Assembly (NCBI GenBank): GCA_002269645.1
Contig: NIVC01000151.1
Coordinates: 1 to 64,000 of the forward strand
Source of the DNA: Macrostomum lignano
Lineage: Eukaryota
DNA: 64,000 nt
Reading direction: 5' to 3'
Shown here: piece by piece, positions 1-64,000 of the stretch
Layout of the letters: every line of letters begins with the position of its first letter
How positions within the stretch are numbered: position 1 is the stretch's first letter
Notes under the pieces: generated by a model
What the model saw: only the letters and a program-made list of their open reading frames with translations
Databases searched by the model: none
Told to the model about the DNA's origin: nothing
Translations under genes and position numbers: made by a program

Positions 1-618
1 TCAGTCAGTCAGTCCAGTCAGTCAGTCAGTCAGTCAGTCAGTCAGTCAGTCAGTCAGTCAGTCAGTCAGTCAGTCAGTCAGTCAGTCAGTCAGTCAGTCA
101 GTCAGTCAGTCAGTCAGTCAGTCAGTCAGTCAGTCAGTCAGTCAGTCAGTCAGTCAGTCAGTCAGTCAGTCAGTCAGTCAGTCAGTCAGTCAGTCAGTCA
201 GTCAGTCAGTCAGTCAGTCAGTCAGTCAGTCAGTCAGTCAGTCAGTCAGTCAGTCAGTCAGTCAGTCAGTCAGTCAGTCAGTCAGTCAGTCAGTCAGTCA
301 GTCAGTCAGTCAGTCAGTCAGTCAGTCAGTCAGTCAGTCAGTCAGTCAGTCAGTCAGTCAGTCAGTCAGTCATCAGTCAGTCAGTCAGTCAGTCAGTCAG
401 TCAGTCAGTCAGTCAGTCAGTCAGTCAGTCAGTCAGTCAGTCAGTCAGTCAGTCAGTCAGTCAGTCAGTCAGTCAGTCAGTCAGTCAGTCAGTCAGTCAG
501 TCAGTCAGTCAGTCAGTCAGTCAGTCAGTCAGTCAGTCAGTCAGTCAGTCAGTCAGTCAGTCAGTCAGTCAGTCAGTCAGTCAGTCAGTCAGTCAGTCAG
601 TCAGTCAGTCAGTCAGTC
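1..618. repeat. (TCAG)n tetranucleotide microsatellite, truncated by the window edge
   Basis: About 150 near-perfect TCAG units read directly, with two single-base slips. Confidence 0.99.
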
Positions 619-2865
619 TAGCATATGCCATAATCGAGTTAAAGTTAAACTTTAGCTGCGTTTTAGCAGAGGCCAAGGACCACTATGTACCGCTGTATAT
701 AGCTATAATGCTACAAGCCGGTGAAAATAACTGGTTAAAACAAAGCTGGATGCTATGTTTGCAAATTGTTTGGTTGAAAAAAAAAGATAGGTCACTCAAA
801 AAGAATTATGTAAATTTTCTAAGCGCATTAAAAAAGAAAACATAAATGCAGAGATGTACGACTAAAGGAAAGTTACCGTTAAAATAATAAAGAAATTACC
901 GAAATATCCGTTATAAATTGTTGAAATAATCGTGGTGTTGTACCATTTGTTGTTAGTACTAGGCGTAGTTTAGTACAGTACGCGGATCTAGTGGTAAATG
1001 GCGTAAGTGACAGCTTTGATAAAATTACTAAGTTGGTTTAGAGCTCCAGCCTTGCCACTGGACCCGATCTAAATATGAATAATACTGTAATATTGTAGCA
1101 TCACCTGACACCTGTCAACTGGTTGGTTCAAGGTTGGCTGGATCAGGTATTTATGAGGCATTTATGACTCATGAGTAGTACTTAAAATTTTGATAAGATT
1201 ATTGTTACAATAATTAATGAACTAGGCCTAGTTCTCTTGATTTCAATCTTTAAATCAAGAATCTTGGATTTTATATTTATAATCTAGGCCTATTATTAGG
1301 CCATATTAATTTTTGCTTTAGTATAATATAAAGGCCTTCTTAGAGTTAATGTTAGAGCTTTAAAAAATCTTTGCAAAGTACATTAAAATGGGTGCTTTTG
1401 AAGTTCTGCATCGCATATATATTTTTAATTGAACAAAAATGGCTAGGCTCCTTAGTTAGTTTTGGCAAAAAGTCACTATAAACTGCAATGCCAATATAAT
1501 AAACTATTTTTTTAATTTTTCTTTTTTTATTCCTACATTATAGGATTGTTGCAAAAGTTGTTAGATGTTTACTGTGGACAGCAGGATTGTTTGAATAAGA
1601 TAAATTTACCTATATTCTCTCATTTTTTAAATAGAAAATTTTGTAGCAAAGTATATTCCTACCAAAACAAAAGTTAGCATTTAGAAACTAGACCCAAGAA
1701 ATATAACACAATTTTGAAGTTTACAGAGTGGTCTTTCCATAGTGCAGAAGGATTTCCATGTATGACAAAAAGTAAATTTTAGTTTTAGTCTTTTGTTTGT
1801 ATATATGATGGTATAAATATAATAATAATAGTCAAATAATTTTACTTCAGCTATATAACAATGCTCAATTCTATAGACATTCCAGGAAAAAGCATAGAAA
1901 TTGGTATACAAATAAATTAAGTGTTGATTAAATTAAAAAATCATAATATAAAGTAAAGACTAAAATAAAAGGTATATCATATATTATATTTGCTTGGCCT
2001 AAGAATATAAATTTTATGTTTTATTGCAGCACAGTTTTAAAAACAATTGTATTGTACAGTTTTTTATACTTAAACTGTAGAAAAAAACACATCAAAAACA
2101 TATTGTAAATTTTGTTTTTAATGAGCATTCTAATGTAATTATTAAATATCATATAACATACTATTATATTGACTACAACTTCAAGTAATATAAATAGTAG
2201 TAATGTAGCCATTTATAAATTCATAGTCTTATTGTGAACCTGTGAATGCACTATGCATATAATGTACAATAGTGTAGCCAACATATATAATGTTATAATA
2301 TGTATGATAAAAGGCCCTGTAGTAAAAATGAATGATATACAATATATACTATACCTAGCCTTGGTATATGATTTCTATTTTATACCTATCCTTCTACACT
2401 ATGGTGGTCTATCCATTTTTTATGGGGGTATAGTTTCTGATTTAGCTTTAGCAATTGTTGCATTGTTTACAACATCTGGTTGGCTAGCATTTCTATTTGG
2501 CTTAGATAAAAATGCTGCTTTGAGAGCCAATGGGATTGATAGACTATCTGGATCCATGGCAATTAGTTCTGCTGCCTTTCAAGAAGTGTTTTTGATGAAC
2601 TTGTACAGCTCTTTGACTTCTCTTCAATGGCTCAGTGTCTAATTTGTCATGCAGCTCAACATTGTATGGCTTCTTGGCTACCTTGCAATATGTTTTTATA
2701 AGCCTTTTGATTTGGTTCTCAAATTCAAAGAAATAAAAATTCAATTCTGTAGAGCAGAGCTCAAGAAAAGTGTCAAGCCCAAAAAAGAATGCCAAGTGCA
2801 TCATTGTGTCAAGATAATATCTTTCTTTGATCTTTATGCAGAGACCCTCTTGTTTTGCTCAACAA

Positions 2866-3027
2866 TCAAATTGATCCGATTTCAGTGATCCTGTGACAAG
2901 AAATCTCAAATTGATCCGATCTCAGTGATCCTATGACAAGAAATCTCAAATTGATCTGATCTCAGTGATCCTGTGACAAGAAATCTCAAATTGATCCGAT
3001 CTCAGTGATCCTGTGACAAGAAATCAC
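2866..3027. repeat. 40-bp minisatellite, ~4 copies
   Basis: Unit TCAGTGATCCTGTGACAAGAAATCTCAAATTGATCCGATC in tandem. Confidence 0.93.
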
Positions 3028-4196
3028 TCAACTTGTCTATCTGGCATTCTTTGCTAATTGACATGAGTCTTCTAGCCATGATGCAATTGATACTGCTCTA
3101 GCCAAGCAGTCTAGATCCAGTCCAGATTGCAATTTATAATTGCAGAAGAATATAGTTGCAATATATCATTGCCAAGCTTAACATTTTCAACATTCAATAA
3201 ATCCTTAGCAAGCATGTTAGATTGCAAGTCAGAATAATTTTGCTTTTTGATCATGTGTTTCACATCACCTAATAGCTAAAGCTTGCTACATTGAGCTTTA
3301 GCACTAGTTAGCTAATTCGTAGCTGGTTTTAGCTAGATTAGAGACTGGTTCAACAGAATTCTAAGTTGCAGAAGCTGAGTCAATTGAAATCCCAGCTAGA
3401 TTAGAGGCTGGTTTAATGGATATTGTAGCTGCATTAGAGGCTGATCACTACTAATTGTAGCTGCATCAAATAGAGTCTAGTTGGAATAAAAAGCAAGTAT
3501 AAGAATTTATAATAACTAATAATTATGAACAAATCAGTGATTGTACCTATAACTATGTCCTCTATAACTTTATGCAACATGTAGAATATAGACCTATGCT
3601 GTAACTACATGCCCCTGTAACTTAATACAACATAAGAAGAAACAATATGATTAGCAATGCTAGATAAAAGTGCACTTTCTAGGTACTGTACTTTAAACAG
3701 AACCCATTAATTATTGTTTTAGATTTATTCCTTAGCTGTAGTTCTCTTAGCTCTCTAAGTATAGGTATAATAGCATTCTTTTAGTATAGGTTTGTATTGA
3801 GTTTTATTGAGTTATTCAAGCCTTCGCAGTTAGTTATATTTAAATATTTTTATAACAAAAACTTGAGCCAATTCTAACTAAAAGAGCCTTTAAAGCAAAA
3901 CTTGAGCACATTTTTTCATTGTTTATCATAAAAACAAGTTCGCGTTCCCATGGTGTCTTTTTTGTTCTTTCTGATTTCCTGTGCATAACTGCAGCATAAC
4001 TATGTTGCATAACTACTGTGCATAACTAGCATTTGCTACATTGAACCGCGCAACATTGCATGGTTATTAACTGCAGCTCCCCAAAGCAGACAGCAGAGGA
4101 AATGCAAGCCACTCGCACACTGGGCATCTAAGAGCGGCTGAGCTGCCATCCGAGCCCAGCTATCCCACTATCGCACCTCTGCCCGCCTAGTTCGGC

Positions 4197-7100
4197 ATGA
4201 CTCATCACGGCGCCAAGCATCTCAGCGGTTACTATGGTTACGAGGCCGAAGCGCAGCTGCCCTCCGACCAGCGCTATCCCGGCTTCTCAGGTGCCAACGG
4301 CATCGCCCGCTCCGCCAGCACCGCTCTCGCCACCGCCACCAGCGAGGCCGCCGTAGCCGGGACCAGCGGCGGCCTGCAGCTTCATCAGCAGCCTCTCCAT
4401 CACCAGCAGCCTCAGGTGACGGCGAAGAGCCGCTTCTCGCTGCTCCGCCTGGGCAAGCCGCCGCGGCCACGCAGCGAGGTGCTGAACCTGCCGCCCGGCT
4501 ACGCCGCCTACCTGGCTGCAGGTGCGGCTGTCGGCGGTGGCGAAGGCGGCCACCATCGGTGCTGCCCGCAGCGGCCCGGCGACGACCTCATGGTTCAGTC
4601 GATGAACGAGGCGCAGCTCGGCGTTGGCGCCGTTTCCATGGCAACAGGAGCTGCTCCGCTGGCTGTGCCTGAGATGGGTGAGTGCTTTCTGTGTGCTCAG
4701 TGCTTACCACTGAAATATTGGAGTGCTCTGTGTGCTCAGTGCTCACCACTGCGATATTGGAGTGCTCTGTGCGCTCAGTGCTCACCACTACGATATTGGA
4801 GTGCTCTGTGTGCTCAGTGCTCACCACTGCGATATTGGAGTGCTCTGTGTGTGCTCAGTGCTTACCACTGCGATATTGGAGTGCTCTGTGTGCTCAGTGC
4901 TTACCACTGCGATATTGGAGTGCTCTGTGTGCTCAGTGCTCCCACTGCGATATTGGAGTGCTCTGTGTGCTCAGTGCTTACCACTGCGATATTGGAGTGC
5001 TCTGTGTGTGCTCAGTGCTCACCACTGCGATATTGGAGTGCTCTGTGTGTGCTCAGTGCTCACCACTGCGATATTGGATATGAGCGCCATGGGGGCTGTT
5101 GGCTTGCTACACTGCAGTTTCGTTATAAAAAAATTGAAATTGCAGTCTCTTAACTCCACACGATAGGTAACTCTTGAAAAACTTGTTTAACTTTGTTAAA
5201 ATCCCATTGAGATTCACATCCCGAATTGCTCCCCGCTCGCCACTCAGGCTGTCACGAGCAGCAGCAGCAGGCCGCCGCCTCCGTGGCCAGGACCGCTTCG
5301 AGCCGGGACCGGCTGAGGAGTCTGCGCTCCCGCATCTCCCTGTCCTTCTCCAAGCTGTGTGAGTGGATTAGAGTTTATAAATGGGATTCGGAATTGTAAT
5401 TCTTACTGAAGGAGATTGTGTACCCAATGTAAAAATTCATGTAGCTCTGATTGAACCGTTAACCCTCTGTAAAGCAGTTAAACAGTTATTCGTGCATCAA
5501 CTATTTCAAACTCCTCCTCATCACCGCCAGCACTGCTGCAAAATGACCCGCCGTCACAACAGCTGCAGGCCAATGGATCCACGTCTGCCCTGCACGGCTC
5601 CATGTTCGGGGTGAGTTGCCTTGTGCCAGCATGCGAGACCTGTCCCCATGTCAGCTGACCAGTCCCCATGTCAGCTGACCAGTCCCCATGTCAGCTGACC
5701 AGTCCCCATGTCAGCTGACCAGTCCCCATGTCAGCTGACCAGTCCCCATGTCAGCTGACCAGTCCCCATGTCAGCTGACCAGTCCCCATGTCAGCTGACC
5801 AGTCCCCATGCCCACTCAACTCGCAAGAGTTTCCCAATTTGCGTCATTCTCAAAGCGGCAGACGCAGCCAGTAATCAGCAGGCGGACCAGCTGCGGCAGC
5901 CCGTGGCATGCTAGGAAATTGCCGCTCAGGGGCGTCCCGTCATAAGCGACTTCTTCTGCCCTCGGCACAGCTGGGCGAGAAGCGCATCCGCCTTCTGCTT
6001 GTTTCAAATCCGCCCTCCCCCATCTCAGTTTTCCTCTGCGTGCCGGTTTTTACTGCCTTTGGGCCCGGCTTAGGCTGGGGGGGGGGGGAGGTGGGGCTCG
6101 CGGAGCTCGGCCTCGGCTCGAAGGCAAAATTCTCTCATTTCTTCCTCCTCCCTGTCCGCCGGTCTCAGCGCCTCGCCCGCAGCTTAATCCCCGATCGCTT
6201 TGGGATTTCTTGTGTGCGAGCGGCGCGACACCGCCTGCCCCTCACTGACTGTCCGGCAGGGTGGGGAGGTCGCGAAGGTGGCTCTGTTTACACGGCTGTT
6301 TGTTTATCGGGCTTCACCGGCCCCGCTTGCTCGGCCAGTCCCCCTGCCCGTCCTGCATTCGCAAGCAGTCCATGAAGCCAATTCTGTCCGATCTGCAGTT
6401 TATGCGAGTTTCGTCTGCACCGTGTACTTTAATGTTTGCAGTCCATTGCTTTCAACTGTTGTAAATTATTTCAGTGTACTTTTCTTAAATTAGCGGTATT
6501 CACTGGGTTTATTATTATTCCATTTTAGTCTGCACCGTTTTTTATTCTTTGGATTTCCTTGAGAAGAAGGCATTTTTTTTCGTTCAGCATCCGAGCTGCA
6601 CCTTGTCAGCCTCTTCAGGCTATTAACATGCCCTATCAGGACTTCTCTGTGTCCGCATTAACCCCGGTGGATATCTGGACTGGCTCAGCCACTGGCCTGA
6701 CGGAACTTCGGCCAGTAGCCGATCGGCACATATCGGTAGCCGATCAGTATATATCGGTAGCTGATCAGTATATATCGGTAGCCGATCAGTATATATCGGT
6801 AGCCGATCAGCACATATCGGTAGCCGATCAGCAAATATCGGTAGCCGATCAGCACATATCGGTAGCCGATCAGCAAATATCGGTAGCCGATCAGCACATA
6901 TCGGTAGCCGATCAGCAAATATCGGTAGCCGATCAGCACATATCGGTAGCCGATCAGTGCATATCGGTAGCCGATCAGTGCATATCGGAAGCGTATCAGT
7001 GCACATCGGTAGCCGATCAACACATCGGTAGCCGATCAGTAATAATCAAAACTAATTCTCAGCACGAACTCTATGAGCTGTCCTGTTCTCTCTGCTTGCT

Positions 7101-10100
7101 CTGCTTCTTTTAATTCCGCCTGAAATCGCCGGGGCAGCTCAAAGTGTCCCCAGCTCGATCCTGAGCTCTCAAAGCACTCAGCCGAGCTCGAGCTGGGATT
7201 AGAACTGTATCACTAGGGGATTAGCGCGCACTTTTGTCACTCATATCGCTCTTGTCTCTTCTGATACGCCCCGCATTAATCCGCCTTGGGGAAGGCGTGG
7301 GGAGTTTATTCTCCATAGCTGCTCCGCCCGTCTCGGTGGGAAGCCAAGCGCTAATCAGGTCCGCTCCATGGGGCGCCGGGCTAATCCAGTTTCGGACGGA
7401 CAGGGGACACGGTGCAGCGATCTGGCAGATGGGCTAATGCGTGCGATTGCGGCTCTATTTAACTGCCGCTGCTATTATTCATATGCGCCCCGCTGCCATT
7501 CATATGCGCAGTCTCGCCTCCTTCCTGTCTCCTCTCTCATGATGAATGGCCGCAAACTGCAGCTTTTTGTTCCCTCCGATCTCCTCAAAAATCCCGCGGG
7601 GCCCAGATACAATTTCTCCAGCAACACGGGGGTCTGGAAGCGGCCTGGCGCCCTTGAATTCCCAGCATCTGGTCCGCCTGCTGCAGAACTTGATCAGCTC
7701 TGGCCGGCACTACTTTCTCCCCTTCCTCCCCTGCTCAGAATAATTTCATTCGCCCCGGTCTCTGCCGCGTTCCGGGCTGCGGCTTCTGAGGCGGCGTTTA
7801 TTTTCTGCTTTCTCGCGTGCCTGTTGGAAAAATCTAATAAGTTTTCTTGCTGTTTTGCTGCTTCTGTGAGGCCGCCCTGGTCCCCGCCTTCTCCCAGGTC
7901 CCATTTTATATTCATAAGTCCGGCTTCCCGGTGGCTGCCGAATTCATTAGGAATTTTTGCTTATGGCTTTCACTAATTACAACCAAGCCGAGGCTGAGCT
8001 TCTGTCCCCCCTCCATGCCGCCGCGTTCCACCTCCCCTGCTTGCCTGCCGGATGCTGCAGGAATCCCGCGATCAGGGTGGGACACCTGACAGCCAGCGGT
8101 GGCGAAATCGCTTTTAGGCCGGCCGGATTCTCCCACACGAAGAGTTTCACATCGATCTTCCCTAGCTGAGTTATTCCTTGTTGGCAACAAGCATTCTCTA
8201 TTTTGGACTGTGCAGTGGGCCGGGCAGAGCCTTGGAATTCGTTCGAATTCGTTCCGCTGCTACCCCCCGGCCGCGCCCGGTGCAAATGCCGATCTGCTAT
8301 AAATAAAGTCGCAGCAGTTCGCGGCTACGCTGGGCAATTGGGGCTTGGGAAGGTTCGGCTGGAGGCAGCAGTGCCCGCCTGTGCCCCATCTTTGCGAGCT
8401 TGACCCGCGCTGCCTCTGGGCGCGGACGTGAAAACGCTGCGGGCTGGGGGGCTGCGACCTCCCAGTCCCAGCGGGGCTTGGCCGCTGCGGCAGCAGCGAG
8501 TGCGCAATCTCCAGGTGGCGGCGGCGGCTTGTTCGCGCCCGGGCGGCAGCGCAGGGCGGGGGTGGCTGGCTTGGGCGAACAAGGCTGAGTGACGGCCCGC
8601 ATGCTGGCAGTGCTTGCGGGGCATCCGGGCAGAGAGATGAACAGATACGAGCGCCCCCGGCCAGCCTTGTTGCATTGAAAGATGATCCTGTCGGCCTCGT
8701 TCCGCTCTGCCAATTGTAGCAGTTGGCCGGCCCGCATTGTCTCCGCCTTTGTGGCGGCTCTCGCCACCGTTGCCAGCAATCTATCAGCTTTGGCTCGCTT
8801 TGCTTTAATCAACTGTCTTGAAGTGCATCTCGCTCGGCCTTCGTTTGTCCTTTTATGCGGTCAGGGGATTCGGGGCGCTGCTCAGCCAGCGCCTTCACCT
8901 GCGCCTAATTGATGATGGGTGACCGTTTTGAGGACTTTGTTCGTTCTTTCAAGTGCACTGATTTAGCGAGCTGTCAGCGAGACACTTGGCGCTGGCATTT
9001 TCCTCATTCCCTCTCAATTGCCCTCCCTGATCCCCGCTGGCAGTAGGGACGGTCCCGCTTTGACTGCCTCTTATCGGGGGGCTGACGATCCGGATGAAGC
9101 TGGTAGTGCAAGCCGGATGTGCTCAGCTTCTTGCAGCTGAGAGCCCGCAGGCCGATCCGCCAGCATTCAGCCGGCCTCACTTGATTTTCCTTTCAAATTC
9201 TACAGAGACTGACTGAGTTCTTTGCCGGGGGAGCCTTCGGGGCATGCGGGCTGAGCTGCAGTGCGCGCCAGCTGCTTCTGAACCGAATCTCTGAATCTGT
9301 AGCGAGCCCGGCTTTCTTTTCATTTCTGTCCAACTGCTAATTTCCATAATCCATTTAGTTTGGGCGATTTTAATTAATCCATTGTCCAATTTGTGAGATT
9401 TCCAAGAATCCATTTCCTAATATGGGGAGATTTCATTAATCCATTTCCCAATTTAGGAGATTTCATTAATCCATTGTCCAATTTGTGAGATTTCCAATAA
9501 TCCATTTCCTAATATGGGGAGATTTCATTAATCCATTTCCCAATTTGGAAAGATTCATTAATCCATTGTCCAATTTGTGAGATTTCCAAGAATCCATTTC
9601 CTAATATGGGGAGATTTCATTAATCCATTTCCCAATTTGGAAAGATTCATTAATCCATTGTCCAATTTGTGAGATTTCCAATAATCCATTTCCTAATATG
9701 GGGAGATTTCATTAATCCATTTCCCAATTTGGAAAGATTCATTAATCCATTGTCCAATTTGTGAGATTTCCAAGAATCCATTTCCAATATGGGGAGATTT
9801 CATTAATCCATTTCCCAATTTGGAAAGATTCATTAATCCATTGTCCAATTTGTGAGATTTCCAAGAATCCATTTCCTAATATGGGGAGATTTCATTAATC
9901 CATTTCCCAATTTGGAAAGATTCATTAATCCATTGTCCAATTTGTGAGATTTCCAAGAATCCATTTCCTAATATGGGGAGATTTCATTAATCCATTTCCC
10001 AATTTGGAAAGATTCATTAATCCATTGTCCAATTTGTGAGATTTCCAAGAATCCATTTCCTAATATGGGGAGATTTCATTAATCCATTTCCCAATTTGGA

Positions 10101-13100
10101 AAGATTCATTAATCCATTGTCCAATTTGTGAGATTTCCAAGAATCCATTTCCTAATATGGGGAGATTTCATTAATCCATTTCCCAATTTGGAAAGATTCA
10201 TTAATCCATTGTCCAATTTGTGAGATTTCCAAGAATCCATTTCCTAATATGGGGAGATTTCATTAATCCATTTCCCAATTTGGAAAGATTCATTAATCCA
10301 TTGTCCAATTTGTGAGATTTCCAATAATCCATTTCCTAATATGGGGAGATTTCATTAATCCATTTCCCAATTTGGAAAGATTCATTAATCCATTGTCCAA
10401 TTTGTGAGATTTCCAATAATCCATTTCCTAATATGGGGAGATTTCATTAATCCATTTCCCAATTTGGAAAGATTCATTAATCCATTGTCCAATTTGTGAG
10501 ATTTCCAAGAATCCATTTCCTAATATGGGGAGATTTCATTAATCCATTTCCCAATTTGGAAAGATTCATTAATCCATTGTCCAATTTGTGAGATTTCCAA
10601 GAATCCATTTCCTAATATGGGGAGATTTCATTAATCCATTTCCCAATTTGGAAAGATTCATTAATCCATTGTCCAATTTGTGAGATTTCCAAGAATCCAT
10701 TTCCTAATATGGGGAGATTTCATTAATCCATTTCCCAATTTGGAAAGATTCATTAATCCATTGTCCAATTTGTGAGATTTCCAAGAATCCATTTCCTAAT
10801 ATGGGGAGATTTCATTAATCCATTTCCCAATTTGGAAAGATTCATTAATCCATTGTCCAATTTGTGAGATTTCCAATAATCCATTTCCTAATATGGGGAG
10901 ATTTCATTAATCCATTTCCCAATTTGGAAAGATTCATTAATCCATTGTCCAATTTGTGAGATTTCCAAGAATCCATTTCCTAATATGGGGAGATTTCATT
11001 AATCCATTTCCCAATTTGGAAAGATTCATTAATCCATTGTCCAATTTGTGAGATTTCCAATAATCCATTTCCTAATATGGGGAGATTTCATTAATCCATT
11101 TCCCAATTTGGAAAGATTCATTAATCCATTGTCCAATTTGTGAGATTTCCAAGAATCCATTTCCTAATATGGGGAGATTTCATTAATCCATTTCCCAATT
11201 TGGAAAGATTCATTAATCCATTGTCCAATTTGTGAGATTTCCAAGAATCCATTTCCTAATATGGGGAGATTTCATTAATCCATTTCCCAATTTGGAAAGA
11301 TTCATTAATCCATTGTCCAATTTGTGAGATTTCCAAGAATCCATTTCCTAATATGGGGAGATTTCATTAATCCATTTCCCAATTTGGAAAGATTCATTAA
11401 TCCATTGTCCAATTTGTGAGATTTCCAAGAATCCATTTCCTAATATGGGGAGATTTCATTAATCCATTTCCCAATTTGGAAAGATTCATTAATCCATTGT
11501 CCAATTTGTGAGATTTCCAAGAATCCATTTCCTAATATGGGGAGATTTCATTAATCCATTTCCCAATTTGGAAAGATTCATTAATCCATTGTCCAATTTG
11601 TGAGATTTCCAAGAATCCATTTCCTAATATGGGGAGATTTCATTAATCCATTTCCCAATTTGGAAAGATTCATTAATCCATTGTCCAATTTGTGAGATTT
11701 CCAAGAATCCATTTCCTAATATGGGGAGATTTCATTAATCCATTTCCCAATTTGGAAAGATTCATTAATCCATTGTCCAATTTGGAGATTTCCAAGAATC
11801 CATTTCCTAATATGGGGAGATTTCATTAATCCATTTCCCAATTTGGAAAGATTCATTAATCCATTGTCCAATTTGTGAGATTTCCAAGAATCCATTTCCT
11901 AATATGGGGAGATTTCATTAATCCATTTCCAATTTGGAAAGATTCATTAATCCATTGTCCAATTTGGAGATTTCCAAGAATCCATTTCCTAATATGGGGA
12001 GATTTCATTAATCCATTTCCCAATTTGGAAAGATTCATTAATCCATTGTCCAATTTGTGAGATTTCCAATAATCCATTTCCCAATTTAGGAGATTTCATT
12101 AATCCATTTCCAATTTGGAGATTTCATTAATCCATTTCCAATTTGGAGATTTCATTAATCCATTTCAATTTAGGAGATTTCATTAATCCATTTCCAATTT
12201 AGGAGATTTCATTAATCCATTTCCCAATTTAGGAGATTTCATTAATCCATTTCCAATTTGGAGATCATTAATCCATTTCCAATTGGGAGATTTCATTAAT
12301 CCATTTCCCAATTTAGGAGATTTCATTAATCCATTGTCCAATTTGTGAGATTTCCAAGAATCCATTTCCTAATATGGGGAGATTTCATTAATCCATTTCC
12401 CAATTTGGAAAGATTCATTAATCCATTGTCCAATTTGTGAGATTTCCAAGAATCCATTTCCTAATATGGGGAGATTTCATTAATCCATTTCCCAATTTGG
12501 AAAGATTCATTAATCCATTGTCCAATTTGTGAGATTTCCAAGAATCCATTTCCTAATATGGGGAGATTTCATTAATCCATTTCCCAATTTGGAAAGATTC
12601 ATTAATCCATTGTCCAATTTGTGAGATTTCCAAGAATCCATTTCCTAATATGGGGAGATTTCATTAATCCATTTCCCAATTTGGAAAGATTCATTAATCC
12701 ATTGTCCAATTTGTGAGATTTCCAAGAATCCATTTCCTAATATGGGGAGATTTCATTAATCCATTTCCCAATTTGGAAAGATTCATTAATCCATTGTCCA
12801 ATTTGTGAGATTTCCAAGAATCCATTTCCTAATATGGGGAGATTTCATTAATCCATTTCCCAATTTGGAAAGATTCATTAATCCATTGTCCAATTTGTGA
12901 GATTTCCAAGAATCCATTTCCTAATATGGGGAGATTTCATTAATCCATTTCCCAATTTGGAAAGATTCATTAATCCATTGTCCAATTTGTGAGATTTCCA
13001 AGAATCCATTTCCTAATATGGGGAGATTTCATTAATCCATTTCCCAATTTGGAAAGATTCATTAATCCATTGTCCAATTTGTGAGATTTCCAAGAATCCA

Positions 13101-16100
13101 TTTCCTAATATGGGGAGATTTCATTAATCCATTTCCCAATTTGGAAAGATTCATTAATCCATTGTCCAATTTGTGAGATTTCCAAGAATCCATTTCCTAA
13201 TATGGGGAGATTTCATTAATCCATTTCCCAATTTGGAAAGATTCATTAATCCATTGTCCAATTTGTGAGATTTCCAATAATCCATTTCCCAATTTAGGAG
13301 ATTTCATTAATCCATTTCCCAATTTGGAAAGATTCATTAATCCATTGTCCAATTTGTGAGATTTCCAATAATCCATTTCCCAATATGGGGAGATTTCATT
13401 AATCCATTGTCCAATTTGTGAGATTTCCAATAATCCATTTCCCAATAGGAGATTTCATTAATCCATTTCCAATTTGGAGATTTCATTAATCCATTTCCAA
13501 TTGGAGATTTCATTAATCCATTTCCCAATTGGAGATTTCAAGAATCCATTTCCCAATTTGGGAGATTTCCAAGAATCCATTTCCTAATATGGGGAGATTT
13601 CATTAATCCATTTCCCAATTTGGAAAGATTCATTAATCCATTGTCCAATTTGTGAGATTTCCAAGAATCCATTTCCTAATATGGGGAGATTTCATTAATC
13701 CATTTCCCAATTTGGAAAGATTCATTAATCCATTGTCCAATTTGTGAGATTTCCAATAATCCATTTCCTAATATGGGGAGATTTCATTAATCCATTTCCC
13801 AATTTGGAAAGATTCATTAATCCATTGTCCAATTTGTGAGATTTCCAAGAATCCATTTCCTAATATGGGGAGATTTCATTAATCCATTTCCCAATTTGGA
13901 AAGATTCATTAATCCATTGTCCAATTTGTGAGATTTCCAAGAATCCATTTCCTAATATGGGGAGATTTCATTAATCCATTTCCCAATTTGGAAAGATTCA
14001 TTAATCCATTGTCCAATTTGTGAGATTTCCAAGAATCCATTTCCTAATATGGGGAGATTTCATTAATCCATTTCCCAATTTGGAAAGATTCATTAATCCA
14101 TTGTCCAATTTGTGAGATTTCCAATAATCCATTTCCTAATATGGGGAGATTTCATTAATCCATTTCCCAATTTGGAAAGATTCATTAATCCATTGTCCAA
14201 TTTGTGAGATTTCCAATAATCCATTTCCTAATATGGGGAGATTTCATTAATCCATTTCCCAATTTGGAAAGATTCATTAATCCATTGTCCAATTTGTGAG
14301 ATTTCCAATAATCCATTTCCCAATATGGGGAGATTTCATTAATCCATTGTCCAATTTGGGAGATTTCCAAGAATCCATTTCCTAATATGGGGAGATTTCA
14401 TTAATCCATTTCCCAATTTGGAAAGATTCATTAATCCATTGTCCAATTTGTGAGATTTCCAAGAATCCATTTCCTAATATGGGGAGATTTCATTAATCCA
14501 TTTCCCAATTTGGAAAGATTCATTAATCCATTGTCCAATTTGTGAGATTTCCAAGAATCCATTTCCTAATATGGGGAGATTTCATTAATCCATTTCCCAA
14601 TTTGGAAAGATTCATTAATCCATTGTCCAATTTGTGAGATTTCCAAGAATCCATTTCCTAATATGGGGAGATTTCATTAATCCATTTCCCAATTTGGAAA
14701 GATTCATTAATCCATTGTCCAATTTGTGAGATTTCCAAGAATCCATTTCCTAATATGGGGAGATTTCATTAATCCATTTCCCAATTTGGAAAGATTCATT
14801 AATCCATTGTCCAATTTGTGAGATTTCCAAGAATCCATTTCCTAATATGGGGAGATTTCATTAATCCATTTCCCAATTTGGAAAGATTCATTAATCCATT
14901 GTCCAATTTGTGAGATTTCCAATAATCCATTTCCTAATATGGGGAGATTTCATTAATCCATTTCCCAATTTGGAAAGATTCATTAATCCATTGTCCAATT
15001 TGTGAGATTTCCAAGAATCCATTTCCTAATATGGGGAGATTTCATTAATCCATTTCCCAATTTGGAAAGATTCATTAATCCATTGTCCAATTTGTGAGAT
15101 TTCCAAGAATCCATTTCCTAATATGGGGAGATTTCATTAATCCATTTCCCAATTTGGAAAGATTCATTAATCCATTGTCCAATTTGTGAGATTTCCAAGA
15201 ATCCATTTCCTAATATGGGGAGATTTCATTAATCCATTGTCCAATTTGGAAAGATTCATTAATCCATTGTCCAATTTGTGAGATTTCCAATAATCCATTT
15301 CCCAATATGGGGAGATTTCATTAATCCATTGTCCAATTTGTGAGATTTCCAAGAATCCATTTCCTAATATGGGGAGATTTCATTAATCCATTTCCCAATT
15401 TGGAAAGATTCATTAATCCATTGTCCAATTTGTGAGATTTCCAAGAATCCATTTCCTAATATGGGGAGATTTCATTAATCCATTTCCCAATTTGGAAAGA
15501 TTCATTAATCCATTGTCCAATTTGTGAGATTTCCAAGAATCCATTTCCTAATATGGGGAGATTTCATTAATCCATTTCCCAATTTGGAAAGATTCATTAA
15601 TCCATTGTCCAATTTGTGAGATTTCCAAGAATCCATTTCCTAATATGGGGAGATTTCATTAATCCATTTCCCAATTTGGAAAGATTCATTAATCCATTGT
15701 CCAATTTGTGAGATTTCCAAGAATCCATTTCCTAATATGGGGAGATTTCATTAATCCATTTCCCAATTTGGAAAGATTCATTAATCCATTGTCCAATTTG
15801 TGAGATTTCCAAGAATCCATTTCCTAATATGGGGAGATTTCATTAATCCATTTCCCAATTTGGAGATTCATTAATCCATTGTCCAATTTGGAGATTTCAA
15901 AATCCATTTCCTAATATGGGGAGATTTCATTAATCCATTTCCCAATTTGGAAAGATTCATTAATCCATTGTCCAATTTGTGAGATTTCCAAGAATCCATT
16001 TCCTAATATGGGGAGATTTCATTAATCCATTTCCCAATTTGGAAAGATTCATTAATCCATTGTCCAATTTGTGAGATTTCCAAGAATCCATTTCCTAATA

Positions 16101-19100
16101 TGGGGAGATTTCATTAATCCATTTCCCAATTTGGAAAGATTCATTAATCCATTGTCCAATTTGTGAGATTTCCAAGAATCCATTTCCTAATATGGGGAGA
16201 TTTCATTAATCCATTTCCCAATTTGGAAAGATTCATTAATCCATTGTCCAATTTGTGAGATTTCCAAGAATCCATTTCCTAATATGGGGAGATTTCATTA
16301 ATCCATTTCCCAATTTGGAAAGATTCATTAATCCATTGTCCAATTTGTGAGATTTCCAAGAATCCATTTCCTAATATGGGGAGATTTCATTAATCCATTT
16401 CCCAATTTGGAAAGATTCATTAATCCATTGTCCAATTTGTGAGATTTCCAAGAATCCATTTCCTAATATGGGGAGATTTCATTAATCCATTTCCCAATTT
16501 GGAAAGATTCATTAATCCATTGTCCAATTTGTGAGATTTCCAAGAATCCATTTCCTAATATGGGGAGATTTCATTAATCCATTTCCCAATTTGGAAAGAT
16601 TCATTAATCCATTGTCCAATTTGTGAGATTTCCAAGAATCCATTTCCTAATATGGGGAGATTTCATTAATCCATTTCCCAATTTGGAAAGATTCATTAAT
16701 CCATTGTCCAATTTGTGAGATTTCCAAGAATCCATTTCCTAATATGGGGAGATTTCATTAATCCATTTCCCAATTTGGAAAGATTCATTAATCCATTGTC
16801 CAATTTGTGAGATTTCCAAGAATCCATTTCCTAATATGGGGAGATTTCATTAATCCATTTCCCAATTTGGAAAGATTCATTAATCCATTGTCCAATTTGT
16901 GAGATTTCCAAGAATCCATTTCCTAATATGGGGAGATTTCATTAATCCATTTCCCAATTTGGAAAGATTCATTAATCCATTGTCCAATTTGTGAGATTTC
17001 CAAGAATCCATTTCCTAATATGGGGAGATTTCATTAATCCATTTCCCAATTTGGAAAGATTCATTAATCCATTGTCCAATTTGTGAGATTTCCAAGAATC
17101 CATTTCCTAATATGGGGAGATTTCATTAATCCATTTCCCAATTTGGAAAGATTCATTAATCCATTGTCCAATTTGTGAGATTTCCAAGAATCCATTTCCT
17201 AATATGGGGAGATTTCATTAATCCATTTCCCAATTTGGAAAGATTCATTAATCCATTGTCCAATTTGTGAGATTTCCAAGAATCCATTTCCTAATATGGG
17301 GAGATTTCATTAATCCATTTCCCAATTTGGAAAGATTCATTAATCCATTGTCCAATTTGGAGATTTCCAAGAATCCATTTCCTAATATGGGGAGATTTCA
17401 TTAATCCATTTCCCAATTTGGAAAGATTCATTAATCCATTGTCCAATTTGTGAGATTTCCAAGAATCCATTTCCTAATATGGGGAGATTTCATTAATCCA
17501 TTTCCCAATTTGGAAAGATTCATTAATCCATTGTCCAATTTGGAGATTTCCAAGAATCCATTTCCTAATATGGGGAGATTTCATTAATCCATTTCCCAAT
17601 TTGGAAAGATTCATTAATCCATTGTCCAATTTGGAGATTTCCAAGAATCCATTTCCTAATATGGGGAGATTTCATTAATCCATTTCCCAATTTGGAAAGA
17701 TTCATTAATCCATTGTCCAATTTGTGAGATTTCCAAGAATCCATTTCCAATATGGGGAGATTTCATTAATCCATTTCCCAATTTGGAAAGATTCATTAAT
17801 CCATTGTCCAATTTGTGAGATTTCCAAGAATCCATTTCCTAATATGGGGAGATTTCATTAATCCATTTCCCAATTTGGAAAGATTCATTAATCCATTGTC
17901 CAATTTGGAGATTTCCAAGAATCCATTTCCTAATATGGGGAGATTTCATTAATCCATTTCCCAATTTGGAAAGATTCATTAATCCATTGTCCAATTTGTG
18001 AGATTTCCAATAATCCATTTCCCAATTTAGGAGATTTCATTAATCCATTTCCCAATTTGGAAAGATTCATTAATCCATTGTCCAATTTGTGAGATTTCAA
18101 TAATCCATTTCCCAATTGGGAGATTTCATTAATCCATTGTCCAATTTGGGAGATTTCCAAGAATCCATTTCCTAATATGGGGAGATTTCATTAATCCATT
18201 GTCCAATTTGGGAGATTTCCAAATAAGATTTCCAATCCATTTCCCAATTTAGGGAGATTTCGTTAATCCATTGTCCAATTTGGGAGATTTCAAATAATCC
18301 ATTTCCCAATTTAGGGAGATTTCGTTAATCCATTGTCCAATTTGGGAGATTTCAAATAATCCATTTCCCATTGTCCAATTTAGATTTCAATAATCCATTT
18401 CCCAATTTAGGGAGATTTCGTTAATCCATTGTCCAATTTGGGAGATTTCAATAATCCATTTCCCAATTTAGGGAGATTTCGTTAATCCATTGTCCAATTT
18501 GGGAGATTTCAAATAATCCATTTCCCAATTTAGGGAGATTTCGTTAATCCATTGTCCAATTTGGGAGATTTCGAATAATCCATTTCCCAATTTAGGGAGA
18601 TTTCCCTGCTCTTTAGATCTCCATATACAACCCGATTTTCAATTTAGGAGTTTTCAAACCTTTTCCTTAGTTGAGAGATTTTTTAGAATAAAATTCCGTA
18701 TTTAAAAGGAATTCCGTAGTCCTTTCCCATAGTCCATTTCCCAATTGGAATGTTTCTCCCACTTTTCCGCCGCAGGTGTCGCAGGCGAACGGCGGCAGCG
18801 GCGATCCGCCGGGCGGTGGCAGGGCGGCCGGGTCAGCAGCGGCGGCGGGCGGCGGCCAGGAGAAAGTGCTGACGCAGGAAATGCGCGACCAGTACATTGA
18901 GAAGCAGAAACGGTTCTTCAAGAGTGAGTTGGCCTACTGATTTGAGTAGTATTGCCTGCGTTTTTAACAGCTGCAATCCCGGTTGGGCAGGCAGGTTGTA
19001 ATGGTTGTGGGATCTGAAAGCTGTCACTCCCCGCTGCAACTCCCAGCATTCTCCATACGCAACGGTCTGATGCGGCGTCACCATTCCACTGGCAATGTGA

Positions 19101-22096
19101 CCAGCAAGCAGCAACAGCCGCAGCAGCAGCCGCAACAGCAGCCGCAACAGCAGCAACAGCAGCCAGAAGCCGCCGCTGCAGTGCCAGCCGCTGGCCTGCA
19201 GCCGTCCAGCTCAATGCGCGGCCTGAAGCAGCAGCAACAGCAGCTGACTAAAAAGCAGAAGAAAGCCAACAGGCCAAAATCTGAAGGCTTCTTTGACGGC
19301 GTGGACTATGGCGCCGGTGGCGGCGCCGGCAGCAGCATCGGCGGTGTCGGCCAGGCCATGCGGCAGGGCCTGTCGTTTGGCAGGTCGGCCTCCTACCAAA
19401 AGCTGGAGGCGCTGGGCGAGGGCAGCTACGCTACGGTGTACAAGGGCTTCTCACAGTGAGTTTGTGGGGCCTGGTGGCTTCTCACAGTGAGTTTGTGGGG
19501 CCTGGTGGCTTCTCACAATAAGTTTGTGGGGCTTGGTGTTTTCTCACAGTGAGTTTGTAGGGCCTGGTGGCTTCTCACAGTGAGTTTGTGGGGCCTGATG
19601 GCTTCTCACAGTGAGTGCTTGGGCCAAGTGGCTTCTCACAGTGAGTTTGTGGGGCCTGGTGGCTTCTCACAATGAGTTTGTGGGGCCTGGTGGCTTCTCA
19701 AGTCTTGGGAGCGCAGCTTTTCCTAGCAGCACACCCGATATGATTGACAACCCCCAGGCGCAGTGTGCACTTGACTGACTGAGAATGAGAAAGGTGCTCA
19801 GAGGTCAGCGGCACGACTCTTTGCAGCTTATCAGGCTTCATATTTGCTGGCCATTCTCTAAGCCTAAAATCTAACTTGATAGGCTCATAAAAGCTGGCTT
19901 CCAGCCTGCCATGCAGCTCCCTCTGCTAACGAATTTCAAACCCCCTCCACCGCGCAGCGTCACCAACTCCATTGTGGCGCTGAAGGACATTCGGCTGCAG
20001 CACGAGGAGGGCACGCCGTTCACCGCAATCAGAGAGGGTGAGCGCTGCAGCCTTCATTGTAGCTTTACTGTTAGCAACTGTATGCGATGCCATTCCAAAC
20101 CCTGCCTCTGCAGCCTCGCTTCTCAAGGGCCTGAAGCATGCCAACATTGTGACCCTGCACGATATTATTCACACCGAGAACAGCCTTACCTTTGTCTTTG
20201 AATATGTGGTGAGTACAAGCTACCTGATAGGACTCTATAGAACTCAGAGTTTTTTATGACTTGCTTGTAGTTTTTTGTATTGCCTTCCAACTATGGTTAC
20301 AGCCTCTGGATTTGAGCAAGTACTTGGAGAAGCATCCGGAGGCCTGCGTTCTCACAATGTCAAGGTAGGGCTGCTGGTAGATTGGTTTGATTATTTTATT
20401 TACGCAACTAAATTCAGACAGCCTCCCCAGCCAATCGGATTCCTTCACTGCTACCAATCCCAGCCTCCCCAGCCAATCGGATTCCTTTACTCCCACAGCC
20501 TCCCCAGCCAATCGGATTCCTTCACTGCTACCAACCCCAGCCTTCCCAGCCAATCGGATTCCTTCACTGCTACCAACCCCAGCCTCCCCAGCCAATCGGA
20601 TTCCTTTACTCCCACAGCCTCCCCAGCCAATTGGATTCCTTTACTACTCGTACCACAGCCTCCCCAGCCAATCGGATTCCTTCACTGCTACCAACCCCAG
20701 CTCCCCAGCCAATCGGATTCCTTTACTCCCACAGTCTCCCCAGCCAATCGGATTCCTTCACTGCTACCAACCCCAGCCTTCCCAGCCAATCGGATTCCTT
20801 CACTGCTACCAACCCCAGCCTCCCCAGCCAATCGGATTCCTTTACTGCCACAGCCTCCCCAGCCAATCGGATTCCTTCACTGCTACCACCCCAGCCTTCC
20901 CAGCCAATCGGATTCCTTCACTGCCACCTACCCCAGCCTCCCCAACCAATCGGATTATTTCGCTGCTACCAACCCCAGCCTTCCCAGCCAATCGGATTCC
21001 TTCGATGCCACCGACCCAAGCTCACTGGCTCATATTACTCCTCATTCCCCCACAGCTGTTTCTATTCCAACTGCTCCGAGGCCTGGAGTTCTGTCATAAG
21101 CAGAAAATCCTTCACCGAGACCTGAAGCCGCAGAACCTGCTGATCTCGGCCATCGGCGAGCTCAAGCTGGCAGACTTCGGCCTGGCCCGCGCCCAGACCG
21201 TGCCCAGCAAGACCTACAGCTCCGAGATCGTCACGCTGTGGTACCGGCCGCCGGAAGTCCTGCTCGGCAGCACCAAGTACTCCTCGACTCTGGACGTGTG
21301 GGCTGTGGGCTGCATCCACGCCGAGATGATCAGCGGGACGCCGCTGTTTCCCGGAGTCCGCGATGCCGAGGATCAACTGGACCGCATCTTCAGGGTAAGT
21401 CTGTGCTTGCTCAGCCAGTCCCATAGTCTGTCAGCCAGTCCCATAGTCTGTCAGTCAGTCCCATAGTCTGTCAGCCAGTCCCATAGTCTGTCAGCCAGTC
21501 CCATAGTCTGTCAGCCAGTCCCATAGTCTGTCAGCCAGTCCCATAGTCTGTCAGCCAGTCCCAGCACAGCCGCCCCGCCCGCCCGCAGATCATGGGCACC
21601 CCTGGCGAGTCTGTGTGGCCCGGCGTGTCGAAGCTGCCGAATTTCTCGCCGGCGCTGCCCCGCTACCGCGGCTGCCGGCTGCACAAGCTGCTGCCCCGCC
21701 TGCTGGCCATCCTGCACGCCGAGGACCTCGTGCTGGCCTGCCTGCGGCTGTTCCCGGAGGAGCGGCTGACAGCCGCCGAGGCCCTGGCGCATCCGTACTT
21801 CGATGGCCTGCCAGCGCCGCTGAAGGACCTGCCGCCCAGTGAGTTTCCCGCAGATTTAGCGCCTCTCTTTGCCAATATGTATTGATGTTAATAACAGTAA
21901 TACTCTCTGAGGCTCAGCTTTGAGAAGCTCATCCCCATCCTGGCCACTCCCGCCCGCAGCCCTCTCCATCTTCTCCGTGCCCGGCGTCCGCATGCTGCCC
22001 GAGGGCGCCCAGCGGCAGCGGCTGCCTGCCGGCCAGTCAGCGGCTGCCCAGCAGCACCAGCACAGCCGCTCCACCACCGCCCTGGCGCTGAAGTGA
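4197..22096 (+). CDS. CDK14: PFTAIRE-type cyclin-dependent kinase (CDK14/Eip63E-like), 10 coding exons
   Basis: Phase-consistent GT-AG exons: 4197-4677, 5248-5358, ~5487-5610, 18776-18923, 19047-19455, 19958-20037, 20114-20208, 20303-20364, 21056-21394, 21589-21838, 21960-22096 (11 segments if the weaker 5487-5610 exon is real). Motifs [52 protein letters not shown]. Exon 20303-20364 is 1 nt short (CAT CC GGA; [11 protein letters not shown] needs CCC). N-terminal exons are less certain than the kinase-domain exons. Confidence 0.93.
4690..5078. repeat. 39-bp minisatellite in CDK14 intron 1
   Basis: Unit GTGCTCTGTGTGCTCAGTGCTCACCACTGCGATATTGGA, ~10 copies with 2-nt TG slips. Confidence 0.95.
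5641..5810. repeat. 20-bp minisatellite
   Basis: Unit AGTCCCCATGTCAGCTGACC, ~8.5 perfect copies. Confidence 0.96.
6712..7039. repeat. 21-bp minisatellite
   Basis: Unit GTAGCCGATCAGCACATATCG, ~15 copies; explains the ORFs 6559-7113, 6623-7006 and 6685-7023. Confidence 0.96.
9340..18605. repeat. Intronic satellite array, 92-bp higher-order unit of three 30-31-bp subunits, ~100 copies
   Basis: Unit AATCCATTTCCTAATATGGGGAGATTTCATT + AATCCATTTCCCAATTTGGAAAGATTCATT + AATCCATTGTCCAATTTGTGAGATTTCCAAG. Monomeric or dimeric patches near 12070-12330, 13270-13560 and 18000-18600. Confidence 0.98.
19445..19700. repeat. 31-bp minisatellite that starts inside an exon end and copies the splice donor
   Basis: Unit GGCTTCTCACAGTGAGTTTGTGGGGCCTGGT, ~8 copies. 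Confidence 0.93.
20420..21010. repeat. Composite 36-45-bp minisatellite in a CDK14 intron
   Basis: Core CCCCAGCCAATCGGATTCCTT with alternating tails (CACTGCTACCAACCCCAGCCT or TACTCCCACAGCCT). Confidence 0.93.
21411..21563. repeat. 20-bp minisatellite filling most of a short CDK14 intron
   Basis: Unit AGTCCCATAGTCTGTCAGCC, ~7.5 copies. Confidence 0.94.
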
Positions 22097-22669
22097 CGGC
22101 TGGTGCGACATGGTCCCGGACTCGAGTCCCCGCCCCGCCTGTCCAGCTGTTCTAGTCAAACTTGAAGTTTTTATTATTTTATTTTTGTTTTTCTTGTTTT
22201 TAGTTTTTCGCTGATAAAATCTGGATCGCTTCTGCTCGCTTCATCTTTTTTTAATGCTCCTGCTTGTAGTGAGTCTAGTCCTGTCGCTTGTGCTGTCAAT
22301 TGCCCCGCTTTATTCCCCACCCCTTATCCCCGCTAGTCACCGCGCCGACGACTCTTTCTTTGATCTTGCCGCCGTGCGTTTTTGTATCTTTATAGAAATT
22401 GGCAATGCTAAAATGTTTATAATGATGTTGTGTAAAGTCCAACTAGGCTTGCTGTGGTTGCTCTCTGGGCCTCTGCTCTCATTCAACCTTTGCCTGCTCT
22501 CTGGTCATTTATTGAGCGCATTGAAAATACTTGCTTCTTCTGTGAAGCAGTGCCCTTTTCATTTGCATCTGTGTGACCAATTATTTGAGTTGCGCTTCTC
22601 GATTCGTTCTGGCTCCTCAGTTTCTCCTCTCTGCAGGGTCCGCCCGTCCTGGTTTTGCTGAGTGACGGG

Positions 22670-23487
22670 TCTGAGCAATGTTCAGTCAGCACTTGTGTAC
22701 ACTGAGCAATGTTCAGTCAGCACCTGTGTACACTGAGCAATGTTCAGTCAGCACCTGTGTACACTGAGCAATGTTCAGTCAGCACCTGTGTACACTGAGC
22801 AATGTTCAGTCAGCACCTGTGTACACTGAGCAATGTTCAGTCAGCACCTGTGTACACTGAGCAATGTTCAGTCAGCACCTGTGTACACTGAGCAATGTTC
22901 AGTCAGCACCTGTGTACACTGAGCAATGTTCAGTCAGCACTTGTGTACACTGAGCAATGTTCAGTCAGCACCTGTGTACACTGAGCAATGTTCAGTCAGC
23001 ACCTGTGTACACTGAGCAATGTTCAGTCAGCACCTGTGTACACTGAGCAATGTTCAGTCAGCACTTGTGTACACTGAGAAATGTTCAGTCAGCACCTGTG
23101 TACACTGAGCAATGTTCAGTCAGCACCTGTGTACACTGAGCAATGTTCAGTCAGCACCTGTGTACACTGAGCAATGTTCAGTCAGCACCTGTGTACACTG
23201 AGCAATGTTCAGTCAGCACCTGTGTACACTGAGCAATGTTCAGTCAGCACTTGTGTACACTGAGCAATGTTCAGTCAGCACCTGTGTACACTGAGCAATG
23301 TTCAGCACCTGTGTACACTGAGCAATGTTCAGTCAGCACCTGTGTACACTGAGCAATGTTCAGTCAGCACCTGTGTACACTGAGCAATGTTCAGTCAGCA
23401 CCTGTGTACACTGAGCAATGTTCAGTCAGCACCTGTGTACACTGAGCAATGTTCAGTCAGCACCTGTGTACACTGAGCAATGTTCAG
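22670..23487. repeat. 31-bp minisatellite downstream of CDK14
   Basis: Unit CTGAGCAATGTTCAGTCAGCACCTGTGTACA, ~26 copies. Confidence 0.97.
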
Positions 23488-24493
23488 CTAGGGCTTATGC
23501 ACAGAGCAATTTAGCCCTATCAGTTCGCTACTGGCCAGAGCAAGACAGGAAACGTATTTTAAAAATCAGCGGGCAGCAAAACCAGGCTGGGGATAAAAAT
23601 CCCACACGGGCGCCGTTCGTTCAATTCCTGCTTTTTATTGGTAGCCAGAAGTTTTACATTACATGTAACATGCTGAATATTAATCTACTGGTCAAATATT
23701 TTAACGTGTCTGCATTTTGAACTGAATCTCTTTCTCATTGTGTTTTACTGTTTACTCACTCCGCTCTAGTCTGGTCCCAGGCACTGCCTGCTTATCACTG
23801 AGGCTCCAGAAGACTTTGCTGAACTGCCTTCATGCTGATAAATAATTGTATTACTGGTTCTGTATGGACTGCGCACATTTATCATTTTGTCTCGAGTTCC
23901 GCAAATTTTATTCCGTTATCAGTTTCGCTGTGTCGGCTGTTCTCACTGCTCATGTCCGTTAAATCCGATGCATATCAGATGTGAGGATTCTTGATGCAGC
24001 CGATTGCCCTGTACTCGAATTCAATCGCAGTGAGTCCGCAGCCCACATGCCGCACAGTCAACGATTAACAGTTTGAGTTGGCCTGCTCCGAAGCCTCTAG
24101 CTCTATTTGTCTTGTACTGCCTATTGCACTTTTGCTGATGTTTTTACAATTGCCGCTGGTGACAGGCTGACTTTCGCGCCATAGGTATCTACATGTATAT
24201 GCCAGCTAAGAATACCCAACTTTGATTATAAGAATTTATGCTAACTGCGGTACAGATAAGTTTGCAACACAAATATTGTTTTGATTGTAAAATTAAACAG
24301 ACAGTGTAACTGTGTAAGTCATAGTCAAAGTGCAATAATGAATTTTGTTTTGCTCCTACAATTTGAATTCAAACATATTGAACCAACTTCACGTTAGGGA
24401 AACGTTTCGTGTATTTAATGACTGGTATGTAGTGATATTAAACAAAATGGTATTTGTACATAGGTATAAGTAGATATAAGTAGGTATCTTGTA

Positions 24494-25856
24494 GGGATGT
24501 TCCATAAGTACTTATACTTTTGCATGCTGCTCAGGAACTACGCAACCAATCATTGTAAGTTTTATGTCGCTGGAAAGCGGCTTTACTCATCTTTAATCTG
24601 TCGCCAAAATCATTTCGTTCTGTCAACTATGTCAAAAGTTACAACAAAAAACGTAGTCAAAGGTCACCCATAGACTTACAAGAAATTTTCAAAATCAAAA
24701 CTTCAAAGTTCAGCACGCAGAGTTATTTCGGATTCTACATAATGCATTCTTTTTTGCTTCATAAGCGAATGCCACACCCTTTTCGTCTATGGAAAATACT
24801 GGCCTAAGCTTTCACAGCATCTTAATCTTAAGATCACAGCATCTTAATCTTGTAAAGTTTCACCACCTTGGCTGCTGCTGCATCACCATGGATGTGAACT
24901 CAAGGGAAGGACAGCGCGCTGCAATTTTTACCCTCTGGAAACTCGGAAAAAAGCGATCAGAGATTTATGCGGATTTATGCAACATTCATGGAGCTAATGC
25001 GGTGAGCAGGATGACCGTCTACAACTGGGTTGAGCAGTTCGAAGCAGGAAGGACCAATCCTCCGGTAAAAGCTCAAAGGGACGCACATGGAAAGAAGATC
25101 ATGCTGTCTCTGTTTTCGACTGCAATGGTCCTCTAACTGTCGAGTTTTTGGAGCCAAACACTACAATAAACTCTGAGCGCTACGTTGAAACGCTAACAAA
25201 GCTGCATCATGACATCCAGAACAAGCGTCGTGAAAATCCCAGACCTTTCATTCTTCATCATGACAATGCAAGGCCTCATACAGCACAAAAGACAGTCGAG
25301 GCAATCAGCAAGCTGAAGCTCCATCTTCTACCTCACCCTCCTTACTCTCCAGACCTGGCACCAGCAGACTTTGCTTTATTTCCAGAGTTGAAGCGCCATC
25401 TGAAAGGACGCGTGTACGAGACCAGGAACCAGATCGAGGAGGAAGTCCGCAGAATTCTGCTGTATGTCATCCCCCGACAGCTGTACGCAGAAGCCATCAA
25501 AAGCATGTTTAACAGGTGGACCAAGTGCATCAACTCCGGTGGAAACTACGTTGAGAAGGTGTCGGTACCGACTGAGGATGAGTGACAAAGAAGTCAAACT
25601 TTCTGTCATCAACAACGCGCCTCTGTTTTCATGCTTGCCATTGTAGTTGTTGCTCTTTAAATTTCTTGTAAGTCTATGGGTGACCTTTGACTACGTTTTT
25701 TGTTGTAACTTTTGACATAGTTGACAGAACGAAATGATTTTGGCGACAGATTAAAGATGAGTAAAGCCGCTTTCCAGCGACATAAAACTTACAATGATTG
25801 GTTGCGTAGTTCCTGAGCAGCATGCAAAAGTATAAGTACTTATGGAACATCCCTCG
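24494..25856 (+). mobile_element. Mariner (D34D) DNA transposon with 195-bp TIRs, internally deleted
   Basis: 24494-24688 is the reverse complement of 25659-25853. The right end reads CCCTCG|TA. The transposase runs from MDVNSREGQRAAIF (HTH1) directly into PPVKAQRDAHGKKIMLSLF, then HHDNARPH and HPPYSPDLAPADF with 34 residues between the two Asp. One frameshift lies in a T run near 25113. Confidence 0.95.
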
Positions 25857-26287
25857 TATAAGTAGATTATACATAGGTACAAATATCTTGCAGCTATTTG
25901 TACATAGCTGCAAGACAAGAAAAGTGACGACTAAAGTCGTCATTAAGTAAAAGTAAGTAAAAGTAACATGCATATTAAGGACTACTAAAGTATCCTACTA
26001 TCCTACTATTTCTTTAATTTTGTTTAGTACATGCAGATCTCTATCTCTACTCGGATCTTCACTCTTCAGGCAAAAAGGGTTGCCGACCTCTGCCTTAGTA
26101 ATATATAGTGAAGTCTAGGGCTTACCCTATCACTATCAGCCGACAAAAAATGATGGCGATTGGCGCCTGAACAAACGTGTTGAGAAAGAGAACAAGATAG
26201 GCAGGGGGAAAATATAGTTGAGTCTATTCAGACTGTCAATAAGTGTCACAGTTCAATAGTGGACACCGGATTGGTAGAATGCCAGAG

Positions 26288-28657
26288 CTAGACTGGCCCG
26301 TCACGTCGGAACTTCTTCTTCGCAATGTCTTCAGGAAGTCGGTTGACAATGGCCATCTCCGCAGCCTTTCGCTTGATCACCGCCTCAGTGATTCGCTCCG
26401 CCTCTTGCTCCCTTCGCTTGCGAATGCGCTCCTGCTCCTTGCGAAGGACTTCGAGCTCTCTGTCCCTCTCTTCAGTCTTCCGCCTAACCTCGTCAAGCAG
26501 TTGGAGCGCTGCAGCCTTCTCCTTGATTTTTTGTTCAATCTCCTTCTCCTTGACGTCTGTCTCGTTCTGCAGGGTGCTCAGCTCCTTGCTTGCCTTCTTC
26601 TCGGCTGCGACTTCGGAAAACACCATCCCCGACAGCTTCTGGGACCGCTCCCGTTCCTCGGCAGCCAACTCGTCCCTTAGCCGCTGACGGTATGCCGCAT
26701 GTGCGCTGGCACACATGTTCTGAAGCGCCGGAGTGACGGGCAACGTCGCAGCAGTCCACTGCTGAACATCCAGGCACGATCGGGTGACAGTAAGAGCTTT
26801 GACCGTGAACGGCGCTAAGCTCTGCCGCTTCTTCGTGATGGTGTCTCTCAGTTGGCTGAACACCCGCTCAACTTCAGCGTTCCCATGGGGCAAAACAAGG
26901 AGTGCTCGTACTAGTCTCATCAGCAGAGGACGATTTCCAGCGTTCAAAACGGACTCCCAGAAGCCGACGACGTCGCCGGACGGGGCAGAGGTAGACACAT
27001 CCTCCTGGTGAAGACGCGCCTCCACCTCCAGGCTGCCGATCTCGGAGTCGGCGAAAACGCGAGGCAGACGTCGGGCCAGAGTTCCTACCCAGGTCACGTA
27101 GGAGCTGTGACCCTGCTGCTTGGGGTCCAGCATCTGGCACGCAGCGAGAACCTTGTTGCCGAGCGGAAGATATTCCTTAAGCTTCTGAGTGCCAACTTGG
27201 CAGAAGGCCTTCATGCCAGCAAGGCACACTTGCTGGTCCTCAGCGGAGAGGTCCACGAAAACTCGCTTCGCTGGCTCACCCATGCCAATGCTGAAGGGCG
27301 CGAGCCAAACAGTGGCGTCTGTCAAATCTACCTTCCATGGTCGGTGAGGCAGCTTCGTTGGCTGCACGAAGCGGAGCAGCCAGCGCTTCACTAGGTCCAT
27401 CAGCTGGGAATGAAGGCAATGAATCTGAGTTCCTTCCTGCTGAAAGAGGAGCTCAAACCGCTGGAGAGGCTGCAAAACTTCGGCCAGAAAGTTCAGAAAA
27501 AACTCCGTCTTGGGGTCGCGCAGAATCTTCTTGATCTCCGCAGCATGGCTTCCGGCTGTCTTCACGTTGACCTCCGAGAAGTACGACACAAGTGGCTGGT
27601 ACAAATGAAGCAACCGCTCCACGACGGGAAGCACCTGGAGCCAGCGAGTGTCCACGGGTCGGACAAATGCCAGCTTCTTGATCTGGGTGAAGCTCTCAGC
27701 AAGGGAGTCAAACCGAGCTTGCTCAGAATGGCACGACTTGAAGTGGCTGTAGACATCCCGGACCAACCGTTCAGCAGTCACTCCAAGGTCAGAGGCTCCA
27801 CAGGCGTACTTCGCCACATTCGCCACGTGATGCAGGGAGCAGCCACCCAAATCGACCAAGTTTGGAAAGCCGTCGTTGCACAGCCGAACAATGGTGCCAC
27901 TCTTGGCACCTCGCATTGCATTGCAGCTGTCGGACATGACAGCGATGCATTTGCTCTTCTCAAGTCCACACTCCGAAGTTGTCTGGCAGACGGCAGATGC
28001 CATGTGCTCAGCAGTCGTTGAAGTCAGCTCGGGGAGGTCAATGCAAACGATCTTTACTCCCAGTGACGATCTTGGCAAAAAGCGAGCGACAATGCCTAGA
28101 TACTTTGCTCCCTTGTTAGCCTCGTCGATTTGAAGCGAGTACCAGTCGGAAGTACGAAGCTCTTGGAGCACTGTTTCTCGGACATAGGGAAACAGCGCGT
28201 CCGTCAGCATGTAACGGATCTTGCTGCCGTGCAGCTGCATCTTGGCTGGGATCTTAGAGTCCGGACAAATTGCGGCGAGGTCCTCAGCCAGGTCGGATTC
28301 CGACTCAAAGCTCCGTGCCTTGAGCACGACTCTAGTGACGCACCGTATCTCGGCCACCCTCACAGCGCTGCTTGCCGCGATGTTCGAAGTCGAGTTGGCT
28401 TCTTCGACCTGCTCCTTGCTCACGACCAGCAGAGGAGCGCAATTCCTCCAAGCAGAGGATATTTTCTTATGCTTGGTGGAGTCTCCGTGGCTTTTTAGGT
28501 TAGTCAGGCCACTGTGAACTACAAAGTCTTTGTTGCACCATGTGCAGTTCACTTTGTTGCTACCAGCCTCAAGAACTTTTGCCCACATGCCGATTTTGTC
28601 GCCATTTTTATCGGCGTGTTGAAGCCAATCATCATTCCACGGAACTCTCTTGCTCAT
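26288..28657 (-). CDS. hAT-superfamily transposase, uninterrupted ORF (~790 aa from MSKRVPW; 831 aa from the first ATG at 28783)
   Basis: BED-like CTWC...SH...KH finger, YSLQIDE (D), AVMSDSC (D), GCSLH (CxxH), DTRW, HGNAEVERVFS (E, dimerization region), then an E/K/R-rich coiled-coil tail. Confidence 0.9.
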   Translation of the reverse strand: MSKRVPWNDDWLQHADKNGDKIGMWAKVLEAGSNKVNCTWCNKDFVVHSGLTNLKSHGDSTKHKKISSAWRNCAPLLVVSKEQVEEANSTSNIAASSAVRVAEIRCVTRVVLKARSFESESDLAEDLAAICPDSKIPAKMQLHGSKIRYMLTDALFPYVRETVLQELRTSDWYSLQIDEANKGAKYLGIVARFLPRSSLGVKIVCIDLPELTSTTAEHMASAVCQTTSECGLEKSKCIAVMSDSCNAMRGAKSGTIVRLCNDGFPNLVDLGGCSLHHVANVAKYACGASDLGVTAERLVRDVYSHFKSCHSEQARFDSLAESFTQIKKLAFVRPVDTRWLQVLPVVERLLHLYQPLVSYFSEVNVKTAGSHAAEIKKILRDPKTEFFLNFLAEVLQPLQRFELLFQQEGTQIHCLHSQLMDLVKRWLLRFVQPTKLPHRPWKVDLTDATVWLAPFSIGMGEPAKRVFVDLSAEDQQVCLAGMKAFCQVGTQKLKEYLPLGNKVLAACQMLDPKQQGHSSYVTWVGTLARRLPRVFADSEIGSLEVEARLHQEDVSTSAPSGDVVGFWESVLNAGNRPLLMRLVRALLVLPHGNAEVERVFSQLRDTITKKRQSLAPFTVKALTVTRSCLDVQQWTAATLPVTPALQNMCASAHAAYRQRLRDELAAEERERSQKLSGMVFSEVAAEKKASKELSTLQNETDVKEKEIEQKIKEKAAALQLLDEVRRKTEERDRELEVLRKEQERIRKRREQEAERITEAVIKRKAAEMAIVNRLPEDIAKKKFRRDGPV

Positions 28658-29454
28658 GTCAGGGATAAAAGTGCAGGTGCAGCTGATGTCGCTGTCGCTG
28701 GAAAAGTGAGAAGAAATAGTATTGTGATGTAGCTGTATAGCCTGTGGTAGAAAATAGAGAGTGCAATAATAACAGGATTCCATTCCATAGCTATGACCAC
28801 CAGCACAGGATTAATGATTACATCTACGACATAACTAGCAATAACTAGAGATACATGATAATGATATCAACATATGGGCCTCTTGACAAACCAAGCCAAA
28901 TAATGCTAACGCTAATGCTTAGAATGCCAAAGCTAATGCTTAAAGTGATAATGCTAATGCTATTGATAACGCTAATTTTAATGCTACTGGTAGTTTCATG
29001 GGGAAATGGAACTGTAATGCTACGCTACCGGTAATTCCCCAGGGAACTCACGCCTTCTTTCGTCATCTCCTACAAGGCGCAAACATTCAAAACAAAAAGC
29101 TATTTTTTTTAAACTACAGCTTCTATTCTTGGGTGGTCTTACAGGCTAATGGGCTTCTATGCTAGTTTACTAGCTAATACAAAAGAAGCTCCAGAGTCTA
29201 GCCAGTGCTGCGTTGTCTCATGCATGTACAGTAATTCGTGGGCAGGAAATAAGTTTAAAATCACAACCATGCAAAGTTCAATGGAACGGAAATCTTTAGC
29301 ATTAAATGTATTTTTAAAACCTATTCAGTAACAATAAATTCAGACATTCACATGCGACTATGAAGGTAAAAATAGTTATGGAGGTACAGAACACCACGAA
29401 GCATAACTATTCCAATGGGTGCCTGGAGTTTAAATGTTCTAAACAAAAAAAACT

Positions 29455-29588
29455 GGCGAAAAAGGGGGATCTTTTCCCTAAATTTTCGCGCCATTAGCCA
29501 TCCGAATTTTTCGCGCCAGCCTCGAAAAATTCGCGTATTCGCGCCATTTTCGCGTCGGCGCGAATTCGCGCCACCGCCACGACCACTG
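29455..29588 (-). mobile_element. Probable 5' terminus of the hAT element with subterminal repeats
   Basis: The minus strand begins CAGTGGTCGTGGCGGTGGCGCGAATTCGCGCC, a CAG start typical of hAT TIRs. About six TTCGCG(CC) motifs cluster in 29480-29575. No matching second terminus found. Confidence 0.6.
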
Positions 29589-31583
29589 ATACTGTCTAAC
29601 CAGCTGAATTACGAGCTAAGATGTTCTAATAAATTATAATACACTGCCGAACCTTTCTGAGAGGGGTTCGTTTTGTTTTGGTTCTGTGAATTTTTGTGCA
29701 ATAATTCGATGGGAAATGTGCTGAATATATTGTGTTATTCATTTTCATTCTCGAATTTTAATAAAAGCTAAGCTCATAGTCTCAATGGCTTCAAGGTAAT
29801 CATACATGTAAATTTTCATGTTGCGAGCCAACTCAAATAAATTCAAACCACTTAAATCATGTACACAAAATACACACAATACATAGCAGCTAGAAACATA
29901 TTTTTAACTCAAATGAATCTTCTCAGCAGAAGGGCCTGTCAACTTCAGCTCATAAAGTGGAGCCCGAGTAACCTATTGTACACAATGATAGATGTACGCC
30001 ATTCCGCTAACAGTGAAACAAGGAAGCTGGATTTGGCAAAGTGACAAAAATTAGACCTGGGATAGGAGAGAACAAGCAAGGGGATAATTAGGGACTCCAC
30101 CTTATGAGCTTAAGTTTACATAATTGTCCCTAATTGTCCCTCATCACGACTTGCATTGGACTTATTTAAATACAATTATTACGTTTGCAAATTACGAAGA
30201 TTTTTGGTGTGTTGGTAACGAAGTACTGGAAATTCTTTTAGAAACCCTAATTTACGAATCGTCTAAATCATGAATTAACTACACTAAAAAGCACAGCAAG
30301 TTAGATTTAAAGAGTAACATTGGGTAGTTTTTTCGAATGGGAAACGTGTTGTGATCTCCGGAAATCTTTTTAGTAAAACAAAATATTTTTAACTGTATAA
30401 TACTAGACAAAGTAGAATCTTTAAAAAAGAAAATACCATTTTAAAACTGCACTTCTACAACAAAATCTAACGGAATTTTATGAACTAAAAATACTTGATT
30501 GCTACAGTCAATTGTTCGTTTAATTTAGTTTCTGAAAACTAATTTTTTACATTGAAGATTTGTATCTATTTTGAAATTATAAATTAAATGATTCTAATTT
30601 AGGTCATACAGAAAATATTATAATAATGCTAATGCTACTATTAGGATTATCTGTTTGTTGCTTTTTCGTCTTGTATTTATTCGATCGTAACATATTTTTA
30701 TGACTTGGTCCATTAAAAATATCTCTATACGACTATAGAGAATCTACTTTAACTTAGGCATTAAAATTCCATAATATAGTACTAAAATAGGTTTCCGTCC
30801 AACAAAAATAGGCCTTCGTTCATATCAATTTAATTATAATCAAATTTGATTCTTCAGATTTTAGATTGAAGTAGATTTATAAAATTTTAATAAGTAGTCA
30901 ATTCGATTGCACTGACAGTTTAACCATTTACATACATATTACTAAATAAAAATGTATAAATGTATTGTTGCTGATCTCAACTCTCATATAAATATAATGC
31001 ACTAATCAGTCACTCTTAAATTTAAAAGGCTTTAAGTTTTCCTTTTATAATTTTTCTATGAATAAAATTTTGAATAGCACAAAAACCTTAAGAACTGTTT
31101 TTTCAAATATATATTTTTTTCACATATTAACCAATGAAGTTCTTTTTAATGGTAGATCCACTAGCTTAAAAATTAAAGCTAGTGGATCTCTTGATATCTG
31201 TTGCACTGAAAAATAGAGAGAGTAATTTTGTGCAATAATATTGGTTTGTTTTATGGTATGTGGAAAGAAGGTTTTGGAAAATTTGGTTGATATTTAATAG
31301 ATATCGTTAAAAAATTATTGCTCTTATCTCATTCCACGGCCATTTCCTATGAATAAGAAATATAGAAAATAGAATATTATGAAATAAATATTAGAATAAA
31401 ATATTAACTAGTTAATTATTAATTCTAAACTCAGTCACCCAGTCATTAATTAAAATTTTAAATACTTAAACTGATTGTGGGTCTCCGACTTCCGGATCTT
31501 CTGCCGCAGCATCAGCAAGACACCTGAGGCTCCATCGAGTTGCTAAGTCAAAAACTTCCCTTCGAACAGCCGCTCAGCCCCGC

Positions 31584-36308
<4,725 letters not shown>

Positions 36309-36729
36309 CTTCAGTGCCTCTGCCGCAGACCAAGCGAACCAAGTCAGCGAATTTCTACCGTATCCTTTGTTAGTCGGCTGCAGAGAAACATTCCGTCCTG
36401 ATTGATCGTTTTTATTTTTGTACATTCCTTGCTTTTTTACCTGAGATTTTTCAGAGATGCATCGTTTCTCGAGATGCGCATCATGCCAGCTGTGTTCCTG
36501 TCACTGTGTTCTTTTCTCGCGCTCTTTTAATTGCCTTTGTAACCAAGGTAACGATGACGCAGCAGTCCCGTTCGACTGCGAATGACGGCTCAGGTCCGGG
36601 TGTGGACCGCAGATTATCAATCGATCTTATCAATCATTTGCTGATCTTTTAGTCACGCTGTACTTTGCCAGTGCCTTAGAGCTGATTCGTGATTTTATAT
36701 TTTATTCATCACTTTGGACTGCTAAACTC

Positions 36730-37410
36730 ATCCCTGATCCTGATCCCTGATCCTGATCCCTGATCCTGATCCCTGATCCTGATCCCTGATCCTGATCCCT
36801 GATCCTGATCCCTGATCCTGATCCCTGATCCTGATCCCTGATCCTGATCCCTGATCCTGATCCCTGATCCTGATTCCTGATCCCTGATCCTGATCCTGAT
36901 CCCTGATCCTGATCCCTGATCCTGATCCCTGATCCTGATCCCTGATCCTGATCCCTGATCCTGATCCCTGATCCTGATCCCTGATCCTGATCCCTGATCC
37001 TGATCCCTGATCCTGATCCCTGATCCTGATCCCTGATCCTGATCCCTGATCCTGATCCCTGATCCTGATCCTGATCCCTGATCCTGATCCCTGATCCTGA
37101 TCCCTGATCCTGATCCCTGATCCTGATCCCTGATCCTGATCCCTGATCCTGATCCCTGATCCTGATCCCTGATCCTGATCCCTGATCCTGATCCCTGATC
37201 CTGATCCCTGATCCTGATCCCTGATCCTGATCCCTGATCCTGATCCCTGATCCTGATCCCTGATCCTGATCCCTGATCCTGATCCCTGATCCTGATCCCT
37301 GATCCTGATCCCTGATCCTGATCCCTGATCCTGATCCCTGATCCTGATCCCTGATCCTGATCCCTGATCCTGATCCCTGATCCTGATCCCTGATCCTGAT
37401 CCCTGATCCT
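36730..37410. repeat. 13-bp minisatellite
   Basis: Unit GATCCTGATCCCT, ~52 copies. Confidence 0.97.
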
Positions 37411-40400
37411 GCTTACTATGAGTAGCCAGTTCATGTTTCTTCTAGACGTGTTTCTGTCTGTCACCGCGTGCCTTCCGCCACTCATTCCGGCGCTTTTGCC
37501 CCCTTTTCAGAAGAAGCGCCGATGTTGTGGATAATTTTTTTCTGAACTTTGCTGCTCTGAAACACCCAGTCAGAATTTTGAATATAAAGTACATCAGGCA
37601 CTCTAAACTGCAAATCGAGTCTGCTCAGTCTTTGCAGACCAGTCAGTCTGTAGAAAAATCAATAAATTCTACTACCGAATGTATGCTTCTAATTTGAAAT
37701 TTAGTGGGAGTTCGAGTTCGATTTTCTTCCTGCCTGCAGCTGGGGAATCTGGCAGCTCACTCGGTTTGTTGCGGCGGGGGCATTTTTGGTTGTGTCGCAA
37801 ATCAGATTGAAGAAGACAAACAGTCAGGCCCATCCCGCTGCCCCTGAGCATACGGATACGCACGCAGACAGGTATCTTGCTTAGTGAGCTGGTCCTGATT
37901 CAGTTTAAATAAATTTGAGTTGAATGCTTTTGAACTTAATACATGTGGTGTATGTGCGTGTACAGTACATATATCAGTAGAAGCTACGATATAATTTAGC
38001 ACAGTTTTTAAAGTACTTTTATATTTAAAGCGTTAAAGCGAATTGCATGAAAAGTTAAAAAATAAGCAGCAAAGGAAGATTGGCGTTGCAAGTTTCGTAA
38101 GAGATTGGTTTCATTTTTTAGCCTCACCGTCCTGGAAAGGGGAGGAAAGGAGAATTCATTCACTAGATATACGATTTTAATTTCGATATCGAAAGGTGAA
38201 TAAAACAGTAGTAGGGCCATTATTCAATGCAATTCTTTTTATTCTAGTATTTTTACGAGCGCAATGACATGTCAGATCTGTCAGCTTTGGCCATAGACAA
38301 AGCTCTGAACCAATGAAATTTGGCTTGACGTACTGGGCCTGCAATCAATTTTCTTGGTAATGTACGCTTTAATTGATGCAAAAATACCAAACAAATATAA
38401 GCATCGGCGCCCTCTGATTTTCCCATTAACGCCCTTAAAGCATGGGTATTACTATTATTGTGCCATAGACATTTGTGTCCTTGACAAAGTGGGACAGAAT
38501 AATCGGGCGTTAAATGTCATTAACTGCCCGCTAATTTGCATTAAAGTAAGTTTGACATAGACAATCGGGCGTTGAATGTCATTAACTGCCCGCTAATTTC
38601 GATATTTCTTTCCTGCAAGCGGGCTTAAATGTAGTCTATGTCATTAAAAGGCAAGGATAAGTGCCCAGCGGGCACAAAGGTCATGGTACAATAAGGATTT
38701 TTGGCCACAGACAATTTCTTAGATTTTCGGCGGAATTTGTTTTTGGCGAACCCCCATTTAGCGCTCTGGGTTCTCCAGAGTATTGCTAGTGCTTTTCGGG
38801 TCAGTGTGTTTGGCGACAAGTTAGCTCAACTTCCGTGAGAAGTTGATTGTACTCATGCTCGAGTACAGAAGCTGCAAGAGTATGAGGCAACCCAGCTGGA
38901 CAATTGTGTGCGAGAAGCCAAACTACTGGGCACTAACTTCGAAGTTGCTTCAGTCTCACAGATAGAGACAACAGACCTTGCCAACTCGACTCAGCAGACG
39001 CCAATCCGGCCAAGTCTCTATGCAAGTATTCAGCCCGGAGGTGACAAGTTACACGTCGAGTTTAAGTTTGGCTCTCAACTGGTGAGGGATAATTGGATAG
39101 ATTTTGGGTTATGTTTGGCTACGCTCTTGTGTGCCTCAAAAAATATTAATTCAAAACACCGTTACCTATTTTAGTTTGTGGGTGATTTAAACTGCATGAC
39201 ATCTAATTCAAGCGTGTCTAAGTGAGTGGGACATTTATTGTATTGGATTTCTCATACAATCTTAGGTCTATTGTTCGCAAAAAATGAGAAAGTGGTAAAA
39301 ACTTTCCAATCGATCAGACCGTGTTCTTAGCAGTATATAAATACAAGTGAAATTACAAGCAAATTAATCAGATTCTGGAGTGATCTAAGAACTCTCTCTA
39401 AGGAACTCTTTTTTTTCTGCGACGCTTGCATAATCGACTTCTGGTGCTAGATTATTCGGCGAATCTACGAGTATTTGCGACAAATTGTGACTATTTTAGA
39501 CTCATACGGAACTGGTGAAGTCCGAAGCTAAGTGGACATCTCTGTATTGATTTTGGTCACGGTTCTGGAACTGATTCTAGAAACGGAACCGTCGAAATGA
39601 AAAGTTCCGAACCGATTTTGGTTTTTGAATCGGTGTAATGAAAGGCCTTCCTTGTAGCTAACAAAACGCGGCCATACTAGTAGAATATCTAATTGCCGAA
39701 ATAGAATGAGAGTTTTGTTGAAATTATGACCGGAAAGGTGTACGAGTCTATTAAAAACTTCATCCAGTTTGTAAGCGAACAGTTTTATCAGTTTTATTCG
39801 GTTTATTAGTAATAAAAGGCTTTCAGGACCTGAATGTGGGTAAAATTGCATTACCCATTAATACGAGCGTAATAAGATGCTTAACAATCCGTTAATTCTC
39901 AAACACATAAAATCTTCAGATGTTGATCGAGAGCAAAAATGAGATTGGCAGGGGATCCGATCGGGACTCTGATGAAGTGAACTGGCAGGAAAGTGCTGCG
40001 TCAAAAAAGGCTTTTCAAAGAAACCGTTTAACAAATACTCAAGTATCAGAGAGACGATACAGAAAAAGCCGGCTGCTCCTGAAAACACGTTTGAAAGAGT
40101 CTTTAAAAAATTCGACTCTGAGCTGAGCGCATGCAGGGTCAGTATGCTTTGCCTTAAGACCGCCTGTGGTGCTGGGGCTCCTTGGCTCCTATTGTTAAGC
40201 GTATGCACAGTTTGGAGTAGGAGTGTTGCAACTGCAACCTTTGAGTCTCTTCCATAAAAATAGAAACCCTTTATAGACTGCAGTTTAACGGGGTTCGGAG
40301 AATGCAGTGGGGCTTTTTGTGACCTAAGAGTGGCAGCGAGAAGGTAGAGAGACATGCATGAGAGAGAAGAATTAATAGTAAATTTCCATGGCAAATGAAA

Positions 40401-40781
40401 GCAATTGACGGAAAGACACAAGAATAGATATTCAGTTTTGAGTGCGTAGTTGTCTTCGCTACGAGCGCTAAGACTGAAATTGTAAAATTGTTTAATTTCA
40501 TTTCGTACAATAATCCAAGGAACGATTCCTGGAACGGACTTCTTAAAGATTAGGAACAGCCGACCATTAAAAAATGTAAAAAAAAGAATAGCGAGAGCGA
40601 GAATAGTGCACTCAAGTCACAATAACACATTCATGACATTATTATTCTTGTTGTTGCTATCCTTGCTACTTCCTCGTTGCTTCCACACTTTAGAAACGCA
40701 TAGGAATCCCGTAATTTCTGGGTATTTCTTCGTTCCTTGTTAAACTTTAACACCTTGTTCATCTTTTGGTGAAAAAAAATT

Positions 40782-41865
40782 AGACATAGATCGGCTATGC
40801 TATTGTTTCTGTTTGCGTTGCTACAATCGTATGTTTTCGTAATTCTGTCTATGTGCTAAAGTATTGCAGCGATTGAAAGTACCCAAGTTAGTAGACAGGA
40901 GTGTGAGACAACTTTTTGGCTTTATTGAAATAAATCTGAATTCTGGGCTCGTTCCTGGCCTCACCGCATGTAATTGCTTCAAGCGAGTCATCACAATGGC
41001 GTCGCGGCTCGACACCTTAAACCTCGCGGAGGCAGACCGCGCCTTAACCTGGCTGAAAGCTTTCAAAGCTCTTGCTCGCTCGAAGAAGTGGGAAGATTCA
41101 GAATCGTCTAAAACGATTGCCGACAACTTTCTGGCCTTGTGTGGACTGGACACACTTGAGAAGCTAACTCATATTGTTGCGCCGAAGGAAATCGAGACGC
41201 TGCTATTCCAAGAGATTGAAACTGCGATCATCAACTATTTAAAGCCCAAGAAGTCTTTTATAATAGCTGAGCGCACGATGTTTTTGGCCTTCGCCAGGCA
41301 GCTGGTGAGTTCATCACGGATTTTCTATCCCTCCTGCGCAAGGCAGCCTCTCGATGCGCCTTTGACAACCTGAAGACTTACACAAGCCCGGAGGACGAGA
41401 TGGTGAGATTGGCGCTCATCGCGGGAATCAGCGATCCAGAAGTTCAGAGGCGCGTGCTGGGTGCAATTCAGACCTCGACTGGCGTGTCTGGCGGAGAAGG
41501 ACAAAGGCAAACGAAGGAACTGCCAATCTCGGATATTGGGAACCCGACCGCTACATGCCATAGAATCGGACACGTCCCAACGAACCAGTTTAATAACTCA
41601 CTATGTTGTATCACAGACTACTCTAAGCTCAGATTAGAGCCACGTGTTCAGGCTCCCAGACGCTTTCCCCAGTTTATAATCGTTGTTACATGTATAATCT
41701 AAGAAGGCTTTCTCCGGAGGGGGCATGACATAGATCGGCTATGCTATTGGTTTTATTGAAACACTTGAAAAGTTGAGACAACTTTTTGGCTTTATTGAAA
41801 TAAATCTGAATTCTGGGCTCGTTCCTGGCCTCACCGCATGTAATTGCTTCAAGCGAGTCATCACA
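40782..41865 (+). mobile_element. Small non-autonomous Ty3/Gypsy LTR element (gag only, pol deleted)
   Basis: 5' LTR 40782-40995 and 3' LTR 41726-41865 (TG...CA) share both ends (GACATAGATCGGCTATGCTATTG; GAGACAAC...GAGTCATCACA). PBS-like TGGCG overlaps the gag ATG at 40996; PPT GGAGGGGG precedes the 3' LTR. Gag motifs FLALCG, IVAPK, YLKPKKSFIIAER, LIAGISDPEVQRRVL, with a frameshift near 41290-41330. Confidence 0.85.
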
Positions 41866-42241
41866 TAGGAATCCCGTAATTTCTGGGTATTTCTTCGTTC
41901 CTTGTTAAACTTTCACACCTTGTTCATCTTTTGGTGAAAATAAAAATAATTATTATGAACACGTACATAAAAGGCTGTATTCACTAGACTTTAATTTCTA
42001 TTCATGTATTATCCAGATTGCTTCAGAAGAAAAAAGGCCACTAAAACCATAGACACACATTCAAAGCGGCCTTTTAGAATTCTGCCAGTATTTGCAAGTG
42101 TAACATCCTGTGTTGTTAGGTAGTCCATGTATAGAATCTGTGCTCCCAGACGTGCTTCAGTGCCTCATTTTCATATGGTCTAGCGAACAAGTGAGATGAA
42201 ATAATTAATTTTCTACCCTGGACAAAACAGTTATCACGCAC

Positions 42242-42400
42242 GCTGACCAGGACACACGTTGGTGCCGTGACCAGGACACAATGTTGGTGCCGTGACCAGG
42301 ACACACGTTGGTGCCGTGACCAGCACACAATGTTGGTGCCGTGACCAGGACACACTGTTGGTGCCGTGACCAGGACACACGTTGGTGCCGTGACCAGGAG
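42242..42400. repeat. 24-25-bp minisatellite
   Basis: Unit GTGCCGTGACCAGGACACACGTTG, ~6 copies. Confidence 0.9.
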
Positions 42401-42404
42401 ACAA

Positions 42405-42570
42405 CAGTCTAAAGTCGAAGATCAGCTGCTTCAACTGCCGAGGACCTCACAAGAAGGTGCAGTGCCCTAACAAAGCAGGAGGTGTTCATCTGGCATCAGA
42501 AGAGGAAGAGGCATCGGCTGCTGGGAGAACCCGATTATTGATGGGCAGGCAAATGGCAGGAGTTTGAAAA
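42405..42570 (+). pseudogene. Retroelement gag fragment with a zinc knuckle
   Basis: Frame starting at 42421 reads ISCFNCRGPHKKVQCPNKAGGVHLASEEEE (CX2CX3HX4C). Confidence 0.55.
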
Positions 42571-43751
42571 AGCCATTAATGAGGATTTATTTTTCAGCAT
42601 ATCTTCAATTTTTTTAAAAATTCTTACAGAACCCGAGCGCAACGTCAAGATATTGACTACTCGGACATTTAACCAATAGTCAGTGTGAATTGCTGGTGTA
42701 AATTATTTAAGTTTTCCTCAGCTCGGATGGCTGACGGCAGATTCGGGACTGTGAGAGGTTGCATCAGAGGCAGCATGGATAGGAGCAACAGATACATTAC
42801 ATACATTAAATAGTTAGATTTAATGTAATTTAAATAGTTAGATACATTAAATAGTTCTGAGTTTTGCCATGGATGAATAAAACCATGGATTGCTCGTCTG
42901 CCTTAAATTTAGGGGTGCAATTTTGCCTCGCGAAGCCCCCGTTCGCACCGATTGGCTGCTGAAGATTTCTTGGTTGTCTATGCTAAAAACGTTGTAAAAT
43001 GCAGTGCTTATGCACGGAATTACGAAAGTCTCCTATATAACAATGTATGATTATCGAGAGGTCACGCTTCACACACAACTGCCATAGCGTCGAGGCCGGT
43101 AGGCTACCTCCGGGCCCTAACTTTCCTTTCCAGAGAGCACTATAGCTGCTGGCGACACTGGGGGACTTCCCTGGGCGGTGCCAACCCTTCGTTCATAGCG
43201 ACGCGTCGGCCGTTCAAGGATTAGCGGAATGGGCGTTCGCGCCTTCCCACTGTGTCCCCCCGGGACAGCCCTGCAGCTTAATCAAGTAAGTCAAGTCTAC
43301 CTGTGACGAGTTTTCGACGCTGCTGTCCCAGAAGAAGCCGCCATCGGCTGTGCGTCTTTGCTACGCTACAGCGGAAGGATTTATTGGCATATCTGAGAGA
43401 ATCGGCGCCATTCCAAAGGTGTGGTTTGGCGCCCCTCACGCCTCTATCCTCGGAATTTCCGTGATTTCGCTGAGAAGAACTCGGACTGTTCCGGACAAAC
43501 GGCTTCCCTTAAGTATTGGGTAAAACAGAAAGTTCTCACGGTTTGTGAAGATAAGACTACAGAATTTCTGGAAGCCACGTGTGCAGAGGTATAAAAAGGC
43601 CATTGACTGATGTAGAGCAACCCGAATTCAAGTTTCAGCTACAGTGCTAAAGTACCATTACATATACTCGTACTTCAAGTACTTCACTTCATAGAACGCT
43701 TCAAAAACCGCGAGAACTTTCTTTTTTACCCAATAAAAAGATCCTTTACCC

Positions 43752-44075
43752 GTGTGGAACGTGCGGAAGAAGCAGAAAGAGCATCAAAAGAAGAAAGAAG
43801 AACCAAAGAGGAAAGAGGATCCAAAGAAGAAAAGTGATATAAAGAAGAAAGAGAAACCAAAGAGGAAAGAGAAACCAAAGCAGAAATGGGACCCAAAGCA
43901 GAATGTGGATCCAAAGAAGAAAAAGGATCCAAAGAAGAATGGTGATATAAATAAGAAAGAGGATTCAAAGAAGAAAGGGGATCCAAAGCAGAATGGGGAA
44001 CCAAATCCGAAAAAATATCAAACGATGAAGGCCGAACAAGGAAAAACCGGAAGCCAGGAAAGAAAGAGAATCTAA
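43752..44075 (+). other. Lys-rich low-complexity ORF with degenerate 18-bp (6-aa PKKKED-like) repeats, function unknown
   Basis: PKRKED, PKKKSD, PKRKEK, PKQKWD, PKQNVD, PKKKKD, PKKNGD, PKQNGE. Confidence 0.4.
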
Positions 44076-45006
44076 ATAAGAGTCCGGAGTGAAAGAAGAA
44101 ATTTGATCTAAAAAGACCGAACTGCAACAGAAAAAACAGGACGGAGATGCAGCAAGTAAAAAACGAAGCCTAACCGAAATTCTTTAAGATTTGTCGTACG
44201 AGTGCCCTAATCATGTACTGAAGGTAACTTGATGAATTAATTTTCTTCTGAGAAATATTTCAGAACTATGATGCTCATTTTTGTTTTACTTCAATCAGTT
44301 GCACTGCGCACACGAAATATTGCTGGTTTCTATTGGGTTTTTGTCACTTCTACATGCCTACTTCTGCCTTGTTGTTTGGTCAATAGTAAATGAAAAATGA
44401 ATAATTGCATAATGTAAGTAATAATTGATAATGGAATTGTTAATAAGTTGAAAATTGAACATTTAAAATTTCTAAGACAATCAGTGAACTTAAAAAAGTA
44501 ACACTTATACACTTGAAAAGATATCAAAGGGTATCAATGAACCAAAGGGGGTAGTGCGTAAAGTATTTAAAATCGGACTTAGAGGAAACTTTTAAATGGC
44601 TGTAATTTTGTGGAGCCGCATGTCCTTGAATAAAACAGAAGTCAAACTGAATATAATTGTTGTGAAAGGCCGGATCGTAACCTGAACTAATTCAGCAAAC
44701 GAGCACAGAAGATGGCGTTAGTCAACTGGCCGAACTGACTTCGGACTCCAAGCGTGGAATCGCGTCACGAGACTTTGTCAGCCGTCCCTATGGCGCAATT
44801 CGAACCCAGCCAAACCCGCAAATAAATAAGAGACGCGACTCACTCTTTGACTTGACACAGCAGTGACTGTGGCGGCGGTAGGGGCGGACTCTCCAATTTG
44901 GACAGTGAATGCTTTTGAGTACATACTGATTTTTTGCTCAGTTACTGGCGATAGTATGCAGAGTCTAGATCGGCACGGAGGGTGGTCTCCCATACCGCCG
45001 CACACG

Positions 45007-45008
<2 letters not shown>

Positions 45009-45036
<28 letters not shown>
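45009..45036. repeat. (TA)n microsatellite
   Basis: About 14 TA units read directly. Confidence 0.95.
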
Positions 45037-45037
<1 letters not shown>

Positions 45038-45400
45038 TGCACTAGCTGGTTAAGTCCCAGGGTATTGCTACGCCAGGCCCAGCTAGCCAAAATTACAAAA
45101 TTCACAACTTGCAGAACGCGACGGTCGTGATTGGAGAAAAATAGCAATCTAATTGATCGGCTGGGCCGCCAGCCAATCGCGGGGCAAGCGAGGGGGAGGG
45201 CGCGCAGAGGGCGCAGCCAGCCAAAGCAGGCTGGCCCAGACAGGCAGTGGGGTGGGTGGCGCGTACACAACTGTCTAAACAACTAAAGGGGGAAAAGCGC
45301 AGTGACGGGTGCACTGACTGCAAGCCCGAGATGGCTAGACAGTGCAGATGCACCCCGACACAAAATAATCAAGCACTTACTGAAACTCGTTAGTGTGCCG

Positions 45401-48400
45401 TTAAGCTGAAGCGCTGTCACTTTGGTAATAGTTTTTGAAGAAATCTGGCTTGCTCGTGTCGAATCCCCTGGCAGAGAGCTCCTCCGGATCTCGGGAAATC
45501 GGCACCAGAAAGGCGGGGCCCAACATGACGTCAGCGCTGGAGAAGGTGGCCCGCGCGATGACGCCCTCGATGCTGGTCACTCCGGAGGGCCCGATGATCA
45601 CGCGAAGCTCGGACCGACGCGCCAGTGGCTGAGTACGGCTCATGTAGCTCTCCAGCTCCTGCGGCAGATGGCTGGGCAGTTTCTTCCGAATGGCCGAGGT
45701 ACTCGCAGGAATGCTCGTGCAGCTGCTCAGAAAAGACCGCTGTGCTTCTCTGGCTTTCTGAAAGCAATCTTCTGAATCTTCTGAATCTTCTGGATCTTCT
45801 GGAACTGCGCATTCCGAGCAGACATTCCTGAAGTCTCGCCAGCTCCGGCTTCTATCCGAGACATCATCAGATGCTTGGAACTCGAGGTTAAACTCAGCCT
45901 CTGCTGTCTTCATTAACTTCTCAAACTCCCGTCGTGATTTGTCAATACTCGGTAAAATAAAGTCGCAGTTAAGCTGAGTGGGCACTGTGTCCATTGCCCC
46001 CCGGATTTCTGCCTCGGCCGAGCGGCATTCTTCATCGAACTTCTGCCAATCCGGATCGGAGGCTTTGGTGCCTCCCATTCGTTCGCAGGCTGTGGCTGCA
46101 TCAGAGTTGAAATCGATTGCAGCTGACTGTTGGGGCTCGCAAAGGGCCCTAGTTCTTTCGGTGCTCGAGAATACCTGAGCTCCATTCGGGGAGCAATTTT
46201 CTTCAGACAGTTGAAAATACTCAATGCTAGCAAACTCGAGAGTTATTGCAGAAGATTCGGCTATTCTCATCGAAATGCCTCGGACTGGGTTTGGTTTTGG
46301 AAAGCTTGCGTGCGCATCAAGTTTTATCTCAGCGCTTATAAAATCTTCAAAAGATTGCTGGGCGCTGCTATTTATCTCAACCGTACCAACCAATCCGAGA
46401 TGCTGGGTGTACTTTCCATTGTTTCGCTGCAAATTTTGACAGTCCAGTTTAATTTGGGGAGCTTCTATTGTGTATTCCTGTAGCGCAATTGTACCATTGT
46501 TTGCTATCAAAGAAATCGGCTTGATGGACGTCAGGCTGCTGTTGCTGATGCTGATTGATGAAGAAGATAGGGTTAAACCGAATACCAGAGCAAGTTCAGT
46601 GCTTCGAATATCCAATTCGAGGTTAGTGCTCAGCCAGAGGAGCTCTCTGCACTGTAAGTTCGATTCACTGAGAAAGCAAATCAAGTTTTTTGTATTCAAA
46701 TTCGAACAGTCTATTTGCAGTTGCTCAAACTTGCAGCTTTTTGCACACTGAAAAGTTGGCATGATTTCGGAGCGTACGAGAAAATAATTGGCTGAGACTC
46801 CGGACTTCACTGAGATTTGGCCTTTGGCACAGGCTGTCAGTTGTGAGCTCACAGTCGTGTCCTCCAAGTGCAAATGTCAGAGCATTCTATTCGAAGCGAC
46901 TCGCTGACTGAAGTATGACTGTCGATTCTGACGCATCTTGATGCTATTTGCAGGTTTCCGCCAATCTGGCATCGACTGAGGTGCGCATTGCTGGCCGCGC
47001 TTATCGAGGATGTCGAGGATCCGTCCTGTACGTCTGCGCCCGTCAGCGTCAGGCGATGGCTCTCCAACTTGAACCAGCTAAGCCTTGGGCTCACGAGTTC
47101 CAGCGTTGCTTGCTTTCCGAACGACTGAAGACACTCTGTGAACTGACAATCGGCAATTCGCAATGAGCCAGACACAAATAAATCGCAGCTCTTGGACACC
47201 TTCGCCTTCTCGATGAATCCGGTGCAGCAGCGTAGTGTCAAGGATGCACATAACACTGGATCTTTCCATTCGCAAGACTCACAGTCAATAGTCACATCTA
47301 AGTCAAATCGGTTTAACTCCGTTGCTTTGAATGTACGGCACTTTAGTATTGATTCGCCATTGAATATGCAATAATCGCCGAGTAAAATATCCCGAAAGTC
47401 CAATATTTGAAAGGTAGATTCCGTTACGACACTTTGAATCTTTGCGATAGCTATGCAATTGTATTCGCATGGGACTTCTGGCGAAATAAAAACTGACCCA
47501 AATTTAGAGTCTGAGATCCACACGTCCCTTACTTCAGCTATCAGCTCCTGCTGAACGCCTGTTCCATCAGCTAGGACCAGAGTGTCGCATGAAATTCGGA
47601 CTCGATTCAATGAAGAGTTCAGCACGGACAGATTTCGCACAGAGCCAATAAGAACATGGATGAATCCTGCATTGATCGCACAGTTCAGAGGATCTGCGTC
47701 CAATAATAGCTCCGGGGCGACAAAATTATCTAGCTCAATCTTATTAGCGGGCAAGACAACGGCTTTCTCAACCGTCACCCGAGCAAGTTTGAATTTCTGG
47801 GGTTTCTTGATCACTTGCAATCGAACGATTCGGATATCACTTACACAAACCGATGCTGCTTCACCGCACGTACTCGAGTCAGAGATCACCATAAGCTCTT
47901 TAGAGTATCCTTCATTCTTCTTGTCTGGATCTCTGCCATCTAGCTGAAGCCTCCTTGCTTGTACTTGCAAGCGATTTTGAACCATTACACCGCGTATTTC
48001 CGCCTTGATGGCTTTGAGCAGGAGGTTCGCGATGAACGCGCAACCAGTAACTCGTGCCGTACCAGTGACTTCCGCTTGCACTTCCTGAAGACAGCAGTCC
48101 AAAAGCTTCAGTTCCCGAGTCTTCGTCCAGATCTGTGCATGTTTTACCTCCTTGAGTTCACAGAATTCTGAGTCGCTAATTCGGATTTTATCAGAACTTG
48201 TGTCGGACACGCTCACGATGGGGCTCTGAATATCGACATTCGCTTTGACCATGCAGCCCTCCAATCGGACACGTGCGTGAGCCCGAATGATGCCGAGGTT
48301 AAAGACGCACTCCATCAGGCGAATTTCTCTTCCGGCAGCATCTATCAAGTTGATTCTCGATATTGTGTCCAGCAACACAGTGGGTCCGGGCTCGGTTTCA

Positions 48401-51400
48401 GCAGCTCGAATAAAGAAGTTTTTCTGGAGTCCGCACGTGGTGGAGATGCAGCAGCGCCGACACTGGGATGTAATCTGACCAACTTCAGAGTCACTGACTG
48501 CCAAAATGCCTTCTGTCTGCACCTGTAAATTATGCACACTGCAGTTTGATTTGATTCGTACATCACCCGAAATGTTTTTAAAGACGGCATTTTCCAAAAC
48601 TTCTATGGAACTAACTACCACGAAGAGGGAATTCAAAATGGTCAGCTCTTCTGCCTGTAGTTCCATTAGCCTCACTCTCAGCAGCCCGCATTCAGCGCCC
48701 CGAATAACGACAGAGCATGTGGCGAAGCACTGAGAAACTCGGGCTGAGAACACAGCTGTCAGCTGCAGATCCGACAGACACTGGCATCCGGACACGCACA
48801 ATCTGCCCGACTTCAAATGACTAGGGCCGGCAGAATTGAGGTCAGAAACGAACAGACGGAAGTTCCCCGTGTCTATACTTAGACTTCCCACTATGATTTG
48901 ACGAAGTGCTGCATGGCCTTTGGCGGCAATGCAAGCACCGCCATTAACGATAAGTTTACTGACTTGCAGTGAGGAATCAGTCAGCAGATTTAGTTGCCCC
49001 AGCTGGCAATCTTTCAAAGTAGTTGAGCCTACAATGACAGCATCACAGGAATTCGTAATCATCAGCCTCTCCAATTTGGTATTTCCTCCTGACAGGATCA
49101 TGAGAGAATTTGCGCTGGAATCGGACATTGTGAGCATGCGACAGAAAATCTCCATGTTCCCCTCCACTTCGCACGTTCTCACTGTAGATCCCACTGAGCA
49201 GTGGCGAAGTTTCATTGAGCCCAGGTAACTGCAAAATGAATGCGCGGCTTCGGACCAAGCAATGAGATTATCTGAGACACTTGACTTTGACAGGCGGAAG
49301 CATTCGTCAGCATCTGCATAAATCTGCTTTGCCTCTGTCTGGAACACGCTTAACTGCTTGCCCCTGAAGAACAACCGAACAAATTTGCTTTGCTTTGAGG
49401 CAAGTTTCCGGCACAGAGCCACGAAATCATTACTGACCATCGAGCTCTCAATGACGATTTCACCTTTGCCCGGACAAATTACTCGAAGCTCCGAAAGCAT
49501 GGTGCCTTTAATGCTAACGCAATTGGAACATACGACCATCTTTTCAGTAGCGTAAACATTTATTATTGCGAGAGATTTTCCGCTCACGCAGATTGCAGTT
49601 CCGAGGTCTGTCTTAGCCGTATTGCCTGAAATCTCCAAATTGTTGCCTGAGCGAGCCGTCAGGTCCATAATACTGGAGTCGCTTATTGTAATGGTTTCTG
49701 TAGCAACAACCTCTAATGTTCTCGCCGATAAAAAGGAAGCCTTGAAATCTGAGCAAGCCACAGATATATCTTGTGCTTTGAGTTGGTCAATGCTCAGTGT
49801 CTGGTGTACTCTGCATTGTAATTTCTCAAGGTGGCAACCGGCAGTAATAGTAAGCTCATTGCAAACATTAGCTACGAAAATATTATGCACTTTCGATGAT
49901 CTGAGTAACAGGTTGCGTGTAATCAGACAATGCCAATCGACAAAAGAGCACTTCAGCGTCTGGCAAAAGTCGCTCGAAACAATGCAGACTTTTATTTTAG
50001 AAGACTCCAACTTTATCCTTCCCATGCCGGATTTCTCAAAGGCCAGCAGGTGCGCATGCTTTGTAAAAATTAGCTTCGCATTAAATTCTTCTGTACATCT
50101 TACCTCCAGTGCTTTGGTAATTATACTGTTTTCTATACTTCCTGATTCAGACAGAAGGTGCATTTTCCAGGCAGCTGCGTTAGTCACCGTGGCATTCACA
50201 GCCGAAATCCAAACACCAGTCTCACCAAGGAGTTCGTCAATCACCAGACTCTGATCAGTCGACATCAGCATGGTCTCTGCAGACCAGATTCCGTGTGCTT
50301 CGATTACTCCACCCCTCAGAGTGACTGAGCCCTCGCTTGATGTCAAGAATCGAACTCTCAATTGTTCATCCGCTAAAATGTGCACATCTGCAGTGCACAC
50401 AAGCCAAGTTGTCAGCTGTTCGGACCACAGCTGAACGCGGACAGCCTTGATGAGGACTCCGTCCTTTACCGATATGGACCCATCGCAACGCCAGAATTTG
50501 CACTCGTGCATTATTTTCGCCGCTTCTATTCGAGTTGGCCCCACCAGACACAGCCAGTGGCTGCGTTCGAAAATTCCTTGAAGCTTTAGCGGAAGCCAGT
50601 CGCTGTGGCATAATTCTTCCCAGAAGGCGATTAGTTCTTCCTCTGGCTCAGGCGAGCCTTCTCTGACCGCAGTAGTGAGCTTCGCGACTAAACAAACAAA
50701 TTCATCCATTGAATTTTGCTCAGGGCTAGAAGTCCGGATTCGTTTTAGCGTCTCTGCCAACCATTTAGTGGCAGTGGAGACGAGCTGTGCACACCGCTTG
50801 TGATCTTCTAAAAACATTTTTACCGATTCGAGCACCATGAATTCAAATTGCTTTCGCATCTCGCTGTTTGGCTGGGGGACAGCTGTAGAGTTGGCACCCA
50901 GGCATTTTTCAACGTTTTCACGACTCGCGCTTTGTTCGCCAACTTTAGATTCGCCTGTTGTGCACACGTGCTCAGCAAAGCCGAAGTGAGAAATGTTCTT
51001 GACTGCTATTGTGGGGCTGTGTAGTTCGGCATATATAGACAACATGATGTAGCAGTTCAGCTGCAATGAGCTTTTTGCTGAAATTATCGCTGGGTAGAAC
51101 TGATCCTCGCTGCTCGAGCACATGTGCATCTGAGCGGTAGCATCGAGTCTGACATCTTTTGCACTCAACGTTCCCTGATTGTGCAGCAGCTGAGATGCAG
51201 CAACGGACAGCGATCTAAAGCAATCCACCCTCCCGGTCACAACAATACTTTCCGCTTGACAATCAATGCCACCCGTATCGTGTACGGACGCCTGAAAGTA
51301 AATGAATCTGCTTCTTAGATTAAAGTTACCGCAAAATTGTACTTTGCTGCCTAGTTCAAAACTGGCGTTTTTCCAGGCGTGAATTTCAAGTGTATCAATG

Positions 51401-54400
51401 TTGCGAATCTCGGAACCAGTTTGCAGGGTGAACTCCTGAGCACAGATTTTTACTTTAGCAGTGCTCACTTCATAGCTTCCCACTAGCGATTCGTCGAGTA
51501 CAACGCCCTGAGGGCAAATGATTTCAGTTTTTTTAAGAGCGACCTGCTCAACGTTTTTTACAATGAAGCGTGCCTGGTTCAGCTTGACTTTGCTGGTCTC
51601 CCAGGACAACCGGCGCACAGATTTTATAGCCATTAACTCAGACACTGAAAGGGTTGCAGACTTAAAATTGCATGTACCTTCGCATCCCCCAATTAGCAGA
51701 AGTTTCCCTAAATCAATTTCGCTCTCCGGCAGAACCGTGGCAGTTTTGAAGAATTCGATCAGCATCAGCGATGGCTGATTGCCGTGAACGATGCGACCGC
51801 TTATTGTGCATTCGTTGACATGCAAAATGAGATTTGTCGAGCTTTCACCTCCGAACTGAATCAATCCACGACAATAAAATTCATCCGCGTGTACCACTAT
51901 CGCGGCACGGTCTTCATCTTCCAAAGAAGCGAAAAAACTGCCTTCAGTCACGACTTCCTTTGCCAGAATTGTCACGTGTCTCAGACGCAAGAGGCGAAGA
52001 ACGGCCGCATCACAGAGTAAAAGTCTACGAGCTCTCACAAGGCAGCTGCTTGCCCCAACGAACTCCGCATTGCCACTAATCTCCAGTTCAGTCTCACAGT
52101 TTACCAGAAATTCTCCGCACACGCTTTGCTGGCTTTGAACGGTCAAGTCCTGTGAAATCGACAGCTTCTGCACCATAATCTGGCTTGGCATATCCATTTC
52201 AGCGGCCATTTTCAGCTCAAGACTGATTTCAGACCCCATAAATTTGTTGCATTTTAATTTTGACCCTTGCTGACCTTCAATTACAATTGCTTTAGCATTT
52301 CGGTTCTGCCGGTCGTTTACGTGGCTGATTAACAAACAGCCCACCGTTATTTTCTCCAGTTTCGACACAGTCAGCTTTATCTCCGAAGCAGACGGGGACG
52401 GCTGAACGAGGAGTGTGTCGCAAGTGACGCTTCGCTGCAGTTCAATTGATTCAGAAGCTCTTAAGTGAAGAAAAGTTTGCTCAGGCGAGCACACTTTTGA
52501 ATGAAGTGCTACGGACCCTGACAAGCATTGGAAGCTGGCGCCGTTCATTGGAATTTGCAGTTGCAATGGCTGGCTGTGAGATTTGGCGTGGATATGCAGC
52601 ATATTAGAATTTACTGCTGTGCACGAGCTGCGAACCAGCTTGTACATGGCCCTCGAGGTAGCAGCTTTCCTGTGGCCCTAACCAGGCAATAAAGACGATT
52701 CCATGGTCTGATGCAATGCTCCCAGCTGAATTATCAATGTCTCCGGACTCGATGATTAAATCCGTGTGGCTGTGAACAGCACCAAAATTAGCTATGAAAT
52801 GTGCACTGATCACCAAGCTTCCGTTAGCGGACTTCAATTTAGTATTCGACGATATTGTAAGATGCTTTCTTGTCAAAACTGAAATGGAGTCATGTACTTC
52901 AAGGTTTCTGTCTAGCTCACAATCACTGTCTAAATCAATGCATAAGGCCTTCATTCCACTTATCATTCCTTTGTTAACAAATCGGTTTCCCCTTATGTAT
53001 ACAGACGCTCCATGCTCTTCTCTTGTCTCACGACCTGTTTCACCTTTCTTGCAAAGCTTCAGGCTGCCTTGGTGAGTGAATTTAGTCCCGATGAAGATGC
53101 TCAATTCGCGAGTAAAAAACTCCCATACTGATCCGCTTTGTGTTTGAGCTTTGTTTAACACGATTTCGATGCTATTCGCGCAATATTCTTGACTACACTG
53201 TGGAGGACACAGCAACTGGCTCTTAGGACCAAAGTTCACTGTTGCAGCAGGAATGACAATGCCCGCGCACTCCATGCTGCAGTTTAACTCTACGTCAGGT
53301 CCAAAGCCACAGGTTCGAAGCCAGGAATGTACAACAAGTGGTCCTTCAATTATTTTAATACTTCCTTGCAGCGAAATATGACCAGCTGGACTATAAATGA
53401 CACCTACCAAAGACTCCATGGCCTCAACTTCAGCCTGAAGCGCAAGCTGAGCAAATGCGCAGACAGTGACTCGGTAGCCACCCAGCCTGCCAAACACGGA
53501 CTCACTTGGTCTCCTTGTGGTAATTTGAAGCTCAGCTTTGTTCTCCTTCTCAGAATAAGCAGCCGCATTTATACTCTGTGAGAAACTTTCAATATCCATT
53601 GAGAACTTCTTGAAGCTGTTGTATATGCATCCAATGTTTTCAAGACTACCTACTACTCTTAATGAACCGCCATTCACTAACCACAATTCTGCCCCTGCTT
53701 GGACTCTGCATTTTCCAACCTCGAATTTATTCAGCTCTTCTATCTTGACTTCTCCTTGGACATTGAGCCTACCGCGGCACCAACCGCTGATTGACCCACT
53801 TTTCCATACAGACCTTTCTTCGACAAACGCATCCCCACCAATTTCAAGATGAACTTTTGCACCCAGAAACTGGCTGAGGTTGGCAACATCCTCACTAACA
53901 AGACAGCAGATACTCTGTGACTGGTATTTTCCCTTACTTTTTGCCTCCCACTTCAGGAGTATCGCGTTCCTATTGAGTTTATTCTTTTCAGCGACACCCG
54001 GTGGATTCGGCGCAGTTCCCAGATCAGCAATCGCCTTTCTGAGCTTCGCAATGGCGCTTTCACCTTTTTTGTCTTTGAATGTAGGATCAGCCCCAGAAAA
54101 TAGCAGCTTTTTCACTGCTGCAGAATCACCTGTGGACGAATCGATCAGTTGCTTGTCGGCGTCTCTCGCTTTCCTTTCAGCCTTGCTTTGCTTGCCAGCG
54201 TCACTGAGGTATCTTGACACACGAGCTGCAGACTCCTTGCTCGATACTGGAGAGCGAATCTGCTTTGCCGAGATTTCTATCTTGTGTTCAGCAAATACGA
54301 CTCCAACATTTGTTATGCCATCAGTACTGATCAAACTTACTTCTTTGGCCTTTTTATGCCGGTCCGAATATCCGATTTTTGCATCCATTTTTACTACAAT

Positions 54401-54790
54401 ATTTCCATTAACTCGAATGGAAAGGCTGCCATCAGCTTCCTCAGTTGAACAGGGAAGCGGCAAGATGCTGCCAAACACAATCAGGCTGGATGACACCTCC
54501 CGGATCGTTGATTCGCATAGCAACTGCGAGCACTGAACAACTGAGCTTTCTGCCACCACAACTTCTGAAGAAAGAAGTTTTATTTTGGACCCTCGCATGC
54601 ATCTAGATGAGATATTAATTCCCTTTGTGGACTCCAAGACCAATCGGTTAAATTCCTGCTTGCAGTCGGCCACCGTGATCTTTGTCGAACTAATTTTGAT
54701 ATTATCCGAGATTGTCATGCCTAATACTGCCAAAGACACTTCTCTTCTTTTTTTATTTACTTCGACATTGCAGCTCCATTGTTCCTTCCT
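45401..54790 (-). CDS. Giant exon (~3,130 codons) of an uncharacterised beta-solenoid-like protein with FHA-like motifs and one ankyrin-like repeat
   Basis: ORFs 52604-54850, 46849-52647 and 45401-46873 overlap by 44 and 25 nt and join by single-base frameshifts, the second in a T run (ATT TTG needed, ATTTG seen). A strong minus-strand acceptor TCCTATTTCCTTTGCTACTCCTTTCAG precedes 54790 in phase 0. The central 1,932-codon frame is stop-free. Confidence 0.85.
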
Positions 54791-56018
54791 CTGAAAGGAG
54801 TAGCAAAGGAAATAGGACGATTCTGAATTGAGATGACACAGCATACGCACTACACATTAATCTACAAGGGTATAGAGAGACGGTTAAATGCAGCACGAAC
54901 TCACTGTTTACAAACTAAAACGCAAATCAAACACCCTTCTTCTACATCCCACGTGTAGATCTGATCTGGAGCGAGTGGGTATGGGGAGTAAAAAACACAA
55001 AGAACTCAAGGTCTGCATTGACGAATTTTGATTGAACACAACCGCGTCATCTTATCATATACTGGGAGCTATAGAGCGCCCGTTCTATAAAACAATGCAA
55101 GTTGAAACGCTCGGCGGAATTGCAGCACACAGGGCGATCAGGAGAATCGCAAGCAAAGAGAAAACTGCTCACTGTTCGAAGTAGTCCCAAACTAACTTAT
55201 TGTCCGCTCACAGCGGTTTGAGAATGATAGAATCGCATCTCAGTATTTGGTTACTCAAGCCATCTAGCGCGATCTCATGTCTATTTTGGTGAAGGTGGAA
55301 GATGGCAGGGAACGAAAACATATTCTTGGTACAGATACTTTCTAGTATGGATAGCTAAGGACTCTTCATTTGCAACGGCGCACCGTGAGCCGAGAACTAA
55401 AAAATGGCGCATAAACTCCTATTTCCCGGGAAGAGAGGAATGACGTGTGTAGACAATAGACCAAAAAGCATGTCTGGCCACCGTATTGCACTTGAGTCGC
55501 ACCTAACTGTTCCTCAGTAGTTTTGTTTGAAAATTCACTTGGAACCTTAATGGAGAAAAAATGGAAGATAATTCGTTTTTTCATTAATAAGATGAGGAAT
55601 GAGCGACTCTTGCCTCCCCCGCTGTCCTTGGACCGGCCTGCAGCTAGGAGCCTGCTATACACTGCTTGCACTTGTTCAGGACGATTTGCAACGCGAACCA
55701 CCACCAATTGCGCCAGTGCAACACGAGAGAGTAAAGTACGCTCGTACAATACAAGCCTTATGCATCTAGGCTAGCTAGCCTCTAGCCTCAAGCTTTAAGG
55801 AAAGGTATGAATAAGCCGACTGGCATCACAGGATCCTATATACAAAAATGAGTTGTCTGTATGTATGTGTGCTATAGATTTCAGAAAAATAATTGACTAA
55901 AATTATTGTTCTGCATCTAGTGAGCTTGCTGATTACAGTGAGCTTTTGACCTAAAGTACAGGCGGCACCTTGAATTTGAAAATGATGTAAATCAAAATCT
56001 CTTCAAAAGTGGTCTTAC

Positions 56019-56240
56019 CTCCTCATGGCTCCTCCTAAACTTGACAAACCATTTTTCGACTTCCGCGTGGTTTGTCTTTTGCTTCTTGCTCGCTTCTGTC
56101 CATCTACTGGACGAAAAAGAAGGAGGTCCTTCCAAATCAAAGACGAGCACACTTTCCAGGCTTCCATTCTGCCTTGTGGATCTTTTGTTTTTGACTAGAA
56201 AGCGAAAATGGTGCTTTAAGTCGTGCCTGTCGTCGTTCAT
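56019..56240 (-). CDS. Putative first coding exon (74 aa) of the giant minus-strand gene
   Basis: ATG at 56240; the ORF reaches GAG|GTAAGA after exactly 74 codons (phase 0), matching the phase-0 acceptor at 54790. Intermediate exons are not excluded. Confidence 0.5.
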
Positions 56241-57322
56241 TTGAAGTTTTAGAGAAAATATGTCAGAAAATCTTATCTGACAGTAGATTCATGCACCTGT
56301 TAGGGAAGGAGGTTCTAGGAATCTAGACAACTTCACTTATTGTGGCTCAGCTAAGAGGCAGAGTGCATGCAAATTCACTATACGAAAAAATTATCCTTTC
56401 TTAAAAGGTGAGAAAGTTTCATCTGTACCTGCAGTCGGTCTACGCTCGTACTGTTCAACAGAAAGAGAAGTTCAGTTTTGTGTGCTCATGGACCCGAGGA
56501 GGCGGGCCATTTCTGCGTACATTTTGCAGTGTATTACACTATAATTGCGTACTTACAGTGCGCTAAATTTCTAACCCATGCTGTTTGTTTTTGCAGTTAC
56601 CTTCTACAAGGTACTAATTCTTGCACCATCGCAAATATGAGATAAAGTGGACTGGTAAGTAAGACATTTATAAATATAAAACATTATAAAAAAATTCTCG
56701 TTTAATCACTGCTTAAAAATCTTGATCCTGGTTGCTATACACGTCACATGCCCAAAGGTAAGAAAGAAACGTTATTGCTTTGTGCAAGCATATAATGTAC
56801 TCGCATGTGATTTGAATTTATAACTGAAGCTCCAATATGGAATTTGACTGCATACTAATAGCTCATAGGCTGTTGGTCACTGTGATTTTATTGCTTACAA
56901 AAAAACTACATTTTTTATACATTAAGTTTCAATGCGGGGATTCAAACAAACTACTGCAATTGATAACTTGTCAGACCAGTTGACTAGAATTAAACCAGTT
57001 AGTGTCGAGACTTCCCACCAAAGTCCCTTCCTTGGGGTCCCATTGGATAAAAAGGATAAAATAAGGATTTTCGTAAGCTAGAATGAACTGGCTCTAGAAT
57101 GAAGCTCGAAGGTCAGCTCCAGACCAAAGCGCCTGCTATCGATGGCTTACCCTTCTCCAGTAGCGAATGTGGGCAGCAATCAGGGTGTGGAAGCAAACTT
57201 CTCGTTAACGAGGTACGAGCTCGTAGAACGTGGAACATACATTCTCCATTTTTTGCTGCTTTTAGTGTCCGTGCGTTTTTTGATTTGCTTCAATTTAATA
57301 ACAACTGCATTAACTTTGCAGC

Positions 57323-60300
57323 ATGGGCAACACCGGGAGCAAGCTCTGTAACGACACAGAAGAGGACTGGAGCGTGGCAGCGAAGTACAAGGTGATAGGA
57401 GTTGGTGCTGGATCCGAGCTCATCAATTTGCCATCTGGTAGATCAGTTCATTATGACTACGAAGGTCTACCGGTTAACATTTACTTCAAACACGGAATGC
57501 ACGGTAAACACGAGACCATTCAAAACCCAAACATGCAGTCTTGGTGCAATGGGATCAGAAACAAAGAATGGAAGCTGGATTCACCGGCAGAGGGATTTAT
57601 TCATCTGAGCTATGACGGCAAACAGGAGGCAGAATATAAATATGAAACGAAGTCTATGTTTGCTGACAGGAAACGCAGAGAGCGGGAGCAAAGAATGCAA
57701 ACAGCTCGAGAGCAGCTGAAGCAGAGTGACAGAGAACGGACACTCTTTGACGAAAGAAAGATAAAAGAGCAGAAGATCAGCAGGATAGGATCCTAGAAGA
57801 AAACAGAAAAAAATGGGAGGCGTGGAATTCAGAAAGAAGCAGGGCATTAAACGCATTCAGCCGCAGAGAAGATAAGTTCAAAAGAAGGTGCCAGGAGATG
57901 CAAAAAGACAGGTTAGGCAGGCAGGCTGAGAGTTCTTCCCAGCAGAATAAGAATCGAGAAAAGCTTTTCTCTCAACTGCAGAAGCAAAAGACAGACTGGA
58001 AAACTAAAGGCCAACAGGATTTTCTGGAGGAAAAAAAAGAGGTGGAAAAGATTCGAATGGAAAGACTGGAAAGCTTTCGGCACCAAAAGGAGCGGATTAC
58101 GTCAGAGACAAGTGCAAGGTTTAACAGCCTCAATGCGGAAGCTGATCAACACAGAGCTCGTCTGCAAGCGCAGTTTAAAGAAAGGAAAGGTCGCTTTCAG
58201 AGCGAGATGCAGAAGAAGCAGATTGAGATGGAAGAGCATAGCTTGGAGATGAAGAAGAGACTGCAGTCGCAGCAGGAGGAGCTTGAAAAAGGAAGAAGAG
58301 AGTTCGAAGCTGAACTAGCTGAAAGGGAGGCCGATATCGCCAGAAGAATTGAAGAGCAGCGAGCAAAGATAAGGAGAAATCAGCAAGCGTCTGAGAACCT
58401 ACAGAAAACAGAGAAATTTGGACGGCAAGTGGCAACAGCAAGGGAAAACCATAGAGCAAAAGAAATGCAGAGATTGTTCAAAGGCTTGAGAGTCTCGATA
58501 CAGCATGTGCGCGGCAAGTGTGCAAAAGACTATGCAAGCCTTGGAGTTTCCGATGCTACTGTTGCAGATATCAGGAGCCAAATAGATAAAAGCATTGAAA
58601 ATGCTGTCGGAGATGTTTTTACCCGTCTCAAAGAAGCAAGTCAGAATGCGAGTGGTCAAAATGCTTTGAGAACTGTAGAAGCCGTTTCAAGATCGCAATT
58701 CCTGAATCATTTTCGTAGTCATTGGAAGTCACGAATTCCTCAGCCCAATAAAGAGAATCAAATGGCGACACACTTGTCGCTTCTTAAGCTTCTAGATGAA
58801 GAGTCGGCTGGCCAAGTGCTAGACGCTGCAAACAAGGTTCTCATAGAATTTTGCTTTCCGAAAACAGAAATCGACATGGTGTATTATGGCTTGCTGGTTT
58901 TGCTTTTTTTTAAAGAAAAATCCGCTGAAGACCTTTTGAACGAAGACGAGTTGGATGAACTTCTTCATCAGTTCCGTGACACAAATTGTGCCATACAACA
59001 TCTGGATAAGCTGCTAATGGCAAACAATCAGGATGAGACTAATCCTGTCATAAAAATTCTGCTGAAGCTACTCTTAGTGGCTGAAGATATTACTCGACTC
59101 TGGCCTGTCCAGAAAGCAGACACCGACTTGAAGAGACTTCGATCCGTCGTGACAGCAATGCTGAAAACTGCTGGCATCGCTGACTATCTGGATAAGAAAT
59201 CGGACACCGAATGTGTGGTTGAGCTCATTCTGTCAATGCAGCACTGGGATTCTGCAAGCACGCTCAAGCTAATGGAGCTCATTCACTCTAGTGACTCGAC
59301 ACCTGATCAAGTAAGACAGGTCGTCCAGATGATGATTTTGAGCCGCTGCGATTTAAAAGGTCTTCTGGATTCCAGCGAGACTATTTCAAAGGCCACCATT
59401 GAGCGACTTGAAAAGGATCAGGCAGCACAGAGGACTCTCGGCGAACTTCTAGCTGAACTTAAGGAATCAGGAGGATTTGAAGAGGATCAGCTTTTCAAGC
59501 TTGAAGATGTCGTCAGTAAAACCGCGAAATATTTTGATTTGTCCGGATTTGGCAAAGCAAAAAAACTATCGCCGAAAAGCTTAGCAAAATCAAACTATGG
59601 GAGCGTGGAAAGGAACCACCATTGCACAAAATTTTGATTGATCTGTCAAAGGCAGTGAGAAAATGTAAAGGATATCTTCCGAGGAACACACAGCTTCTCA
59701 GTGCTGCTGCCTTGCTCAAAAGCTCTGCTAGCAAGAAATTCGGACAAATTTTGCAGATTCTGACTGGCGAAGGAAAATCGTGCATTGTGGCAATGACCGC
59801 CGTCGGACTTCTGCTTCTCGGGAGGACGTCAGTTGACGTCGTTGCACCCTCTGAAGTTCTGGCTGAAAGAGACTGCCAAGAATGGCATGATTTTTATAAA
59901 GAATGCAAAGTTACCGTTAGCTGCAACATTAATCATAAAAAACCAAAAGAGTGTTATGAGTCCAAAATAGTGTATGGCACGGTGTCTTCATTTGCAGGTG
60001 ACGTTTTGCGGCACGAGTTCCAGTTTAAGGAAATTCGTGGCACAAGAAGCTTCGACGCAGTTATTGTGGATGAGGTCGATTCACTGCTGCTCGACCAGGG
60101 AGTGCAGCTAACGTATCTTTCTCAGGATGTGGGAGACATGAAAATTCTGGACCCAGTTTTTCCGACGACCTTTAGATCCCTACTTACTTTCGGCTTTAGT
60201 AAAGTTATTGGGTACTTAAAATCATCGACAAAGTTCGGAGCGGTGGCGAAAAATATGAGTTCAGTTGGAAGTAAACATTATTCCAAAGCTGGATCTTTGG

Positions 60301-63205
60301 TCACAAAGTTGGTTGGAGAAAATACTGTAAAAGTGCTCAAAGGTATAGTAGACAATCCCGTGTTTAAGTTTTTAGCAGACTTTGCTGTAACTGATGCTCA
60401 AAGACGGCTCATTGACAGTTTAATTTCTAAGTTAAAGAAGAATGTTGAAATTGATATCGAGGGAAAGTGCAACGAAGAAGCCCAGCGAGGAAGGCTGTAC
60501 GACATTGTTGTTCGAATAGCAGCTCCCATGTGCGTGCAGAAAAATCAAGCGACGGAAAAAATGAATGTATTAGATTTCTCCATGCTTACTCCGGAACTGC
60601 AAACCAATGTATTGAAGGCACTTAAAGAAGCCACGGAAGAGGCAGCACACAAAGTTCTGAACGATGCAGAAGCGATGGAAAAGGTCATGGATACAATAAA
60701 GTCATATCTGAGCAATTTAAACTCTGAATTAGCAGAACACTTTAAAGGGCTCCTAGTTTTCCTCAGGCTGGCAGCCGTAGCGGTGGATGCTGCAGCCATC
60801 GGAGTGCAGGCTGAGAACTTGAGAACTGTCGTTGGCAGCATTGTAAAAAAATATAGATTGTTTTTTAATTGACGGAAGCGACGATTGGGAAATCAAGTAC
60901 GACCCTAATCTCAAGCTAAAGGAAAAGAATATGAAAAATGTGGAGCAACTCAGCCAACTGACAAGCAAAGTCGGGCAGCAAATGCGGTCGCAAACCAGCG
61001 AAGTAGTCAGTGCTATACTAGAGGATTATTTAAGAAAGAGCATAGGAGACATGACAAGCCAAGCCGTAGATCAAGCCAAGAGAACTCTCTCGAAAACATT
61101 ATCAACTGCTAATAAGCAAAACAAGATGAATCATTCCTCCATGCCAAAAAAATACACACAGCAAGGAAAAAAACCGAGGAAGCCTAACGCATCAAAGGAC
61201 ACCAAAGTGGAGTTGTCTGGAGATGGCATCAGATTAAAAAAAGCAGGATCAGCTAAAAGTTAAAACAACAGATGATGACTTCAGTTTATCGGTACAACGC
61301 AACGACACTCAATTAGGCATCACGCACGGATCCATAGGAACGGAAGCCAAAGTAAAAAAGGGAAAACATAAAATAGCAGCAAGAACCAATGAACAAGAAG
61401 TTGCGTTAACCCTAGGCCACGGACAATACGAAGTCGAGGCCGGCGGAGGCGAACAAACCAAGCAAATCGGGATATACAAAAAGGAAAAAGAAACCAAAGA
61501 AGGAGCTCTAACAAAAAGAAAGTCCACCTCAAGACAAGGAATACACCTATCTAAGGACGAATCAAAAACCAGTTTTGCCTTTAAAACAGAAAATCAAACT
61601 ACACACAAAAACCCAAATCACAATAAAACTGAAAGAAAATGCGTAAGCGCAGGACTCCAATTCGAACAAGCTGGCACCAGTGTCGAGCTCGCGCAGTCGG
61701 ACGAGAAACGACAGGCCGAGTCAACTAAAGACGGCGACAGCAAAGAGCGCTCGAGTAAGCAAGAATCTAGCGCCAAGCTCGGTCTTGGACAAGCTGGCGC
61801 CAGTGTCGAGCTCGCGCAGTCGGACGAGAAACGACAGGCCGAGTCAACTAAAGACGGCGACAGCAAAGAGCGCTCGAGTAAGCAAGAATCTAGCGCCAAG
61901 CTCGGTCTTGGACAAGCTGGCGCCAGTGTCGAGCTCAAGGACTACTCAAGTAACATATATATAGGACGCAACACTCAAAATCTATGGTAAATGTTTTGAA
62001 GGCAACTTTTCGCCGAAAAATACACTACAGAGATAGGAGGTTTTAATTTTTTTAGCACAAACATTGTTATTGCTTTTGATAAGAGACAGATCCAGTGTTC
62101 ATCTTTTGATATGTTGTGCCTTTCTTATTGCTCTATCGATATTCATAAAGCTTTTCGTTCGGAAATAGTTTTAAAGGCAGGTTTCACCGGAAAAACACAC
62201 TACGGAGATGGGAAATTTCACGATTTTCAACACCAAAACAGTGATTGGGTCTCTCAACAGTTTCAGAGAAAGTCTTTTTGTGCCTCACATGCTGCTCTAA
62301 CGACGCATCAATCGATTTTTCATGTTAAATTGTTCTTGTCATTGTTTTAAAAGTTTTTTCAAGTGACAGACCAATTTAACATGAAAAATCGATCAATGCG
62401 TCATTAGAGCAGCATGTGAGGCACAAATAGTGTGATTAGGACTTTCTCTGACACTGTTAAGAGACCCAATCACTGTTTTAGTGTTGAAAATCGTGGAATT
62501 TCCTATCTCCATAGTGTATTTTTCCGATGAAACCTGCCTTTAAAACTATTTATAAACGAAAAGCTTTATGAATATCGATAAAGCAATGAGAAAGGCACAG
62601 CATATCAAAAGATGAACACTGGATCTGCCTCCTATCAAAAGCAATAACAATTTTTGTGCTGAAAAAATGAAAACCTCCTATCTCAGTGGTGCATTTTTCG
62701 GCGAAAAGTTGCCTTCAAAACATTTACCACAGATTTCGAATGTTGCGTCCTTCTACTTAAGTTGTCCTTGGTCGAGCTCGCGCAGTCGGACGAGAAACGA
62801 CAGGCCGAGTCAACTAAAGACGGCGACAGCAAAGAGCGCTCGAGTAAGCAAGAATCTAGCGCCAAGCTCGGTCTTGGACAAGCTGGCGCCAGTGTCGAGC
62901 TCGCGCAGTCGGACGAGAAACGACAGGCCGAGTCAACTAAAGACGGCGACAGCAAAGAGCGCTCGAGTAAGCAAGAATCTAGCGCCAAGCTCGGTCTTGG
63001 ACAAGCTGGCGCCAGTGTCGAGCTCGCGCAGTCGGACGAGAAACGACAGGCCGAGTCAACTAAAGACGGCGACAGCAAAGAGCGCTCGAGTAAGCAAGAA
63101 TCTAGCGCCAAGCTCGGTCTTGGACAAGCTGGCGCCAGTGTCGAGCTCGCGCAGTCGGACGAGAAACGACAGGCCGAGTCAACTAAAGACGGCTACTTCG
63201 GTTAA
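57323..63205 (+). CDS. Eukaryotic SecA-DEAD-like ATPase-domain protein (~1,680 aa reconstructed), interrupted by a foldback insertion
   Basis: MGNTGS start right after an intron (57213-57321); long E/K/R/Q coiled coil; PRNTQLLS...QILTGEGKSCI...VDVV...LAERD...IVYGT...FDAVIVDEVDSLLLD. ORFs 57323, 57898, 59622, 60931 and the ATG-less frame from ~61240 link through four single-base shifts in A runs (~57763, ~59560, ~60848, ~61238). Confidence 0.82.
61665..63193 (+). repeat. 123-bp (41-aa) coding tandem repeat, ~5.6 essentially identical copies, split by an insertion
   Basis: Unit ASVELAQSDEKRQAESTKDGDSKERSSKQESSAKLGLGQAG; ~2.2 copies before 61936 and ~3.4 after 62770. Confidence 0.95.
61936..62770. 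mobile_element. 835-bp foldback/MITE-like non-autonomous DNA transposon with an 8-bp TSD
   Basis: Starts CAAGGACTACTCAAGTA and ends TACTTAAGTTGTCCTTG. Arms 61936-62344 and 62360-62770 are imperfect inverted repeats around a 15-bp spacer. TSD GTCGAGCT at 61928-61935 and 62771-62778. Confidence 0.94.
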
Positions 63206-63522
63206 TTTCGTTGAGGCCCTTTTTCTATTGAGTATAAGGTCGTTCAATGTTTTTCGGTTAACTGTCCTAGACCCGTTTGTCAAGTTTTTTTCGGTGGTGG
63301 ATGTGGTTGTTTTTTCGGTACAATACGTTTATTAGTGTTTTTTAAGACTTCCATTATGTTTTTACCTGGGGTATTAGTAAGCACTTACATTGCTTTTTAA
63401 AATTGGGTTTTAGTCGTAGGTATAGTTTTTTGGAAGTTAACAAGCTTGCATTCGGGGTTTCTGTGAAATAGATAAGTCATGTGCTAGTTACTTATGAAGA
63501 GATTTACGGTCAATCTGAGATG

Positions 63523-64000
63523 CATGAGGTCCGGCCAAAATGGAACGAGAATTTAGCTACAAAAAAATTCAGAACAAATTATGCAAATTTAGTCAACTAC
63601 AGCCTTCAAATTAATTGCGGCCACTTTCAACCCATCGCCTCAATCGCTAGTGCCAGCTCCTGATGCAGCCCTGGAAGCCCTCCTTCATGACGCCCCTCAG
63701 CACCCTTGTCACACTCTCCTTGATGGCATCCTAGTTTTGAAATCTGGATCCTTTGAGGACCTGCTTCACCTTGTTAAAGAGCCAGGAATCACACAGCGCT
63801 ATATCTGGTGAATAAGGTGGGTGGCTCAACTCTGCGACCTATCTTTTGGCCAAAAACTGTCTCAATGTCTCGATGTTTAATTGCAGTTTTTTCTGACCGT
63901 CAGTGAGGAACTTTGGCCCCATCTTTGACGCTCTCCTATCCATCCTGGAATCGCTTGTGCCACTAATACACCCTTGCCTGAGACTTAGCATCTTCTCTAT
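63523..64000 (-). mobile_element. Decayed mariner transposon, running off the window edge
   Basis: One minus-strand frame from 64000 reads ASKMGPKFLTDGQKK...HPPYSPDIALCDSWLFNKVKQVLKGSRF...WH*RLRRWVESGRN*FEG, with four in-frame stops and the catalytic core deleted. TIR-like TGAGGTCCGGCCAAAA at 63525. Confidence 0.85.

Follow-up and report, generated by a model that had tools for sequence, protein, structure and literature searches.

Two large divergent reading frames in Macrostomum lignano: a SecA-like gene with a lone first nucleotide-binding domain and a giant orphan neighbor

Do two very large genes that diverge from a short region of the Macrostomum lignano genome form a functional pair, or are they merely neighbors? 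We examined this question in a window of 64,000 nt (contig NIVC01000151.1, positions 1-64,000), to which all coordinates refer. The window contains two large sets of open reading frames (ORFs), one on the minus and one on the plus strand, arranged head-to-head and almost without introns. The lengths of both are far above chance expectation, and no other ORF between positions 44000 and 64000 exceeds 222 aa. The lengths of the stop-free stretches and their opposite orientation bear out the claim of the initial annotation that two big divergent reading frames are real. Its description of their composition held as well: GC3 (GC at third codon positions) is 0.45-0.54 in the giant minus-strand gene and 0.43-0.54 in the plus-strand gene, versus 0.79-0.94 in the flanking CDK14-like and DYRK2-like kinase exons, and the block is free of minisatellites, with no tandem repeats at 45802-61665 (TRF, down to a score of 50). 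GC3 of both genes is close to the local non-coding GC. We give about an even chance to the reading that the two genes are separate, lineage-restricted, and each essentially of a single exon (or else very recently inactivated), and that they are neighbors but are not shown to be a functional pair.

The plus-strand gene covers at least 1,300 codons within the window, in stop-free stretches at 57314-57793, 57751-59634, 59538-60869, 60847-61260, and 61238-61987. Its features, and the repeats into which it runs, are as follows.

57323-57793, plus strand: start of the SecA-like gene, with the N terminus MGNTGSK; the remainder of this 157-aa region has no assigned fold
57751-59634, plus strand: second stretch, 628 codons, of which ~300 aa are rich in E, K, R, and Q and coiled-coil-like, followed by a helical part
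59646-60197, plus strand: SecA-type first nucleotide-binding domain (NBD1), matched in Pfam, PDB, and NCBIfam, with intact motifs
60198-60869, plus strand: open continuation after NBD1, ~220 codons, with one hydrophobic segment (LLVFLRLAAVAVDAAAIGV)
60847-61987, plus strand: K-rich low-complexity tail, in two stretches (60847-61260 and 61238-61987) that run into a 123-bp minisatellite
61666-61936 and 62771-63193, no strand: minisatellite arrays with a 123-bp unit, copies 99-100% identical

The ATG at 57323 sits directly after an acceptor-like site (...tttgcag), and we take the MGNTGSK start to fit the N-myristoylation consensus (PROSITE PS00008). The 123-bp arrays (61666-63193) are open in several frames on both strands; they are minisatellite DNA that probably lies outside the protein.

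The label "SecA-like ATPase" in the initial annotation stands for NBD1 and for nothing beyond it. This domain is a genuine SecA-type NBD1, which matches Pfam SecA_DEAD (E = 8e−25, profile positions 67-218 of 290) and SecA/SecA2 in the PDB (E ~1e−10 across ~150 residues). Walker A (TGEGKS, 59763-59780), VYGT (59970-59981), Walker B (DEVD, 60069-60080), and LTYLS (60108-60122) are in place, and all 29 columns that are invariant in an alignment of nine sequences (the window and eight relatives) are present in the window copy. The SecA equivalog models of NCBIfam, however, matched at only ~48-214 of ~800 positions, or ~20% of the SecA model, with scores of 40-65 bits versus curated cutoffs of 725-1493. 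The preprotein cross-linking domain (PPXD), which in SecA is inserted in NBD1, is without a Pfam match (SecA_PP_bind) in the window, NBD2 (P-loop_SecA/Helicase_C), the second RecA-like domain, with which the ATPase site becomes complete, has no Pfam or NCBIfam match there, and the HSD, HWD, and C-terminal SecA domains are likewise absent from the window. No remnant of PPXD or NBD2 was found in any window frame with tblastn, phmmer, and a custom profile built from six relatives (best E = 0.93). The canonical SecA and SecA2 proteins resemble the window gene in their first RecA-like domain, both in its fold and in its motifs (Walker A and Walker B DExD), but differ from it in possessing PPXD, NBD2, HSD, HWD, a C-terminal domain, and a SecY partner context. 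The codons at 60198-60869 are unrelated to PPXD and NBD2, which follow NBD1 in all relatives. Because PPXD, NBD2, and the C-terminal domains are replaced by unrelated open sequence, the product predicted from the window, which ends at 64000 and may be followed by further exons, cannot work as a SecA-type translocase.

The NBD1 of the window is 42-51% identical to that of fish and fish-like members of its family and ~30% identical to that of SecA, and it carries the family signature (TGEGKS[CV][IVA][IV]AM, [VI]I[VI]DEVDS[LM], VYGT, LTYLS). Judged by these sequences, the SecA-like NBD1 family is distinct from housekeeping SecA. In a neighbor-joining tree of NBD1 (176 columns), the window falls inside the family and distant from Bacillus subtilis SecA, which has a long branch. 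The clade that contains it, monophyletic in 67% of 200 bootstraps, also includes three named fish and the loci L002, L003, L007, L008, L010, and L087, which gives moderate support to a grouping of the window NBD1 with fish rather than bacterial sequences. The fish genes, annotated as "protein translocase subunit SecA-like" (e.g., Poeciliopsis prolifica P0002, Menidia menidia P0008, and Acipenser P0005), are single-ORF genes encoding 2,000-2,600 aa. They share with the window the same invariant NBD1 motifs, an ~800-aa N-terminal region ahead of NBD1, and an essentially intron-free structure. After NBD1, unlike the window copy, they have PPXD and NBD2, then a TPR-like region, a hydrophobic region rich in glycine, and a long tail, and metagenomic relatives also carry PPXD and P-loop_SecA/NBD2. 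The N-terminal regions of the fish proteins are not detectably similar to that of the window, and the 57751-59634 region has no detectable similarity to the N-terminal regions of relatives. Nor does a giant beta-rich gene adjoin the fish genes.

The nearest bacterial relatives, with 34-45% NBD1 identity, are proteins of 1,100-4,500 aa from obligate intracellular bacteria. These nearest members come from Rickettsiales, Midichloriaceae, Coxiellaceae, Wolbachia, Cardinium, Orientia, Holosporaceae, Tisiphia, and Legionellales. Giant ORFs that bear the family reach 2572 codons in Menidia, 3572 in Francisellaceae, 3911 in Wolbachia, up to 4258 in metagenome contigs, and 4544, the largest, in the metagenome-assembled genome of an uncultured proteobacterium. 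In the giant proteins of intracellular bacteria (Wolbachia wCon, Cardinium, Orientia, Rickettsiaceae, Midichloriaceae, Coxiellaceae, Legionellales), NBD1 is embedded in a very large multidomain context. They retain the full motor that the window lacks, at least one of them adds a CE-clan/Ulp1 peptidase, and they form clades separate from that of the window and the fish. Because the closest bacterial members belong to giant proteins found in obligate intracellular bacteria, the vertebrate SecA-like family plausibly has an endosymbiont-type ancestry, and bacterial giant effector-like proteins are the likely evolutionary source of the family. The bacterial or endosymbiont origin proposed in the initial annotation is thus plausible for the family, whereas a recent bacterial origin of the window copy is not supported by its NBD1, which groups with fish. 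This kinship points to old gene flow from bacteria to animals and to a possible, putative role of SecA-like genes in host-microbe conflict. The occurrence of the family in giant proteins of intracellular bacteria agrees with a published comment on Amoebophilus, whose effectors contain helicase-related domains of SecA-like type (Zhang et al. 2012, PMC3482391). A literature search on the fish family, by name, and on animal SecA-like proteins returned only mentions by the Aravind laboratory in bacterial effectors and toxins. The fish and vertebrate giant genes bear names from automatic annotation only, and we found no paper that describes them. The "DEAD-box helicase" of Cardinium in the literature is a different protein.

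We suggest that the plus-strand gene would belong, as a divergent member, to the vertebrate branch of this giant family, which appears as huge effector-like proteins in intracellular bacteria and as single-ORF genes in fish. It would retain an NBD1 that looks intact, preceded by a long, charged coiled coil and a predicted start for N-myristoylation, while the rest of the motor has been replaced. If active, the protein may act as a membrane-tethered, oligomerizing nucleotide-binding switch or scaffold. To the architectures of the family, the window adds a derived one, in which NBD1 is the only part of the motor and follows a predicted myristoylation start and a coiled coil.

The giant gene on the minus strand totals ~3,150 codons, in stop-free stretches at 54856-52607 (750 codons), 52677-46852 (1942 codons), and 46876-45404 (491 codons), and ends with a TAA stop codon at 45401-45403. 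A run of 1942 stop-free codons has a chance probability of ~1e−46 at the local composition. The features of the gene and of its upstream region are listed below.

56241-57322, no strand: inter-start region between the two candidate ATGs, AT-rich, 34-48% GC
56019-56240, minus strand: candidate first coding exon, 74 codons (MNDDRHDL...SHEE), ending at the donor GAG/GTAAGA
52607-54856, minus strand: N-terminal stretch, 750 codons, beta-rich with an alpha-helical insert
46852-52677, minus strand: central stretch, 1942 codons, beta-strand-rich, without a detectable homologue
45404-46876, minus strand: C-terminal stretch, 491 codons, a beta-rich part and then an acidic helical tail

An in-frame connection between the ATG at 56240 and the large ORF is possible through the donor GAG/GTAAGA at 56018 and the acceptor TCCTTTCAG/AGG, after which the exon starts at 54790; both donor and acceptor are phase-0. 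The segment 56019-56240 is a candidate exon, and an open frame so short could be due to chance. Given this exon 1 model, the candidate starts of the two genes are at most ~1.1 kb apart. The region between them has splice-site-like motifs at ~56600-56660 and at 57320, and it shows neither a CpG island nor any other feature of a shared promoter.

Searches for homologues of the giant ORF were consistently empty. A word-indexed search returned nothing for the 1932-aa ORF and nothing for the N- and C-terminal pieces together. HMMER (1200 aa against 1.84 billion representatives) gave a single match, to a bacterial protein of 8 identical repeats, which we rejected as spurious and repeat-driven. The profile libraries of Pfam, NCBIfam, PHROGs, and PADLOC were without a match, PDB sequences gave no homologue and only weak matches to ankyrin designs, and searches of viral contigs, of bacterial and archaeal genomes, and of plasmids (the last with tblastn) found nothing. 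The ankyrin-like signal is one weak motif in the alpha-helical insert of the N-terminal stretch (aa 224-268, E of 0.03-0.05 only). Since the window's own proteins are also absent from the databases, the orphan status of the giant ORF may partly be a database gap, and the lack of homologues may partly reflect that genomes of close relatives are missing. Bridge-like lipid-transfer proteins, AHNAK, and PbH1 proteins have conserved domains that profile and HMMER searches should detect; as no such match appeared, we dropped these identities. If intact and expressed, this 3,150-codon neighbor without a relative among 1.84 billion representative proteins would be among the largest orphan proteins on record.

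The initial annotation had described the giant gene as a haemagglutinin-like solenoid, and this likeness is one of appearance only. No sequence match in Pfam, NCBIfam, or PDB underlies it, BLASTP of the ORF against itself gave no off-diagonal matches at E values up to 10, and hydrophobicity shows a signal at period 2 and a weak one at lag 13 but no consistent periodicity and no 19-20-residue period. AlphaFold single-sequence models (801 aa and 321 aa) consist nearly entirely of short strands, with pLDDT of 36 and 46, and Foldseek against the PDB gave no significant match for them (best E = 0.028, TM at most 0.27). Most entries in the weak Foldseek lists are beta-helix proteins, among them the two-partner-secretion (TPS) domains of HxuA, HMW1, filamentous haemagglutinin (FHA), and HpmA; because the models are of low confidence, we treat these results as hints. 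Like the giant ORF, the TpsA exoproteins (FHA, HMW1, CdiA, ShlA) are very large and beta-strand-rich, with stretches such as "LISAHFIANFGAVHSHTDLIIESGDIDNSAGSI". Kinship with FHA/CdiA is nevertheless not supported: in addition to the missing 19-20-residue periodicity, the N-terminal 750 aa have no TPS domain (Haemagg_act, NPNL/NPNGI motifs) at E up to 0.1-1, and the ORF has neither Haemagg_act/TPS nor Fil_haemagg repeats in Pfam and NCBIfam. The TpsB (Omp85-type) transporter of such systems is ~550 aa, and there is no TpsB-sized ORF near the giant gene. The protein has no signal peptide or transmembrane segment and no hydrophobic N terminus in either start model. As predicted from the sequence, it would be beta-strand-rich, soluble, and cytosolic-looking, and may have a solenoid-like fold.

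The description of the pair as nearly intron-free agrees with the long open frames, but the frames are broken, by two changes in the giant gene and four in the plus-strand gene. Neighboring stop-free stretches overlap at these points, as is typical of frameshifts rather than introns.

52607-52677, minus strand: first frame change of the giant gene, where two open frames overlap by 71 nt without a homopolymer
46852-46876, minus strand: second frame change of the giant gene, where the overlap is 25 nt and a GTGAGC donor-like site coincides exactly with the stop codon
57751-57796, 59538-59637, 60847-60872, and 61238-61263, plus strand: frame-change intervals 1-4 of the plus-strand gene
59559-59565, plus strand: A7 run in frame-change interval 2 of the plus-strand gene
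60845-60851 and 61236-61242, plus strand: A7 runs abutting frame changes 3 and 4 of the plus-strand gene

We enumerated all frame-compatible GT-AG combinations at the six junctions and rejected introns as the cause, given that none was short and convincing and all would remove long in-frame open stretches. Frame change 2 of the giant gene has one candidate 185-nt intron (46852-46668), itself open in the downstream frame. Homopolymer runs of at least 7 bases number 8 in 4.6 kb, and three of the four frame-change intervals of the plus-strand gene touch one. Overall, A7 runs occur at three of the six frame changes, all in the plus-strand gene. GC3 near the non-coding level together with the two and four frame changes fits either young or weakly expressed genes with assembly indels or a very recent loss of function.

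The second of these possibilities extends to a rival reading, in which both frames are recently dead pseudogenes, decaying relics of foreign or mobile DNA (from lateral transfer or the cargo of a large transposon) lying between host genes. We consider this reading unlikely, yet deserving of serious weight. Six frame changes without in-frame stops fit only ~0.2-0.9% neutral divergence since inactivation (an estimate), GC3 equals local non-coding GC and is unlike that of host exons, and the SecA-like copy is shorter in architecture than all relatives. The surroundings are rich in transposable elements (hAT, mariner, and a possibly gag-like ORF without a Pfam match). Yet self-BLASTN in the window detected no repeats of LTR or TIR type that would bound the block, and no transposase flanks it inside the window. 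Three of the frame changes are at A7 runs, which are common sites of assembly error. Moreover, NBD1 keeps every family-invariant residue, and the ~220 codons past it are still open, so that the truncated architecture itself has been kept as coding sequence.

If, instead, the two frames are separate genes, as we prefer, are they nevertheless a functional unit? The initial annotation had pictured a co-regulated module for adhesion, defense, or effector delivery, in which the SecA-like ATPase exports or handles a giant FHA-like beta-helix protein. Agreeing with it are the head-to-head orientation with starts within ~1.1 kb under the exon 1 model, the low GC3 and absence of repeats common to both genes, and the predominance of beta-helix proteins (TPS domains of HxuA, HMW1, and FHA among them) in the weak Foldseek lists from low-confidence models. 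In addition, in one very AT-rich branch of the SecA-like family, the gene has a conserved divergent partner, unrelated to the giant ORF, which indicates that two-gene arrangements exist in the family. The role of a SecA2-type mover of large repeat proteins, however, falls with the missing PPXD, NBD2, and C-terminal domains on one side and the missing signal peptide and transmembrane segment on the other. The giant protein is without a TPS or Fil_haemagg profile match even at permissive E values and without repeat periodicity, its structural matches are non-significant (pLDDT of 36-46), and both genes contain frame changes. Lack of adjacency elsewhere had been named beforehand as an observation that would refute the module, and no relative of the giant ORF was found at any of 166 SecA-like loci (2.04 Mb, including six fish or fish-like loci with 10-kb flanks), a null that is qualified by the giant ORF having no detectable homologue anywhere. 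We therefore regard the module as improbable; an FHA-like adhesin plus SecA translocase is not supported, and the failure of the "adhesin plus dedicated SecA" reading on testing is a negative but practical lesson.

Slightly less probable still is a reading in which the 45-62 kb block came by lateral transfer from a genome of intracellular symbiont or parasite type and was kept in the animal nucleus. Its two genes, one for a giant beta-helical surface or effector protein and one for a SecA-like effector, would have been acquired jointly, would have gained 5′ introns and a divergent promoter common to both, and would now serve as a host two-gene system (e.g., in defense or cell-surface biology); if true, this would be an animal system without a described counterpart. 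Least probable of all is an assembly chimera or contamination in which the 45-62 kb block of a symbiont or parasite was misjoined to the kinase region: the abrupt shift in composition, the absence of repeats relative to the rest of the window, and a SecA-like family typical of intracellular bacteria would fit it, but NBD1 groups with nuclear fish genes rather than bacterial ones, minisatellites and transposable elements of host type occur on either side of the block within the contig, Rfam and tRNA scans found no matches and no bacterial genes lie in the block, and splice-site-like signals are present at both 5′ ends.

Low GC3, lack of introns, lack of minisatellites, and divergent orientation are properties that the two genes share, and these unusual features could stem from a common origin or from joint regulation.

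The two very large genes reported in the initial annotation do lie head to head, with introns nearly absent from both. The minus-strand gene (the giant gene) runs from 54856 to 45404 as three stop-free stretches (750, 1942, and 491 codons); at local composition, the chance probability of the 1942-codon run is ~1e−46. Its plus-strand neighbor, the SecA-like gene, comprises five stop-free stretches spanning 57314-61987, and its ATG at 57323 lies immediately 3′ of an acceptor-like ...tttgcag. A start of the giant gene at 56240 appears feasible from predicted splice signals; the candidate 74-codon exon beginning there ends in a phase-0 donor, GAG|GTAAGA (56018), and the gene's large frame can be entered at 54790 through a good acceptor of matching phase (TCCTTTCAG|AGG). 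The lower GC of both genes relative to the kinase exons (18983-21466 and 33284-35300; third-codon-position GC [GC3], 0.79-0.94) is also real, as is the lack of minisatellites, with none detected between 45802 and 61665 (TRF, score threshold as low as 50). The repeats bordering this interval are as follows.

45766-45801, minus strand: 9-bp in-frame repeat in four copies, which places an acidic PEDPEDSEDSED motif in the giant ORF's C-terminal tail

61666-61936 and 62771-63193: two arrays of one 123-bp (41-codon) unit, 830 bp apart, with copies 99-100% identical

The 9-bp repeat is the sole tandem repeat within either gene. Several frames of the 123-bp arrays are open on each strand, and the first array shares its frame with the tail of the SecA-like gene. 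The low GC3 shared by the two genes approximates the local noncoding GC, which fits a common recent arrival, weak expression, or neutral drift, and by itself is no proof of joint function.

Adjacent stop-free stretches always overlap: the minus-strand overlaps measure 71 and 25 nt, and the plus-strand ones 43, 97, 23, and 23 nt. Such overlaps are the pattern expected of single-base indels and not of introns, and none of the frame-compatible GT-AG introns, searched for exhaustively at the frame changes, was short or convincing; introns were therefore rejected as their cause. Of the four plus-strand changes, three touch A7 runs, only eight of which occur in 4.6 kb, which points to slippage, either real or as assembly error. 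Given a total of six indels in the two genes and the absence of in-frame stops, either the genes are intact and the assembly contains errors, or they were inactivated very recently. We estimate neutral divergence since any inactivation at well under 1%.

The SecA similarity of the plus-strand gene is real, but it is only partial. The ORF at 59622-60872 matches Pfam SecA_DEAD (E = 8e−25), as well as DEAD and ResIII, the sequences of SecA/SecA2 crystal structures (E ~1e−10), and all NCBIfam SecA/SecA2 models. All SecA matches are limited to the first ~150-190 motor residues (model positions ~48-214 of ~800), with scores of 40-65 bits against cut-offs of >700. The first nucleotide-binding domain (NBD1) looks healthy, with both Walker motifs (A, TGEGKS; B, DEVD) present and 29 alignment columns invariant among the window copy and eight relatives. 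In contrast, a profile of the preprotein cross-linking domain (PPXD) and the second nucleotide-binding domain (NBD2), built from relatives, had no match in six frames of the whole window. Because ~220 further open codons of unrelated sequence follow NBD1, the NBD1-only architecture appears to be maintained as coding sequence and not to be a simple truncation. Upstream of NBD1 are ~300 residues of which 50-66% are E/K/R/Q/D, plus a helical region, and the N terminus, MGNTGSK, is a predicted N-myristoylation start by the consensus for that modification. A protein with this predicted domain content cannot be a SecA-type motor.

Protein searches recovered relatives in fish and in some metagenome contigs. 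The Poeciliopsis relative is annotated as "protein translocase subunit SecA-like," and those of Crenichthys, Acipenser, and Menidia are hypothetical. Their loci are large, nearly intron-free genes (in Menidia, one 2572-codon ORF), and they contain SecA_DEAD, SecA_PP_bind, and P-loop_SecA/Helicase_C. Their similarity to the window copy is confined to NBD1. An alignment-based scan added 80 metagenomic (32-48% identity) and 80 bacterial loci. The top bacterial matches (34-45% identity) come nearly all from obligate intracellular bacteria (Rickettsiales, Midichloriaceae, Coxiellaceae, Rickettsiaceae, Wolbachia of Tribolium, and Legionellales, as well as Cardinium, Orientia chuto, Holosporaceae, Tisiphia, and Francisellaceae), in which the ORFs carrying the domain span 1,100-4,544 codons.

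The best "bacterial" match (45% identity) nevertheless falls in the fish clade.

OZ219990.1 (locus L087): 24 kb, 39% GC, labeled Stappiaceae MAG "chromosome 39"

Given this grouping and a GC content that appears low for Stappiaceae, the contig is probably eukaryotic DNA mis-binned into the MAG. In a neighbor-joining phylogeny of 176 columns, a long branch sets the whole family apart from Bacillus subtilis SecA, and the window NBD1 clusters in 67% of bootstraps with the three named fish plus six contigs that are unnamed or mis-binned. The proposed bacterial or endosymbiont origin is thus supported at the level of the SecA-like gene family, for whose animal members an endosymbiont-type ancestry is plausible, but the window copy looks like a vertebrate-lineage member rather than a fresh bacterial import.

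One metagenomic relative combines two domain types.

Ga0172373_10001076 (L046:1-13627): two SecA-like giant ORFs in tandem

Its 3,147-aa ORF encodes a CE-clan/Ulp1 (ElaD/SseL/RickCE-like) deubiquitinase-type peptidase together with a complete SecA-type motor, an architecture that, from its predicted domains, is effector-like. Giant SecA-like proteins in intracellular bacteria agree with the remark that Amoebophilus effectors bear SecA-like helicase-related domains (Zhang et al. 2012, PMC3482391), and SecA-like ATPase domains have been mentioned in giant actinobacterial toxins (Kaur et al. 2021, PMC8195603).

The giant gene had been read as a haemagglutinin (FHA)-like solenoid. The haemagglutinin-like part of this reading is not supported; tests for the defining TPS domain, for FHA repeats, for a secretion signal, and for a TpsB partner came out negative. 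No homology search run, HMMER included, returned a homologue; the sole feature found was one weak ankyrin-like motif (E = 0.03). The ORF has neither sequence repeats nor a stable periodicity, and its hydrophobic segments are all too short to form a signal peptide or transmembrane helix. It does show a weak lag-13 signal and a clear period-2 hydrophobic alternation, which is typical of beta-strands. Single-sequence AlphaFold models of two parts have low confidence (pLDDT, 36 and 46) and consist almost entirely of short consecutive strands. Foldseek returned nothing significant for these models, and its weak, nonsignificant lists are mostly beta-helices (autotransporter passengers, TPS domains, pectate lyases, and LpxA/D-type left-handed helices). 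Beta-rich, possibly solenoid, is a fair description of the modeled protein.

A co-regulated secretion module is likewise not supported. The plus-strand gene is NBD1-only, and without a signal sequence the giant protein does not readily suggest itself as a Sec substrate. Nor was a conserved pairing found: neither the giant ORF nor the non-NBD1 parts of the plus-strand gene had a match in 166 SecA-like loci (2.04 Mb from fish, metagenomes, and bacteria), and the upstream flanks of fish SecA-like genes hold no large divergent ORF. Of lasting interest are a giant SecA-like family with an undescribed branch in animals, represented in the window by a derived NBD1-only member, and the very large orphan beta-rich gene adjoining that member.

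In a very AT-rich branch (contigs of 16-23% GC), the SecA-like ORF has a divergent neighbor of ~1,140 aa, found on seven metagenome contigs (L024, L027, L032, L037, L042, L044, and L050). This neighbor, a helical, K/N/I-rich protein without a Pfam match, lies only tens of bases away and is 34-73% identical across the seven loci. The head-to-head pair is truly conserved, but its partner is unrelated to the window's giant ORF.

Judged by its exons, the gene content of the window is eukaryotic and vertebrate-like; the DYRK2-like exon shares 78% identity with human DYRK2, and the CDK14/16-type exon has human CDK16 as its best match. GC3 as extreme as that of the kinase exons is typical of lampreys. 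The window holds >20 minisatellite arrays and one 9-kb satellite. GC-rich minisatellites crowd the kinase-gene introns and are themselves open reading frames, so naive ORF lists are misleading here. Satellite and transposon-related features are as follows.

9373-18604: AT-rich (32% GC) satellite of a 92-bp unit, ~100 copies, 96% matches

24789-25585, plus strand: mariner/Mos1-type transposase split over two frames, with HTH_48 and DDE_3 matches

26288-28783, minus strand: intact hAT-type ORF of 831 aa, with a hAT dimerisation domain (E = 1.8e−8) and a long charged C-terminal tail

40864-41373, plus strand: ORF adjoined by short 97-99% identical duplications (40699-40995 and 41771-41945)

The satellite fills 9 kb ahead of the first CDK14-like coding ORF, which runs from 18983. 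The ORF at 40864-41373 has no Pfam match but resembles the gag-like N-terminal region of LTR retrotransposons. The mariner/Mos1-type element is, by its split frame, a decayed copy. The hAT ORF, whose GC3 of 0.65 is intermediate between the host exons and the two big genes, could encode an active or domesticated transposase.

Follow-up and report, generated by a model that had tools for sequence, protein, structure and literature searches.

A giant macrostomid-restricted gene encoding a candidate intracellular beta-solenoid-like scaffold

Introduction

What kind of protein is encoded by a coding region of about 9.4 kb that lies in an animal genome, carries scattered N-x-G motifs of the kind known from bacterial filamentous haemagglutinins, and ends in a distinct C-terminal stretch? 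The question is raised by one locus of the window (the whole stretch of 64,000 nucleotides analysed here), which also contains a CDK16-like exon, a DYRK2-like exon and a hAT transposase. A sequence-only reading had taken this locus for a single-exon gene of ~3,200 aa specifying a long beta-helix stalk of the FHA/CdiA type with a terminal effector domain. Here we examine the structure of the gene, its relatives and its probable fold, and weigh that proposal against the alternatives.

The giant exon and its reading frame

An ORF scan of the window places the coding region at 45401-54790 on the minus strand, exactly where the sequence-only reading had it. The rest of that description needs adjustment: the product is of ~3,130 aa, the frame changes twice, and the exon opens at a splice acceptor, so that the gene is not strictly single-exon. 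Small indels near 52622 and 46874 link three ORFs of 748, 1932 and 490 aa, whose stop-free runs of 2.25, 5.8 and 1.47 kb contrast with a background in which a stop occurs every 50-100 nt. The features, in the direction of transcription, are:

54791..54800 (-): splice acceptor with polypyrimidine tract and AG (ctcctttcag), in phase 0 with the ORF; likely a spliced-leader trans-splice site
45401-54790 (-): giant exon, ~9.4 kb, ~3,130 codons, in three ORF segments
52622..54790 (-): segment 1, ~aa 1-723; N-terminal beta region, ANK-like helical insert and beta region with N-x-G motifs, collinear with M. lignano
53915..54247 (-): ANK-like insert, alpha-helical, K-rich, 0 Cys, with one ankyrin-like motif (LLFSGADPTFKDKKGES)
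52685..53707 (-): beta region holding most of the hydrophobic-x-N-x-G-x-hydrophobic motifs quoted in the sequence-only reading
52620..52624 (-): frame switch 1, a gain of one base or a loss of two, with ...GSQLV before it and CTAVNSN... after it
46876..52621 (-): segment 2, ~1,915 aa, largely beta, interrupted by the central helical insert
50524..50976 (-): central insert, conserved and, from its composition and alignment block, probably helical (..RCAQLVS..DWLPLK..GIFERSHWLCLVGPTRIEA)
46873..46876 (-): frame switch 2, loss of a single base at a short run of T, with ...ECSDI before it and LHLEDTTV... after it
45404..46873 (-): segment 3, 490 aa; last beta region, variable linker, helical Cys-containing acidic module and C-terminal domain
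45719..46054 (-): acidic module, helical, with conserved W, C and F (WxxFDxECRS, NCDF, SWRDFxNxCSxC, DPED)
45404..45661 (-): C-terminal domain, ~85 aa, conserved, without Cys (..RVxIGPSxVTxIxGxI..PAFLxP..), a beta-hairpin in the model
45401..45403 (-): stop codon

Position 54790 is the first base past the tttcag of the acceptor. An identical phase-0 tttcag acceptor is found in M. lignano L002 (about 4513-4522), and in both the window copy and the M. lignano homologue the conserved peptide (E/R)WSCxVxVxK comes directly next, ahead of the first in-frame Met. The Macrostomum spliced leader (SL) ends in ATG (PMC10468722). We propose that the mRNA would start by SL trans-splicing at the acceptor at 54791-54800, with the terminal AUG donated by the leader serving as the start codon in phase. 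Such an SL-donated AUG would explain the gene structure, and hence no further exon is needed; a short upstream cis exon may be an alternative.

The two frame switches are probably assembly indels, likely long-read errors, in a gene that is itself probably intact. The M. lignano protein is continuous across the site of the first (YLEGHVNAAAQLVCVATNSKSLH) and unbroken across that of the second (SLRIDCASELHIGSLKV). Introns at both sites were considered and set aside: GT-AG candidates of 19-185 nt exist, but the supposed introns are open and protein-like, and the homologue is continuous. Indel noise is typical of these assemblies, given that the M. lignano copies of the gene are indel-rich (5 indels against 2 substitutions between them in 6.5 kb) and that the frame switches of the neighbouring gene in the window sit on A7 runs. 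A competing explanation holds that both frameshifts are real and that the window copy was recently inactivated. Two switches per 9.4 kb, neither of them in a long homopolymer, together with the frame-broken state of the adjacent gene, speak for it; however, the corrected frame runs for ~7.2 kb past the first switch without a stop, the A7 runs offer another origin for the neighbour's breaks, the M. lignano haplotig copies differ in a like, indel-only manner, and the overall dN/dS is about 0.24. We regard inactivation as unlikely, but as deserving some weight; if the frameshifts are real, the window copy could be a very young pseudogene.

A single relative in Macrostomum lignano

When 1.84 billion representative proteins were searched exhaustively, a single relative emerged (E=9e-192), a hypothetical protein of Macrostomum lignano, BOX15_Mlig022560 (PAA55970.1, PAA55961.1/PAA82174.1; UniProt A0A267E360; assembly GCA_002269645.1). 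While its annotation consists of partial models of 953 and 1,318 aa only, the homologue is an intact 3,176-codon ORF in the L002 genome. There, tblastn matches aa 17-3138 in one frame and one HSP at 44.9% identity, and a global alignment is collinear over 3,087 positions at 46.7% identity, the best conserved residues being C, W, P, L and G. This full-length collinear homology places the window protein in the Mlig022560 family. The M. lignano gene is a true homologue, with the same inserts, C-terminal module and phase-0 acceptor before the ORF. It differs in having a linker with a 17-aa tandem repeat, which is absent from the window protein, and in its flanks, with a USP-type protease downstream and no SecA-like gene upstream; no synteny was found between the two loci. 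The comparison (pN 0.33, pS 0.68, dN/dS about 0.24) indicates that the gene is under purifying selection and, on the evidence of the sequences, that it is a real gene which, as far as the databases show, is restricted to macrostomid flatworms.

No relative was detected in viral, metagenome and bacterial-genome DNA collections, including a scan of the GTDB genomes. Word-indexed searches with the 3,145-aa concatenation and with an alignment of the N-terminal 1,200 aa likewise gave no match, a weak negative, in that the concatenation search missed the M. lignano protein too. Database look-ups for identical copies of the window ORFs also returned nothing. A search of the literature and its supplements for Mlig022560 and its accessions brought up nothing on expression, localisation or phenotype.

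Motifs, modules and the probable fold

The elements on which the sequence-only reading was built are all to be found in the translation, namely the motifs GSLENIGCI, RFVNKGMISG, FIANFGAVHS, DIDNSAGSIAS and LHNQGTLSA, the acidic segment WQKFDEECRS...PEDPEDSEDSED, a distinct C-terminal stretch comprising the last ~85 aa and a high Cys content (4.1% of the protein). As it also noted, there is no signal peptide: neither a hydrophobic N-terminus nor a membrane segment was seen in the window protein. Its likening of the motifs to FHA repeats fares less evenly. The hydrophobic-x-N-x-G-x-hydrophobic pattern is truly enriched, with 8 occurrences against 0.6 expected and none of 300 shuffles reaching 8; yet 8 are few for 3,145 aa, the M. 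lignano homologue has only 4, and no internal sequence repeats are detectable by BLASTP or hhalign. In the beta region that bears the motifs, the M. lignano protein shares DIDNSAGSI and the NFG motif.

The modules that interrupt or follow the beta-rich sequence are individually distinctive. The ANK-like insert is modelled as helices and shows weak PDB matches to designed ankyrin proteins (E 0.03-0.16), its LLxSGADP being conserved in M. lignano; such sub-threshold ankyrin-like matches were all that searches against PDB sequences, by single sequence or by profile, produced. The acidic module forms four long helices in a low-confidence model and contributes invariant columns to the alignment. 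The C-terminal domain is 43-49% identical to that of M. lignano in 100-column blocks, with a drop over the last ~34 residues. It matches no family, toxins and effectors included, and the proposal of a terminal effector domain thus finds no support.

About 85% of the protein is beta-strand-rich sequence, weakly periodic at ~6.6, 13 and 20 residues, the beta part amounting to ~2,600 aa. AlphaFold returned two strand-rich models with mean pLDDT of 43 and 36 and pTM of 0.35 and 0.31, the N-terminal one being a single-sequence model and uninformative; at this confidence, prediction bears out the strand content and does not settle the fold. In the best-scoring model parts, strands of 10-11 and 3 residues alternate every 19-20 residues, again at low confidence. 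Nearly all of the top 50 Foldseek neighbours are LRR or beta-helix solenoids, headed by TLR ectodomains, although none is significant (no E<0.07, no TM>0.2). BLOSUM-based lag analysis gives peaks at 7, 13, 19-20 and 27 in both the window protein and its homologue, with z up to 5; this periodicity is weak and the two sequences are not independent, but it fits a three-sided coil of ~20 residues. Fourier analysis of hydrophobicity shows no peak over the shuffle null and no significant global period. Taken together, we infer that the beta part is best read, tentatively, as an irregular three-sided beta-solenoid rod. A long beta-helix stalk, as earlier proposed, is hence compatible with the models, the structural neighbours and the ~20-residue lag, at low confidence.

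Profile searches at E<=1 with the window pieces and the full-length homologue gave no match to the Pfam LRR models, nor to Beta_helix, NosD or Pectate_lyase of the PbH1 type. Parallel beta-helix segments do occur in animal PbH1/CASH proteins such as SHCBP1, FBXO11 and fibrocystin, some of them cytoplasmic; these helices are short, spanning a few hundred residues, and are recognised by Pfam Beta_helix/NosD. The window protein differs on both counts, in the length of its beta part and in the lack of such a match. The best sub-threshold Pfam match of the M. lignano protein is to bactofilin, a three-sided beta-helix (PF04519; E 0.13, 13 bits), which is far under the 27.9-bit cut-off, covers one ~50-aa stretch and is absent from the window copy.

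Competing explanations

Membership in the FHA/CdiA family, with a secreted beta-helix stalk of the TpsA kind carrying a variable C-terminal effector or toxin, is already largely refuted, and we hold it to be extremely unlikely. The resemblance is one of general build: the bacterial proteins are likewise giant and beta-rich, they too show hydrophobic-x-N-x-G-x-hydrophobic turns here and there, a coil of ~20 residues may be common to both, the window protein has a distinct C-terminus, its hydrophobic-flanked N-x-G motifs are enriched, and the non-significant Foldseek matches include the TpsA proteins HxuA and EtpA as well as autotransporter passengers. What defines the bacterial proteins, however, namely the TPS domain, the FHA repeat, the signal peptide, the VENN motif and the polymorphic C-terminus, is lacking throughout. 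The profile checks proposed with the sequence-only reading came back empty, in that PF05594, PF13332 and PF05860 have no match even at E<=1, whether in any window piece or in the homologue at full length, and no NCBIfam model matches either; neither arrays of ~20-aa FHA repeats (PF05594, PF13332) nor an N-terminal TPS secretion domain (PF05860, Haemagg_act) are thus present. The VENN motif is missing from both the window protein and the M. lignano homologue, the C-terminal domain is conserved rather than polymorphic, no conserved small ORF lies downstream as a CdiA-type immunity gene, and bacterial relatives are absent from the 1.84e9 representatives and the GTDB genome scan. In place of the Sec signal peptide and the bacterial operon with TpsB that mark TpsA proteins, there is no hydrophobic N-terminus, and the gene follows a splice acceptor and sits in the genome of an animal.

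A bacterial connection may also be sought in the neighbourhood. The adjacent gene encodes a SecA-like ATPase whose NBD1 is of the bacterial SecA type, something unusual in animals, and SecA-like ATPase domains have been found in giant bacterial toxins (PMC8195603). The giant gene has a GC3 of 0.44-0.54, much lower than the 0.83-0.94 of the window's kinase exons, a contrast that counts against the reading preferred here; the SecA-like gene shares this low GC3. One might hence see in the two genes the remnant of a horizontally acquired bacterial module. Yet the giant protein has no bacterial homologue, the 4.5 kb upstream of the giant gene in M. lignano contain no such SecA-like neighbour, and both genes display eukaryotic features (splice acceptor, myristoylation-type start), which leaves this origin very unlikely in our estimation.

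Two further explanations would place the protein among animal proteins of other kinds, and to each we assign a low probability. A VPS13/BLTP-type bridge-like lipid-transfer protein would be built as a repeating beta-groove of long amphipathic antiparallel strands that forms a hydrophobic channel between membranes. Such proteins share with the window protein its size, beta richness, helical inserts and predicted cytoplasmic location, and parts of the low-confidence model do have strands of 9-16 residues with 2-residue turns. Nevertheless, Chorein_N, VPS13, ATG2, Apt1 and Fmp27 of Pfam have no match at E<=1, such that the family match named in the sequence-only reading as counting against a beta-helix is absent at the sequence level. 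Moreover, there is no N-terminal hydrophobic anchor, lag-2 amphipathicity is weak, the direct rather than mirrored lag periodicity and the Foldseek neighbours, which are solenoids rather than BLTPs though none is significant, favour parallel coils, and BLTPs are found across eukaryotes, this family in one flatworm lineage only. The other explanation, a secreted or otherwise extracellular structural protein rich in Cys (adhesive, eggshell or stylet material) with a signal peptide in an upstream exon, takes its appeal from the abundance of Cys, which is among the best-conserved residues, and from the ORF being open up to the acceptor, which makes an upstream exon possible. It is opposed by the behaviour of the same residue: 40% of the Cys are non-conserved relative to the M. 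lignano homologue, mostly replaced by Ser, and both proteins have odd Cys counts. Furthermore, no candidate for a phase-0 signal-peptide exon exists in the 2.5 kb upstream in the window or the 4.5 kb upstream in L002, no conserved block is shared upstream of the giant exon between the two, and the SL-donated AUG would account for the structure as it stands.

Conclusions

We propose that the locus encodes an intracellular, giant solenoid-like scaffold, translated from an SL-trans-spliced and probably intact gene restricted to macrostomids; we would put the chances of this reading as a whole at about even. A secreted adhesin or toxin-delivery stalk is, we infer, not what the protein most likely is. 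The lack of a signal peptide and of a membrane segment, together with the free exchange of Cys with Ser, makes a cytoplasmic location the most likely. There, the rod would be interrupted by the ANK-like and the central helical inserts, and would end in the helical acidic module followed by the small conserved domain. Most likely, it would serve as a stiff building or scaffolding component of some cell structure peculiar to flatworms, in which the C-terminal module and the helical inserts would act as docking sites. At ~20 residues per turn, a coil taking in all of the ~2,600 beta residues would give a rod ~60 nm long. We also entertain, with a small chance of being right, a bolder pair of options: either a new animal-born class of giant cytoplasmic beta-solenoids without sequence relatives, whose ~60 nm rod serves a flatworm-specific hard or filamentous structure (e.g., an intracellularly formed stylet or sperm bristles), or a far-diverged, domesticated bacterial TpsA-like protein that was acquired with the neighbouring SecA-like ATPase.

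Three general lessons emerge from this locus: (i) N-x-G motifs by themselves are insufficient for an FHA assignment; (ii) very long ORFs are broken up by long-read indels; (iii) a spliced leader ending in AUG may conceal the true start codon. Giant lineage-restricted proteins are usually missed or shortened by annotation, and the M. lignano gene models accordingly cover no more than the final 30-40% of the ORF. Were the scaffold indeed a solenoid, the protein would be among the longest animal beta-solenoids and the founder of a family without sequence relatives. M. lignano is a model flatworm in which RNAi and transgenesis are available, and the protein could be investigated there directly.

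The giant gene and its reading frame

The minus strand of the window carries three abutting, very long stop-free stretches (54856-52607, 52677-46852 and 46876-45404), with neighbouring stretches overlapping by just 25-70 nt; elsewhere in the window a stop is encountered every 50-100 nt. Stretches one and three lie in the same frame, from which the middle stretch is offset. The giant coding region is real, and the observation of the sequence-only reading was, taken as a whole, largely right: its coordinates, 45401-54790, are exact, running from the base directly after ctcctttcag (54790) to the stop codon (45401-45403), and all the peptide motifs that it quoted are found in the translation. Within the window, however, the region does not form a single unbroken ORF: the frame changes twice.

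A single relative and signs of selection

No piece of the window gene matched Pfam or NCBIfam at E<=1, and a word-indexed homology search with the 3,145-aa concatenation as query returned no match. When the last 1,200 aa were compared exhaustively by phmmer with 1.84 billion representative proteins, exactly one was matched (E=9e-192): PAA55970.1, the hypothetical protein BOX15_Mlig022560g1 of Macrostomum lignano. It originates from assembly GCA_002269645.1 (Mlig_3_7), and a partial model of 1,318 aa belongs to its 90% cluster. Relatives were recovered neither with the N-terminal 1,200 aa nor in viral, metagenome and bacterial-genome DNA scans. On contig NIVC01000490, the Mlig022560 gene is an unbroken 3,176-codon ORF (4478-14008 of L002, our handle for this intact copy); the gene models publicly available for M. 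lignano, of 953 and 1,318 aa and labelled 'partial', span just its 3' third.

By tblastn, aa 17-3138 of the window gene align to this ORF in one frame, and a global alignment pairs 3,087 positions at an identity of 46.7% and needs few gaps, the most conserved residues being C, W, P, L and G. Between the two genes, dN/dS is ~0.24 (Nei-Gojobori; pN=0.33, pS=0.68, the latter near saturation). The family is real and selected and, on present data, restricted to macrostomid flatworms.

Frame switches: assembly error or pseudogene

At switch 1 (...GSQLV / CTAVNSN..., near 52622), the frame is restored by one base fewer or two more, and at switch 2 (...ECSDI / LHLEDTTV..., near 46874) by one extra base at a TTT run; the Mlig022560 homologue reads continuously across both sites. 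Introns were considered at these points and GT-AG candidates are present, but their removal would cost conserved, protein-like sequence. In 6.5 kb, five indels but just two substitutions separate the other Mlig022560 copies (contigs NIVC01002681 and NIVC01002682) from the intact copy, and one of them (L001), 99.86% identical to it, is yet split by indels into four frames. The SecA-like neighbour gene (57323-61987, plus strand, ~1,550 codons, divergently oriented to the giant gene) has four frame changes (57751-57793, 59538-59634, 60847-60869 and 61238-61260), three of them at A7 runs, a coincidence indicative of assembly errors in homopolymer length. Together, the indel-biased copies and the A7-associated changes suggest that these assemblies are prone to indel noise, and hence we consider assembly error the more likely origin of the switches. 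The 7.2 kb that follow switch 1 have accumulated zero stop codons in the corrected frame, and we regard a real, very recent pseudogene as unlikely, if not negligibly so.

Architecture and fold

Composition and the alignment with Mlig022560 suggest the layout below.

Suggested domain layout of the giant protein
aa 1-200: beta-rich
aa 200-310: helical Cys-free insert with one ankyrin-like motif (PDB matches sub-threshold)
aa 310-1290: beta-rich
aa 1290-1440: conserved helical insert
aa 1440-2880: beta-rich
aa 2850-2913: variable linker (17-aa tandem repeat in Mlig022560, PEDPEDSEDSED in the window gene)
aa 2929-3040: acidic helical module with conserved C and W
last ~85 aa: Cys-free conserved domain

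The linker ahead of the C-terminal module is the sole fast-changing part (L002 ~13000-13200 versus window ~45750-45790), with three tandem 17-aa units (PISSLTEAAKSPTEAPQ) in Mlig022560 and an acidic run in the window gene.

AlphaFold2 models of the last 1,200 aa (three-sequence alignment; mean pLDDT 43, pTM 0.35) and of the first 883 aa (single sequence; pLDDT 36) are both strand-rich, and their best-scoring parts (pLDDT 55-75) show alternating 10-11- and 3-residue strands at a 19-20-residue spacing. Foldseek against PDB returned nothing significant (best E 0.07, TM<=0.2); its non-significant top 50 are solenoids almost throughout, namely TLR and other LRR ectodomains, HxuA, EtpA, IgA1 protease, EspC/EspP, the HK620 tailspike and fucoidan lyase. 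The protein shows neither internal sequence repeats nor a significant global hydrophobic period; local hydrophobic lags of 19-26 recur, and both proteins show BLOSUM autocorrelation peaks at lags of 7, 13, 19-20 and 27 (z up to 5), a pattern expected of an irregular three-sided coil of ~20 residues. A hydrophobic-x-N-x-G-x-hydrophobic motif is also enriched (8 versus 0.6 expected). Jointly, these results favour a beta-solenoid without establishing one.

The FHA/CdiA interpretation is not supported, every defining feature tested having failed: the TPS domain, FHA repeats and signal peptide of FHA/TpsA/CdiA proteins are missing, as are a bacterial context, a VENN motif and a polymorphic C-terminus. 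The sequence-only reading had named a match to a known animal family, such as the VPS13/BLTP type, among what would overturn it; VPS13/BLTP families are not matched at the sequence level, and the same holds for the PbH1 and LRR families. A repeating beta-groove fold of the VPS13/BLTP type is structurally possible. The best Pfam hint, Bactofilin (E 0.13 in the Mlig022560 protein), falls far under threshold.

The 5' end and cellular location

In both genes the open frame extends upstream beyond the first in-frame Met, to a phase-0 tttcag acceptor, and the acceptor-adjacent peptide is conserved (RKEQWSCNVEVNKK in the window gene, SPERWSCQVKVDKQ in Mlig022560). ATG is the terminal triplet of the Macrostomum spliced leader (PMC10468722); on the simplest reading, SL trans-splicing would occur at 54790, with the leader providing the start codon. 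We found no candidate signal-peptide exon in the 2.5 kb upstream of the window gene or the 4.5 kb upstream of Mlig022560, and no block conserved between the two upstream regions, and the protein has no hydrophobic segment strong enough to span a membrane. Non-conserved Cys are mostly swapped for Ser and Cys counts are odd in both proteins, a pattern that speaks for free thiols and a cytoplasmic location.

Genomic surroundings

The window is animal genome DNA, with a CDK16/PCTAIRE-like exon (176 bits over 115 aa) and a DYRK2-like exon; tRNA and Rfam searches of it gave no matches. Other features are:

1-618: (TCAG)n
9373-18604: 9.2-kb array of a 92-bp AT-rich satellite (~100 copies, 96% matches)
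26288-28783, minus strand: intact 831-aa ORF with a hAT-family C-terminal dimerisation domain (hAT transposase), possibly an active or recently active transposon
61666-61936 and 62771-63193: two arrays of a 123-bp tandem repeat (copies 99-100% identical), within the 3' part of the neighbour gene or downstream of it, open in several frames

The window also has over 20 minisatellites (12-42 bp), several in GC-rich ORF-like stretches adjoining the kinase exons. The neighbour gene opens with MGNTGSK, a start of the N-myristoylation type. About 450 aa of K/E/R coiled coil come next and lead into a SecA NBD1 of bacterial type (Pfam SecA_DEAD 8e-25; Walker A LTGEGKS; DEVD box), which is unusual in an animal gene. 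Its matches elsewhere are weak bacterial SecA ones only, and the 4.5 kb upstream of Mlig022560 hold no SecA-like gene. GC3 is 0.83-0.94 in the CDK16-like and DYRK2-like exons (20387-21466 and 33203-35406), in strong contrast to 0.43-0.54 across the giant and neighbour genes (45401-61987); the contrast may reflect low expression, young age or foreign origin.

Conclusions

The giant gene is conserved and flatworm-restricted, and encodes a giant beta-rich protein that is probably cytoplasmic and probably a solenoid; our best guess is that it would act as a rigid scaffold or structural rod. It is a true sequence orphan, unusually large, and belongs to a model clade that is open to experiment.
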